DNA of 24,830 nucleotides from Nitrosarchaeum sp. Lineage in GTDB: Archaea; Thermoproteota; Nitrososphaeria; Nitrososphaerales; Nitrosopumilaceae. This document shows, one piece after another, positions 1 through 24,830 of the stretch. The first letter of the stretch is position 1. Each line of letters begins with the position of its first letter. The position numbers were made by a program, and so were the translations under genes. A model generated the notes under the pieces. It worked only from the letters and a program-made list of their open reading frames with translations, was not told the origin of the DNA and did not search any database. Where the stretch lies: assembly GCA_018334095.1 (NCBI GenBank), contig JAGXTE010000001.1, forward strand, positions 30,001 to 54,830, read 5' to 3'.

Positions 1-870
1 CTTTTTTTGAAACTCTAAATCTTTTGCTATCTTTTCTTTATCAGATGATATTTTTTTCATCAGTTCATTTCTTTCAGACTTTACCTGTTCTAGTTCTGCT
101 TTTTGTGAAATAATTTGCTCAGATAGTTTTGTCTGATTTTGAATGCTGAGATGTTCTTCTTTTATTTGAGATTCAAGCAGAGTTTTTTCAAGTGAGACTT
201 GTTTTTCATAGTCTTTTCTGTTTAAGATAAGCTGAGATAGTTTTGAGCGTTGCAGTTGGAGTTGGTCATGTTCTTTTTTCTTTTCTGCAAGTAGTTCTTC
301 TTCGGTTTTTATTTTTTCATATATTCCGGTCAGCTCGTTTGAGTTATTTTCAGGAGGTGACCAGTCCTTTGGCATTGAGCCTCGCAGTTTTTGAACTTCA
401 GGCTTTGGAGGAGGTTTTTCCTCAAAGACGGTCTCTTTTTTTGGAGCAGAATAACGGTTTTTAGAATACTCTGATTTTGTAACCAGATTATTTTCAGGTG
501 GCGTATCTTGCACATTGAGTTTGCTTTCAAGATATACTTGGTCAGAATGATAAAGCGGTTTGTTTTGATATATCATGTCATAGATGTGCTGCAATCTTCC
601 GGGGTCGCCTGTCTCAGCGTTTATCAGCGATTGAATCTTTGCAAGTACGGGATTGTCGTTTGGTTTTTTCTCATCAATTATTTCAAATGATACGTTGAGC
701 TTGCTTTCCAAATAATTTTTGTCAGATTGGTAGAGCGGTTTGTTTTGTTTGAAATGTTCTAAAATGTGATAAAGCCTCCCCACATCGCCTTTATTGGTGT
801 CTATAAAATATTGAATTTTTTCAATGATTTGTGAATTTGTGAATTGTTGGATATTACCAGTGCTTTCCAA
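1..870 (-). CDS. hypothetical coiled-coil protein with two N-terminal 42-aa repeats; 3' end lies beyond the window
   Basis: Absent from the ORF track because it has a TTG start and no in-window stop. Hand translation of the minus strand from TTG 870-868 (in-frame TGA immediately upstream) stays open for all 290 codons to position 1. Repeats are aa 19-60 and 79-120 (..GDxGRLxHI..QNKPLYxSDxxYLESKLNV), followed by a P/K-rich linker and an E/K/Q/L-rich coiled-coil-like tail. Confidence 0.6.
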   Translation of the reverse strand, partial: MESTGNIQQFTNSQIIEKIQYFIDTNKGDVGRLYHILEHFKQNKPLYQSDKNYLESKLNVSFEIIDEKKPNDNPVLAKIQSLINAETGDPGRLQHIYDMIYQNKPLYHSDQVYLESKLNVQDTPPENNLVTKSEYSKNRYSAPKKETVFEEKPPPKPEVQKLRGSMPKDWSPPENNSNELTGIYEKIKTEEELLAEKKKEHDQLQLQRSKLSQLILNRKDYEKQVSLEKTLLESQIKEEHLSIQNQTKLSEQIISQKAELEQVKSERNELMKKISSDKEKIAKDLEFQKK

Positions 871-950
871 TCACTTTTGAGATAGTTTGCTAAAGTATAA
901 AAAAACAGGTAAACAAATTTCACATTTTCATAAATTTAAAATGATTCCGA

Positions 951-1817
951 TCAGAGTTTTATTTTAAATCCAGATTTTTGGCTTGCAAGCATAATACTCA
1001 TGGTAGCAACTGCAAGTATCACAATTGACATGACTCCAAATTCGGGCACGATAGACGTTCCAATTATTGTAAGCAGTTTTGCATCATTTGGCAATACAAC
1101 AGTTACAGTAGAGATGTCATTTTCATTTGTCTCATCAAAGTCGGTGATCTTTTTTCCATCAATAAAAATTACAAACGGACCGTCAATTAGATCAGATGGC
1201 AATTTAATTTTCAGTGTTCCATCGTCGGATTTAGCATTTCCAACTATCTCAAACGTGATTGATTTTTGGCCCTCATCAATTGTGCTCACAGCAAGAAGTC
1301 TATCAGAAAGATATTCCACGTTAAAGGTTGTAGTGCCATCACCTATTGTCTTTCCAACTTGATTGATTGTTTTTGTTCCATCTGTAACAAAGACGGTTCC
1401 AACCATCCAAGGGTGAATTAGGCAATAGTACGGGAATTGACCAGTTTGGGTAAAAGTAAATTTGTATGATTGCCCAGGAGAGATAAAATTTGAACCGCCA
1501 AAAATACCATCAGGTCCATCCTCGACAGTTCCCGATGTAATGGTATGTTTTGCAGTATCTGCGTTTTGCCATACAACAGTATCACCAACAGAGATATCAA
1601 TGTCACCAGATGCTAATCCAGATTTTTCATTTTGCCAAAAATATGGAGCGTCAGGACTTGCAGAGCCAGTCGGCATGTTGATGTCATAACTTGTCGCAAA
1701 AGCTACACTACTAAAGGATACAGAAGATATTATTAAAACAAAGATCAAAAAAAGAATATTCATACTAGACAAAAGTTGTTTTAAGTTAAAGAGATTACGG
1801 TGTATAAAATCAATCAC
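951..1817 (-). CDS. type-1 (blue) copper protein, amicyanin/plastocyanin-like cupredoxin with PEFG-CTERM archaeal sorting tail
   Basis: Cu-ligand pattern is H (TAKHTITSG) plus YYCLIHPWM (C-x2-H-x2-M). The C-terminus is PEFG, a hydrophobic helix and a basic tail. The real start is probably the internal ATG at 1763, which gives the signal peptide MNILFLIFVLIISSVSFSSVAFA. Confidence 0.85.
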   Translation of the reverse strand: MIDFIHRNLFNLKQLLSSMNILFLIFVLIISSVSFSSVAFATSYDINMPTGSASPDAPYFWQNEKSGLASGDIDISVGDTVVWQNADTAKHTITSGTVEDGPDGIFGGSNFISPGQSYKFTFTQTGQFPYYCLIHPWMVGTVFVTDGTKTINQVGKTIGDGTTTFNVEYLSDRLLAVSTIDEGQKSITFEIVGNAKSDDGTLKIKLPSDLIDGPFVIFIDGKKITDFDETNENDISTVTVVLPNDAKLLTIIGTSIVPEFGVMSIVILAVATMSIMLASQKSGFKIKL

Positions 1818-1879
1818 ATTTTTTCAATTTGAAATAAAAAATATCGATATTTATTAGATTGAATAAGGTTTAAAATTTA

Positions 1880-2134
1880 ATGAAAAGCGGAACAATAATC
1901 ATTATTGCTGGTGGAGTTATGATTTTGTTTGGGCTGATATTGTTTTATGGAATGCAAGGGGTAACATCCGCAGATCCTGATGAGAAAAAATTCTTTTCTG
2001 CAATAAAGCATACAGGTACATTTACTGGATTGCTTGGGATAGGAGTATCCATAGCAGGATTCTTACTATATCTTATGAATAGAAAGCCTGCCCCAATTAT
2101 CGAAGACTATGGAAATTCGGATTTGCAAGAGTAG
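1880..2134 (+). CDS. small membrane protein (two predicted TM helices)
   Basis: 84-aa ORF with two hydrophobic stretches (IIIIAGGVMILFGLILFY, FTGLLGIGVSIAGFLLYL). It sits in its own intergenic slot. Confidence 0.5.
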   Translation: MKSGTIIIIAGGVMILFGLILFYGMQGVTSADPDEKKFFSAIKHTGTFTGLLGIGVSIAGFLLYLMNRKPAPIIEDYGNSDLQE

Positions 2135-2163
2135 ATTATTTCCAGCTAAATCTCAAGAGGATT

Positions 2164-2355
2164 TTAGCAGCTAGCCAATATATTTTTGAATTCCTCTACT
2201 GGAACGATAAACTTGCACTGTTTGCAAAACAATACTTCTTTGTTTGCCATCTCTTTTATTGCAGTTGGTATTTTTCCACAATAAAGAGCAGAGCCATTAC
2301 AGTTAGGACAGCACGCAAGTAATTGAGTCATACCAAATTCATTTTTGATATTCAT
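2164..2355 (-). CDS. small zinc-ribbon protein
   Basis: 63-aa ORF with CPNC...CKQC cysteine pairs. Confidence 0.5.
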   Translation of the reverse strand: MNIKNEFGMTQLLACCPNCNGSALYCGKIPTAIKEMANKEVLFCKQCKFIVPVEEFKNILASC

Positions 2356-2468
2356 AATTCAATTACGTGATTCTGATATATTAATAGAAAGAAGAAATCG
2401 TACTAGTGCCAATTATCTGAAATTGCCAGTTCAAAAATTATAATAGGACTGCGATTTAACTTTAAAAA

Positions 2469-2894
2469 TTGTCAGACAAGATTTGGCTTGGTGCAATTTA
2501 TCTCAGAGATGAGGGAGGATACGAAATTATTCTAAGATCATTGAATCATTATAAAAAAAGACTGAAAACTCTTGGGAGCAGCCCAGAATTAAAAGACTCA
2601 TCAGCAATGTTTGGCTCTTTGCTTCAGCAAGAAGCCATGAAGACAATTCCAAAGATAGACGAGATGATAAAAAAGATCAAAGATGCATTATCAGATGATA
2701 TGGTTCTAAACTCACTAAGTGAGGACAGGTCATTTCTTGTAAAGGCACTCTCATGTTACGAGTCAGATATCAACAAGGCACAAAATACCGGACACGAGTA
2801 TTTTTTAAAATTGGTCGGGGATTTGCAATTTGTAAAAAAAGACCTAGACATAGTCAAAAATGCCCTAGATAAAATCAACCAATTTTCAGATTAG
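2469..2894 (+). CDS. hypothetical protein
   Basis: 141-aa ORF with a TTG start, non-overlapping, helical-looking composition. No family recognised. Confidence 0.45.
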   Translation: MSDKIWLGAIYLRDEGGYEIILRSLNHYKKRLKTLGSSPELKDSSAMFGSLLQQEAMKTIPKIDEMIKKIKDALSDDMVLNSLSEDRSFLVKALSCYESDINKAQNTGHEYFLKLVGDLQFVKKDLDIVKNALDKINQFSD

Positions 2895-3124
2895 GAATTT
2901 CCTTGAATATACCAATCAAGGTAAGGCATCATGGTCTTGCAGAACTTTTTCTTTTCAGCCTCATCAGTCATGCCTGAAACACCATTAATCTTTCCTTTTA
3001 GGTAATCCTGAGTAATTTCACTTTTAAGGTATGGCTGAATCTGGTTTAGAATTGCTATTATTTTATCAGATGTGACATTATCAAAATCATTTAAAATTTC
3101 TTTGACTTGATCTTGCAACGTCAT
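2891..3124 (-). CDS. hypothetical protein
   Basis: 77-aa ORF that fits tightly between its neighbours. No family recognised. Confidence 0.4.
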   Translation of the reverse strand: MTLQDQVKEILNDFDNVTSDKIIAILNQIQPYLKSEITQDYLKGKINGVSGMTDEAEKKKFCKTMMPYLDWYIQGNS

Positions 3125-3155
3125 TATTCAAACTAGAATAAATCCCATTATTACT

Positions 3156-3404
3156 TTATTGTTTGTTTTCCAAAATTAGGTCATTGTCATCCCAAGTTAG
3201 ACGGAATTTTCCAACAACTCGGAATAGTTGTATTCTACCACCTTTTTTGAACTTTAGTTTGTATGAGTTCTGAGACGTATCATAAATCTCTAAAGAAACA
3301 CCGTCTGTAATTGTTTCAAATATTACAGGGTTGCTTGATAGTTCTTTCCACTCTGTTGGTTCAAAATCAATATAGAATTTAGTGTAAAGAAGTCCCATGT
3401 TCAT
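3156..3404 (-). CDS. hypothetical protein
   Basis: 82-aa ORF. No family recognised. Confidence 0.4.
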   Translation of the reverse strand: MNMGLLYTKFYIDFEPTEWKELSSNPVIFETITDGVSLEIYDTSQNSYKLKFKKGGRIQLFRVVGKFRLTWDDNDLILENKQ

Positions 3405-3442
3405 AGACGGTTAAACATTCCCGAATAAAAACGAGTCTCAAG

Positions 3443-4027
3443 TCATTCTACTTCTTGATAGCTTTTAGGCATACTTGAATAAAGATAGCTCATCACTGTT
3501 GGAAAAATTGTATCGTGATCCTTATCATTTTGAATTATGACAAATACCTGATGGATTAATTGCTGGATTTCCAGATGTTCATCACGGTATAGAGTTTTTT
3601 TTGGATTTTTGTTTGAATCCAAAAGTGTAAACCCGTTGTCAGTTTGCAGCAGATTTTTCAGTACAGAATTTGTGATTTTGATCTTTTCATTTACATCTTT
3701 GTGGCGGTAATCTTCCTCTAGTTTTTTTATGTAATTTTTAAGATTGTGAAATGCAGTGTTTGTTATTCTTTCAACATGCTGCTGAAATTTTGTAGCATAG
3801 TTTGATGTTGGAACATAAAATTTCATGTTTGCTTTTTTCTCTACAAAGATTATCTCTTTGTCAATAAGCGAATCCCTAGTCTTCTCAAATGTTGTTTTTG
3901 CCATATACTCGGGAACAATCTTCTTTAAGAGAGCATTGTGATGCATCTCAGGGTTGTTTTTTATGCATTCAAAAATTATTCTTTCACGCTCATAGAGTTC
4001 TGATGTAGGCTCAATATGGGTTATCAT
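3443..4027 (-). CDS. putative winged-helix DNA-binding protein
   Basis: The N-terminal segment IIFECIKNNPEMHHNALLKKI...TFEKTRDSLIDKEIIFVEKK resembles a wHTH, and the C-terminus is helical. The assignment is by pattern only. Confidence 0.5.
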   Translation of the reverse strand: MITHIEPTSELYERERIIFECIKNNPEMHHNALLKKIVPEYMAKTTFEKTRDSLIDKEIIFVEKKANMKFYVPTSNYATKFQQHVERITNTAFHNLKNYIKKLEEDYRHKDVNEKIKITNSVLKNLLQTDNGFTLLDSNKNPKKTLYRDEHLEIQQLIHQVFVIIQNDKDHDTIFPTVMSYLYSSMPKSYQEVE

Positions 4028-4113
4028 TACTAGGTCGACCTAGTATATACAGGTCATATATTTATCATTATCTACTATTCAGTTAGGCATCACGAAGAGA
4101 ATGTGCTAATTAA

Positions 4114-4497
4114 TCAGACAAGAGAATCTTGAATCTTCTTTGTGTCAGTGAATTGTCTGAATTGGATGATTTTGTGGTCTTTAATTTGGTAAACGTGTGA
4201 AAAGGGAACATCAAACTTTCTACCTTTTTTTGAGATGCCTTGGTATCTTCCAATGACTATAACATGATCATCTGCATCCAAAAACTGGTCAGTAACTGCA
4301 TGAAACTCTGAAAAATTTTTCAGCATGCCAGGAAAATAATCTCCAAAGATTGCATTTAATCCGACATATCTTCCACTGTTTGGCATTCCATCCATTGTTA
4401 TCCACTCTGTTTTTTCATCGCAAAATAAAGGATATTTTTCAGTGTCTTTATTTTTAAAAGCGTCATAGAATTTTTTTATCAGCTCAATGTTTGACAT
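4114..4497 (-). CDS. SnoaL/NTF2-like fold protein
   Basis: N-terminal IELIKKFYDAFKNKD... and a ~127-aa length are typical of SnoaL-like/ketosteroid-isomerase-like domains. Confidence 0.6.
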   Translation of the reverse strand: MSNIELIKKFYDAFKNKDTEKYPLFCDEKTEWITMDGMPNSGRYVGLNAIFGDYFPGMLKNFSEFHAVTDQFLDADDHVIVIGRYQGISKKGRKFDVPFSHVYQIKDHKIIQFRQFTDTKKIQDSLV

Positions 4498-4591
4498 GTT
4501 GTTTTAGTTCATCATATTTTCATAAACGTTACGAATACAATGTTAATTTATTTATAAAAAAGATATATGTATAAAATTTAAAATATGTTTT

Positions 4592-5020
4592 GTGAAAGAT
4601 ATACCGTTTGACTTTCATGGTGCAAAGTTTACAATCAAGGTTTTGACTTCTGAGACAAATGGTATCTATACCATTTTAGATGTGATTCATCCTCCAAATT
4701 TAGGACCGGCATTGCACATGCATCCCAAAGGTCCTGAAACCTTTTACATAGTTGACGGAGAGTATGAATTCATTTTAGATGATAAAACAATAATGGCAGA
4801 AACTGGAGATATGATTTTTGTTCCAAAGGGAAAGCCACACAGGTTTGTAGTAGGAAAAAATGGCGGTCATGCACTTGTAATTAGTCCGCCAGATCTAGAG
4901 TTTTACTTTTACAAAGTTAGCGAATTACTTGCAAAAGGAGTCGTATCATATGAGACTGAATCAGACATTGGAAAGAAATATGGTCAGATTTTCTTGGATG
5001 GTACAAAGCACTGGGAATAA
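4592..5020 (+). CDS. cupin domain protein
   Basis: Cupin motifs are HMHPKGPETFYIVDGEYEF and GDMIFVPKGKPHRF. The start is GTG. Confidence 0.8.
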   Translation: MKDIPFDFHGAKFTIKVLTSETNGIYTILDVIHPPNLGPALHMHPKGPETFYIVDGEYEFILDDKTIMAETGDMIFVPKGKPHRFVVGKNGGHALVISPPDLEFYFYKVSELLAKGVVSYETESDIGKKYGQIFLDGTKHWE

Positions 5021-5024
5021 TCAA

Positions 5025-5252
5025 TTATTTTTTGGTGTTTTTTGAATCTCTTTCTGAAATTAAAAATTCTAGTTTTTTATGCAAATCATCCAAGTTACGT
5101 TCCAATCTTCTTAGAGTTTCAATCAGGGCATCAGATTTAGACTCTTCAAGTTCTTTGGTTACAGATTCCTTATGTTTCTCAAGCTTCTTGATTCTTTGCT
5201 CTGTCTCAAAAACGGCAGTTTGTAACGCCTCAAAATCATTTTCAAAACCCAA
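5025..5252 (-). CDS. small coiled-coil protein (hypothetical)
   Basis: 75-aa charged helical ORF. The overlapping + strand ORF 5032-5283 has S/L-rich low-complexity composition and is taken as the spurious partner. Confidence 0.4.
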   Translation of the reverse strand: MGFENDFEALQTAVFETEQRIKKLEKHKESVTKELEESKSDALIETLRRLERNLDDLHKKLEFLISERDSKNTKK

Positions 5253-5304
5253 TTTATTGATTTTTGGAAAATTCTGGACTTAAAGATTTTGCAATTGTTG
5301 AAAA

Positions 5305-5514
5305 TTACATTAAATGATTAAATTCAGAAAACATTATCATGATAATTCCAATAGTTACATCGATGATAAAATGAATAATGCCAACAATGAGACAGTTTTT
5401 CCCTAATTTTGGATCATCTTTTTTTACAATAAAGTATGAAACTAGACCTCCAATAATTCCAAAAATAATTGGCAAAACATACCATGCCTTTGATCTTCGT
5501 TGCGGTTCACTCAA
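5305..5514 (-). CDS. small membrane protein (hypothetical)
   Basis: 69-aa ORF with two hydrophobic helices. Confidence 0.45.
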   Translation of the reverse strand: MSEPQRRSKAWYVLPIIFGIIGGLVSYFIVKKDDPKLGKNCLIVGIIHFIIDVTIGIIMIMFSEFNHLM

Positions 5515-5551
5515 TAGGACATGGGATTATGGAACAAACTTAAGGGTTTGG

Positions 5552-5758
5552 TTACTTGTCAGACTGAATTAGTTGGATAAGACGTTCGATGTTTTTGATA
5601 TCATTTAATTCATTATTTAGAAGGGATTCGTATCTTCTCATCTCAACTAATGAGGTGATATTTCTTAGTGCTTCTTGAAGCTCTGAAATCTTTGTTCTTG
5701 TGACATCAGCCCAAGTTGCAAGCATCTCTAATGCCTCTTTGACATCAGCTTCTTTCAT
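5552..5758 (-). CDS. small helical protein (hypothetical)
   Basis: 68-aa ORF on the same strand as its neighbours. Confidence 0.4.
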   Translation of the reverse strand: MKEADVKEALEMLATWADVTRTKISELQEALRNITSLVEMRRYESLLNNELNDIKNIERLIQLIQSDK

Positions 5759-5816
5759 ATTATTCCATAGAGGATCTTTTAGATTAATTTTATCATTAGA
5801 TAAATTGGGTGCTAGT

Positions 5817-6674
5817 TTATTTTGTGATAACCCAATCGTAAATAATTTTTATTTGCTCCAAGACTATTGCGTTTATTTCAGCGATTTTTTTCTCTAATTG
5901 TGAGTTGTATTCTTTTAATTCTTTATTTTCTTTTTCTAGTTCTGCTATTCTTTTCTCTAGTTTGATTACCAAACCATTGTCTGCTGATGGTTGAGCATTT
6001 GGAGCAAGATTTGCATCATAGTATGGTTTTTTATCATAATGTCTGTTATCATATTTCTCAAAAAATGAAACCACTTGTTTTGCCTCGTCATATGTCAGAT
6101 CAGTCTCAGATACAATCAATTCCAAGAGACTATCAATTTGGCCAGACTCCCAAAGACTTTGGATCTTCTCCATTGGGATAGAATCCATTATTCTTTGGGC
6201 CATTGGCTCTATTGCCTTCCACTGAGGATCATCAAGATATGGCTCCTTTGGTGGATGTGGTTTTACATAATCATCTTTTGAATCTTGGTACTGGGGTTTT
6301 GTCGGAGTTTGGTTGATTTCATTTTTAAAAATTTTATGTAGCTCATCTAACTCTTGCATCTTCATAAATTCCAGATTCTTTCTCTTTTTGTCAAATTCTG
6401 CGATGAATTGATTGAACATCGAATCAATCTCAGATTGGGTAAGGTTTGGATTTGCCTCAATTTTATTATAAATTTCCATCTTTACTTGACGGTACTCTTT
6501 TTCAAGATTCTCAAACTCTATCTGATAACGTTTTTCAATTTCATGTCTTTTTTCTTCATATTTTCTTTTGACATCACTAGAGTTCTCATATGATGCTGTA
6601 CTTTCTGCCATCGCAGGGCTAATTCCTACAAGCAGTACTGCAAACAATCCAAGAAGAGATAATGCCACTTTCAT
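5817..6674 (-). CDS. secreted coiled-coil protein (hypothetical)
   Basis: Signal peptide MKVALSLLGLFAVLLVGISPAMA, followed by E/K-rich heptad-like regions at both ends. Confidence 0.6.
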   Translation of the reverse strand: MKVALSLLGLFAVLLVGISPAMAESTASYENSSDVKRKYEEKRHEIEKRYQIEFENLEKEYRQVKMEIYNKIEANPNLTQSEIDSMFNQFIAEFDKKRKNLEFMKMQELDELHKIFKNEINQTPTKPQYQDSKDDYVKPHPPKEPYLDDPQWKAIEPMAQRIMDSIPMEKIQSLWESGQIDSLLELIVSETDLTYDEAKQVVSFFEKYDNRHYDKKPYYDANLAPNAQPSADNGLVIKLEKRIAELEKENKELKEYNSQLEKKIAEINAIVLEQIKIIYDWVITK

Positions 6675-6824
6675 TAATTTTTGAACAAAATTTCGGTATT
6701 AAAAGGGAAACATGTAATGTATAGTAACAGTAATAATCTAAAACAAAATTCACGCCTAAATTACATGTTATAGAGTTCATTTTTAATGAAATTGATACAC
6801 AAATCAGAAATTAAATCAGCAAAA

Positions 6825-7370
6825 TCATACGATAGTGAATTTTGTGCCGAGTGTTTTGCCCATGACTTCCAAAGCATATCTGCAAACATTTGGGTTTAGT
6901 GTGAAAAATCCTCTGAATTTTCCATCCTCATATTCCTCTGCAATCAAACCAAATGGCCCATATGGTCCTCTAGTGATTACACTCCAAACATCATCAAGCT
7001 CAGTATCTTTGCAATTAATTAGATTAATTTTTGGAGGAGTTTTAATCTCAGTTTTTCCGTAATCTGCAATTACCCAAATTTTTGGTATTTGCTCAATTAG
7101 TTTCTGATATCTTTTTTCTACAAATTTGTATCTTGCAATTTTTTCAAAAGTTGCAAGCAGTGGTTGAGCATTATCTTGTGCATGTTTTTCAATTAACTTG
7201 CTAATGTGAAGTAGTTGTTTTCGCTCTGCATGAAAATTATGATATCCAGCTTCGATGAATTTATCCATACTCCACATTTGAAGCATTGAAGGATCTTCAT
7301 CATGCCATTCTGCAAGCTGTGGAAATTGTTCCCAGACTTTACCTAGAAAACCAAGATATGGTGCCGCCAT
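6825..7370 (-). CDS. hypothetical protein
   Basis: 181-aa ORF with normal globular composition. No family recognised. Confidence 0.55.
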   Translation of the reverse strand: MAAPYLGFLGKVWEQFPQLAEWHDEDPSMLQMWSMDKFIEAGYHNFHAERKQLLHISKLIEKHAQDNAQPLLATFEKIARYKFVEKRYQKLIEQIPKIWVIADYGKTEIKTPPKINLINCKDTELDDVWSVITRGPYGPFGLIAEEYEDGKFRGFFTLNPNVCRYALEVMGKTLGTKFTIV

Positions 7371-7466
7371 CCATTTATCAAAGTAAAAATCAGATATAAG
7401 TTAATCCTTGCTTATGATTTTTGATAATTACAAATTGTTTTTATGGTGTAAGGTAATACAATAGTC

Positions 7467-7871
7467 ATGGGACGGTATGAGAAAGTTCTCAATATGCTAA
7501 TGGATTATGATGAGTCAATACGTCTAGCAATAATTAGCAATACATCAGGGGACATATTATGGCATTCTAAAAGAAACGATGCAAAACTTCAAGTTCCAAT
7601 TGCTGAAACAAAAAAAGCACTCAAGCGCGAATCAGATGACTGGGTTGATAGGTGTAAAACTGCAGATCGAGCAGCTTTAGGTCGTGCCCTTTATCACATA
7701 ACGTCATTTAAGAAGACAAAAAGAGTCACATTGCCAATTGATGCATTTCATCTATTGTTTATGAGTGTGGATAATACCCCTATGAAAAATACAAAGAAGA
7801 AAAGTTATGGAAAATTAGTCGAGATGGGAAAAATATTGTCAATAGTTGACTTTGTAAACACATTTGAATAA
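7467..7871 (+). CDS. hypothetical protein, tandem paralog A (possibly Roadblock/LC7-like)
   Basis: 134 aa, and alignable end to end with the next ORF (YEKVLNMLMDYDESIR.. / ..EMGKILSIVDFVNTFE). Confidence 0.55.
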   Translation: MGRYEKVLNMLMDYDESIRLAIISNTSGDILWHSKRNDAKLQVPIAETKKALKRESDDWVDRCKTADRAALGRALYHITSFKKTKRVTLPIDAFHLLFMSVDNTPMKNTKKKSYGKLVEMGKILSIVDFVNTFE

Positions 7872-7944
7872 AACAGTTTTTCCAAAGTTTGACACTAGAA
7901 TAATCATTTAGAATATTTATTAACACAAATTCACAATATACCAC

Positions 7945-8349
7945 ATGGACAAATATGAGAAACTTCTCAACATGCTAATGGATTTTAATGACAACATCAG
8001 ATATGCAGCAGTTGCAGACAGTGATGGTCAAATAATGTGGAACAGTCAGAGAACTGGATTAAAAAATATCGTACCACCAGAAGAGACAAAACAGACTATT
8101 GGTAGAGCATTGCGCGGTTGGAAAGAAAACGAAACTGTAAAAAATTATCTTGGTTCAGGACTATATTCAATTTCATCATATGAAAAAATAAAGAGAATAT
8201 CAGTTCCATTGGATGGTGGAAAGATGTTGTTTTGTACAGTTAGCAATGAGCCACTAGGAAAATCATCAGACGGTAAGAAGGGATACGGTCACATTGCAGA
8301 GATGGGAAAGATACTATCAATAGTTGATTTTATTAAAACTCAAAAATGA
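7945..8349 (+). CDS. hypothetical protein, tandem paralog B (possibly Roadblock/LC7-like)
   Basis: 134 aa, the same length and same conserved blocks as 7467-7871 (YEKLLNMLMDFNDNIR.. / ..EMGKILSIVDFIKTQK). Confidence 0.55.
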   Translation: MDKYEKLLNMLMDFNDNIRYAAVADSDGQIMWNSQRTGLKNIVPPEETKQTIGRALRGWKENETVKNYLGSGLYSISSYEKIKRISVPLDGGKMLFCTVSNEPLGKSSDGKKGYGHIAEMGKILSIVDFIKTQK

Positions 8350-8441
8350 ACGGTCATTAACCTTCATTGTTAATATTTAAACTGGGTGCTGTTTTTTTCA
8401 AAAAAATCTAGGATTTAATCAGTGCTTCAAAGTAAATCTAG

Positions 8442-9773
8442 TTGCAAATAGAACATTTGCTTTTAACACTTGTACTTTCCCTAGCGGTAGCTCGAATATT
8501 AGGTGAATTATTCCGCCGGATGAAACAACCCTCCCTTGTTGGAGAATTGTTGGCAGGAGTGATTTTAGGACCATCGCTTTTGGCAATTCTTTCACCTGAT
8601 GATTCCATGACAATTCTTGCAAATGTTGCAGTGTTTTTCTTGATATTCATGGCGGGTCTAGAATTGAATCTCAGCGAGATTCGAAAATCAACTAAACCCG
8701 CATTTTTACTTGCCATTGTAGGATTTACCATCCCATTTGTATCTGGATATTATACCAGTCTGTTTTTTGGTCTAGGACAAATACAATCACTTTTTGTGGG
8801 TTTGCTATTATCAATTACAGCAATTCCAGTGAGCTCGATGATACTTATGGAATTTGGAATCTTGAAGAGCAAAATTGGAACAACTGTGATTACTGCAGCA
8901 CTAATCAATGACATCATGGCAATGATCGTATTTTCATTAATTCTGATTTACCCAACAGGCACACAGACTTCATTTGATTATTATGAAGTTGGATTAATGG
9001 GTGCAAAAATTACTATCTTTTTTGCAGTACTTGCAGCCGTAGTTTTTGTCATGAAAAAGACCAACATTACTTCTCAGAGAGTTGAGCCATTAGTTGAAAA
9101 ACTAAAAACAAAAGAAGCAAGCGTGGGAATTCTTTTATCACTTGGAATTTCGATTGCCTTGTTTGCACATTACTTTAATCTTCATTTTATTATTGGTGCA
9201 TTTTTTGCCGGATTAATTTTCGGCAGTAAGTTTTGGGGAGAAAAGATACACAATCATAATTCTAAATTAATCTCTGGAATTACGTTTGGCTTTTTTGCGC
9301 CTCTTTTCTTTGTTTTCATAGGTTTAGAGTTTGATCTTATGTCACTGACAAATTCCGCACCACTCTTTCTGGCGTTATTTTTTGTGGCAGTAGCATCAAA
9401 AATTGTAGGTGGATTTCTTGCAGCAAGAATTACAAGATTTTCAAATCATGAAAGCGTAGCCATAGGTTGTCTTATGAATGGACGGGGGATGGTAGAGATG
9501 GCTATTGCGTCAATTGGATACTCATTAGGATTAATTGATACGACATTGTTTTCAGTTGTAATCGCAATAGGCTTTCTTACCACAATAATTACTCCTGTAA
9601 TTGCTAAACCGTTTATCTACAAAACAATATCTAAACGAGTACAGGATTCAGAAATAAAACAAATGTCGGAATCAAAGAGAAATTTCTTATCTCACCACAT
9701 AACTTATCGTAAATTTCATGATCTTATAGATAAAACATATTTTGAAAAATTTTTAGGTCATAAAACAAACTGA
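8442..9773 (+). CDS. cation:proton antiporter (CPA2 / Na+/H+ exchanger family)
   Basis: 443-aa polytopic membrane protein. The N-terminus LAVARILGELFRRMKQPSLVGELLAGVILGPS is characteristic of Kef/NapA-type exchangers. The start is TTG. Confidence 0.85.
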   Translation: MQIEHLLLTLVLSLAVARILGELFRRMKQPSLVGELLAGVILGPSLLAILSPDDSMTILANVAVFFLIFMAGLELNLSEIRKSTKPAFLLAIVGFTIPFVSGYYTSLFFGLGQIQSLFVGLLLSITAIPVSSMILMEFGILKSKIGTTVITAALINDIMAMIVFSLILIYPTGTQTSFDYYEVGLMGAKITIFFAVLAAVVFVMKKTNITSQRVEPLVEKLKTKEASVGILLSLGISIALFAHYFNLHFIIGAFFAGLIFGSKFWGEKIHNHNSKLISGITFGFFAPLFFVFIGLEFDLMSLTNSAPLFLALFFVAVASKIVGGFLAARITRFSNHESVAIGCLMNGRGMVEMAIASIGYSLGLIDTTLFSVVIAIGFLTTIITPVIAKPFIYKTISKRVQDSEIKQMSESKRNFLSHHITYRKFHDLIDKTYFEKFLGHKTN

Positions 9774-9848
9774 ACTTGAAATTTTATTTTCTTTTTTTAA
9801 ATGAAATGATCTTAGCAAAAAGATGTACGTCATGATATTTCTAAATTT

Positions 9849-10334
9849 TTAATCAGAATCCAACGGTTGAGTATAATCGTCTTCAGCATTTGCACCTTCA
9901 GATTTTTTTCCATTTCTTCGTGAAATTTTTTGAAAATGAGGAATACGTGGAGTAAGTGCACATACCACAATTCCAATAATTGCAAGAAAGTAATATTCAA
10001 ATCCAATAGCCATACCAATGGAGGCTGCAAACCATATGCTTGCAGCTGTTGTGAGATTGTAGATGTCTCTTCCTCCTTTTATTATCATGCCTGCCCCCAA
10101 AAATCCTATTCCACCAACAACATATGCTGCAATTCTTGTTGTGGATGCAGGATCAACCTGTGAGGACAAAAATGTGAATACCATTGAACCGCATATGACA
10201 AGAGTGTGAGTGCTTATCCCAGCTGGTTTGCCACGACTTTCTCTTTCAATGCCTATTATTATACCTGCAAGCAATGAAAAACCAAAACCAATTAAAATTC
10301 GAATCTCCGTTTCGGTGATAAAATCTTGAATCAA
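9849..10334 (-). CDS. MgtC/SapB family membrane protein
   Basis: LLAGIIIGIERESRGKPAGISTHTLVICGSMVFTFLS matches the MgtC family signature region. The start is TTG. Confidence 0.8.
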   Translation of the reverse strand: MIQDFITETEIRILIGFGFSLLAGIIIGIERESRGKPAGISTHTLVICGSMVFTFLSSQVDPASTTRIAAYVVGGIGFLGAGMIIKGGRDIYNLTTAASIWFAASIGMAIGFEYYFLAIIGIVVCALTPRIPHFQKISRRNGKKSEGANAEDDYTQPLDSD

Positions 10335-10629
10335 CTATTTCCGATTCGGATTGATTGAGCATAAAAAATTTACGGAATTTAAATTGTTACAGTGGATATT
10401 AAAAAAGTTTTAGATGTTGACATTAGTTTGCTATGGCATTTCCATTAAACAATTTTTTAATTTACATAAAGTATGTTCAAGATTAACTGAAAATACGAGA
10501 TAATTAAAGTTGATCTTGTGTATATTATAAAATATTACAGCAATCACGATATGCATCGATTAGAAACTATTTTTGATTCTGACTTTTCATAAATCCTTAA
10601 TTTCTATTAGATGTCATAAATAAATTTGA

Positions 10630-11040
10630 ATGAAAAAGATAAAGAATTTATGCAAAATAATGAATTTAAAATCATCTATGAAAGAAATAACTCCAAATGA
10701 CATACTAAAAGATCATACTCCAAATGTCAAAAACCTGGTAAAACAATTGCGTAAATTCATTTTAAATACGATCCCAGAAGTTTATGAAAAGGCATTACCC
10801 GGATGGCATGCAATTGGATTTAGACATCCAGAGGGAGGACATTTTTGTGCAATATTCCCATTCAAAGATTCGGTAAAACTTTATTTTGAATATGGAGTAC
10901 ATCTAAAAGATCCTCATAGAGTATTAGAAGGAAATACAAAACAAGTGCGTTACATTACATTTAAAAAAATTACAGATATTCAAGAGATAATTCTAAAAAG
11001 CCTTGTTCAACAATCAATACTCCATCTTAGTAGAAAATAA
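10630..11040 (+). CDS. DUF1801 (YdhG-like) domain protein
   Basis: Matches the pattern ..LVKQLRKFILNTIPEVYEKALPGWHAIGFRHPEGGHFCAIFPFKDSVKLYFEYG... The start may be an internal Met (MKEITPND). Confidence 0.55.
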   Translation: MKKIKNLCKIMNLKSSMKEITPNDILKDHTPNVKNLVKQLRKFILNTIPEVYEKALPGWHAIGFRHPEGGHFCAIFPFKDSVKLYFEYGVHLKDPHRVLEGNTKQVRYITFKKITDIQEIILKSLVQQSILHLSRK

Positions 11041-11068
11041 CACATCTTCAACACTCCAATTCATATCC

Positions 11069-11119
11069 ATCATTGTGTACCGTCTATTTTCTTGCCTAAA
11101 GGAGGGGCTTTGCCTTTTT
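11069..11119. repeat. degenerate copy of the casposon right TIR (footprint of an earlier insertion)
   Basis: atcattgtgtaccgtctattttcttgcctaaaggaggggctttgccttttt aligns with the right TIR atcatctagttacctgtctaaatccacacctaaaaagggggcattctattttt at roughly two-thirds identity. Shared blocks are atcat, acc-gtcta, cctaaa, ggggc and ttttt. It abuts the left TSD copy in the same way the real right TIR abuts the right copy. Confidence 0.6.
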
Positions 11120-11132
11120 ATTCTCTATCGAT
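11118..11132. repeat. target-site duplication, left copy (ttattctctatcgat)
   Basis: Exact 15-bp match to 22831-22845. Identity extends to 18 bp (11115-11132 = 22828-22845) because both are preceded by ttt, so the TSD/TIR boundary is ambiguous and the TSD is 13-15 bp. Confidence 0.85.
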
Positions 11133-11185
11133 AAAAATAGAATGCCCCTCTTTTGGGCGTGATTTTAGACATGTAACTAGATGAT
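11133..11185. repeat. casposon left terminal inverted repeat
   Basis: The reverse complement of aaaaatagaatgcccctcttttgggcgtgattttagacatgtaactagatgat matches 22780-22832 at 46/53 positions. Confidence 0.85.
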
Positions 11186-11244
11186 ATGAAAAAGTATGAT
11201 TTGTTGGAAATATCTTAAGTAACCTTGAATATTATCTCAAATAA

Positions 11245-11814
11245 TTGTTATCTGAAATTTATTTTAAAGAATTTCTGAAAAACCCATTTTTTTGGTGGAG
11301 TGCTTTCATAGGAATTATAACAACTTGGATTTCATTTGAACCATTTTTTAGAATTGTTGAAGCAATTTTGTTAGAACAACTGTATGTTCCAATCTTGTAT
11401 GGATGTGTAGGATTATCTCTCTATCTAATGATTTATCCAATAAAGAGCAGATTGAGAAACCTGAAACTTCAGAAAGAAACTAAAAAAGAATTTCTTGTTT
11501 ATACATTTATGATAGTAGCAATAATTACAAATACCGTATACTTTTCATCAGATCCAGCTTTTATGTTAACAAAGGCACAGAGTCAAATTGTATCTGATAA
11601 AGTAATTTTAGAAGAAGTGGGGGACCTAAAATTATGGGCAGAATATCTTGTGTTGCCTTTTCTTTATGCAATCATGTTAGCACAGAGTAGAAAACTCTTG
11701 TATGGAAATGAAGAAATGAAATTTGACAATATCGAAAGTAGCTGGAAAATATCTATTATCATTACAATACTTGTAGGCGGTGCATATCTTTTGTTTAAAT
11801 TAGTGTCTGGATGA
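11245..11814 (+). CDS. polytopic membrane protein (hypothetical), immediately upstream of cas1
   Basis: 189 aa with a TTG start and four to five hydrophobic helices. Its stop at 11812-11814 lies 1 nt before the Cas1 TTG start, so co-transcription is likely. Confidence 0.5.
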   Translation: MLSEIYFKEFLKNPFFWWSAFIGIITTWISFEPFFRIVEAILLEQLYVPILYGCVGLSLYLMIYPIKSRLRNLKLQKETKKEFLVYTFMIVAIITNTVYFSSDPAFMLTKAQSQIVSDKVILEEVGDLKLWAEYLVLPFLYAIMLAQSRKLLYGNEEMKFDNIESSWKISIIITILVGGAYLLFKLVSG

Positions 11815-11815
11815 T

Positions 11816-12886
11816 TTGACGCTTAAAGGCCATTCAAACCATTACAACATAAAATTCCTCAAAGGATACGGTCATTCCATATCTGTTAAAGATTCAAAGA
11901 TAATCCTCAAAGATTGTCATGATCCTTTCACTCCTCCAAACATTGAATCATGGTACATCAAAAGTATGCCATATGAAAAAATTGTTTTGCAAGGAAAAGG
12001 ATACATCTCGACTGATGCTTTAGCCTTACTTTCTGAGAATAATCGAAATGTCATTTTATTAGATAATCATGGAAAACCTGTAACCTATCTAAATCCGGTA
12101 ATGGAGTCTCTAACTGCAACTAGAAACAGAATTGCTCAATACGATACATTTCGTAATCCGGAGAAATGCCAATTTTTACAGAGACAAATTGTAAAGTCAA
12201 AACTAGAATCTCAAATTAAATTCCTCAAACTAACTGAGCGAGAGGAAATAAAAGAAGCCATAGAAAAACTAGAAACTCATTTGACTAATCTAGATCATTT
12301 CACTTCAATTAGTAACGAATCAAAGACATCTCATATCTACTTTAGAGCATTTGCAAAAATAATTCCAGAGAGATATGAGTTTCATTCTAGAAACCCATCG
12401 TATGTAGGATTGGCAAAAAACAAAGCTACTGATATTATCAATGCATTACTAAACTATGGTTATGCAGTACTAGGTGGAGAAATTTCCAAGTTTATCAACG
12501 GATTTGGGCTTGATGCATACTATGGATTTTATCATAAATCTCACACTGGTTTTCAGCCTCTAGTTTATGACATGATGGAACCATTTAGGTGGCTAGTCGA
12601 TTATACCGTATTTCGAATTGCAAACATCAAAGACCACAAGCAGAGAATTAGGCTTGATGAATTTACTCATACTAGAGACGGAATTATAGTAATGGAGTAT
12701 AATTTGATCAGGAAATTTCTAGAGTTACTTGAAAGAACATTCCAGTCTGAAAGAAGATATGGGTTTAGACATGGTGCAAAAACAAAAGATGGGTTGAAAA
12801 ATGTTCAAGAGATTACGATTGCAAAGATTACAGTTCAAAATTTAGTAGAGTATTGTTTAGGAAAACAAAAAGACTTTAGAATCTAA
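11816..12886 (+). CDS. cas1: Cas1-family integrase (casposase)
   Basis: Cas1 signature blocks are NESKTSHIYF (E168), INALLNYGYAVL, DAYYGFYH (H240) and LVYDMMEPFRWLVD (D252/E255). The N-terminal beta-rich region (YNIKFLKGYGHSISVKDSKIILKD) is typical of Cas1. The start is TTG. Confidence 0.9.
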   Translation: MTLKGHSNHYNIKFLKGYGHSISVKDSKIILKDCHDPFTPPNIESWYIKSMPYEKIVLQGKGYISTDALALLSENNRNVILLDNHGKPVTYLNPVMESLTATRNRIAQYDTFRNPEKCQFLQRQIVKSKLESQIKFLKLTEREEIKEAIEKLETHLTNLDHFTSISNESKTSHIYFRAFAKIIPERYEFHSRNPSYVGLAKNKATDIINALLNYGYAVLGGEISKFINGFGLDAYYGFYHKSHTGFQPLVYDMMEPFRWLVDYTVFRIANIKDHKQRIRLDEFTHTRDGIIVMEYNLIRKFLELLERTFQSERRYGFRHGAKTKDGLKNVQEITIAKITVQNLVEYCLGKQKDFRI

Positions 12887-13212
12887 GGATTTACTTCTAT
12901 CTCTTGTTGTTCCCAGTATTTCATTAAATCCCAATTGGCATCTTTAATGTTGTCCTGATATTTTGATCTTTCTTTCCAATCTTCTACTGTTGAAGCACAT
13001 TTATTTTTTAGAAATGTTTCAATAATCTCTTTACCTTCTTCAGTTGTCATTGAATCACTATAGGTTTTATCGCCCCATTTATCGTATTGTTTAGCACAAT
13101 CAAAAGTTAGAGTACTTACAATTTCATTACTATTGTTGGAGACAAATTGAATAGACAATACTGCAATCACAGAGCAAACAACTGCTATTGCTATAATCAC
13201 AACAGGTTTCAT
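12883..13212 (-). CDS. small signal-anchored/secreted protein (hypothetical)
   Basis: 109 aa with an N-terminal hydrophobic helix (MKPVVIIAIAVVCSVIAVLSI). It makes a 4-nt convergent overlap with the cas1 stop. Confidence 0.45.
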   Translation of the reverse strand: MKPVVIIAIAVVCSVIAVLSIQFVSNNSNEIVSTLTFDCAKQYDKWGDKTYSDSMTTEEGKEIIETFLKNKCASTVEDWKERSKYQDNIKDANWDLMKYWEQQEIEVNP

Positions 13213-13245
13213 TATTTTTTCAAGGTATCTTGTTCAAATAAGGAT

Positions 13246-13581
13246 TTAGTAATGTGACCTTCTTGTGTCATTAGAATCATGTGTCCAGTGATTGTGATTT
13301 CTGCCACAGTTTGTACACATGCAACAGTTACAATGTTCTTTTGCCATGTTTTTTAATCCATCCCATAGTTTTTTTTGTAAAATCATTGCCATTCCAATTA
13401 CAATTAGACCAATAACAACTGGAAGGGTTTGAGAATTTGGATATTTTAAATCATATAATGAAATGATAAACCCAATCGCTACTAATATTATTCCAACAAA
13501 CTGGATTTTTGTCTTTAATTTTATCTTTTTTTTGTATTGATTATTTTTATTATGGCTTCTTTTTCTACGCCCAAAACCCAT
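13246..13581 (-). CDS. small membrane protein with Cys/His-rich C-terminal tail (hypothetical)
   Basis: 111 aa with a basic N-terminus, two TM helices, and the tail HCNCCMCTNCGRNHNHWTH. Confidence 0.45.
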   Translation of the reverse strand: MGFGRRKRSHNKNNQYKKKIKLKTKIQFVGIILVAIGFIISLYDLKYPNSQTLPVVIGLIVIGMAMILQKKLWDGLKNMAKEHCNCCMCTNCGRNHNHWTHDSNDTRRSHY

Positions 13582-13618
13582 GATTTTGTAAATATTTTAT
13601 GAACTTAAAATTTTTTGT

Positions 13619-13933
13619 TTGAGAAATCTATTTGATATAGTAACTCATAGTAAATTCATGCCTACTTTCAGTGATTTTGATGCAAATAAAAGACATGAAG
13701 AATCTTTACAAAATGACAAAATTTTGAAAGATGGTCTAGCCGAACTACTTTCAAAAATACAAGATTTAACAGATAAATTAGATAAATATGAGACTCGAAA
13801 TTCTGAATATCTTAGAAAATTACTTTTGATGGTTTCGGAGTTATTTCAGCAAGGCAAAATCAATATCGATACATTTAATCGATTAGATGAATTTCTTCAT
13901 GACTGGCTTGATGAAAGTCTAGATTCTAAATAG
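13619..13933 (+). CDS. hypothetical helical protein
   Basis: 104-aa ORF with a TTG start (alternative Met at MPTFSDFD). No family recognised. Confidence 0.4.
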   Translation: MRNLFDIVTHSKFMPTFSDFDANKRHEESLQNDKILKDGLAELLSKIQDLTDKLDKYETRNSEYLRKLLLMVSELFQQGKINIDTFNRLDEFLHDWLDESLDSK

Positions 13934-14059
13934 AATATTAGTTGGTAATTAATAAAAATAATTATTTTAAAAATGTGATTATTTATTGGAATGAATATTT
14001 TGAATCTTATGATGTTTTAAATAATTAAAAATATAAAATAAAATTTTGAAAAAAATGAA

Positions 14060-14797
14060 TTAGTGTTTTTGTTTATATTTTTTTATTGGTTTTATAAAAT
14101 CATCAACAAACATTTCTAACATTTTTGGATCAAGTCGAAAGGATTCAGCAAATAATCGTGCAAACACCAACCCTCCAAGTAAATCAAACGAGGATGACCC
14201 TTTATCACTTAGTGAATCTAAAACTTGTTTCTTATATTTAGTAATTTGTTTAGTCATAGTAGTAAGTTTACGCTTACCGGAAACCCTACTGACCATCATC
14301 GACTGCATTTCATATATTGAAATCCAATGCAAAAACTTCATTACTTCTTCTACTTTTGTTGAATCATCTGCATCAGAAGATATTGTTTTCAAAATTCCTG
14401 TGGTGCCTATTTTGATATTTTCCATTGTTTCTATAAACTCCTCAACTTGTTCATCAGACATAGTTGTAATTTTTGAATTTATAGTGTAAATTGTGTTGTT
14501 TCTTGCAATGACGTGTTTTATCACGATTTTATTTTGGACTAATTCATCTAATATTTCTCGAAAAATTCGTTCAGAACAAACCTTTTTGTCAATCACGATT
14601 ATTCTTTCTAATTCTCCATATCGAATGCTGTCGGTATTTTTTAACACCGTATTGATTTCATCTCGTGCCTGATTTCGTATTGTACCGTATTGCATATACT
14701 GTACCGTATAATTTCTACCGTTATAACTATTGCAATAACGTAAAGTTGGCATGAAATGTGGGAAGATTGGTAGAACATCTACCAAAAAACAAACCAA
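14060..14797 (-). CDS. putative winged-helix transcription regulator
   Basis: The wHTH-like segment is INTVLKNTDSIRYGELERIIVIDKKVCSERIFREILDELVQNKIVIKHVIARNNTIYTI. The real start is probably ATG 14695 (MQYGTIRNQ...), because the longer ORF would overlap the divergent gene at 14751. Confidence 0.55.
   Translation of the reverse strand: MVCFLVDVLPIFPHFMPTLRYCNSYNGRNYTVQYMQYGTIRNQARDEINTVLKNTDSIRYGELERIIVIDKKVCSERIFREILDELVQNKIVIKHVIARNNTIYTINSKITTMSDEQVEEFIETMENIKIGTTGILKTISSDADDSTKVEEVMKFLHWISIYEMQSMMVSRVSGKRKLTTMTKQITKYKKQVLDSLSDKGSSSFDLLGGLVFARLFAESFRLDPKMLEMFVDDFIKPIKKYKQKH
14646..14725. promoter_or_regulatory. cluster of accgtat direct repeats at a divergent promoter (operator-like)
   Basis: accgtatt at 14646 and 14684, accgtata at 14703, accgttata at 14717. 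A perfect 10-mer tgtaccgtat occurs at 14681-14690 and 14700-14709, 19 bp apart. The two copies fall in different reading frames of the minus-strand ORF, so this is a DNA-level repeat. Confidence 0.45.
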
Positions 14798-14996
14798 ACT
14801 CAGTCATTCAGATGCAGTTTCAACTGATTTTGGAGTAAGGAAGATCAGCAATCAAAATTTTTCCAAAGTGATTGCACTTCCAAAAACTGCAATAGAAAAT
14901 CTTGGTGGAGATTCAACTGAAATGAAAGTTGAACTAATACAAGAAAATGGAGAAAAATTCATCAAACTTTCTCCAATTAGAGGTGATAATTTTTGA
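14751..14996 (+). CDS. AbrB/SpoVT (MazE-like) DNA-binding domain protein
   Basis: VRKISNQNFSKVIALPKTAIENLGGDSTEMKVELIQENGEKFIKLSPI resembles the SpoVT-AbrB looped-hinge-helix domain. Confidence 0.55.
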   Translation: MKCGKIGRTSTKKQTKLSHSDAVSTDFGVRKISNQNFSKVIALPKTAIENLGGDSTEMKVELIQENGEKFIKLSPIRGDNF

Positions 14997-15328
14997 GTAC
15001 AACGCAAATACCATACATTTGCTGGGGAGAATACAAATCCAAAGACCAAAACAACCCAGATAGATTAGATATCGAAGTAACTAGTTTAGAGCAGTTTGAA
15101 AGTGAACTAACAACAAATGTTCATGTCAAACAAAAGATTCAAGGAGAATGTCAAGAAAGAATTCTACCGTTAAAGTCTCATGAATCGCCAAACAATTCAT
15201 TGTTAAAACAATGGAATGATCTAGTCAAAAGAAAACGAATCATAGTCGGAAGCAAACTGGTGATTCACACATATCTTGGAATTTCAAAGCATGGTAGAAC
15301 AATTCGAAAATTCCATGTAGAGGTTTAA
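14993..15328 (+). CDS. hypothetical protein
   Basis: 111-aa ORF with a TTG start. It overlaps the previous stop by 4 nt, which suggests operon-style coupling. Confidence 0.45.
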   Translation: MSTTQIPYICWGEYKSKDQNNPDRLDIEVTSLEQFESELTTNVHVKQKIQGECQERILPLKSHESPNNSLLKQWNDLVKRKRIIVGSKLVIHTYLGISKHGRTIRKFHVEV

Positions 15329-15347
15329 TCCTCTTTTTTCTTTTGAT

Positions 15348-15656
15348 ATGAGCGATAAAGATAAACTTCTAGAACAACTTGATGCCTTAAAATTATTTCC
15401 AAACAATAAACATGTAAAGGAACTACGAAAACAAATCAAATCAAAATTAGATAAATTGAAAAATAAAAAACCTAAAGAAAAAATACAAAAACAAACCAGA
15501 GCAGGCAAGTTAAGAAGATACCACAACTATATTAGACAAATTAGAAACAACTTTCCCAATCTATCATACAACCAGATTAGAAGTCAACTATCTCAAAGAA
15601 GACAAGGAAAACAGGTATCAATTCCTGATGTGATATGGCAGAATCCATCCCCGTAA
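15348..15656 (+). CDS. small highly basic protein (hypothetical; terminal-protein or DNA-binding candidate)
   Basis: 102 aa, K/R-rich, overlapping the pPolB start by 22 nt. Confidence 0.5.
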   Translation: MSDKDKLLEQLDALKLFPNNKHVKELRKQIKSKLDKLKNKKPKEKIQKQTRAGKLRRYHNYIRQIRNNFPNLSYNQIRSQLSQRRQGKQVSIPDVIWQNPSP

Positions 15657-17419
15657 CTGATTACAAGAATCTGGCCAAATTACGCACAAAAAGGCCACAA
15701 AACAGAGATTCTGCACAATCAAAGATTCGCAAAATCAATGCACTTGATACAGAAACCTACAATGGGGATATCTTTCTAATAGCAGACTCTGATGGTCTAT
15801 ATCTTGATGATATAACTTCAGATAATGTAATTCACTTTTTATTTTCAAAAAAATATCAAAATGCTTGGAATTTTTTTTATAATTTGCAATATGACGCTGA
15901 AGTGATACTAAAGTTATTGGGAAATGAACTATTTCGATACAAACAAACTGGAAAATTAGAATTCCTATACAAACAATTCAAAATAGAGTACATTCCATCA
16001 AAATTACTAAGAATAAAAAAAGGCCACCACAGCGTATTATTTTTTGATATTGCTCAGTTTTACACAAAATCATTAGTTGATGCATATGAGCAAAACATTG
16101 GAGAATTACCCAAGACATATTTGGAGATAAAAGAAAAACGCTCTCACTTTACAAAGCGATTTTACAATCACAACAAGAAAAAAATTAGAAGTTACTGTAT
16201 TACTGATTGTATTCTTACAAAGAAACTATCTGAGCACTGGATTGCACTGTTTAATCAAGCATTTTCGTTTTATCCTGCAAAATGGTCTTCATCAGGATAC
16301 TTGGCAGAAAAAGTACTAATCAACAATGGAATATTTTTTCCAAAATTTGATTCTATACCATACCAAATTCAGGATTTAGCGTTTAGATCATACTTTGGGG
16401 GAAGATTTGAAATGATAAAGCGGGGATTTATTGGCAAAGCGTACCTTTATGATATTAATTCAGCATATCCACATGCCATATCTCAACTCCCTGATCTAAA
16501 TGATGGTAGATGGATTAAACGAAAATCCATTTATGATAAAGCAAAACTTGGTTTCTTTAAGATTCTAGCAAACATCCCAGATGATAAAATCATCCCACCA
16601 TTTGCCTTTAGAGCAAATCATAACATTGTATTTCCATCTGGAAAATTCATTACATATTGCACATTGCCTGAACTTTTAGCCTGCAATGAGCCTAGTTTTT
16701 ACAAAATTTTGGAAGGATACCAGTTTGTGCCAAATTCTAATGTCTTACCATACAAAGATTTCATAGAAAAATTATATCAAAAACGTCTAAAACTAAAACA
16801 AGAAAACAATCCATTACAGCAACCAATCAAAATTATCTTAAATTCCATTTATGGCAAAACAGGACAAAAAATAAACAGAATAATTGGAAATTTATTTAAT
16901 CCCGTAATATTTGCAAGCATCACAGGACATACTAGAGCACAACTATACCAATTCATTATAAAAAACAATCTAGAAAAAAACACTATAGCATTTGCCACAG
17001 ATTCTATCTGCATAACAAAAAAACTTGACATCAACTCTACTAAACTTGGAGAGTTTTCATTTGATGGAAAAGCAAATGATGTTTTTTATTTACAAAATGG
17101 ATTTTATAGATTCAATGGAATGTGGAAGCAACGTGGATTTGGTAAACTAGGATCTAGAGAAATAGAACATCTAGATACTAAAGAAAAAAATGGCAAGCTA
17201 ATTGCAAAGATGCAAGTTTTACGAAACCCTAGATTACGAAGCTCAATAATTCAAAACAATATTAAAAATATTGGAAATATCTCTACAATTAGTAGAGAGA
17301 TTAATCTTAATGCTGATAGGAAAAGACTGTGGCTTGATACAATTACTAACATAAATCAAAAATCAGCTAATGAGTCAGTACCGATTTCTTTGAATCATTT
17401 TACTAAAGAGCAAATATGA
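15635..17419 (+). CDS. polB: protein-primed family B DNA polymerase (pPolB)
   Basis: Motifs are ExoI ALDTETY, ExoII NLQYDAEVI, ExoIII YCITDCILT, Pol A YLYDINSAYPHA, Pol B KIILNSIYGKTGQ and Pol C FATDSICI. The short 594-aa size is typical of protein-primed PolBs. Confidence 0.9.
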   Translation: MAESIPVTDYKNLAKLRTKRPQNRDSAQSKIRKINALDTETYNGDIFLIADSDGLYLDDITSDNVIHFLFSKKYQNAWNFFYNLQYDAEVILKLLGNELFRYKQTGKLEFLYKQFKIEYIPSKLLRIKKGHHSVLFFDIAQFYTKSLVDAYEQNIGELPKTYLEIKEKRSHFTKRFYNHNKKKIRSYCITDCILTKKLSEHWIALFNQAFSFYPAKWSSSGYLAEKVLINNGIFFPKFDSIPYQIQDLAFRSYFGGRFEMIKRGFIGKAYLYDINSAYPHAISQLPDLNDGRWIKRKSIYDKAKLGFFKILANIPDDKIIPPFAFRANHNIVFPSGKFITYCTLPELLACNEPSFYKILEGYQFVPNSNVLPYKDFIEKLYQKRLKLKQENNPLQQPIKIILNSIYGKTGQKINRIIGNLFNPVIFASITGHTRAQLYQFIIKNNLEKNTIAFATDSICITKKLDINSTKLGEFSFDGKANDVFYLQNGFYRFNGMWKQRGFGKLGSREIEHLDTKEKNGKLIAKMQVLRNPRLRSSIIQNNIKNIGNISTISREINLNADRKRLWLDTITNINQKSANESVPISLNHFTKEQI

Positions 17420-17634
17420 AAATAACGAAAATCATAAGATAATTATTTATCTGCACGAAATATGCGAGATTAAGCTTTTGAAGCAAATTACGCATGAATT
17501 TTGATGCTTTTATGGTATTTTCATGTACGAAAATAAAACAGTTATTCACGAGAGAGTTACGAAGAAGAGCTAATCTCGCAACCTGCGAATGAAACTTTCA
17601 TGAGTGAGAAATACGAAGAAGAGCTTTTGAAGTA
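17420..17634. other. 215-bp repeat-rich non-coding spacer between convergent genes
   Basis: The 14-mer tacgaagaagagct occurs at 17558-17571 and 17612-17625. The 11-mer agcttttgaag occurs at 17473-17483 and 17622-17632. An imperfect inverted repeat pairs tgcgagattaagct (17463-17476) with agctaatctcgca (17568-17580). acgaaa(a/t) motifs recur throughout. Confidence 0.5.
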
Positions 17635-18489
17635 TTATTGTAATGAAAAACCACACTTATTGCAAAATGAAGAATCTGTTGGATTAACATTTTTACATTG
17701 TGTGCAGATGGTTGTAAATTTATGCCCACATTTATTACAAAACTTTGCATCAATTGGATTAAAATTATTGCATGATGTACACTTGATTTCTTGCTCGCGT
17801 TTCTGTTTTTCATTATCTTGTTTTCTTAGTTTATCACTCCATTCTTTTTGGGTTTTGATTTGATATTTTACCAGTTTAGCCAATCCGTTCGGATCTGGTA
17901 CAGCATAAAACGTAAAAACAATTTCTCCTTCTGCCATAATATTTACATCGCCAAACGTTTGACTTTCACCAGTACTAAAACTACCTGAACTTCCTACAAA
18001 TGTTCCACTAGCACCAATTCCTGCAAATGTTCCCTCACGTTGAGATTCAGATATTCTTTTTTGATTATTGACTATAACATCAATGTTTTCAGATAATGCA
18101 TACATTGACATCTGATGTTCTTTTAAATCATAAAAATAACATCTGTATTCTGTTAAAGCGTCATACGCTCTTAGTGTTTTATTGACTAACCCTTCTTCTT
18201 TTTTGCGATACCATAAAACTTGTTCATTTTTACATTTTATTGGAAGAAATGGATTTACCCAAAAAGCTTCAATTCTTTTTGTGTCATCATTTTGAAATAA
18301 TACTGGATACTCGGATGTGATATTTTTTTCTTCTAATAATTGTCGACTTTTTTCGATAGATAGAGCCATGTCTCTCTTTGATTTTTCTGGAACCTCTGAA
18401 GCTGGAAGTAAAAATATATCTTCAAGTTCAAATTTTTCTTCATTTTTTTTAACTTCTATCTGCTTTTCTTTTTTACCAAATAATCCCAT
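17635..18489 (-). CDS. double-zinc-ribbon protein with uncharacterised N-terminal domain
   Basis: The C-terminus CTSCNNFNPIDAKFCNKCGHKFTTICTQCKNVNPTDSSFCNKCG is two tandem CxxC..CxxC ribbons. The N-terminal ~220 aa are unassigned. Confidence 0.65.
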   Translation of the reverse strand: MGLFGKKEKQIEVKKNEEKFELEDIFLLPASEVPEKSKRDMALSIEKSRQLLEEKNITSEYPVLFQNDDTKRIEAFWVNPFLPIKCKNEQVLWYRKKEEGLVNKTLRAYDALTEYRCYFYDLKEHQMSMYALSENIDVIVNNQKRISESQREGTFAGIGASGTFVGSSGSFSTGESQTFGDVNIMAEGEIVFTFYAVPDPNGLAKLVKYQIKTQKEWSDKLRKQDNEKQKREQEIKCTSCNNFNPIDAKFCNKCGHKFTTICTQCKNVNPTDSSFCNKCGFSLQ

Positions 18490-18607
18490 AAATTTGAGAA
18501 CATATACAAATTCTTAAGGATTTATTCATTTGTTATATTCATACTTCATTCGTACAAATTTTATGAATTTACGATAAACTAAAATTCATAATTTTTTATG
18601 AAACCAT

Positions 18608-19420
18608 ATGGGTTGGAAAAAACTTTTAGGTGATATTAAAGAAAAATCAGAAAAATTTGTTGAAGAAAAAAAGAAAGAGCGCAATTTAAGACGAATAGAA
18701 CAACAGGAACAAGCAGAACAAAGAGCAGAGTATGAGAATACTGTTAACAAATTACTGGATAAATTTGAAATTCCAGATCTTGATGAATTTTTAATGAAAT
18801 ATCTTAACAATAAACCAGAACCTAAAATAGAAAAAGACCCAGATATAGGAAAAATAACTAAGATACGACCAGGTAGACGAGAATATCTTGATTTTGTTTG
18901 GAGTAATTTTAATGAAAAAGATATCACATATGATCAACTAAAGAATTTTGCTTTAAAAAAGAAAATTATTACTCCAAGTTTCTTTGGAAACGAATCAGAT
19001 GACACTTATGAAAAAAGTGACTTTGAATCAATTATTAATGCAATTCGAGTTGGATTTGAACCTGAAAAAATTACAGATGAAGAACATCTTGAAGCACAAT
19101 TAATGATATTTTTGAAAGCAAAATTTCCAGACAGAAAAATAAGAAGGCAAGTTACAATTCAAGGAAATGACCGACTCGATATTTTAATTGATGATAAATA
19201 TGCCTTTGAACTTAAAGTCCCAAAACAAAGAACAGATTTAAGAAATCTAGGTGCTCAATTAGAAGAATACAAAGAAATGTATCCAAACGTATGTGGATTG
19301 ATCTTTGAAGATATCAATGAAGGAAATCTTTCACAAGATATCATGGATTATGTTGATAAATACAAAAAAAATTATGGGATATCTACAATAGTTTTAGGCG
19401 GTACCAAACGATATTCATAA
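18608..19420 (+). CDS. PD-(D/E)xK (RecB-like) nuclease-fold protein with charged N-terminal region
   Basis: Ordered motifs are EEHLEAQL (E), RLDILID (D), FELKV (ExK) and AQLEEY (QxxxY), the RecB-family/restriction-endonuclease-like pattern. There is no Cas4-type Cys cluster. Confidence 0.55.
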   Translation: MGWKKLLGDIKEKSEKFVEEKKKERNLRRIEQQEQAEQRAEYENTVNKLLDKFEIPDLDEFLMKYLNNKPEPKIEKDPDIGKITKIRPGRREYLDFVWSNFNEKDITYDQLKNFALKKKIITPSFFGNESDDTYEKSDFESIINAIRVGFEPEKITDEEHLEAQLMIFLKAKFPDRKIRRQVTIQGNDRLDILIDDKYAFELKVPKQRTDLRNLGAQLEEYKEMYPNVCGLIFEDINEGNLSQDIMDYVDKYKKNYGISTIVLGGTKRYS

Positions 19421-19485
19421 TAATACAACATCAGTTATTCTTTGAGAATTATTCTTGGTAAATTATAAGGATTTATGAAATTAAG

Positions 19486-19513
19486 ATTGTGTTTTTTTAA
19501 TCAAAAACACAAT
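19486..19513. promoter_or_regulatory. perfect 11-bp stem hairpin/palindrome (terminator or operator)
   Basis: attgtgttttt (19486-19496), a ttaatc loop, then aaaaacacaat (19503-19513), followed by acttttt. It lies 66 nt after the stop of 18608-19420 and 30 nt before the ATG at 19544. Confidence 0.5.
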
Positions 19514-19543
19514 ACTTTTTCAATAGAATCCCAATAATAGAGC

Positions 19544-20248
19544 ATGGCCATAATCTATGGCATTTCAGAGGCTACAAAAGAATTCCTAAAGAAATTACCA
19601 AAGGAAATCAAATCCCTTGAAGATATTGAAAAAATACATCAAAAATTATCCCAAGAGTATGATGAACTAGAAAACAAGGGATTAATTGCTAAATTTAGTC
19701 GTTGGAATAAAAAAAGACAAATAAAAAAAATTGAAGAAAATACTGACAGTAAAGAACACCGAGGTGCACGAGGTGAAGTTCTAGCATTAGAGAAACTATC
19801 AGAACTACCTGATGATTATCACATATTCTGTGGAGTAAACAAGGTACTCAAAGATTATGTCACCTATCGAAGAAAACGAAATCTAAAGTCAGCCCAGATG
19901 GACTTTGTCGTAGTATCAAAAAGGGGTGTATCAGTAATTGAGGTAAAAAACTGGAGTTCACATTATTACAATAATTACTATGGATTGCCACCACATGAAC
20001 AAGTAGACAGAGCAGGTCGTGTCTTGTGGATATCGCTAAAGTCTTCTTGGTTTGCACCAAAAGATCCACCAATTTCTAGTGTATTACTAGCAATTCAAGG
20101 AAATATCAACTATGATGATAATTATGGATATGTCATTGTAAAGAATCTAAACAATATCAATTACTATTTGCAAAATAGAGAAATACAGTTTTCTGAAAAA
20201 GAAGTATCTAGATTAATTGGTAGAGTCAAAGGAGACATAACAACATGA
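19544..20248 (+). CDS. NERD (nuclease-related domain) protein
   Basis: GARGEVLALEKLSELPDDYHIF...AQMDFVVVSKRGVSVIEVKNWS matches the NERD pattern G..GE...L...D.vvv...gv.viEvKn. Confidence 0.7.
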   Translation: MAIIYGISEATKEFLKKLPKEIKSLEDIEKIHQKLSQEYDELENKGLIAKFSRWNKKRQIKKIEENTDSKEHRGARGEVLALEKLSELPDDYHIFCGVNKVLKDYVTYRRKRNLKSAQMDFVVVSKRGVSVIEVKNWSSHYYNNYYGLPPHEQVDRAGRVLWISLKSSWFAPKDPPISSVLLAIQGNINYDDNYGYVIVKNLNNINYYLQNREIQFSEKEVSRLIGRVKGDITT

Positions 20249-20349
20249 TTGTTTTATAGTACATATAATTATTAACAAAGATATTTTGCATGTTAGATTA
20301 AATCATGTAAAAAATTAGAATTTTCAAACATATCAAATAATCAGTAATT

Positions 20350-21309
20350 TTGGTTAGAAAAATCATGTCTTCATTTCTTCTAAAAAAGAAATCTAAAAAA
20401 TCATTTTTAGAAGGAATTCAAATTTTAGAATATTCTACAAGAGAAAATTATCGGTCAGCACTTAAACAATTTGAAACATTTTGTAATTTTTATTATAATA
20501 AAACTATTCAATATATAATAGATGAAATAAAATCATTAAAACAAGAACAAAAAGATGAAGCGTTTCTTGGAATGTTGCAAGAATTTGTTAATTGGATGAA
20601 AAAAACAACATTGGCAAATACTACAATTCAAAAATACTTTCAAATTATTATTTATTATTTTAGCTATCATGGGATTAGAGCACATCCTATAGATCTACGA
20701 CAAAATATCAAACTCCCAAAAAAGTTTAAAGAAAAACTTCATTCATTAACCAAAGAAGAAATAATTCAATTATTCAAATTCACTCCTCAATCAAGACAAA
20801 TGTTGTATCTAGTATTGATTGGATCTGGTATGAGAATTAGAGAAACTGTAGCATTACGAAAAAAAGATTTTGATTTAGACTATCCAAAAAGAATCAAAAT
20901 AGAAATACCGGCTCAATTTACAAAGACAAAAACTGCACATACAACATATGTTTCAAAAGAGGCCGAATCTCTCCTAAAACCACACTTAGAATCCATAAAA
21001 AATAACGATTTAGTATTTGCAACAAATTCTATTCCATACCATGCATCTATGACTGAAATAGGGGCTTTTGCCAGATATAGAGAAAAAGCAGGATTGACTC
21101 GAATTTATGAATCAACTAAACGACATCATATATCACTTCATTCTTTTAGATCGTATTTTTTTATTCGTGCTAGACGAATACATGATACAGATATTGCTCA
21201 TGCAATGATAGGTCATTCTACGTATCTTGATATGTATGACAGAAAAGAAGACGATGAAAAATTAGACTTGTTTCTAGAAGTTGAAAATGAACTAAAAATT
21301 TGCGGATAA
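20350..21309 (+). CDS. tyrosine recombinase / phage-type integrase
   Basis: Catalytic pattern is GMRIRETVALRKKDF (R), SLHSFRSYF (HxxR) and IGHSTYLDMYDR (H...Y), with an N-terminal SAM-like core-binding region. The start is TTG 20350 or ATG 20365. Confidence 0.8.
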   Translation: MVRKIMSSFLLKKKSKKSFLEGIQILEYSTRENYRSALKQFETFCNFYYNKTIQYIIDEIKSLKQEQKDEAFLGMLQEFVNWMKKTTLANTTIQKYFQIIIYYFSYHGIRAHPIDLRQNIKLPKKFKEKLHSLTKEEIIQLFKFTPQSRQMLYLVLIGSGMRIRETVALRKKDFDLDYPKRIKIEIPAQFTKTKTAHTTYVSKEAESLLKPHLESIKNNDLVFATNSIPYHASMTEIGAFARYREKAGLTRIYESTKRHHISLHSFRSYFFIRARRIHDTDIAHAMIGHSTYLDMYDRKEDDEKLDLFLEVENELKICG

Positions 21310-21359
21310 GAACAATTGGTAGGATATTGTTTTTATTCATGTTTACTATGTGAGCCATA

Positions 21360-22778
21360 ATGTCAATGCTATTGTTTGGGGCAGGTGCGTCTAGACCGTT
21401 TGGGATTCCAACAATGCAAGAAATGGTAGATGATTTTGAAAGGGAATTATCTCAATCCACAATTCATTTTACATTTTACCAAGATATCAAAAAATCATTA
21501 GTAGAGCAATATGGACCAAATAAAACAGATATTGAATCAATTCTATCTGTACTCCAAGGGATTGGAGAAAATGTCACTCCAAGTGATTTAGGTCATTTCA
21601 CATATTATTATATTTCAAAAAATTGTTCAAAAAAGAGTTTTTCTGAAGAGGATATAACTAAAGCAAAAGAAATTACAATTAAACTAAAAGATTACATAAA
21701 AACAAAATGCCAGGTAAATTCAAAAGATCTTACAAGTATTTATTCAAAAACATATTTGCCATTATTCCAAAATTTAGCAGGAACAAAATTTCTCTATCAT
21801 GGAAATTTTGAACTTGCCACTGAATGGAAAAGTTTTACAACAAATTATGATGACATTTTTGAAAGATTTTGGAGTAAATTTCAGGAACCCAATAGTCATT
21901 TTGAGAGACAGGGAACTTCAAATAACTATATTTTCAATTCAAATATAACTTTAGACAATCAATCATTATCGAAACTTCATGGTTCACTTGATTGGACAAG
22001 AATTAAGGATACAGATCAAATATTTCGTTCTGCACAAACTGGATTTAATACTCATGAAACAGAAGGAGATGTCATGTTATATCCAATTCAACAAAAAGAT
22101 CTATACCTTCATCCATGGTTTACGTTATTTCAAGACTTCAAAAAAAGTTTAGAAAAATTCAATCAATGGTATATAATTGGTTATGCGTTTAACGATGAAT
22201 TTATTTTAAATGTTATAAAAGAAGGTTTAACAAAAAAATCAAAAACAATGATTGTAATTAATCCTAATGCTGAAGTAATCAGAAATAAATTTCCAGATGT
22301 GCTTAGAAAACAAATTATTGCTTTACCCTATAAATTTGGAGATCAGTATTTTGTCAATAATTTTATTGAATTTCAAAGGAAAGTCAGAAACATAGAATTA
22401 TCTATCCAAACAAACGCTCAATGTTTTAAAATTGAATTCCCATTTAAAGTACATACAGAATATGTGCATAAAATTGAACATGGGTCTTGCGCTAATGCCA
22501 CTGTATTGCCTAACAACCATCAAGTTTTTGAATACAATACAGAAAAAGGTTCAGAAATTTCAATAACATTAAATGCAGATTTTGACTTTGATTATACACG
22601 TATTGAAAATTTGGATTTTACATTTATTTCAAATTCTAAAACTCCTGTTAAATGTACTATAAAAAACCAAAAACGAATTATTGACACTTGTACTCTAAAT
22701 GATTGGACACGTTTAAAAACTGATGAAAATTTTTTGATTAGAGTTAGAAGTGTTAGCTCACGTAATTTTCTTATCTGA
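21360..22778 (+). CDS. SIR2-like (SIR2_2 family) putative NADase with uncharacterised ~130-aa C-terminal domain
   Basis: Motifs are LLFGAGASRPFGIPTMQEMV, FTTNYDDIFE, LSKLHGSLDW and YIIGYAFNDEFI, as in defence-associated SIR2 domains. The stop lies 1 nt before the right TIR. Confidence 0.7.
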   Translation: MSMLLFGAGASRPFGIPTMQEMVDDFERELSQSTIHFTFYQDIKKSLVEQYGPNKTDIESILSVLQGIGENVTPSDLGHFTYYYISKNCSKKSFSEEDITKAKEITIKLKDYIKTKCQVNSKDLTSIYSKTYLPLFQNLAGTKFLYHGNFELATEWKSFTTNYDDIFERFWSKFQEPNSHFERQGTSNNYIFNSNITLDNQSLSKLHGSLDWTRIKDTDQIFRSAQTGFNTHETEGDVMLYPIQQKDLYLHPWFTLFQDFKKSLEKFNQWYIIGYAFNDEFILNVIKEGLTKKSKTMIVINPNAEVIRNKFPDVLRKQIIALPYKFGDQYFVNNFIEFQRKVRNIELSIQTNAQCFKIEFPFKVHTEYVHKIEHGSCANATVLPNNHQVFEYNTEKGSEISITLNADFDFDYTRIENLDFTFISNSKTPVKCTIKNQKRIIDTCTLNDWTRLKTDENFLIRVRSVSSRNFLI

Positions 22779-22779
22779 A

Positions 22780-22832
22780 ATCATCTAGTTACCTGTCTAA
22801 ATCCACACCTAAAAAGGGGGCATTCTATTTTT
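22780..22832. repeat. casposon right terminal inverted repeat
   Basis: atcatctagttacctgtctaaatccacacctaaaaagggggcattctattttt is the inverted partner of 11133-11185 (46/53). Its last 2 nt are shared with the TSD as drawn. Confidence 0.85.
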
Positions 22833-22845
22833 ATTCTCTATCGAT
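22831..22845. repeat. target-site duplication, right copy = last 4 codons plus stop of EF-2
   Basis: The reverse complement of ttattctctatcgat is ATC GAT AGA GAA TAA, which reads I D R E stop and matches the EF-2 C-terminus ...EEYIDRE. Confidence 0.85.
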
Positions 22846-24830
22846 GTATTCTTCGATTCCAGGAGGTGTTGGTGCCAATCCTTTTCTCTTTCTGATTTCT
22901 GCAATTGCAGTTGCTGCAATAGATTTTGGCAGTTCAGTCCATGCCTTAAAGGATGTATTCCATGTTGCACGTCCTGCTGTTTGTCCTCTCATTGCTTCAG
23001 ATAGTGTAAATGTTTCAGATGCTGGAATTTCACCGACAATAATACTTGCAGCTCCTTTTTGTTGCATGTCAAGCACTTTGCCACGTTTGCCAGAAAGAAC
23101 GGTAGCTACGTTTCCTACCAAGTCAGTTGGAACTCGGACCTCAATTGCAAGCATTGGCTCCAAGATTGTAGTTCCTGCAGTTAGTAACGCTCCCATGCAT
23201 GCACGTCTAGATGCCGGTCCCAGTTGTGAAAGACCACGGTGTGCAGTATCCTCGTGAGGTACAAAGTGAGTAAAGATGAATTTGCAGTCCCTCATCTGCT
23301 CTTTGCAGAGTGGGCCTTCTTTCATTACTTCCTCAAATCCAGAGTTGATAGAGTCAGTTGACTCTTGAATAAATTGAACACCTTTTGTTCCGTTGATCAT
23401 TACGTTTCCACGTGGGTCTAGTTTCATGATTCTCTTAATTGTATCAGTATCCCATCCAGCGCCCTTTAGAAGGTCAGCTACAACTTTTTTGTCTTTCATG
23501 TCGCTGATTTCACCAGTTCTTAGCATGTGTGCGATTGCTGGCTCCAATGGCTCTACTTTCATGAAAATCTTGTTGTGTCTGTTTGGAGATTTTGACATGA
23601 TTGGCTCACATGTTCCTTTGACGGTTTCTCTGTAATTGATAAGAGGTTCAGATGTTATGATTTCTACTTTGGCGTCTTGAATTCTATGTGTTGCAACATC
23701 AAGGTGCAACACACCCATTCCAGCTACTAGTGTTTCGCCAGATTCTTCATCGATTTTTACTACAAGGTTAGGATCTTCAATTGTTAGTTGTTTGAGGACC
23801 TCGACAAGTTTTGGCAAGTCTTTTGGATGTTTTGGTTCTATTGCAACTTGCACGACAGGTTCTGATACATATTTGACTCCTTCAAACATTGGAATTCCTT
23901 TGACAGATGAAATTGTATTTCCTGCTCTAGCTTCAGTTAATCCTAATAATGCTGGAATGTTTCCTGCACCAAGCTCACCGACTTGTTCTCTTTGGTTTCC
24001 CATGAAAAAGTTTACAGATTGAACTCTTCCCTCTCTTTTTGCATCGATAATGTTTATTGTTTGTCCGTCCTTTATTGTTCCAGAGAATAATCTACCAATT
24101 GCAACAGGCCCTGCTGCAGGATCTAAGACCATGTTGACGACCATCATGATTGTTGGTCCGTCATCACTGCATGCCAAGAGTGCTTTACCAATATCAGATT
24201 CAAGGTCACCTTTCCAAATTTGAGGAATTCTGTACTTTTGAGCAACGTGTGGTGGTGGAACGTGTTTTACTACCATTCCCAACACTGCATCAGCCAAAGG
24301 AGCGCGTGCTACCAAATCTTCTACTTTTTCATTTTTGTAAGCATCAATGACATCTTTGAATGTAATGCCTTTTTCTTTCATGATATCTACGTTAAATGCC
24401 CATTTGTCTTTGGCAGAACCAAATGTGACGCTGGCATCTTGGATAGATACTTTCCATTTGTCTTTGTATTCAGGTTCAGCATAAGTGTCAACTAGTTGGT
24501 TAAAGCTAGACACTACACCTGCAAGTGTCTCTTGCATTTTTTCTGGTGTCAGACGTAATTCTTTGATTAGTCTGTCTACTTTGTTGATAAATAAAACTGG
24601 TCTTACTCTTTCTTCAAGGGCCATTCTTGTTACAGTCTCTGTCTGGGTCATGATTCCCTCGACTGCATCACATACTACAGTTGCGCCATCGATTGCCCTA
24701 AGACTTCGAATTACCCTTCCACTGAAATCTACGTGTCCGGGAGTATCAATCATGTTAATGACGAATTCTTTGTCTTTTTGTGTAAAGTGTAAAGTTACAT
24801 TTGCTTGGTAAATTGTAATTCCTCTTTCTT
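22831..24830 (-). CDS. fusA: translation elongation factor 2 (aEF-2), 5' end beyond window
   Basis: The track ORF starts at an internal Met, but the frame stays open upstream to the window edge (..ERGITIYQANVTLHFTQKDKEFVINMIDTPGHVDF..). It carries the G-domain DTPGH motif and the diphthamide-loop-like HEDTAHRGLSQ. Length and domain order are those of EF-2. Confidence 0.95.
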   Translation of the reverse strand, partial: ERGITIYQANVTLHFTQKDKEFVINMIDTPGHVDFSGRVIRSLRAIDGATVVCDAVEGIMTQTETVTRMALEERVRPVLFINKVDRLIKELRLTPEKMQETLAGVVSSFNQLVDTYAEPEYKDKWKVSIQDASVTFGSAKDKWAFNVDIMKEKGITFKDVIDAYKNEKVEDLVARAPLADAVLGMVVKHVPPPHVAQKYRIPQIWKGDLESDIGKALLACSDDGPTIMMVVNMVLDPAAGPVAIGRLFSGTIKDGQTINIIDAKREGRVQSVNFFMGNQREQVGELGAGNIPALLGLTEARAGNTISSVKGIPMFEGVKYVSEPVVQVAIEPKHPKDLPKLVEVLKQLTIEDPNLVVKIDEESGETLVAGMGVLHLDVATHRIQDAKVEIITSEPLINYRETVKGTCEPIMSKSPNRHNKIFMKVEPLEPAIAHMLRTGEISDMKDKKVVADLLKGAGWDTDTIKRIMKLDPRGNVMINGTKGVQFIQESTDSINSGFEEVMKEGPLCKEQMRDCKFIFTHFVPHEDTAHRGLSQLGPASRRACMGALLTAGTTILEPMLAIEVRVPTDLVGNVATVLSGKRGKVLDMQQKGAASIIVGEIPASETFTLSEAMRGQTAGRATWNTSFKAWTELPKSIAATAIAEIRKRKGLAPTPPGIEEYIDRE

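Follow-up and report, generated by a model that had tools for sequence, protein, structure and literature searches.

The CRISPR adaptation machinery has been proposed to descend from casposons, and solo TIRs beside a repeated target have been put forward as intermediates on the way towards CRISPR repeats. Among described systems, the closest are the solo TIRs of family-2 casposons in Methanosarcina mazei, which occur across the majority of the clade's genomes and have been read as degraded full elements (PMC4779613); and the tandem family-1 casposons NitNF5-C1/C2 at ef-2 of Ca. Nitrosopumilus adriaticus NF5 (Krupovic et al. 2019, PMC6563490), decaying adjacent casposons having been noted in 2014 (PMC4046053). 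For the AR1 casposon of Ca. N. koreensis, a 13-bp TSD at the EF-2 end, ATTGATAAAGAGT, has been mapped experimentally (Wang et al. 2021, PMC8464041); the AR1 casposase needs this 13-bp sequence together with a minimal T3 flank, while accepting ends that vary (PMC8464041). Solo TIRs and tandem ef-2 casposons are therefore already known, and the relic that we describe here is a well-supported but ordinary example. In the literature that we searched there was no report of family-1 solo TIRs, nor, apart from a mention of Cas1, of casposons at this site in Nitrosarchaeum.

The window, a stretch of 24,830 nucleotides (C1:30001-54830) from a 1.68-Mb, 69-contig Nitrosarchaeum genome, contains a complete family-1 casposon at 11133-22832 (+), recognised from its Pfam domains, TIRs and TSD. 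Genes for Cas1 (11816-12886; Pfam Cas_Cas1, E=3.5e-49) and a protein-primed PolB (15635-17419; Pfam DNA_pol_B_2, E=4.8e-23) lie between its two TIRs, with a TSD copy on either flank—the combination that defines the family—and the remaining cargo includes NERD, tyrosine integrase and SIR2_2 genes (Pfam). The left, Cas1-proximal TIR occupies 11133-11185 (+; inverted repeat, profile E=3.1e-5), with the subterminal motif ATGATTTGTTGGAAA located nearby at 11196 by motif search; the right TIR, at 22780-22832 (-; inverted repeat and profile), abuts EF-2, the inverted repeats 11131-11185 and 22780-22834 being 87% complementary.

The conserved casposon target is the EF-2 gene, which has its 3' part in the window at 22831-24828 (-; Pfam GTP_EFTU, EFG_III, EFG_IV and EFG_C) and a frame of 736 aa in the genome. 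An exact direct repeat of 18 nt, TTTTTATTCTCTATCGAT, is found at 11115-11132 and 22828-22845. By analogy with the AR1 TSD (PMC8464041), the TSD proper would be the 13 bp ATTCTCTATCGAT within it and the T5 run the terminus of the TIR; the initial annotation had worked with a 15-mer. The right TSD copy (22833-22845) encodes the last codons of EF-2 (…IDRE), whose stop codon is composed of one TSD base and, as its last two, bases of the right TIR; the left copy, its exact repeat at 11120-11132, is common to the resident casposon and to a solitary TIR on its other side.

This solitary TIR lies on the minus strand at 11060-11119, where nhmmer profile, shuffle tests and alignments to the TIRs of relatives (below) show it to be a true TIR and the real leftover end of an earlier casposon-type element. 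Its terminus, at 11119, faces EF-2 and abuts the left TSD; read on the minus strand it starts AAAAAGGCAAAGCCCCTCCTTTAGG, the whole sequence from the TSD inward being AAAAAGGCAAAGCCCCTCCTTTAGGCAAGAAAATAGACGGTACACAATGATGGATATGAA. Ungapped, TSD-anchored comparison of the first 38 nt from the terminus gives 25/38 matches to the right TIR, bearing out the roughly two-thirds identity, in the same orientation and register, noted at the outset, and 27/38 to the reverse-complemented left TIR. Allowing four 1-nt indels, the alignment to the left TIR extends to 44/61 (72%), such that the relic, at ~60 nt, has the length of a full TIR and is slightly longer than the 11069-11119 originally assigned to it. 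Two opposed element ends with a single TSD copy between them, as in a tandem array, are thus present at 11060-11185, and the relic combines the features of a casposon solo TIR (sensu Krupovic 2016): homology, a position at the target site and the lack of a partner or genes. Since the repeat shared across the junction is only 18 bp, a chimeric join of the assembly at this relic-TSD-TIR junction is unlikely.

We searched genomes of the genus for junctions of the same kind, in which the TSD core carries a TIR on both sides, and found TIR-TSD-TIR junctions in seven relatives (G022, G015, G028, G012, G010, G005 and G025), or eight genomes of the genus. Two of these (G022 and G015) contain two full casposons with a single TSD between them; in G028, G012 and G010 a full casposon adjoins EF-2 and is followed by the TSD and then by a decayed remnant, an arrangement of casposon, TSD and decayed remnant that is also probable for G005. 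The window junction is 78.8% identical to that of G022 over 80 nt and 94% identical to that of G005 over 51 nt. The serial insertion originally proposed for this site is thereby supported, as tandem casposons and their junctions are seen directly in relatives. A solo TIR after EF-2, called where no partner TIR lay inside the fetched stretch of 16 kb, occurs in at least ten genomes (G001, G002, G008, G009, G013, G016, G020, G024, G027 and G030) and is the commonest state of the EF-2 site in the genus; the 3' end of EF-2 is a casposon hotspot in Nitrosarchaeum.

Where remnants retain a piece of Cas1, this is always the N-terminus—residues 1-18 to 1-39 in eight, 1-81 in G028 and 1-225 in G020—which implies decay by deletions that spare the EF-2-proximal end. 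In four remnants (L044, L049, L061 and L069) Cas1 is truncated at nearly one point (residues 1-29/31), pointing either to one ancient deletion that all four inherited or to a hotspot for deletion. We also see a C-run followed by a T-run ~17 nt downstream of the EF-2 stop, within the TIR (window 22818-22833, and in the flanks of relatives). The conserved TIR core may double as a transcription terminator for EF-2, a candidate role that, if real, would explain the survival of the EF-2-proximal end during decay.

Taken as a whole, we regard it as highly probable that the relic is a solo TIR left by an older family-1 casposon or a non-autonomous relative thereof, and that the present casposon then inserted at the same 13-bp target. 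The earlier element would have integrated at ATTCTCTATCGAT, overlapping the EF-2 stop codon; its interior and far end would then have been deleted, leaving the EF-2-proximal end, as in many sister genomes, to supply two bases of the stop codon. With the 13-bp sequence and adjoining T-run intact, the site would have stayed a competent target, and entry of the present casposon into the 13-bp sequence, duplicating it, would yield the order relic TIR - TSD - casposon - TSD - EF-2. Since no other state is as frequent in the genus as a solo TIR, the resident most probably entered a site of which only the TSD and a solo TIR were left. The sequence of insertions, how the deletion arose and what the T-run does are our inferences, the last drawn by analogy with the AR1 casposase. 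Every TIR terminus examined here ends in T5 running into the TSD and native flanks start with the complementary A5, so that a site which is occupied or carries a relic would still offer an intact target; this would explain why the site has been reused time and again.

The same T-run, preceding both TSD copies of an occupied site and making either of them reusable in principle, would also allow the reverse order, in which the resident arrived first and a second element entered the distal TSD copy and later decayed to a solo TIR; moreover, the two TSD copies are identical, so that the repeats themselves give no dating. We nevertheless consider this improbable: the distal element has decayed beyond recognition whereas the resident is intact, and every mixed array in relatives has its intact element EF-2-proximal and its remnant distal. 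It is also at odds with the closest casposon-free relative examined, G021 (~91% nucleotide identity to the left flank, identical EF-2 C-terminus), which has directly after the TSD a 19-nt stub, AAAAAGGCAGAGCCCGTCC, of the same TIR subtype, matching the relic at 12/14 informative bases before giving way to unrelated sequence, and overlapping an open frame. This short stub, of putative orthology to the relic, favours a relic that predates insertion of the resident, and with it the order first envisaged, with the older element arriving before the present one.

The regularity of the mixed arrays, with the intact element proximal and the remnant distal in five out of five (firm: G000, G028 and G012; probable: G010 and G005), could have a more general meaning. 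We tentatively raise the idea, rating it at a little under even, that the EF-2 site is a polarised array, in which newcomers always enter the EF-2-proximal 13-bp copy and push older elements outward to decay; three firm and two probable arrays are only suggestive of such a polarity, and selection on EF-2 might, alternatively, keep just the proximal repeat intact. Polarity in mixed arrays is possibly new; if true, a polarised array would mirror in vivo the way in which CRISPR acquires new spacers at the leader-proximal end, with the older elements reduced to solo TIR-repeat units.

A different kind of objection is that the relic is native flank: DNA of no special origin that lies downstream of EF-2, perhaps belongs to the target that is recognised, and is resembled by the TIRs for that reason. 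We therefore located EF-2 in 30 genomes of the genus and compared the sequence past its stop codon (several relatives are fragmented MAGs, with the EF-2 contig ending at the TSD). The site is empty in four genomes (G004, G019, G023 and G026), where an AT-rich flank follows, with no G/C-rich TIR core and no match to the profile; in about twenty others a TIR comes directly after the TSD. All flanks, those of the empty sites included, do have AAAAA after the TSD, and two of the empty sites read AAAAATAGAA, like the start of a TIR; but the CCCC core and everything further inward are missing from empty sites, indicating that the relic is not ancestral flank. Furthermore, the TIR-like subtype after EF-2 varies among close relatives (G030, G021 and G016), as expected for independent elements, and the same terminus is found at a different target in G016. 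We consequently judge native flank to be very unlikely. It had been set down beforehand that casposon-free relatives carrying this sequence next to EF-2, with no element nearby, would speak against an older insertion; the four empty sites carry no relic, and that reading survives.

Could the relic instead be a by-product of the resident, that is, an end duplicated or rearranged during aberrant transposition or replication of the present casposon? Its orientation and register, the same as those of the right TIR, fit such an origin; however, its identity with the resident TIRs is only ~66-72%, other lineages having more similar TIRs, and its terminus is of subtype GGCAAAGCCCC where the resident has TAGAATGCCCC (also given as AAAAAGGCAAAGCCCC for the relic and AAAAATAGAATGCCCC for the resident TIRs). 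We accordingly give this explanation, too, very little probability. The best match of the relic is a TIR in G025 (33/42), closer than either resident TIR and nearly identical in its core, CTCCTTTAGG.A.GAAAA.AGACGGTA. In addition, the first 16 nt of the relic recur unchanged at both ends of an element in G016 (L071 3683-6803; G016:C1, about 161.7-164.8 kb), TIR-bounded and 3.1 kb long, which carries Cas1 (87% identical to the Cas1 of the window) and two other ORFs, lacks PolB and has the 13-bp target/TSD ATTGATAGTCAAT; this element has the look of a minimal casposon, one that probably does not replicate itself. Judged by these comparisons of termini, the relic belongs to a different TIR lineage from the resident casposon, and its initial description as a degenerate third TIR of a related element holds as regards the TIR itself, with the refinement that the relic is not a decayed copy of the present TIR.

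Its significance was assessed in two ways. Local alignment gave z=11.6 against the left TIR and z=6.2 against the right, with dinucleotide shuffles as the reference, and 38-mers as similar to the TIRs number just 5 (left) and 7 (right) among 3.36 million in the genome, true TIRs included. Secondly, and as the strongest test, one that does not depend on this genome, an nhmmer profile built from 31 TIR termini, all from other genomes of the genus and with the TSD excluded, recovered the relic from the 1.68-Mb genome in register, with model position 1 placed exactly at 11119; the other matches in the genome were both resident TIRs, a TIR pair on contig C57 and one terminus on C54. Both the shuffled-sequence control and the sensitive profile search first suggested for this site therefore came out in favour of the relic. 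Chance similarity within AT-rich intergenic DNA, to which a plain identity of only about two-thirds with the right TIR might lend some colour, has a negligible probability when the observed score is attained by 0/10,000 shuffles against the left TIR and by 1/10,000 against the right, and when the profile returns E=0.001 genome-wide at the single predicted position and orientation.

Turning to the older element itself, we see that most of it is deleted. A search of contig C1 from 1 to 41060 (regex with <=3 mismatches; nhmmer --max) found no partner TIR and no third TSD copy, the best hit having E=1.2; the failure to find an older left TIR in the original, shorter search is thus repeated over 41 kb to the left, and the third copy of the target sought at the same time is absent from those 41 kb of contig. 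Neither did any ORF of >=60 aa from the loci of 25 relatives reveal a Cas1 or PolB fragment in window 4076-11132. No remnant of a Cas1 casposase or protein-primed PolB, the genes of family 1, lies left of the relic; what does represent the family is a TIR of family-1 type, inserted with a 13-bp TSD at the 3' end of ef-2. The Cas1 gene of the older element may have been deleted, and an autonomous casposon is what we infer, as a putative identity, from 60 nt only.

Immediately left of the relic there is a strain-specific block, 10409-11059 (+), with a breakpoint at 10408 relative to G016; within it lies a DUF1801 gene (10630-11040), whose end is 20 nt short of the relic. The block together with the relic (10409-11119) is unique to the present genome; the DUF1801 gene is absent from 29/31 genomes of the genus and present in 2/31, the only other copy being a pseudogene in G010 with no TIR after it. 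This block may have been carried by the older element as cargo, or a rearrangement may have introduced it. We considered DUF1801 as typical casposon cargo and rejected it: its homologues (73% and 54% identity) have ordinary metabolic genes for neighbours and neither Cas1 nor PolB close by, and such ordinary chromosomal contexts preclude a confident assignment to the older element. Window 10409-10640 was likewise rejected as a homologue of the casposon left-end remnant found in G016 at this very breakpoint, or of the resident left end, its scores being no higher than the shuffle mean.

Further left, from 4076 to 10408 (no strand assigned), the block structure given by blastn is that of a variable mosaic, whose blocks 4536-5035, 5797-8366 and 8367-10408 are present or absent according to the relative. 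Block 2-5796 is common to G021, with the short contig of G030 spanning just 4581-5800 of it; 4536-5035 is missing from G016 and G001; 5797-8366 is unique to the present genome; and 8367-10408, carrying a Na+/H+ exchanger and MgtC, is common to G016, where it comes directly after a 107-nt casposon end. Homology to all distant relatives stops at about window 4075, next to a genus-conserved neighbour, the homologue of ORF 3443-4027, which in G003 starts ~140 bp from the EF-2 stop. The comparison of synteny proposed at the outset has thus separated a conserved neighbour at 3443-4027 from a region, running from ~4075 to EF-2, that is variable throughout, the sequence between the two genes changing from genome to genome. 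A conserved ATCGACAAATAAAAA near the neighbour gene was dismissed as an inverted TSD relic, as it has the wrong orientation and is conserved as native sequence.

Two observations were made within the mosaic. The Na+/H+ exchanger gene near EF-2 has opposite orientations with respect to EF-2 across genomes (window 8367-10408; L045, L059, L061 and L067) and has MgtC as its partner in G000 and G016 alone, which suggests inversion of this block or its movement together with casposon remnants. Separately, window 7467-7871 and 7945-8349 are two tandem paralogous ORFs of 134 aa that belong to no Pfam family; a homologue of the first is part of the casposon remnant in G010, and contig C36 of the present genome carries another.

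Outside the window, the same genome contains one further casposon and possibly another. A second complete family-1 casposon (C57:9533-21114) has near-perfect TIRs of ~55 nt (AAAAAGAGACTGCCCCCC...) and a 13-bp TSD, ACCAAACATCATC, overlapping the stop codon of an NDH-2-type oxidoreductase gene. Compared with the casposon of the window, its Cas1 is 39%, its PolB 70% and its NERD gene 98% identical, the last figure suggesting a recent exchange of cargo between the two. A third casposon-like element may lie on C54 (61405-63512), where the contig ends in a PolB fragment (32% identity) that comes after a TIR-like terminus bearing a C11 run.

When Nitrosarchaeum genomes are annotated, what lies between EF-2 and its conserved neighbour is best treated as a casposon ‘graveyard’ and not as core genome. 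Its relic-carrying site remains a usable target, a situation reminiscent of Tn7 islands at attTn7 and of tyrosine-recombinase arrays, where insertion is repeatedly directed to a site beside an essential gene and older copies decay; the integrase and end structure of those elements are, however, unrelated to what we see here. Of closer systems, the AR1 TSD ATTGATAAAGAGT is identical at 10/13 positions to ATCGATAGAGAAT here and both are flanked by a T/A run; unlike AR1, the EF-2 side lacks TTT and the T-run is on the downstream (TIR) side, and whereas the AR1 biochemistry used a bare target, the present one bears a relic.

The tandem casposons of NF5 share with our locus the target gene, the family and the reuse of the site that generates a TIR-TSD-TIR junction; both NF5 elements are complete, whereas the distal element here, in the genus Nitrosarchaeum, is reduced to a 60-nt TIR. 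In this last respect the relic is like the solo TIRs of M. mazei—a single TIR at a target site, beside the target motif and with no casposon genes—but unlike those family-2 examples it belongs to family 1, of the protein-primed PolB type, in an ammonia-oxidising archaeon, it targets a protein gene at its 3' end, and it stands back to back with an intact casposon across a common TSD. The locus and the survey of the genus thereby extend solo TIRs and TIR-TSD-TIR arrays from the family-2 casposons of Methanosarcina to the family-1 casposons of ammonia-oxidising archaea.

Follow-up and report, generated by a model that had tools for sequence, protein, structure and literature searches.

Casposons are transposons that use a Cas1 enzyme as integrase and carry their own DNA polymerase; the CRISPR adaptation machinery is presumed to descend from them. 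To our knowledge, detailed descriptions of intact copies are few. NitAR1-C1, a family-1 casposon of Ca. Nitrosopumilus koreensis AR1, was reportedly described by Krupovic in 2014. A family-1 casposase has been characterised biochemically (PMC8464041). In the AR1 case, a target site duplication (TSD) of 13 bp lies inside an apparent repeat of 22 bp, the enzyme needs positions A1, A11 and T13 of the TSD, and the T that stands before the TSD is important for integration on the leader side (PMC8464041). Among the published targets of thaumarchaeal casposons ef-2 is the commonest, and the presence of three to four conserved uncharacterised genes directly upstream of the protein-primed family B polymerase (pPolB) is a trait of family 1; targeting of ef-2, tandem integration and a cargo of NERD and XerC-like recombinase genes are already published for this family (PMC6563490).

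The DNA analysed here, a stretch of 24.8 kb referred to as the window, comes from an uncultured Nitrosarchaeum: one cargo protein is identical to a protein of a Nitrosarchaeum MAG at NCBI, and EF-2 is 95-99% identical to that of Nitrosarchaeum and other Nitrosopumilaceae. Positions 11133-22832 almost certainly constitute an intact family-1 casposon. The element is complete, measures 11.7 kb and ends at the 3' end of ef-2. It belongs to a kind that is already well described, of which it is a real and tidy example. The window carries the following features, where TIR stands for terminal inverted repeat.

11041-11119, reverse strand: relic end of an older casposon, outside the intact element, made up of a TIR of the AAAAAGGCAAAGCCCC type and a subterminal stretch
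11120-11132, no strand: distal copy of the TSD, an exact repeat
11133-11185, forward strand: Cas1-side TIR with the tip AAAAATAGAATGCCCCT (TIR profile, E 8.6e-07)
11245-11814, forward strand: predicted membrane protein of 189 aa, directly upstream of cas1
11816-12886, forward strand: casposase, a family-1 Cas1 of 356 aa with a TTG start (profile matches and residue alignment)
12883-14797, both strands: four element-specific ORFs of 109 aa (-), 111 aa (-), 104 aa (+) and 211-245 aa (-)
14751-15656, forward strand: three small conserved genes (81, 111 and 102 aa) immediately upstream of polB (positional homologs)
15635-17419, forward strand: protein-primed-type family B DNA polymerase of 594 aa (PF03175, E 4.8e-23)
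17635-18489, reverse strand: cargo protein of 284 aa with a C-terminal double zinc ribbon (PF12773, E 1.2e-08)
18608-19420, forward strand: cargo protein of 270 aa (PHROG nuclease, E 5e-05)
19544-20248, forward strand: NERD nuclease-related cargo protein (PF08378, E 1.4e-11)
20350-21309, forward strand: XerA/XerC-like tyrosine recombinase, cargo (PF00589, E 1.3e-10; NF040815, E 1.4e-16, below cutoff)
21360-22778, forward strand: SIR2-like protein of 472 aa, defence-type cargo (PF13289, E 2.2e-07; PADLOC Aga_SIR2, E 7.3e-25)
22780-22832, reverse strand: ef-2-proximal TIR with the tip, read inward, AAAAATAGAATGCCCCC (TIR profile, E 5.9e-08)
22833-22845, no strand: ef-2-side copy of the TSD, ATCGATAGAGAAT in ef-2 orientation, comprising the last four codons and the T of the stop codon
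22831-24753, reverse strand: ef-2 (aEF-2), the target gene, whose 5' end continues past the listed ORF

All the hallmarks of the casposon superfamily were found: a Cas1-family integrase, a PolB in the same element, TIRs with a TSD, and no cas2, other cas gene or array within the 24.8-kb window. The hallmarks of family 1 were likewise present, namely a polymerase of the protein-primed type, a casposase devoid of a helix-turn-helix (HTH) domain, the conserved genes preceding polB, a thaumarchaeal host and the ef-2 target. An earlier note on this DNA had proposed an intact casposon with both TIRs, an exact TSD and uninterrupted cas1 and polB ORFs, and had considered the class not new since pPolB casposons form family 1. 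This assignment is supported; every defining family-1 part was tested and found, and ends and ORFs are intact.

The 356-aa protein matched the Cas1 profiles PF01867 (E 3.5e-49) and TIGR00287 (E 1.9e-46, above cutoff) and retains the catalytic residues E168, H240 and D252, as the earlier note had stated for the catalytic triad. The profile and structure searches that it had called for gave Cas1 families and, as the best match among solved structures, the M. mazei casposase 6OPM; the Cas1 models for CRISPR subtypes all stayed below their cutoffs against the protein. It is 67% identical to the tested AR1 casposase and collinear with it from end to end, and residues functional in AR1 are conserved (D110, R113, K117, K201 corresponding to AR1 K184, Y214 to Y197 and Y251 to Y234). 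It thus lacks a C-terminal HTH, being 356 aa long and collinear with the HTH-less AR1 enzyme; the M. mazei enzyme has 431 aa. The database version of the protein, at 306 aa, is truncated relative to the form with the TTG start. Databases label its relatives "CRISPR-associated endonuclease Cas1", as would be expected if the gene had been left behind by a decayed CRISPR-Cas adaptation module and lay near polB by coincidence. That explanation is effectively refuted by the identity to a validated casposase, by the casposase structure as top PDB match, by the recurrence of the Cas1-polB-TIR-TSD ensemble in many loci and by the lack of any array, cas2 or other cas gene in the window. A tandem-repeat scan of the 24.8 kb gave no CRISPR-like array and profile searches of all window ORFs of at least 60 aa gave no Cas2 domain, in agreement with the earlier reading. 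Scans of the window for tRNA genes and against Rfam gave no match either.

The polymerase, likewise proposed earlier as a protein-primed family B enzyme, carries the Exo I, II and III motifs and the Pol motifs A, B and C, the latter in the xTDS form that is the norm of the family. Its best Pfam family is DNA_pol_B_2, and it is 46-72% identical to the pPolBs of other thaumarchaeal casposons; a sequence search among solved structures found no relative. The ORFs of 81, 111 and 102 aa that precede it have homologs at the same position in five other casposon loci (L004, L045, L084, L089 and L094).

The repeat search recovered TIR arms of 55 nt at 11131-11185 and 22780-22834 that are 87% complementary, with mismatches at 7 of the 55 positions, where inverted repeats of 53 bp had been proposed to bound the segment. 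The runner-up inverted pair in the region reaches only 37 nt and 73%. The terminal 25 nt of the TIR occur at the two ends of the element and nowhere else, with 0 occurrences expected in shuffled sequences.

The TIRs are flanked by a direct repeat of 15 bp, TTATTCTCTATCGAT, which is exact at 11118-11132 and 22831-22845 and absent elsewhere in the window. The earlier claim of an exact 15-bp TSD holds as to exactness and uniqueness, but the real duplication is most likely shorter. The apparent repeat can even be extended to 18 bp (22828-22845 on the ef-2 side) as AAAAA opens the TIR tip as well as the old flank. The true TSD is probably the 13 bp ATCGATAGAGAAT, at 11120-11132 and 22833-22845, a call that relies on the biochemistry of the N. 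koreensis AR1 casposase and on the 13-bp TSDs of loci L085 and L100. The layout of the target would be leader GAAGAATAC, TSD ATCGATAGAGAAT and spacer AAAAAGG. The duplicated bases are the final codons and the stop codon of ef-2, whose reading frame is preserved despite the insertion. This source of the duplicated bases had been missed by the earlier reader. The TSD retains A1, A11 and T13, in favour of the casposon reading; the C that precedes it and its ATAG at the position of the ATAA "ruler" of AR1 count against that reading.

As a tyrosine recombinase is encoded at 20350-21309, and as short att sites at gene 3' ends are frequent among integrated elements of thaumarchaea (PMC6563490), the element could be regarded as an integrative plasmid or a provirus that encodes a protein-primed polymerase and was inserted by this recombinase, with the repeats of 15-18 bp as attL and attR. 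We consider this highly improbable. The direct repeats abut TIRs of 55 nt, which is typical of casposons, and the duplicated 13-mer fits the experimentally defined casposase target (PMC8464041). The same TIR-TSD arrangement is present at ef-2 in locus L004, which has no homolog of the recombinase of the window, the only recombinase homolog sought there. In addition, a XerC-like recombinase is known as cargo of the casposon NitNF5-C1 (PMC6563490), and viral hallmark proteins are absent. A viral nature of the element ("caspovirus") was also considered and rejected, as neither a capsid protein nor any other viral hallmark was matched.

In the family-1 casposon thus delimited, accessory cargo fills the 5 kb proximal to ef-2 (zinc-ribbon, nuclease-like, NERD, tyrosine recombinase and SIR2-like proteins). 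The 270-aa protein is probably a nuclease of the PD-(D/E)xK type, judging from its profile match; some of its homologs carry PF18742, which we take to be the DpnII/MboI restriction-endonuclease family. The NERD protein has homologs in locus L012 and in the mini-element L100. In the SIR2-like protein the SIR2 domain covers approximately residues 1-305 of 472, the remaining C-terminal 165 aa lying outside it. Such cargo probably serves in defence or in competition between mobile elements. At the other end, the 189-aa membrane protein has neither a Pfam family nor a homolog in related casposons, and the four ORFs of 12883-14797 have no homologs in the other casposons compared. An integrative element nested around the recombinase, SIR2 and NERD genes was also considered and rejected, as no flanking direct repeats stand out.

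The left flank of the element is itself of casposon origin. The relic TIR, matched by the TIR profile at 11081-11119 (E 0.006), is spaced from the TSD just as a live TIR would be and resembles the TIRs of loci L073, L085 and L100; the relic stretch from 11081 down to 11041, as far as the stop codon of a DUF1801 gene, was read by eye only. The distal end of the older element, sought with the TIR profile and a degenerate pattern as a TIR beside a TSD-like 13-mer, was absent from positions 1-11117. Ends of the AAAAAGGCA type are of the same type as this relic adjoining the element at ef-2. TIR-like sequences follow ef-2 in about 27 of 80 related genomes, and in many genomes the site holds decayed casposon remains. 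With its relic TIR, its TIR-like remains and its tandem arrays, the ef-2 site is a reused hotspot.

The comparison with related genomes suggested earlier was borne out in part. The element is absent at ef-2 from the closest genomes, those of loci L003, L006 and L007 (EF-2 97-99% identical), but no precise empty allele joining the same two flanks was found among related genomes, the left flank being itself variable and opening with what remains of the end of the older casposon. For the same reason the empty site predicted earlier would not be pristine chromosome. Exact-protein look-ups with the DUF1801 protein of the left flank returned only filled contigs, a look-up with the SIR2 protein returned the source contig and no second copy, and the junction pattern GGGGCTTTGCCTTTTTATTCTCTATCGAT had no match in JGI metagenome contigs, the filled site included.

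The casposase belongs to a cas1 clade otherwise found with a TIR type different from that of the window element, and its gene was apparently brought in by a swap, from a lineage whose terminal repeats are different. One possible reading, which we hold tentatively, is a recent chimera, in which a backbone with AAAAATAGAATG-type ends and the matching pPolB would have received the casposase gene as a discrete cassette from a lineage with AAAAAGGCA-type ends. Ends of the AAAAAGGCAAAG type are the alternative TIR type in this hypothesis.

An origin of the casposase in a lineage with other TIRs would also suit a family-1 casposon by descent that is now a dead, fixed copy, kept as a vehicle for cargo useful to the host (the SIR2 and nuclease genes). 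Such a copy would further account for the identical element in three assemblies with no empty allele among them, for TIRs matched at only 87% (those of L100, clearly a recent relative, are identical to each other) and for the decayed casposon remains at ef-2 in many genomes. However, the core ORFs are all full length with their catalytic motifs, the unselected copy of the TSD is still identical to the selected one, and the AR1 enzyme accepts TIRs of widely differing sequence (PMC8464041), which makes a dead copy unlikely. The intact family-1 casposon may, from its sequence, still be active, as the earlier note had suggested.

Its mode of integration can be proposed by analogy, the chemistry and the 13-bp stagger being taken from the literature on the AR1 and family-2 casposases. 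The HTH-less casposase would recognise the 3' end of ef-2 and attach the TIRs by their 3' ends at positions staggered by about 13 bp, and repair of the gaps would give rise to the duplication of ATCGATAGAGAAT. The TIR tip (AA...) would rebuild the ef-2 stop codon and therefore leave the host gene unharmed. The polymerase may copy the element from the TIR ends in a protein-primed self-replication, probably with one of the three conserved small upstream proteins as its partner.

The present copy is a clean Nitrosarchaeum example with defined ends, and leaves the current understanding of the casposon class unchanged. It is suited to in vitro work on a second family-1 casposase, as its natural leader and TSD differ from those of AR1 (C at -1, ATAG versus ATAA). 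Its surroundings show modular exchange between co-resident casposons. If the putative chimera is mobile, family-1 casposases would be promiscuous towards TIRs in vivo. Tandem ef-2 arrays would in that case be workshops of recombination in which integrase, polymerase and defence cargo (SIR2, NERD, TIR-domain) are reshuffled, and would also give rise to polymerase-less mini-casposons such as L085 and L100.

Exact TSDs at ef-2 and the same architecture are found in the sister elements L004 (5.5 kb) and L045 (8.8 kb). Nitrosarchaeum sp. LAS73 carries two casposons on contig BQXB01000003 (loci L004 and L084). The closest complete Cas1 (87%) is that of casposon 2, which also has the gene order and orientation relative to ef-2 of the window element and a further TIR behind; in contrast, its pPolB shares only 46% identity, it has AAAAAGGCAG-type TIRs, and where the window element carries SIR2, NERD and recombinase it has a TIR-domain protein as cargo. 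In casposon 1 the pPolB is 68% identical to that of the window and the TIRs are of a similar type. None of the LAS73 elements agrees with the window element in every module. The tandem family-1 casposons NitNF5-C1 and NitNF5-C2 of Ca. Nitrosopumilus adriaticus NF5 were compared by description (PMC6563490): they target and reuse the ef-2 site, a NERD nuclease and a XerC-like tyrosine recombinase are among their cargo as here, and NitNF5-C1 is also large, whereas the second element of the window is only a relic TIR and the published NitNF5 cargo listing has no SIR2-like protein. NitAR1-C1 shares the HTH-less Cas1, pPolB, TIRs and integration at the 3' end of ef-2. Its TSD ATTGATAAAGAGT is homologous to ATCGATAGAGAAT, with A1, A11 and T13 in common, and both elements show an over-long apparent repeat in which TIR tip and flank open with runs of A. 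The window element differs in host genus, in cargo, in a Cas1 of only 67% identity and in a leader ending in TAC (TTT in AR1). Family-2 casposons (AciBoo-C1, Methanosarcina mazei) differ in their PolB of the RNA/DNA-primed type, the C-terminal HTH of the casposase, mainly tRNA gene targets and euryarchaeal hosts. They resemble the window element in integrating at specific sites with a TSD of about 14 bp, and in having TIRs and a Cas1-family integrase, the best relative by structure being 6OPM.

The window carries a new, well-preserved member of the family-1 casposons at the canonical target, the 3' end of the elongation factor 2 gene (ef-2). The earlier note had read a casposon from terminal inverted repeats (TIRs), a target-site duplication (TSD), Cas1 and a protein-primed family-B polymerase (pPolB); all four were confirmed, and both its observation and its interpretation were correct. 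The features are the following.

11118-11132 and 22831-22845: 15-mer TTATTCTCTATCGAT, exact at both positions, with no further exact copy (exact search)
11131-11185 and 22780-22834: arms of a 55-nt inverted repeat, 87% complementarity
11816-12886: Cas1
15635-17419: pPolB
ef-2-proximal cargo: double zinc-ribbon protein
ef-2-proximal cargo: 270-aa protein, PHROG nuclease match, PF18742 in some homologs
ef-2-proximal cargo: NERD protein
ef-2-proximal cargo: XerA/XerC-like tyrosine recombinase
ef-2-proximal cargo: SIR2-like protein, 472 aa, best defence-library match an Argonaute-associated SIR2 (E 7.3e-25)
ending at 22831, minus strand: elongation factor 2 (EF-2)

ORF 11816-12886 matched Pfam Cas_Cas1 (E 3.5e-49) and scored above the cutoff of the generic NCBIfam cas1 model, and in the NCBIfam profile search none of the CRISPR-subtype Cas1 models reached cutoff. 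The nearest solved structure is the Methanosarcina mazei casposase (6OPM). The protein aligns end to end, with 67% identity, with Cas1 of Ca. Nitrosopumilus koreensis AR1, a biochemically characterised family-1 casposase (Wang et al. 2021, PMC8464041). In this alignment E168, H240 and D252, which form the catalytic site, are unchanged, and so are D110, R113, K117, K201, Y214 and Y251, the counterparts of AR1 residues important for integration; profiles and alignment thus bear out the Cas1 homolog with E/H/D residues that had been proposed. Homologs place the true start at the TTG at 11816 (356 aa); public gene calls for the same Cas1 (ENA, JGI) use a later internal ATG and give a truncated protein of 306 aa, the affected stretch being 11816-11965. 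Scans of the window found no tandem array, tRNA or Rfam family, and a domain search found no Cas2 domain in any ORF of at least 60 aa, in agreement with the absence of a CRISPR array and cas2 claimed for the 24.8 kb. An origin of the gene in a decayed CRISPR locus can effectively be ruled out.

The polymerase reading also held: ORF 15635-17419 matched PF03175, the protein-primed/organellar PolB family (E 4.8e-23), and carries Exo I (D38xE), Exo II, Exo III and motifs A (DINSAYP), B (KIILNSIYG) and C (FATDS). The single-Asp xTDS of motif C is common to all related casposon polymerases and is therefore no defect. Directly upstream of polB lie three small genes (81, 111 and 102 aa), for which other thaumarchaeal casposons have homologs in the same position. 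The copy may still be active today; that it is dead and only looks intact is less likely.

The five cargo proteins are encoded in the ef-2-proximal 5 kb. PF18742 is, we assume, the DpnII/MboI endonuclease family. About 137 database proteins make up the thaumarchaeal family of the SIR2-like protein; at the equivalent position, casposon 2 of Nitrosarchaeum sp. LAS73 encodes a TIR-domain protein. A search against PHROG families detected no viral hallmark genes in the element. The cargo may serve in defence.

The boundaries were read directly and by a repeat search, and the inverted repeats and the exact 15-bp duplication of the earlier note were recovered. The next-best inverted pair in the region (37 nt, 73%) falls far below the TIR pair, and the first 25 nt of the TIR occur only twice, in the two arms, with 0 occurrences expected in shuffled sequence. 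The direct repeat appears longer, up to 18 bp, if the AAAAA that starts both the TIR tip and the old flank is counted. For the AR1 enzyme, experiments located a true 13-bp TSD, ATTGATAAAGAGT, inside an apparent 22-bp repeat, with A1, A11 and T13 essential (PMC8464041); the homologous window 13-mer, ATCGATAGAGAAT, keeps all three. In related elements at non-ef-2 sites, unambiguous repeats measure 13 to 15 bp (ATTGATAGTCAAT in L085 and AGAGATTATCAGT in L100, both loci from related genomes). On these grounds we place the probable TSD at 11120-11132 and 22833-22845 (13 bp), which would give an element of 11,700 bp at 11133-22832. In ef-2 orientation the junction reads ...GAA GAA TAC / ATC GAT AGA GAA T / AA AAATAGAATGCCCCC, so that the duplicated bases form the last four ef-2 codons and the first base of the stop codon, the remaining AA coming from the TIR tip. 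The EF-2 C-terminus (...IDRE*) is unchanged after insertion and is the same as in relatives.

Integration by the tyrosine recombinase of the cargo is very unlikely, since the element has TIRs, its 13-mer matches an experimentally defined casposase target and a sister element, LAS73 casposon 1 (L004), has no homolog of this recombinase. Integration by Cas1, by analogy with published experiments on the AR1 and family-2 enzymes, would proceed by joining of the TIR 3' ends to staggered positions at the leader-TSD junction, and subsequent repair would produce the TSD. The element would be copied by its own protein-primed polymerase, together with a putative terminal protein.

The window EF-2 is 95-99% identical to that of Nitrosarchaeum and Nitrosopumilaceae MAGs, and one of the cargo proteins has an identical counterpart in an NCBI Nitrosarchaeum MAG. 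Three assemblies contain the element as well: JGI 3300001798 (where the contig ends at the same ef-2 gene and may be the one from which the window comes), ENA ERZ27300258 and Logan SRR6213120. For comparison, a search with the EF-2 C-terminus gave 80 Nitrosopumilaceae loci, each taken with up to 10 kb downstream. The element is absent from the closest genomes by EF-2 (L003, 99%; L006 and L007, 97%), whose similarity to the window ends at the ef-2 stop codon. Exact-protein look-ups and a junction-pattern search of JGI metagenome contigs found no allele joining the window's own two flanks; presence/absence is therefore seen at the ef-2 boundary only, and of the empty site predicted by the earlier note this side was seen and the joined flanks were not. 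The chromosomal neighbour that ef-2 retains throughout the family is a block homologous to window ~950-4075, which in several Nitrosopumilaceae genomes lies within ~80-220 bp of the ef-2 stop. This makes window 4076-22830 a variable island of ~18.7 kb, with the casposon as its ef-2-proximal 11.7 kb. The rest of the island (4076-11040) encodes SnoaL-like, cupin, Na+/H+ exchanger, MgtC and DUF1801 proteins and several unknowns; L003 shares with the island only 4581-5800 (95.7%). Side by side at 7467-7871 and 7945-8349 are two 134-aa ORFs, paralogs of unknown function (43% identical) whose homologs are found upstream of ef-2 in several loci of Nitrosopumilus.

Adjoining the distal TSD on its far side, 11081-11119 matched the casposon-TIR profile (E 0.006), and its register relative to the TSD is that of a live TIR. 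This relic TIR is of the AAAAAGGCAAAGCCCC type, as in L073, L085 and L100, and differs from that of the intact element; with its subterminal sequence (11041-11119 in all) it is the remaining end of an older casposon. TIR profile and pattern searches further left detected no partner TIR or third TSD, so the older element is reduced to its end. The same layout of casposon, second TSD and further TIR occurs in LAS73 and L045. LAS73 (BQXB01000003.1; L004 and L084) has a true tandem array: ef-2, casposon 1 (5.5 kb), TSD, casposon 2 (10.9 kb), TSD and TIR. A third LAS73 Cas1 (L083, 89% identical to the window's) lies on the same contig downstream of a ribosomal-protein operon, with a PolB fragment only. 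A TIR-like sequence immediately follows the ef-2 stop in ~27 of the 80 related genomes (L003-L082), a partly circular count, since the sequences counted also went into the TIR profile. In most of the ~27, neither Cas1 nor PolB occurs within 10 kb; fragments of either lie behind the TIR-like sequence in L008, L013, L018, L049, L055 and L073. These remains fit repeated integration with subsequent decay, as if casposons had accumulated and degenerated at the ef-2 3' end. In L023 (Nitrosarchaeum MAG, about 11100-11330) the ef-2 match ends 11 residues short, and the sequence continues, almost directly and with no TIR in between, into the N-terminus of a Cas1; a deletion seems to have fused the end of ef-2 with a decayed casposon.

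LAS73 and MAG ECS25A1 each have a complete sister casposon at ef-2 (5.5 and 8.8 kb, respectively), with both TIRs present and the 15-bp repeats exact. Two smaller elements have Cas1 and no polymerase: L085 9346-12466 (3.1 kb, TIR-bounded, 13-bp TSD, non-ef-2 site, Cas1 and two unknown ORFs) and L100 9655-12166 (2.5 kb, 46-nt identical TIRs, 13-bp TSD, Cas1 and NERD). They may be worth a separate look because reviews hold the polymerase to be invariably present in casposons (PMC6452270). At the ef-2 site, L077 11170-14159 (3.0 kb, TSD with one mismatch) and L081 11170-12321 (1.1 kb) have casposon-type TIRs and neither Cas1 nor PolB, and are therefore possibly non-autonomous derivatives.

The window Cas1 shares 86-89% identity with the Cas1 proteins of L083-L087; where TIRs were visible in these loci, they belong to the AAAAAGG type. 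At the DNA level, similarity to these loci begins at one border of the cas1 gene and ends at the other. The window TIRs are of the AAAAATAGAATG type. The nearest pPolBs are those of L094 (72%; Cas1 62%) and L004 (68%; Cas1 57%), two loci with TIRs of the TAGAA type; in LAS73 casposon 2 (L084), Cas1 is 87% identical to the window's and pPolB only 46%. The nearly reversed rank orders of Cas1 and pPolB indicate that the cas1 module was exchanged between lineages. The AR1 casposase is reported to tolerate varied TIR sequences (PMC8464041); such an exchange fits this tolerance, and the window enzyme may act on the window ends.

The class was already known, as the earlier note rightly stated; of secondary interest are its neighbouring relic, the exchanged cas1 module and the cargo of SIR2 type. 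Among the published targets of thaumarchaeal casposons the ef-2 3' end is the most frequent, conserved genes upstream of polB are a published family-1 trait, and tandem integration at ef-2 has been described for NitNF5-C1/C2 of Ca. Nitrosopumilus adriaticus NF5, the cargo of NitNF5-C1 comprising NERD and a XerC-like recombinase and that of other family-1 elements other nucleases (PMC6563490). Compared with AR1, the base before the TSD is C in the window element instead of T, and the ATAA 'ruler' of the AR1 TSD is replaced by ATAG.

Follow-up and report, generated by a model that had tools for sequence, protein, structure and literature searches.

Casposons are self-replicating transposons of archaea. 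The closest described relatives of the casposon analysed here are family-1 elements from Nitrosopumilales, above all NitNF5-C1 of Ca. Nitrosopumilus adriaticus NF5 and NitAR-C1 of Nitrosopumilus sp. AR. Sir2-like genes were reported in family-1 casposons in 2014, with those of NitAR-C1 lying past polB (PMC4046053), and a 236-aa NERD gene together with a terminal XerC integrase was reported in NitNF5-C1 in 2019 (PMC6563490). Nuclease, integrase and SIR2 cargo of such elements has therefore been published before, and the suggestion of an undescribed combination, made in an earlier note on this DNA, does not stand. Pipolins and other self-replicating or integrative carriers of defence genes have a similar build, in which a PolB element couples a conserved core to a variable arm where defence-type genes are exchanged; the density of PADLOC-annotated defence genes is much lower in casposons than in pipolins (PMC11551731).

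The window, a stretch of 24,830 nucleotides, contains an intact 11.7-kb family-1 casposon. The segment from 17635 to 22778 is the variable accessory arm of this element, and the host is a Nitrosarchaeum-like ammonia-oxidising archaeon (Table 1). The five arm genes are enclosed by the inverted repeats and the target duplication, with the Cas1 and PolB genes to their left, in agreement with the cargo-arm claim of the earlier note. A perfect 18-bp direct repeat, TTTTTATTCTCTATCGAT, marks the insertion (0.13 matches expected by chance). Its right copy coincides with the end of the aEF-2 open reading frame (...IDRE*), which places the insertion at the 3' end of aEF-2, stop codon included; the corresponding gene in loci L031, L033 and L035 carries GTP_EFTU/EFG domains. 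The ef-2 gene is an established target of family-1 casposons (PMC6563490). The terminal motif of the left inverted repeat, AAATAGAATGCCCC, is common to other family-1 casposons.

Table 1 Features of the casposon and its insertion site (window coordinates).
Feature	Position	Strand	Basis or remark
Left target-site duplication	11115..11132	.	TTTTTATTCTCTATCGAT; 18 bp, exact repeat of 22828-22845
Left terminal inverted repeat	11131..11185	+	55 nt, 87% complementary to 22780-22834
Casposase, Cas1 homolog	11816..12886	+	Pfam Cas_Cas1 3.5e-49
Three small conserved family-1 genes 5' of polB (81, 111, 102 aa)	14751..15656	+	tblastn
polB, protein-primed PolB	15635..17419	+	Pfam DNA_pol_B_2 4.8e-23
Zinc-ribbon protein, 284 aa	17635..18489	-	Pfam DZR 1.2e-8, residues 237-280
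Stand-alone PD-(D/E)xK nuclease, 270 aa	18608..19420	+	Invariant active-site residues, family-level PF18742, AF2 core
NERD-domain nuclease, 234 aa	19544..20248	+	Pfam NERD 1.4e-11
Tyrosine recombinase, XerA/XerC-like integrase, 319 aa	20350..21309	+	Pfam Phage_integrase 1.3e-10
SIR2 protein, 472 aa	21360..22778	+	Pfam SIR2_2 2.2e-7; PADLOC Aga_SIR2 7.3e-25
Right terminal inverted repeat	22780..22834	-	Pairs with 11131-11185; sequence read directly
Right target-site duplication	22828..22845	.	TTTTTATTCTCTATCGAT; final codons and stop of aEF-2
aEF-2 gene, insertion target	22831..24830	-	EF-2-like translation; truncated by window end

The core of the element is conserved. Its Cas1 is 39-70% identical to Cas1 of other casposon loci, and its PolB is 44-79% identical to that of nearly all polB-anchored loci, with only 27% in the marginal locus L099. 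The three small genes, which gave tblastn matches in nearly all 61 polB-anchored loci, correspond to the "three small genes" of Krupovic 2014 (PMC4046053). A predicted membrane protein occupies the slot upstream of cas1 in this casposon. Cas1, protein-primed PolB, the small conserved genes, insertion at the ef-2 3' end and inverted repeats that have AAATAGAAT(G/C)CCCC as their terminal motif are all shared with NitNF5-C1 and NitAR-C1. The 11.7-kb element differs in its gene set: it brings together a zinc-ribbon protein, a nuclease of DpnII/MboI-like type, NERD, an integrase and a SIR2-beta-sandwich protein of full length, and it has neither the OLD nor the HNH nuclease present in NitNF5-C1.

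All five open reading frames of the arm are intact, and lengths of this kind at 30% G+C are beyond chance, so these are real genes. Conserved homologs were found in the hundreds for each of the four proteins searched (all but the integrase), while the integrase assignment is based on profile matches and on relatives in L006, L010 and L106. The double zinc ribbon, NERD, tyrosine recombinase and SIR2 assignments of the earlier note were confirmed by Pfam matches above gathering scores, and its PD-(D/E)xK assignment was upheld at the family level by PF18742 matches in relatives, invariant E/D/ExK/QxxxY residues and the AlphaFold core. A significant PADLOC match was obtained for just one of the five cargo genes: SIR2 matched Aga_SIR2, and the NERD, PD-(D/E)xK and zinc-ribbon proteins had no significant match.

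The SIR2 protein consists of an N-terminal SIR2 Rossmann domain (residues 1 to ~335) and a hypervariable C-terminal beta-sandwich (~342-466), with 47.5% identity among homologs in the former versus 12.6% in the latter. The GAGxS motif is nearly invariant, and the TTNYD (N162, D164) and KLHGS (H207) motifs are invariant. Like the antiphage effectors SIR2-HerA/Nezha, SIR2-APAZ of SPARSA and ThsA of Thoeris, the protein has a SIR2_2-type Rossmann domain with GAGxS, N/D and H motifs. Foldseek comparison of its AF2 model (pLDDT 85.5, pTM 0.83) returned the antiphage SIR2 of SIR2-HerA as the best match (4.6e-11), and the best structural matches were 8sub, 8wld and 8j4u (1e-9 to 5e-11) and 8jl0 (6e-6). 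The best HMM is that of the argonaute-associated SIR2, and the NCBIfam model SIR2_antiphage scored 30.9 bits, far under its curated cut-off of 500. PADLOC and NCBIfam profiles and fold matches thus agree on an enzyme of the antiviral NADase type, as the earlier note had proposed, with NADase activity, its trigger and protection as predictions. Unlike the antiphage systems, this is a single 472-aa gene with an Ig-like C-terminal beta-sandwich; no HerA, pAgo/APAZ, ThsB/TIR or SLOG partner was found in the casposon or the window, and homologs in chromosomal islands are solitary. The nearest solved SIR2 relatives depend on a HerA partner. Neighbours of SIR2 homologs include type I restriction-modification, ParB/PRTase, a ParE toxin, another SIR2 fusion or mobile-element integrases. 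Among the arm proteins, SIR2 alone has a firm link to defence, through structures, catalytic residues and the hypervariable C-terminus.

The 270-aa protein has a long N-terminal helix, a small alpha/beta domain and a C-terminal restriction-endonuclease-like core, modelled as alpha-beta-beta-beta-alpha-beta at residues 158-265 (pLDDT 86.7). The protein has no Pfam match of its own; ten of 30 members of its family match PF18742, the DpnII-MboI restriction-endonuclease family (best 1.1e-6), and it matches phrog_28707 "nuclease" at 5e-5. The active-site motifs proposed in the earlier note correspond to E153, D191, E201, K203, Q217 and Y221, all invariant in the family. Weak fold matches of the model were to Hef, Can2 and viral PD-(D/E)xK nucleases. 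The protein resembles Cas4/RecB-family nucleases of CRISPR adaptation in its PD-(D/E)xK core with QxxxY and in the proximity of its gene to a Cas1-family integrase, but it lacks the four-Cys cluster of Cas4 (a single cysteine is invariant), has a long coiled-coil N-terminus, and its relatives match the DpnII-MboI family instead. Two Cas4 homologs have been reported in the casposon NitNF5-C2.

The NERD protein, with 640 homologs, has a near-invariant active site (E78, D120, E133-x-K135; 122 sequences). It is present in at least five casposons: the one in the window, L043, L053, L108 and the published NitNF5-C1. Among the 61 polB-anchored loci it was limited to L043 and L053 by tblastn. In L108-L111 it lies directly upstream of cas1, ending 1 nt before it, which makes a function for the element possible. 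A copy with 70% identity is flanked by the genes for deoxyhypusine synthase and threonyl-tRNA synthetase, and mobile-element genes are absent within 8 kb of it; the prospect of homologs at fixed housekeeping loci, raised in the earlier note as a counter-argument, is thus partly borne out for NERD. A purely housekeeping neighbourhood is unusual for a defence gene. Given the casposon copies, the position 5' of cas1 and yet also the housekeeping copy, a defence role of NERD is ambiguous.

The integrase matched phrog_1 integrase (2.6e-22) and NCBIfam recomb_XerA_Arch (1.4e-16, under the curated cut-off). Its catalytic R, K, HxxR, H and Y align with those of four other thaumarchaeal integrases, and it is thus intact. 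It is found next to SIR2 in L006, a locus retrieved via SIR2, and in the MCM element L010. Here the integrase and SIR2 genes point outward; L006 and NitNF5-C1 instead have an inward-pointing integrase as their outermost gene. The zinc-ribbon protein has an uncharacterised central domain (~residues 70-215; shared by 140 representatives at E<1e-10, most of which also have a DZR tail) before its C-terminal double zinc ribbon, and no PHROG match (NCBI entry MBS3925139.1, Nitrosarchaeum sp.).

Co-occurrence of all five genes was examined by tblastn against 26 SIR2-homolog loci and 61 family-1 (polB-anchored) casposon loci, covering a few genomic contexts for each family. L001 and L031, which do carry NERD, PD-(D/E)xK and zinc-ribbon homologs, are copies of the same casposon. 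Apart from such copies, no locus in either set had more than the integrase and SIR2 pair, which recurs in L006. NERD, PD-(D/E)xK and zinc-ribbon homologs were absent from the SIR2-homolog loci of other elements, and no integrase, SIR2 or zinc-ribbon gene was detected in the 61 casposon loci. The PD-(D/E)xK gene, found in the window, L033, L035, L062 and L086, was limited to L062 and L086 among the polB-anchored loci. NERD, PD-(D/E)xK and integrase with SIR2 thus occur independently of one another, and the first two families have members outside casposons as well (L100, L101, L102 and L106). NERD and PD-(D/E)xK are single-gene cassettes, because the cassette DNA is more conserved than polB: 94% identity to L043 for NERD (19466-20249) against 70% for polB, and 79-81% identity to L062 and L035 for PD-(D/E)xK (18571-19419) against 65-67%. 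Both homology blocks end at the stop codon and include 78 bp and ~35 bp of upstream sequence, respectively. The defence-cargo idea of the earlier note consequently stands for SIR2, is ambiguous for NERD and fails as a claim about one module.

The arm is probably a mosaic in which each of five single-gene cassettes was acquired on its own, in a casposon at the aEF-2 3' end, with SIR2 as a lone abortive-infection enzyme and the nucleases as stand-alone enzymes. SIR2 most likely acts alone: the beta-sandwich would sense an infection cue, upon which the conserved domain would destroy NAD+ and halt the infected cell, so that sister cells with the casposon would be protected. That the five genes form one new anti-virus system of sensors with nuclease and NADase effectors is extremely improbable. 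The genes are adjacent, four of five share a strand, their SIR2, NERD and PD-(D/E)xK domains are known from defence systems, and the SIR2 call is strong; this reading has nevertheless been largely refuted by the lack of conserved co-occurrence, also in the additional NERD and PD-(D/E)xK loci, and each gene has its own upstream spacer of 50-123 bp, two travel alone and island SIR2 homologs are solitary. It is also very unlikely that SIR2 is a deacetylase acting on host chromatin (Alba) or casposon proteins rather than an NAD+-depleting defence enzyme. This was raised in 2014 for casposon Sir2-like genes (PMC4046053) and would suit a SIR2 fold whose catalytic His is conserved and the presence of CobB deacetylases among the fold matches (1.5e-4), but antiphage SIR2 proteins are the best HMMs and structures, 6-7 orders of magnitude ahead of CobB, the Pfam match is to SIR2_2 and not to the classical sirtuin family, and the hypervariable domain and island or mobile-element contexts suit a conflict gene.

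In the mosaic reading, NERD and PD-(D/E)xK, with intact active sites, most likely cleave DNA of foreign or competing origin, their cassettes moving between family-1 casposons and other integrated elements of thaumarchaea, although they may instead process the element's own DNA. The stronger version, in which both are interchangeable casposon nucleases for excision, end processing or replication with the casposase and defence is confined to SIR2, is unlikely. HNH in family-2 casposons and Cas4 in CRISPR adaptation offer analogies, and we know of no dedicated nuclease in family-1 casposons, which counts in its favour. Such roles were proposed by Krupovic 2019 (PMC6563490), both rank with the accessory families that recur most in family-1 casposons, and NERD in L108-L111 and the PD-(D/E)xK homolog in L033 adjoin cas1. 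Each is nevertheless found in a minority of casposons, some 2-5 of the ~25 loci that are reasonably complete; positions vary, the slot 5' of cas1 being filled by a predicted membrane protein here and by a GNAT acetyltransferase in L033; and both occur outside casposons. The description of the arm genes as unrelated to transposition is doubtful all the same, since the integrase is a mobility enzyme, both nucleases recur and NERD is once directly 5' of cas1. The recombinase probably marks recombination between a casposon and an integrase-type element, a route that would import cargo such as SIR2 and that we infer, as no att-like repeats bracket the integrase and SIR2 genes; it may also supply a second integration or resolution activity. 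A related possibility, compatible with the mosaic though still on the unlikely side, is that the right end (integrase and SIR2, perhaps NERD) is, or is left over from, a separate integrative element of the tyrosine-recombinase type that entered the casposon or fused with it, which would make the whole a chimera of two mobile elements. The intact integrase, its pairing with SIR2 in L006 and L010, the D5-primase element L106 with NERD and a 35%-identical integrase, and NitNF5-C1 with NERD and a terminal XerC are consistent with this, but direct repeats (att sites) are absent around integrase-SIR2 or a larger block, the block stops 1 nt short of the right inverted repeat of the casposon and no composition break was found inside the arm.

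Single-gene cargo of defence type is likewise carried by other family-1 casposons. Their 141 non-core ORFs included three HEPN_AbiV, three KAP NTPases (QatA/PifA-like), a methyltransferase and HEC-05, in agreement with the HEPN, OLD and KAP genes noted for casposons (PMC4046053, PMC6563490).

The region at 17635-22778 matches exactly the five ORFs left over from the casposon core, as the earlier note had placed it, and is best read as a variable arm of the casposon that collects single-gene cargo of conflict type. The element carrying it is 11.7 kb long and is a family-1 casposon, with a casposase, a protein-primed polymerase (pPolB) and its small genes, and inverted repeats with a target duplication (see the table). 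The polymerase, of family B, lies in the left arm (DNA_pol_B_2 4.8e-23, Pfam), and the three small genes upstream of it were conserved by tblastn in nearly all 61 family-1 loci. Many of these 61 casposons are bounded by the family-1 end motif AAATAGAAT(G/C)CCCC, and the terminal motif AAATAGAATSCCCC is a marker of family-1 casposon ends. The right copy of the 18-bp repeat consists of the terminal codons and stop of the aEF-2 gene on the minus strand; aEF-2 is the target that thaumarchaeal casposons are known to prefer (PMC6563490). The same casposon also occurs in a metagenome contig from JGI, in a Logan assembly and in an NCBI MAG of Nitrosarchaeum sp. It is apparently intact, with a perfect target duplication, every ORF open and all catalytic residues present.

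Mapped features of the casposon and of its right-arm cargo (window coordinates)
Feature	Coordinates	Strand	Evidence or description
Target-site duplication TTTTTATTCTCTATCGAT	11115-11132 and 22828-22845		Exact 18-bp direct repeat
Terminal inverted repeats	11131-11185 and 22780-22834		55 nt, 87% complementary
Casposase Cas1 (left arm)	11816-12886		Pfam Cas_Cas1 3.5e-49
Zinc-ribbon protein	17635-18489	-	C-terminal double zinc ribbon, DZR 1.2e-8
PD-(D/E)xK protein	18608-19420		221 homologs
NERD protein	19544-20248		Pfam NERD (PF08378) 1.4e-11; 45.3 bits vs gathering cut-off 22.1
Tyrosine recombinase	20350-21309		Phage_integrase, 41.7 bits vs cut-off 27.1
SIR2 protein	21360-22778		Pfam SIR2_2, 31.5 bits vs gathering cut-off 24.5

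The five genes had been proposed as a candidate defence module. Co-occurrence was assessed by tblastn of all casposon proteins against 111 loci (L001-L111): SIR2 loci (26 from GTDB genomes and four retrieved by identity), 61 loci of family-1 casposons that a pPolB alignment had identified, and further loci holding homologs of the PD-(D/E)xK gene and of NERD. Casposon core genes were nearly universal in this comparison. NERD recurred in casposons L043 (98% amino acid identity), L053 (86%) and L108-L111 (88%), and the PD-(D/E)xK gene in L033/34, L035-38, L062 and L086. The integrase and SIR2 recurred together in two loci alone: L006, which is a second pPolB element, and L010, an MCM-encoding integrated element. 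Apart from the copies of the window casposon itself (L001, L031, L032), none of the 111 loci joined SIR2 to NERD, to the PD-(D/E)xK gene or to the zinc-ribbon gene, and the last had no homolog in any other element among them. The proposed five-gene module therefore fails this comparison, with only the integrase-SIR2 pair recurring, and one conserved multi-gene system is rejected on these loci.

The pattern at the DNA level is that of single genes. NERD together with 78 bp upstream (19466-20249) is 94% identical in DNA sequence to L043, in which polB is 70% identical; the PD-(D/E)xK gene with ~35 bp upstream (18571-19419) shares 79-81% identity with L062 and L035, in which polB stands at 65-67%. 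Both blocks of similarity end at the stop codon, and gene-sized identity blocks with such ends mark the arm as a mosaic of cassettes, each a single gene that moves on its own. The variable arm would pick up its conflict-type cargo one gene at a time, probably by recombining with other casposons and with elements of the integrase type.

Cargo of other family-1 casposons was surveyed with Pfam and PADLOC over 141 non-core ORFs from 23 loci, a set that includes a few host genes because the boundaries of some loci are open. AbiV-type HEPN proteins, KAP NTPases (QatA/PifA-like) and NERD proteins were each found three times, along with a type II methyltransferase, HEC-05, mad3/mad8-like proteins and DUF4238; SIR2 was found in none of the 141 ORFs. 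When the ORFs were clustered, NERD, in 4 loci, and the PD-(D/E)xK gene, in 3 clustered loci and 2 others beyond that set, ranked with the commonest accessory families. The non-core family that recurs most, with homologs in 6 of 24 casposon loci, is that of a 245-aa gene lying between cas1 and the small conserved genes of the window (14060-14797, minus strand), whose product has no Pfam match.

Both nucleases of the arm are real and have intact active sites. In the PD-(D/E)xK family, E153, D191, E201-x-K203 and Q217xxxY221 are invariant. The window protein itself has no Pfam match and a PHROG 'nuclease' match of 5e-5; PF18742 (DpnII-MboI restriction-endonuclease fold) is matched by 10 of 30 homologs that are 45-50% identical to it (best 1.1e-6). 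The AlphaFold model (pLDDT 86.7) shows a long N-terminal helix, a small alpha/beta domain and a nuclease core of alpha-beta-beta-beta-alpha-beta order, with D...ExK on strands 2 and 3 and the residues as expected; fold searches gave only weak nuclease matches. Identity as Cas4 was rejected: the four conserved cysteines of the Fe-S cluster are absent, C229 being the sole invariant cysteine in 30 sequences. The gene stands beside cas1 (L033), beside polB (L035, L062) or between both (L086), and members of the family are found in islands outside casposons as well. One such homolog, 60% identical, belongs to a ~6-kb island (L100 7381-13394) that splits a lysine-biosynthesis lysW/lysX cluster and holds small unknown genes together with Mrr_cat (Mrr-like nuclease) and PaREP1 genes; a second lysW/lysX pair follows the island.

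In the NERD protein, the E/D/ExK site (E78, D120, E133, K135) is at least 98% conserved. Among the best 120 of its 640 homologs, nearly all are 234 aa long, at 67-92% identity. For both nuclease families the genomic context was looked up for a minority of homologs, and the largest NERD cluster, of 64 members, lies outside those; within this scope, the NERD copies whose context is known to be mobile all belong to a single cluster (at least 78% identity), which holds four casposons and L106, an integrase/D5-primase element with NERD. No relatives of either nuclease were present in IMG/VR viral contigs. A more distant NERD homolog of 234 aa (70% identity; L102-L104, L102 8001-8705) lies between the genes for deoxyhypusine synthase and threonyl-tRNA synthetase, with ribosomal protein genes among its neighbours, an arrangement found on 11 contigs. 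Mobile-element genes, tRNAs and breaks in G+C or composition were all absent near this copy in L102-L104.

The nucleases could act in defence or inter-element competition, or could process the element's own DNA. A specific form of the latter is that NERD and the RecB-like PD-(D/E)xK protein are interchangeable partners of the family-1 casposase, excising the element or trimming its ends, rather than defence cargo. Cas4 does an analogous job as the nuclease partner beside Cas1 in CRISPR adaptation, and a casposase partner of this kind would mean that the partnership of Cas1 with a PD-(D/E)xK nuclease predates CRISPR. Such a role is consistent with the recurrence of both nucleases across casposons, and with the casposons inserted at ef-2 in L108-L111 (e.g. 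L108 10001-11723), in which NERD, 88% identical to the window protein, is the first gene and ends 1 nt before the start of cas1. That slot is held in the window casposon by a predicted membrane protein (11245-11814). The gene directly upstream of cas1 varies among casposons, with unrelated proteins in different elements, which weakens any functional meaning of the NERD-cas1 adjacency, and the NERD copy at the housekeeping locus and the one next to cas1 point to different roles. By analogy with Cas4, a casposase partnership is conceivable, but we consider it improbable.

The zinc-ribbon protein has a recurrent uncharacterised domain at residues ~70-215, usually followed by a DZR tail, as determined by a full-library search. 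The ~230 residues before the DZR matched nothing in Pfam, PADLOC, NCBIfam or PHROGs except zinc-ribbon fragments. Searches of PDB sequences with this protein and with the PD-(D/E)xK family profile returned only spurious coiled-coil or zinc-ribbon matches. A tandem 27-nt repeat within the gene (17980-18033, 78% identical) codes for the glycine/serine-rich stretch GTFAGIGASGTFVGSSGSF.

The earlier note had described all five genes as unrelated to transposition. This is inaccurate for the integrase, a mobility gene in which the R-K-HxxR-H-Y catalytic set is complete on alignment with four other integrases. A profile built from five thaumarchaeal integrases found integrases in only 2 of 29 SIR2 loci, L006 and L010, where SIR2 lies beside the integrase of an integrated element. 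A nested integrative element was also considered; only short, chance-level repeats were found in place of att-type direct repeats flanking the integrase-SIR2 pair or the whole arm. In L006, the second pPolB element (8672-19637) ends with integrase followed by SIR2, where it adjoins purine-salvage genes of the host. Among its other products are a Swt1-like HEPN protein of 489 aa and a winged-helix protein of 606 aa, and an OLD-family ATPase/TOPRIM gene (2961-5054) lies outside the element. The contig ends ~0.9 kb beyond the locus, before the cas1 side, so that its architecture is incomplete and cas1 is not seen. L006 was considered as a possible casposon in which the integrase had taken the place of Cas1; its single inverted-repeat-like motif, with two mismatches, falls within a coding region.

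The best HMM for the SIR2 protein was the argonaute-associated SIR2 (PADLOC Aga_SIR2, 7.3e-25). Across 25 sequences, G7, A8, G9 and S11 (GAGxS) are nearly invariant, and the TTNYD and KLHGS motifs (N162, D164, H207) are invariant. The structure model is confident (pLDDT 85.5, pTM 0.83) and shows a C-terminal beta-sandwich of ~125 residues (342-466). Among solved structures, the closest matches are antiphage SIR2 subunits from SIR2-HerA/Nezha (4.6e-11), followed by SPARSA, whereas matches to the CobB deacetylase are 6-7 orders of magnitude weaker than those to SIR2-HerA/Nezha. Among 24 homologs, mean identity is 47.5% in the SIR2 domain but 12.6% in the beta-sandwich, a pattern that would be expected for a conserved effector fused to a fast-evolving recognition domain. 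The homologs are ~480 aa long, 40-52% identical and solitary, in variable regions of Nitrosopumilales genomes. One adjoins a type I restriction-modification system, a ParB_N/PRTase pair and a transposase (L002), another lies near a second SIR2 fusion (L003) and a third near ParE and DUF4145 (L004).

Named SIR2 systems differ from the window protein in their partners and architecture. SIR2-HerA (Nezha) includes a HerA ATPase; no ORF lies between SIR2 and the right inverted repeat, and no ATPase was found among the window casposon ORFs. SPARSA comprises a short pAgo and SIR2-APAZ, whereas the window casposon has no pAgo-sized ORF and its SIR2 ends in the beta-sandwich (TM 0.32 for SPARSA structure 8jl0 against the model). 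Thoeris has ThsB (TIR) and a SLOG domain in ThsA, and neither TIR nor SLOG was matched by the five cargo proteins; the giant DSR-type architecture is likewise absent. The NCBIfam equivalog SIR2_antiphage (NF042942) scored 30.9 bits against a curated cut-off of 500. Lacking HerA, pAgo/APAZ and TIR/SLOG, the protein is a relative of the named systems and not a member. By analogy it probably works as they do, and the SIR2-beta-sandwich protein is a credible candidate for a one-protein abortive-infection NADase.

Casposons are mobile-element relatives of the CRISPR spacer-integration machinery, and their cargo reveals how these elements earn their place in the host. The individual types of cargo gene are already reported in casposons, and current views stand. 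Krupovic et al. 2014 (PMC4046053) regarded casposon Sir2-like genes as potential deacetylases, without excluding further activities, and found a tyrosine recombinase in none of the casposons then known. NitNF5-C1, the published Ca. Nitrosopumilus adriaticus NF5 casposon used as the closest comparison, carries a 236-aa NERD gene, OLD and HNH nucleases and a terminal XerC integrase (Krupovic et al. 2019, PMC6563490); the 447-aa XerC neighbour in NitNF5-C1 was considered as a candidate SIR2 homolog, and no N. adriaticus protein was present among the 120 listed of 140 SIR2 homologs. Other family-1 casposons bear HEPN and Cas4 genes, with tandem insertion at ef-2 (PMC6563490), and a 2024 study that ran PADLOC on 48 casposons reported a defence-gene density below that of pipolins (PMC11551731). 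New relative to this literature are the assignment of a casposon SIR2 to the defence type, which structures from 2023 onwards now support, the evidence of cassette-wise gene exchange, and the finding that a single PD-(D/E)xK family recurs among casposons.

The window arm combines an antiviral-type SIR2 (a predicted NADase) with a pair of stand-alone nucleases and a second integrase of unrelated type. The comparative result is the more useful: accessory genes are shuffled singly in family-1 casposons, with break points at gene ends, and are common to these casposons and to integrase-type elements of the same archaea. Two leads follow, namely a family of compact, single-gene SIR2-beta-sandwich proteins that is widespread across Nitrosopumilales, and two nuclease families recurring in casposons otherwise without a known nuclease.

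Several minor observations concern insertion sites and element decay. A promoter and terminator scan of the window used bacterial models and is uninformative for an archaeon. In two metagenome contigs (L040 11127/11145, L048 4546/4564), right-end and left-end family-1 motifs lie 18 bp apart, indicating two tandem casposons at one target. The pPolB frame is broken into two ORFs in L039 (9615-11396) and L087 (5943-7736), which are probably inactivated elements or assembly frameshifts. An inverted third copy of the target duplication (10350-10367, minus strand; 15/18 matching, 3 mismatches) lies upstream of an MgtC-like gene; it is probably a chance match (expectation 0.13) and could otherwise mark an older, rearranged insertion. 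The 33 bp to the left of the left target duplication (11082-11114) resemble the inner right inverted repeat, with 20/33 positions identical and a GGGGC core, or 75% over 51 nt once the duplication is counted. The resemblance suggests that an earlier casposon at this ef-2 site left its right end here in decayed form, which would imply a former tandem insertion as in NitNF5-C1/C2.

Follow-up and report, generated by a model that had tools for sequence, protein, structure and literature searches.

The analysed stretch of DNA (24,830 nt, hereafter the window) derives from a Nitrosopumilaceae genome of 69 contigs and 1.68 Mb and carries a family-1 casposon of 11.7 kb at about positions 11133–22832. 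Its TIRs of 55 nt lie at 11131..11185 on the plus strand and at 22780..22834 on the minus strand and are 87% complementary to each other; the motif at their tips, AAAATAGAATGCCCC, occurs only at the two casposon ends. An exact 18-bp TSD, TTTTTATTCTCTATCGAT, was found at 11115..11132 and 22828..22845, and its right copy overlaps or includes the EF-2 stop codon (gene at 22831–24753, minus strand). EF-2 is the published target of family-1 casposons (PMC6563490), and targeting of the EF-2 3′ end is also described in PMC8464041.

The core genes are all encoded on the plus strand. They comprise a Cas1 casposase without HTH (11816..12886; PF01867, E = 3.5e-49), which is 81–89% identical to casposases of the same genus, three small ORFs conserved in family 1 (14751..15656), whose homologues occur in identical order in six other casposons, and, downstream of these ORFs, the protein-primed PolB, pPolB (15635..17419; PF03175, E = 4.8e-23), with 46–79% identity to the pPolBs of other family-1 casposons. 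Both this gene set and the ends of the element, with TIRs and a TSD at the EF-2 3′ end, are those of a family-1 casposon, and the casposase with Cas1-type TIR/TSD ends that had been claimed in the initial annotation of this DNA was borne out. Judged from the TIRs, the TSD and the EF-2 target, Cas1 would mobilize the element as a whole.

An earlier casposon seems to have left a trace in this EF-2 site: directly to the left of the left TSD, positions 11082–11114 resemble the inner part of the right TIR in degenerate form (repeat family D4; 75% over 51 nt, with the TSD counted in). Casposon arrays, tandem or head-to-head, occupy the EF-2 site at loci L034 (G245:C3:4091-24090) and L057 (G260:C19); here, Cas1 and pPolB disagree in how similar they are to those of the window (e.g., 87% identity for Cas1 and 46% for pPolB), indicating modular recombination among casposons. 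A JGI contig, L039, was 100% identical to the window over the 14.5 kb compared and is therefore probably not an independent assembly.

Cargo genes of the right arm

The right arm of the casposon has a length of 5.4 kb. The gene for a double zinc-ribbon protein (17635–18489, minus strand; Pfam DZR) opens its element-specific part (17635..19420), followed by the gene of a 270-aa protein (18608–19420, plus strand) that matches no Pfam family; neither protein has a homologue in any compared casposon. The remaining genes are on the plus strand: a NERD nuclease cassette (19466..20249, consisting of the gene at 19544–20248 and 78 bp upstream of it; PF08378, E = 1.4e-11), the tyrosine recombinase gene described below, and, as the last gene before the TIR, the gene of a SIR2_2 defence-type protein (21360..22778; PF13289, E = 2.2e-7; PADLOC Aga_SIR2, E = 7e-25). 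The closest homologue of the SIR2 protein is only 52% identical. All three inspected loci with SIR2 homologues belong to defence islands, and at the loci inspected SIR2 relatives were never seen beside the integrase clade of the window.

The same genome harbors a second family-1 casposon (G000:C57:9534-21113; reverse-complement coordinates 4015–15594), which targets the 3′ end of an NDH-2 (Pyr_redox_2) gene instead of EF-2 and has the TIR tips AAAAGAGACTGCCCC. The 784-bp NERD cassettes of the two elements (19466–20249 in the window) are 94% identical at the nucleotide level; the homology begins 78 bp before the NERD ATG and breaks off sharply with the NERD stop codon. Elsewhere, the matching parts of these casposons, including pPolB, reach ~70% overall, with short patches of 83–94%. 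The 94% identity of the cassettes implies a recent exchange between the two resident casposons. Beyond the NERD stop codon, the second casposon continues with unrelated genes and contains neither the integrase nor SIR2. NERD homologues in the casposons NitNF5-C1 (54% identity), G260:C19 (60%) and G003 (48%) mark NERD as a recurrent casposon passenger, and the comparison of the two resident elements indicates that integrase and SIR2 joined the arm separately from it. A palindrome in the NERD 5′ region, TTGTGTTTTT-TTAATC-AAAAACACAA at 19488–19513, is partly kept in the copy of the second casposon and possibly represents an operator or hairpin.

A search of 301 Nitrosopumilaceae genomes with the window casposase yielded Cas1 hits in 105 of them. 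The closest casposons by Cas1 identity were found in G245 (89% and 87%), G082 (88%), G134:C2 (81%), G112:C5 (81%) and G017 (70%). Where intact, these elements retain the core genes, and integrase, NERD and SIR2 are absent from all of the closest casposons compared (Cas1 identities of 70–89%); in G134:C2, no more than ~660 bp separate pPolB from EF-2. Therefore, the 5.4-kb right arm is specific to the window element. By this comparison the integrase is an accessory and not a core casposon gene, and the related casposons, which lack it, do not contradict the initial annotation.

The tyrosine recombinase and its relatives

The tyrosine recombinase gene (20365..21309, plus strand) encodes a protein of 314 aa when read from the ATG at 20365, from which all residues are numbered here. 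The initial annotation had placed the gene at 20350–21309, following a list in which the ORF starts at a TTG (20350); the gene is real, and because its homologues begin with MSSFLL or MQSFLL, the ATG is the likelier start. The protein matches PF00589 (E = 1.3e-10, residues 132–290) and has a SAM-like N-terminal domain (Pfam SAM_5-like). In alignment A1 of 37 sequences, R157, K187, R262, H284 and Y291 are invariant and H259 is nearly so (conserved in at least 90%). In the comparison with XerA, Arg I corresponds to the motif GLRVSE, and the catalytic R-K-H-R-H/W-Y set of the tyrosine recombinase superfamily is present. The AlphaFold2 model (pLDDT 91.1) has the two-domain fold of a core-binding and a catalytic domain and matches XerA, XerH, IntI4, Cre and lambda Int over the full length of the model (Foldseek probability 1.00, ~300 columns). 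The family match, the aligned catalytic residues and the fold confirm the intact recombinase ORF seen previously, and with it the presence of two unrelated integrases, a Cas1 casposase and a tyrosine recombinase, in one TIR/TSD-bounded element. Pairwise dN/dS ratios of 0.11–0.135 against three intact relatives indicate that the gene is under purifying selection. The gene encodes an intact, probably active XerA/XerC-like tyrosine recombinase.

The region upstream of the gene (20309..20364, plus strand), which is shared with the closest relatives of the integrase, contains AACATATCAAATAATCA, and nucleotide similarity to the homologue in genome G042 begins at 20309. Of 10 clade loci, 9 have an AACAT motif ~45 nt before the start, and the region is probably a promoter or control region.

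Several known classes of tyrosine recombinases were considered and rejected. For a XerA/XerC/XerD dimer resolvase, the scores were too low: the NCBIfam XerA model gave 60.9 bits against a cut-off of 220, and the XerC and XerD models gave ~29 and 27 bits against cut-offs of ~330. The low XerA score, together with the presence of close copies in only ~10 of 301 genomes, often as fragments, argues that the window integrase is not a housekeeping enzyme of dimer resolution. The integron integrase model TIGR02249 fell short as well (40.9 bits, cut-off 265), its match being confined to the N-terminal part, and no repeated imperfect palindromes of the attC type were found between the arm genes. A recombinase or invertase of a phase-variable type I R-M shufflon does not fit either, as the window contains no hsd genes and relatives adjoining type I R-M systems have a single hsdS. 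No PADLOC model matches the window integrase.

The integrase belongs to a short clade of ~314 aa, comprising >100 protein clusters with 57–80% identity to the window protein, among them proteins of N. maritimus, N. adriaticus, Nitrosotenuis cloacae and a Nitrososphaera sp. This clade is widespread in ammonia-oxidising archaea, its members occupying defence islands and cryptic integrated elements. The common Nitrosopumilaceae integrases of 350–400 aa are ~40% identical to it and have a C-terminal extension of ~50–80 aa that is missing from the short clade. Close copies (at least 59% identical) occur in only ~10 of the 301 family genomes; ~7 of the 11 close copies in this sample are fragments or contain stop codons, and one genome, G114, has three copies of the clade. 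In the tree, the window integrase and three further proteins form a subclade with 99% support. One of these, the closest homologue, from G042 (79% identical), belongs to an element with a D5-like primase and type I R-M, another lies in a type I R-M locus, and the third (77–78% identical) is directly preceded by a NERD gene, 45% identical to that of the window, on a contig without Cas1 or PolB. The nearest relatives, at 78–80% identity, reside outside casposons. The direct succession in the third locus suggests that NERD and integrase may form a linked pair, which counts against the passenger reading preferred below.

Other neighbors of clade members are type I R-M, DUF5343-HEPN, SLOG/PRTase, Fic and toxin-antitoxin genes, and two inspected clade loci have a second, longer integrase at the island edge. 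The nucleotide similarity between clade copies covers only the gene and ~55 nt upstream, and the neighbors differ everywhere. Two gene pairs were seen repeatedly beside the short clade (L027 in the N. maritimus-type genome G132, L043, L046 and L048), one consisting of DUF5343 and HEPN(Swt1)-like genes, the other of DprA/SLOG-like and PRTase genes; both pairs look like defence modules of islands in ammonia-oxidising archaea.

Origin and role of the integrase

With a probability of roughly 0.6, we interpret the integrase as a horizontally acquired passenger in the defence-cargo arm of the casposon, whose transposition is carried out by Cas1. The gene is intact, lies inside the TIRs and is absent from the sister casposons; its distribution is independent of those of NERD and SIR2, and its nearest relatives are found outside casposons. 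Three explanations had been offered in the initial annotation, namely captured cargo, a nested second element or its remnant, and a function in resolution or inversion, of which captured cargo fits these data best. The right arm would then be a mosaic of singly exchanged cassettes (zinc-ribbon, 270-aa protein, NERD, integrase and SIR2). An integrase-bearing island would have been the source of the integrase and perhaps also of the neighboring SIR2 gene. The integrase might have arrived through its own site-specific insertion, in which case the att sites decayed afterwards, or else through recombination between elements; it would have no part in the casposon transposition machinery. We rejected a joint transfer of NERD, integrase and SIR2 as a single moving unit, since the three genes are distributed independently and the NERD breakpoint coincides with its stop codon.

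If the integrase alone (~1.1 kb) or with SIR2 (~2.5 kb) were a still-mobile nested unit that had inserted itself into the arm, traces of its attachment sites might be found. The longest exact direct repeat in the right arm measures 14 nt (shuffled sequences: mean 13.5, maximum 18), and mismatch-tolerant searches of 17400–22830, the arm intergenic regions and the integrase flanks gave no direct repeats above chance. The intergenic regions of the arm have no significant direct or inverted repeats in common, and except for the NERD cassette the arm does not recur elsewhere in the genome. Unlike in NitNF5-C1, no piece of a TIR is duplicated inside the element, and the window lacks tRNA genes. The absence of a tRNA gene and of att-like repeats near the integrase had already been noted in the initial annotation, and this part stands. 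In flank-vs-flank alignments (300 shuffles), the NitNF5-C1 repeat used as positive control beat all shuffles, and flanking repeats were found at none of nine other clade loci. The best match for the window integrase was 25/32 between its upstream motif and a downstream segment (20314–20345 vs 21468–21499; p = 0.02, uncorrected for 11 tests), the latter sitting within the SIR2 coding sequence. Direct repeats that could serve as attL and attR of a block ending in the integrase were not found. At two decayed relatives with tRNA genes 0.9–2 kb away, a partial tRNA repeat was not found.

In favor of such a nested unit one may cite the XerC gene of NitNF5-C1, which is bracketed by a 22/23-nt repeat with its second copy in the TIR, the three copies in G114, the restriction of clade similarity to the gene plus ~55 nt amid varied neighbors, as would be expected if a single gene moved on its own, and the marginal 25/32 match. 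However, this match falls in the SIR2 coding sequence, no direct repeat around the integrase or the integrase–SIR2 pair rises above chance although the NF5 repeat was readily scored, an internal TIR copy and a tRNA gene are lacking in the window, and the score for the other clade loci is 0/9. We therefore consider a still-mobile unit rather unlikely, and the nested element or remnant proposed initially retains a correspondingly small place, without the att repeats that would support it.

Tyrosine recombinases also occur near a second Cas1 lineage (~410 aa; 64–65% mutual identity and 28–34% identity to the window and family-1 Cas1), which is frequent in Nitrosopumilaceae. We identified it at the loci L025 (G114:C18), L030 (G134:C15), L028 (G030:C1) and L054 (G008:C33). 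A PolB-like gene is paired with this Cas1 in three of the four loci (~900 aa in L025 and L030), that of L025 matching no Pfam family at E ≤ 0.001, and the cargo includes AAA_15/OLD-like ATPase, NERD and SIR2-like genes. A short-clade integrase is located 2.4–9 kb from the lineage-2 Cas1 in G114, G134 and G030, i.e., in three genera, and is intact in one element and a fragment in two. TIRs were looked for in these Cas1/PolB elements and none were found, and the integrase is noted here only as nearby. One of the copies lies 0.9 kb from a tRNA-Ser gene, so that a shared target could explain the adjacency of integrase and Cas1. Just past the 3′ end of the lineage-2 Cas1 gene, L030:13358-13588 contains about nine tandem copies of a 22-nt unit, TGGAATCATAATGAAATCATTC. 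Due to the lack of spacers this array is not a CRISPR; it may be an iteron-like site.

Such recurrence raises the question whether the integrase was recruited for a function, be it the exchange of defence cassettes in the manner of integrons or pipolins, the resolution of tandem arrays or a second route of integration. There are at least three cases of tyrosine recombinases within or next to Cas1-PolB elements (the window, NitNF5-C1, and lineage 2 in G114, G134 and G030), at least two of these acquisitions being independent. The arm mosaic of single cassettes with sharp breakpoints at gene ends and the purifying selection on the window gene are also consistent with recruitment, and pipolins are described (PMC11551731) as combining PolB, tyrosine recombinases and defence cargo. 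Against it, the sister casposons manage without an integrase, the lineage-2 copies are decayed fragments in two of three cases, the arm genes are not separated by repeated attC- or dif-like sites, the integron-integrase and XerA models remain far under their cut-offs, and tandem arrays without an integrase exist (L034, L057). We regard a recruited function as highly unlikely. For resolution or inversion, suggested in the initial annotation, we found no significant inverted or direct repeats as substrates. Moreover, a protein-primed linear replicon does not need dimer resolution. A role in resolution or inversion is left unsupported.

At the other extreme, the integrase could be an inert relic, recently stranded and heading toward decay. 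In favor of a relic, the clade copies found in genomes are mostly fragmentary or disrupted by stop codons, and recognizable att sites around the window integrase are missing; yet its reading frame is unbroken and has lost none of the catalytic residues, and the motif upstream of it is conserved as well. The dN/dS ratio does not settle this question because it averages over a history in other contexts. We consider an inert relic very improbable. Conversely, with the gene intact and a pairwise dN/dS of ~0.12, a function in the present setting should not be dismissed along with it.

The recurrence of tyrosine recombinases at Cas1 elements (three of lineage 2, and NitNF5-C1) hints at more than random capture. 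One explanation, which we put forward with considerable doubt, is that they are repeatedly recruited to the Cas1-PolB elements of ammonia-oxidising archaea, either because casposon ends and arms are preferred landing sites of tiny units consisting of an integrase only, or because the recombinase drives the exchange of defence-gene cassettes with defence islands. If cassette exchange were true, casposons would be integrase-assisted shuttles of defence genes, analogous to pipolins.

The preferred reading, an acquired passenger, leaves the model of casposon transposition unchanged. Together with NitNF5-C1, the window element shows that family-1 casposons can acquire tyrosine recombinases of unrelated lineages along with nuclease and NADase genes, which adds casposons to the vehicles of archaeal defence genes and bears on how their boundaries and "core" genes are annotated. 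According to reviews (PMC4046053; PMC9939771), Cas1 is the only recombinase that casposons carry.

Comparison with known systems

The closest precedent is the family-1 casposon NitNF5-C1 of Ca. Nitrosopumilus adriaticus NF5 (G201), for which a XerC-like tyrosine recombinase was already reported (Krupovic et al. 2019, PMC6563490) and whose coordinates in our data agree with the supplement of that study. The combination of a casposon with a tyrosine recombinase is therefore not new in kind, and the novelty implied in the initial annotation was overstated. Like the window element, NitNF5-C1 has Cas1 and pPolB, targets EF-2 and possesses a long right arm with nucleases, including NERD (54% identical), and a tyrosine recombinase near the right TIR. 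However, its XerC has 390 aa and no BLAST similarity to the window integrase, indicating independent acquisitions. It is also the terminal gene, whereas the window integrase is penultimate and followed by SIR2, and it is bracketed by a TIR-derived 22/23-nt repeat that has no counterpart around the window integrase. This repeat, ACTGTCATAATTT[C/T]ATTCGTAAA, was found at genome positions 1093518 and 1094991 (L051, G201:C1, 3519 and 4992); as its second copy is part of the TIR, the XerC gene of NitNF5-C1 forms a unit of 1.47 kb that contains the integrase alone and is nested in the end of the casposon. Both elements show a right arm that is rebuilt by cassettes. To the published picture, the present analysis adds that the two integrases originated independently, that the short integrases can be defined as a clade, and that the cassette breakpoint is sharp.

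The integrases of thaumarchaeal cryptic elements and defence islands (arCOG01242-type XerC/XerD, PMC6563490) share the fold superfamily and the catalytic set with the window integrase, and the surroundings of its relative in G042, with a D5-like primase and type I R-M, are typical of thaumarchaeal cryptic integrated elements. In contrast to the common thaumarchaeal integrases of 350–400 aa, the short clade has no C-terminal extension, and att repeats or tRNA targets were not seen at its loci, save for the tRNA genes 0.9–2 kb from two decayed copies. The archaeal XerA (P. abyssi 4A8E, 5HXY) and the bacterial XerC, XerD and XerH are the best structural and profile matches and have the same two-domain architecture; the window integrase differs from XerA in its NCBIfam score (60.9, under the cut-off of 220) and in the patchy distribution of its clade.

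Finally, pipolins (PMC11551731) resemble the window element as self-synthesizing, PolB-encoding elements with a tyrosine recombinase that serve as a reservoir of defence genes. We rejected an identification of the window element as a pipolin, given its PF03175 polymerase with 46–79% identity to casposon pPolBs and its TIR/TSD ends. Pipolins are moved by their tyrosine recombinase, are flanked by direct repeats and encode a primer-independent piPolB, whereas the window element has Cas1, TIRs, a TSD and a casposon-type pPolB.

Follow-up and report, generated by a model that had tools for sequence, protein, structure and literature searches.

A casposon and its probable target-site duplication at the 3′ end of the aEF-2 gene in a Nitrosarchaeum genome

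The aEF-2 gene end, its repeat and casposon A

The window is a stretch of 24,830 nucleotides from Nitrosarchaeum sp. (contig JAGXTE010000001.1). Its right end is occupied by the 3′ part of the essential aEF-2 gene (22831–24830, minus strand), which runs past the window end and closes with ...PGIEEYIDRE and a TAA stop codon at 22831–22833. The minus-strand ORF at 22831–24753 encodes 640 residues, and its frame is open to 24828 at the window end. This ORF matches the aEF-2 profile TIGR00490 (7e-214, profile positions 90–718 of 720) and carries the full set of EF-G/EF-2 domains in Pfam (GTP_EFTU, EF-G_D2, EFG_III, EFG_IV and EFG_C). Its C-terminal 299 residues are 94–99% identical to the best public relatives, which are Nitrosarchaeum and Nitrosopumilaceae genomes; this identity, together with flanking genes syntenic with the same genomes, points to a thaumarchaeal host, as is characteristic of family-1 casposons. 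The conserved neighbour of EF-2, a gene for a 194-residue protein recognised by synteny with the relatives, is located far from it, at 3443–4027 on the minus strand. In genomes with an unoccupied site (for example L029, L030, L038, L050 and L074) the same gene begins 0.1–0.25 kb past the EF-2 stop codon. No tRNA genes were found in the window, and a tRNA as the target was rejected for that reason.

An exact search of the window finds the 15-mer TTATTCTCTATCGAT twice, at 11118–11132 and 22831–22845. The reverse complement of the right copy, ATC GAT AGA GAA TAA, reads I-D-R-E-stop, that is, the last four codons plus the stop codon of aEF-2 on the minus strand. The initial annotation had taken the pair as a duplicate of this coding end and is borne out, with two copies only and the minus-strand aEF-2 ORF ending in one of them. 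Its concern that the 15-mer might recur at unrelated loci was also addressed: no third copy exists in the window with two or fewer mismatches, and allowing three mismatches adds only two sites, at 10350 and 20991, both unrelated and at chance level.

The two copies flank casposon A (11133–22832; 11,700 bp), which its terminal inverted repeats (TIRs), its target-site duplication (TSD) and the Cas1 and pPolB genes inside mark as a complete family-1 casposon. The left, EF-2-distal TIR (11133–11185, plus strand) and the right, EF-2-proximal TIR (22780–22832, minus strand; tip 5′-AAAAATAGAATGCCCC) were both identified by inverted repeat and tip match. Inverted repeats of 55 nt (11131–11185 and 22780–22834) are 87% complementary, the TIR proper being 53 nt, and the terminal 16 bases are perfect at 11133–11148 and 22817–22832. 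The first two A's of the right tip finish the EF-2 stop codon. This tip differs by one base from the published TIR start of NitAR1-C1, ATAAAAATAGAATCCCCC.

The casposase, a Cas1 homologue of 356 residues (11816–12886, plus strand), matches PF01867 (3.5e-49, profile positions 7–282 of 283) and TIGR00287 (1.9e-46), and in the PDB its top match is the M. mazei casposase 6opm (6.6e-27). Pfam detects the Cas1 domain only, with no C-terminal HTH. The N-terminal 110 residues are 71% identical (5e-52) to the family-1 casposase of NitSJ-C1, with a machine-read supplement alignment as the reference, and show no significant similarity to the N-terminus of the A. boonei casposase (E=1.5). By its sequence the enzyme belongs to family-1. 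The polymerase is an intact ORF of 594 residues (15635–17419, plus strand; PF03175 DNA_pol_B_2, 4.8e-23), 63–72% identical to the PolB of the L002, L040 and L089 casposons. That it is of the protein-primed type characteristic of family-1 follows from its best Pfam match, the ‘organellar and viral’ DNA_pol_B_2, with cellular Pol II giving only a weak partial match. Two small genes of 111 and 102 residues (14993–15656, plus strand) lie directly upstream of pPolB and have homologues at the same position in L002, L040, L084, L089 and L098; the family-1 core has three or four uncharacterized genes there (PMC6563490), of which two were traced in casposon A.

The cargo comprises a NERD nuclease-like gene (19544–20248, plus strand; Pfam NERD, 1.4e-11), a XerA-like tyrosine recombinase gene (20350–21309, plus strand; Phage_integrase, 1.3e-10; recomb_XerA_Arch, 1.4e-16, below the NCBIfam cut-off) and a SIR2-like gene (21360–22778, plus strand; SIR2_2, 2.2e-07; PADLOC SIR2 models up to 7e-25). 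A nested integrase element inside casposon A was considered and rejected, there being no flanking direct repeats. Casposon A has no Cas2, and the repeat listing of the region has no array-like CRISPR repeats. The combination that marks a casposon is thus present: a Cas1 homologue without a CRISPR array, a family B polymerase, and TIRs with a TSD. Neither HTH nor HNH domains, which along with a tRNA or intergenic target go with family-2 (the A. boonei type), were detected by Pfam. A Cas1-based scan of viral contigs returned no relatives.

Register of the duplication

The exact direct repeat is 18 nt long (11115–11132 and 22828–22845), and the symmetric TIR termini reduce it to a core of 13 nt at 22833–22845 next to EF-2 and at 11120–11132 distally, both on the minus strand. 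Owing to the A-runs, duplications of 13, 15 and 18 bp look alike in the window sequence alone. We consider that the duplicated segment is most likely of 13 bp, ATCGATAGAGAAT, and not 15, because the TIR tips are perfect and symmetric, tandem junctions have the form T5-N13-A5, and the segment is homologous to the 13-bp TSD of N. koreensis, ATTGATAAAGAGT. Read in this way, the TIR starts within the stop codon and takes in its last two bases, and the AA of the stop codon is most likely supplied by the A5 tip of the casposon. The initial annotation had placed the right TIR directly after the stop codon; it does adjoin the gene end, but its start would lie two bases inside the stop.

A true duplication of 15 or 18 bp, with the entire stop codon inside the duplicated target as in the initial annotation, is unlikely, although there is something to be said for it. 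The exact repeat in the window is 18 nt, the repeats of NitAR1-C1 were given as 21–22 bp in earlier genome-based work, and an apparent 15-bp repeat would result when a casposon first enters a naive site that ends in TAA. However, perfect tips are symmetric only for an element spanning 11133–22832, which leaves 13 nt, and T5-N13-A5 appears in every tandem junction examined (the window, L002, L040, L089, L092 and L096). Sequenced in vitro products of N. koreensis have a TSD of 13 bp, and what lies outside it in the apparent 22-bp repeat is leader and spacer. Sites of the ‘other’ class, with neither TIR tip nor A-run after the stop codon, are mostly non-A at positions +16 to +18. As the stop codon is mostly followed by a base other than A in these sites, the A5 run would travel with the casposon.

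EF-2 sites of relatives and a probable older insertion

The same target is found in relatives. Casposon-free L004, L005 and L017 bear the identical 15-mer, ATCGATAGAGAATAA, at the EF-2 end, which answers a check posed in the initial annotation. Positions A1, T2, G4, A5, A7, G10 and T13 of the 13-mer are invariant in 75/75 sites. In 26 of the 74 Nitrosopumilaceae genomes a complete TIR tip begins at the T|AA of the EF-2 stop codon, a count that includes L058, L064 and L069, classed by eye from AAAAAGG(C/G)A-type tips; the survey thus shows how commonly the ef-2 stop codon in this family bears the scars of casposon ends. Half of the TIR-bearing survey sites have the leader TA(T/C). L002 (contig BQXB01000003.1) and L040 (contig JAILWJ010000001.1), with flanks read to 10 kb, contain complete Cas1 and pPolB elements with the same TIR tips, and in each the EF-2 end of that genome recurs as a perfect second copy. 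The orientation of the element varies, Cas1 being proximal to EF-2 in L002, L007, L091, L103, L106 and L108 and distal in the window and L040. Targets other than ef-2 that come into question for family-1 casposases are purD, a gene ending in ...ITDNL* and intergenic sites. A 53-residue C-terminal fragment of an alternative target gene has no Pfam match; it may resemble the C-terminus of an isocitrate/isopropylmalate dehydrogenase.

A degenerate third TIR, TIR-B (11069–11119, minus strand), lies against the distal TSD copy as a direct repeat to the right TIR, with its tip AAAAAGGCAAAGCCCC reading leftwards from 11119. Its 51 nt are 75% identical to the right TIR plus TSD, and just 8 of 9766 background windows match its local alignment score. 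A stringent search of the window for the TIR tip returns only the two ends of casposon A; TIR-B needs a looser motif, which gives three matches, TIR-B among them, against 0.02 expected. Tips of the TIR-B type sit directly at the EF-2 stop codon in L064 and L069. In L002 and L040, whose casposons are complete, they come after the distal TSD and are themselves followed by a second pPolB. From these resemblances, TIR-B is identified as what remains of an older casposon, with the distal TSD copy common to it and casposon A. The left repeat copy had been described as an orphan duplicate; it is indeed the distal duplicate, but it abuts this relic and not the native flank.

Between TIR-B and the conserved backbone, whose homology ends at 4072–4075, there are ~7 kb of non-syntenic genes (4076–11068). 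According to Pfam they include a SnoaL-like gene, a cupin, a Na+/H+ exchanger, MgtC and DUF1801, along with two paralogous ORFs of 134 residues. Homologues of the exchanger adjoin decayed casposons in L013, L015 and L106, and the island is probably debris or cargo from earlier insertions at the same hot spot. A search of the window found no further TSD or TIR copy to mark the far boundary of the older island. The sequence GTCGATATTGATAAATA (~4060–4075, upstream of the 194-residue gene) was considered as an old TSD copy, but its faint resemblance is treated as coincidental since unoccupied genomes (L012, for example) have kept the sequence too, and it belongs to the upstream region of that gene. 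Metagenome contigs were scanned for exact matches to the TIR-B 25-mer, with 0 hits, and the empty-site allele of the locus was not found in this way.

Target choice and proposed mode of insertion

The repeat is very probably the TSD of a complete family-1 pPolB casposon inserted at the usual target of its family, the last codons of aEF-2. In its core the initial annotation said the same, namely a casposon TSD at the stop-codon end with the gene kept intact, and the TIRs, Cas1, pPolB and the EF-2 ORF agree with it. The 3′ end of aEF-2 has been the target of thaumarchaeal family-1 casposons from the first reports on (Krupovic 2014, PMC4046053; Krupovic 2016, PMC4779613), and ef-2 has been named their most common, though not universal, target (Krupovic 2019, PMC6563490). 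Moreover, an integration assay of the kind that had been proposed is already published for the relative N. koreensis, whose family-1 casposase integrates site-specifically in vitro into a reconstituted ef-2 target (Beguin 2019, PMC6614799; Wang 2021, PMC8464041). That target has the 13-bp TSD mentioned above, with A1, A11 and T13 as key positions (Wang 2021, PMC8464041).

Could the 15-mer pair be a chance repeat? In an AT-rich genome, with many short two-copy repeats in the repeat listing of the region, the question is legitimate, but the probability is negligible. The expectation by chance is 0.06, and at least two matches were seen in 0/100 shuffles even with up to two mismatches allowed. 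The longest inverted repeat of the region also has the copies precisely at its two outer ends, and L002 and L040 show the same arrangement. A more specific proposal concerns the tyrosine recombinase encoded within the element. Integrative elements classically restore the 3′ end of their target gene by recombination between attachment sites, and the direct repeats might be attL and attR, formed when this enzyme recombined the 3′ end of ef-2 with an attP of identical sequence on a circular element. The Phage_integrase/XerA-like ORF could in principle mediate such integration, and thaumarchaeal integrase elements are indeed directed to 3′ ends of protein genes, where sites are used repeatedly to give tandem insertions (PMC6563490). 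We nevertheless regard this origin as highly improbable. The repeats adjoin 53-nt TIRs with perfect 16-nt tips, which is transposon geometry; the elements of L002 and L040 share this TIR/TSD layout and these junctions but contain no integrase homologue; and both orientations relative to EF-2 are seen, which is unexpected for att recombination. In addition, the N. koreensis family-1 casposase alone suffices for site-specific integration at the ef-2 target in vitro, NitNF5-C1, another family-1 casposon, is known to carry a Xer-like gene as a passenger (PMC6563490), and no internal repeats point to a nested integrase element.

The initial annotation had further cited the A. boonei casposon (family-2) as a precedent for the aEF-2 target, and from this proposed that target recognition is conserved, or has converged, between casposon families. 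Both families pick 3′ ends of conserved genes that are left intact (PMC4046053), but no support for the proposal itself was found. With CCCCACCTACGAGGAG on its flanks, the A. boonei casposon is integrated at the 3′ end of tRNA-Pro (PMC6614799), and the same paper explicitly contrasts it with NitAR1-C1 in ef-2. The ef-2 gene was already published as a family-1 target (PMC4046053, PMC4779613, PMC6563490), and the window casposase is close to family-1 at its N-terminus and lacks significant similarity to A. boonei there. Since A. boonei uses tRNA-Pro and ef-2 is family-1's own target, there is no cross-family conservation or convergence to explain, and a shared aEF-2 target is exceedingly improbable. 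The case is of some use in correcting this mis-attributed precedent.

Returning to insertion by the casposase, the Cas1-type enzyme would recognise the conserved 3′ coding end of ef-2, for which the upstream EF-2 coding sequence would act as the ‘leader’, in a target with the layout GAAGAATAC, then the 13-mer, then AAAAA. Staggered strand transfers, most likely 13 bp apart, would flank the 13-mer and join the TIR 3′ ends, and gap repair would copy the 13-mer. The 5′-AAAAA of the TIR tip would turn the proximal copy into ...GAA T|AA AAA, preserving the stop codon and the whole ORF, whereas the distal copy would retain whatever was downstream, here the TIR of an older casposon. The empty junction before casposon A arrived would accordingly have consisted of EF-2, one 13-mer and TIR-B, GAATACATCGATAGAGAATAAAAAGGCAAAGCCCC. 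Read from EF-2, the locus would be a tandem array of an intact newer element, a shared TSD, a decayed older element with ~7 kb of genes, and the ancestral neighbour. Homology to the N. koreensis biochemistry and the geometry of the junctions are the basis on which the 13-bp register, the order of insertion and the part of EF-2 as leader are inferred.

A broader picture can be offered only tentatively, and we hold it to be somewhat doubtful as a whole. The ef-2 stop site may be a polarised acquisition locus resembling a CRISPR array, with entry at the leader-proximal 13-mer and older elements pushed distally, decaying to solo TIRs and cargo islands, and with scars in about a third to half of Nitrosopumilaceae species. 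In such a locus the A5 tip, not the duplication, would give the stop codon, while the leader and ruler requirements of Nitrosarchaeum-clade casposases would have shifted (TAY and ATAG versus TTT and ATAA) in step with the C-terminus of the host EF-2.

Comparison with known systems

For family-1, the target choice, the preservation of ef-2, the tandem re-use and the Xer and NERD cargo are all published, and the target has been dissected biochemically. Casposon A is therefore a correct but ordinary observation that matters little for discovery, although family-1 casposases are of interest as site-specific integrases and as models for the origin of CRISPR adaptation.

Outside the family, AciBoo-C1 of A. 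boonei (family-2) is likewise a Cas1-driven, TIR-bounded, self-synthesizing element that targets the 3′ end of a conserved gene with no disruption, with a TSD of ~14–15 bp and leader-dependent recognition. It differs from casposon A in its tRNA-Pro target, in the C-terminal HTH of its casposase and in its other PolB type. Tn7 at attTn7, the 3′ end of glmS, similarly recognises the end of a conserved essential gene, leaves the gene intact and forms tandem arrays or islands, an analogy for casposon target choice drawn in PMC4046053. However, Tn7 depends on the unrelated TnsABC+D machinery and inserts downstream of the recognised sequence, and the final codons are not duplicated. CRISPR spacer integration by Cas1-Cas2 shares a homologous integrase, the duplication of a leader-adjacent segment and a ruler-type second cut; there a spacer is inserted, here a whole 11.7-kb element from a casposon that has neither Cas2 nor a CRISPR array.

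Casposon A resembles the Nitrosopumilus family-1 casposons (NitAR1-C1/NitSJ-C1, NitAR2-C1 and NitNF5-C1/-C2) most closely. All have thaumarchaeal (Nitrosopumilaceae) hosts, a casposase without HTH, a pPolB with small conserved genes upstream, the TIR tip AAAAATAGAAT(C/G)CCCC, and insertion at the ef-2 stop-codon end with the ORF preserved. NitNF5-C1/-C2 form tandem arrays at ef-2 as in the window, and NitNF5-C1 also carries NERD and XerC-like cargo. At 11.7 kb, casposon A is larger than the first three family-1 casposons described (7.6–8.2 kb), and its SIR2-like gene has no mention in the 2019 family-1 survey (PMC6563490).

The host is another difference, being Nitrosarchaeum-like with an EF-2 that ends in EEYIDRE instead of the NEFIDKE of the Nitrosopumilus cases. 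For this reason the 13-mer is ATCGATAGAGAAT rather than ATTGATAAAGAGT, and the preceding 3 bp are TAC rather than TTT. As in the in vitro target of N. koreensis AR1, a leader is followed by the 13-bp TSD and an A-run; A1, A11 and T13 are kept in the window 13-mer, and the TTCTA motif is present in the TIR of casposon A as in N. koreensis. In contrast, the minimal leader TTT and ruler ATAA of N. koreensis correspond to TAC and ATAG in the window, so that its recognition rules are not transferable unchanged. This Nitrosarchaeum-type instance, with a natural leader and ruler variant, offers a possible way of testing the specificity of family-1 casposases.

The duplicated EF-2 gene end and the element it bounds

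The 15-mer TTATTCTCTATCGAT occurs twice in the whole window, at 11118-11132 and 22831-22845. Read on the minus strand, the right copy is ATC GAT AGA GAA TAA and closes a long ORF ending in ...PGIEEYIDRE*, the frame of which is open up to the window end and which matches the aEF-2 equivalog TIGR00490 (7e-214) with a complete EF-G/EF-2 domain set. No further copy is present in the window with up to two mismatches, and allowing three adds just two unrelated sites at chance level; the chance expectation for the 15-mer is 0.06, and two copies were seen in none of 100 shuffles. The region's longest inverted repeat (11131-11185/22780-22834, 87% complementary) has one copy at each outer end, and in it the 16 terminal bases of the terminal inverted repeat (TIR), AAAAATAGAATGCCCC, are perfect at both ends (11133-11148 and 22817-22832). 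Because the copies are unique, one closes an aEF-2 ORF, and both bound the longest inverted repeat with perfect TIR tips, the duplication of the EF-2 stop-codon end described in the initial annotation is confirmed, far beyond chance. The end is also the native one, since ATCGATAGAGAATAA is identical in the casposon-free relatives L004, L005 and L017.

The 11.7 kb between the copies encodes a 356-aa Cas1 homologue (PF01867, 3.5e-49; of the solved structures, 6opm, the M. mazei casposase, matches best), a 594-aa PolB of the protein-primed type (PF03175), two small genes upstream of PolB that have the same position in related elements, and cargo at 19544-22778, namely a NERD-domain protein, a XerA-like tyrosine recombinase and a SIR2-like protein matching PADLOC defence SIR2 models (7e-25). 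NERD and XerC-like genes have been published as cargo of NitNF5-C1, and SIR2 is unmentioned in that 2019 casposon survey (PMC6563490). The TIR tip differs at one base from the printed NitAR1-C1 tip (ATAAAAATAGAATCCCCC...). The casposase N-terminus is 71% identical to that of the published family-1 casposase of NitSJ-C1, whereas its similarity to the A. boonei family-2 N-terminus is not significant. By its EF-2 and flanking genes, the host belongs to Nitrosarchaeum/Nitrosopumilaceae. The element, casposon A, is thus a complete family-1 (thaumarchaeal pPolB) casposon.

The initial annotation cited the A. boonei casposon as a precedent for the aEF-2 target and suggested conservation or convergence of target recognition across casposon families. 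This precedent is incorrect. In the published accounts, the A. boonei element lies in tRNA-Pro, unlike NitAR1-C1, which sits in ef-2 (PMC6614799); the A. boonei repeat is CCCCACCTACGAGGAG, and euryarchaeal casposons including this one overlap tRNA gene 3′ ends (PMC4046053). Since A. boonei uses tRNA-Pro and family 1 uses ef-2, there is no cross-family conservation or convergence to explain. In this literature, ef-2 is the most common target of thaumarchaeal casposons, with NitNF5-C1/-C2 being two family-1 elements in tandem in one ef-2 gene (PMC6563490), and aEF-2 is again given as the target of NitAR-C2 (PMC4779613). The integration experiment proposed earlier has already been performed on a close relative, a family-1 casposase for which concerted, target-dependent integration was demonstrated (PMC6614799, PMC8464041). 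Earlier publications already describe the phenomenon, including its tandem form, and most types of cargo.

Register and origin of the duplication

The repeat almost certainly reflects casposase-mediated site-specific transposition into the stop-codon end of ef-2 with a short target-site duplication (TSD). The exact direct repeat in the window is 18 nt, but the TIR tips are symmetric only with an element at 11133-22832, which leaves 13 nt (11120-11132 and 22833-22845). A T5-N13-A5 pattern is present in every readable tandem junction (the window and the comparison loci L002, L040, L089, L092 and L096), in agreement with the 13-bp TSD mapped for N. koreensis (ATTGATAAAGAGT; PMC8464041). Where the stop is followed by neither a TIR tip nor an A-run, the bases after TAA are mostly not A, which assigns the A5 run to the casposon. 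We infer from these junctions a 13-bp register, in which the duplication would give I-D-R-E plus T and the casposon tip would complete the stop codon with AA. Either register leaves the ORF intact, as initially annotated, whereas a TIR starting directly after the stop would be two bases off.

EF-2 3′ ends were surveyed in 80 species-representative Nitrosopumilaceae genomes. In the 13-mer, 75 resolvable sites show no variation at positions 1, 2, 4, 5, 7, 10 and 13, which is what I-D-(K/R)-E followed by the stop-codon T predicts. Only L002 and L040 have their own EF-2 end repeated perfectly downstream, and in both the repeat lies right at the far TIR of a complete Cas1+pPolB element. An alternative interpretation of the repeats, as att sites of the tyrosine recombinase encoded by the element, is ruled against by these survey results and by the TIRs abutting the repeats: both orientations relative to EF-2 occur among the elements, and L002 and L040 have no tyrosine recombinase homologue, yet carry the repeat at the far TIR.

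The N. koreensis target has TTT as its minimal leader, ATAA as its ruler and A1, A11 and T13 as key positions (PMC8464041). The key positions are kept in the window 13-mer, whereas the three preceding bases are TAC (a Tyr codon) and the ruler tetramer is ATAG. As TA(T/C) precedes the 13-mer in half of the TIR-bearing sites surveyed, the in vitro TTT requirement cannot hold for the casposases of this clade, a modest but testable point.

Occupancy of EF-2 ends and other targets

Among 74 public genomes, with three loci reassigned by eye, a full TIR tip starts from T|AA of the stop in 26, and only a tip relic of 8-11 nt is present in another 9, just an A-run in 8 and unrelated sequence in 31; many tip-bearing loci retain mere fragments of Cas1 or PolB. 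In L012, L016, L017, L028, L049, L067, L072, L079 and L080, the first 8-11 nt of the tip follow the stop (for example AAAAATAGAAT and AAAAAGGCAAA) and then give way to unrelated sequence; no full tip and no Cas1/PolB homologue was found at these loci, and the short tips are probably what deleted casposons left behind. In L051, L060 and L076 the EF-2 C-terminus is IDKV* or IDKA*, not IDKE*, directly adjoining TIR-like sequence in L051 and L060; the last codon may have been altered when insertion or repair was imprecise.

Metagenome contigs searched with Cas1 as the anchor yielded 43 loci. In L083, L091, L103, L106 and L108, casposases sharing at least 66% identity with that of the window adjoin an EF-2 end, and a clade with 56-62% identity lies against the stop of another gene, whose product ends in EFTK(H/Q)ITDNL*. 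This target is seen in L089 (1-176 and 11110-11160) and upstream of Cas1 in L093, L094 and L099, where 13 nt, ACTGACAATCTCT, are duplicated and the junction is once more T|AAAAA; L089 has a second TIR past the distal copy and is therefore tandem. A 53-aa fragment of the gene had no Pfam match, and the gene is unmentioned among casposon targets in the portions of the casposon literature examined. In L092 (~40-90) and L096 (~100-150), two TIR tip types stand head-to-head with exactly 13 nt, the near-palindrome ACAGATTATCTGT, between them; together with the following AA it would close an ORF in ...TIFTDYL*, although L096 has stop codons upstream, and a target gene was identified at neither locus. 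L090 (~35-65) and L113 (~6790-6820) carry orphan EF-2-like 3′ ends of 24-27 nt, longer than the 13-bp TSD, which encode ..N(D/E)(F/Y)IDNQ*, are preceded by stop codons and adjoin a TIR tip; the 18-kb L113 locus gave no EF-2 homologue.

Relic of a probable older casposon to the left of casposon A

The left copy had been taken as an orphan, but it adjoins a degenerate third TIR (11069-11119) with its tip, AAAAAGGCAAAGCCCC, reading away from the TSD. It was detected as a 51-nt direct repeat (75%) of the right TIR plus TSD and can be aligned with both TIRs of casposon A. A TIR motif scan gave three matches, this one included, against 0.02 expected, and its local alignment score is equalled in just 8 of 9766 background windows. 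L064 and L069 have this tip type right at the EF-2 stop; in L002 and L040 it comes after the shared TSD, and a second pPolB follows. On these sequence comparisons, we consider the third TIR to be the relic of an older tandem element, casposon B. With the intact element proximal to EF-2 and the decayed one farther away, this single locus would fit leader-proximal insertion, as in CRISPR arrays; the distal elements of L002 and L040 are seen only in part.

Backbone synteny with relatives resumes only at 4075 and below, upstream of a 194-aa gene that begins 0.1-0.25 kb past the EF-2 stop in unoccupied genomes. Hence 4076-22832 is all inserted DNA, consisting of casposon A, the shared 13-mer, the casposon B relic and ~7 kb of unrelated, non-syntenic genes (4076-11068): SnoaL-like, cupin, two paralogous 134-aa ORFs (7467-7871 and 7945-8349), a Na+/H+ exchanger, MgtC and DUF1801. 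Exchanger homologues 83-84% identical lie beside decayed casposons in L013, L015 and L106, and in L001 the cupin gene and the EF-2 stop are only 1.65 kb apart. The 194-aa gene has a conserved element with an inverted repeat upstream, GTCGATATTGATAAATA...GACCTGTATATACTAGGTCGACCTAG (4028-4075), which is also present at the homologous position in L005-L018; the faint likeness of this element to the EF-2 3′ end is probably coincidental, and it is probably a promoter or operator.
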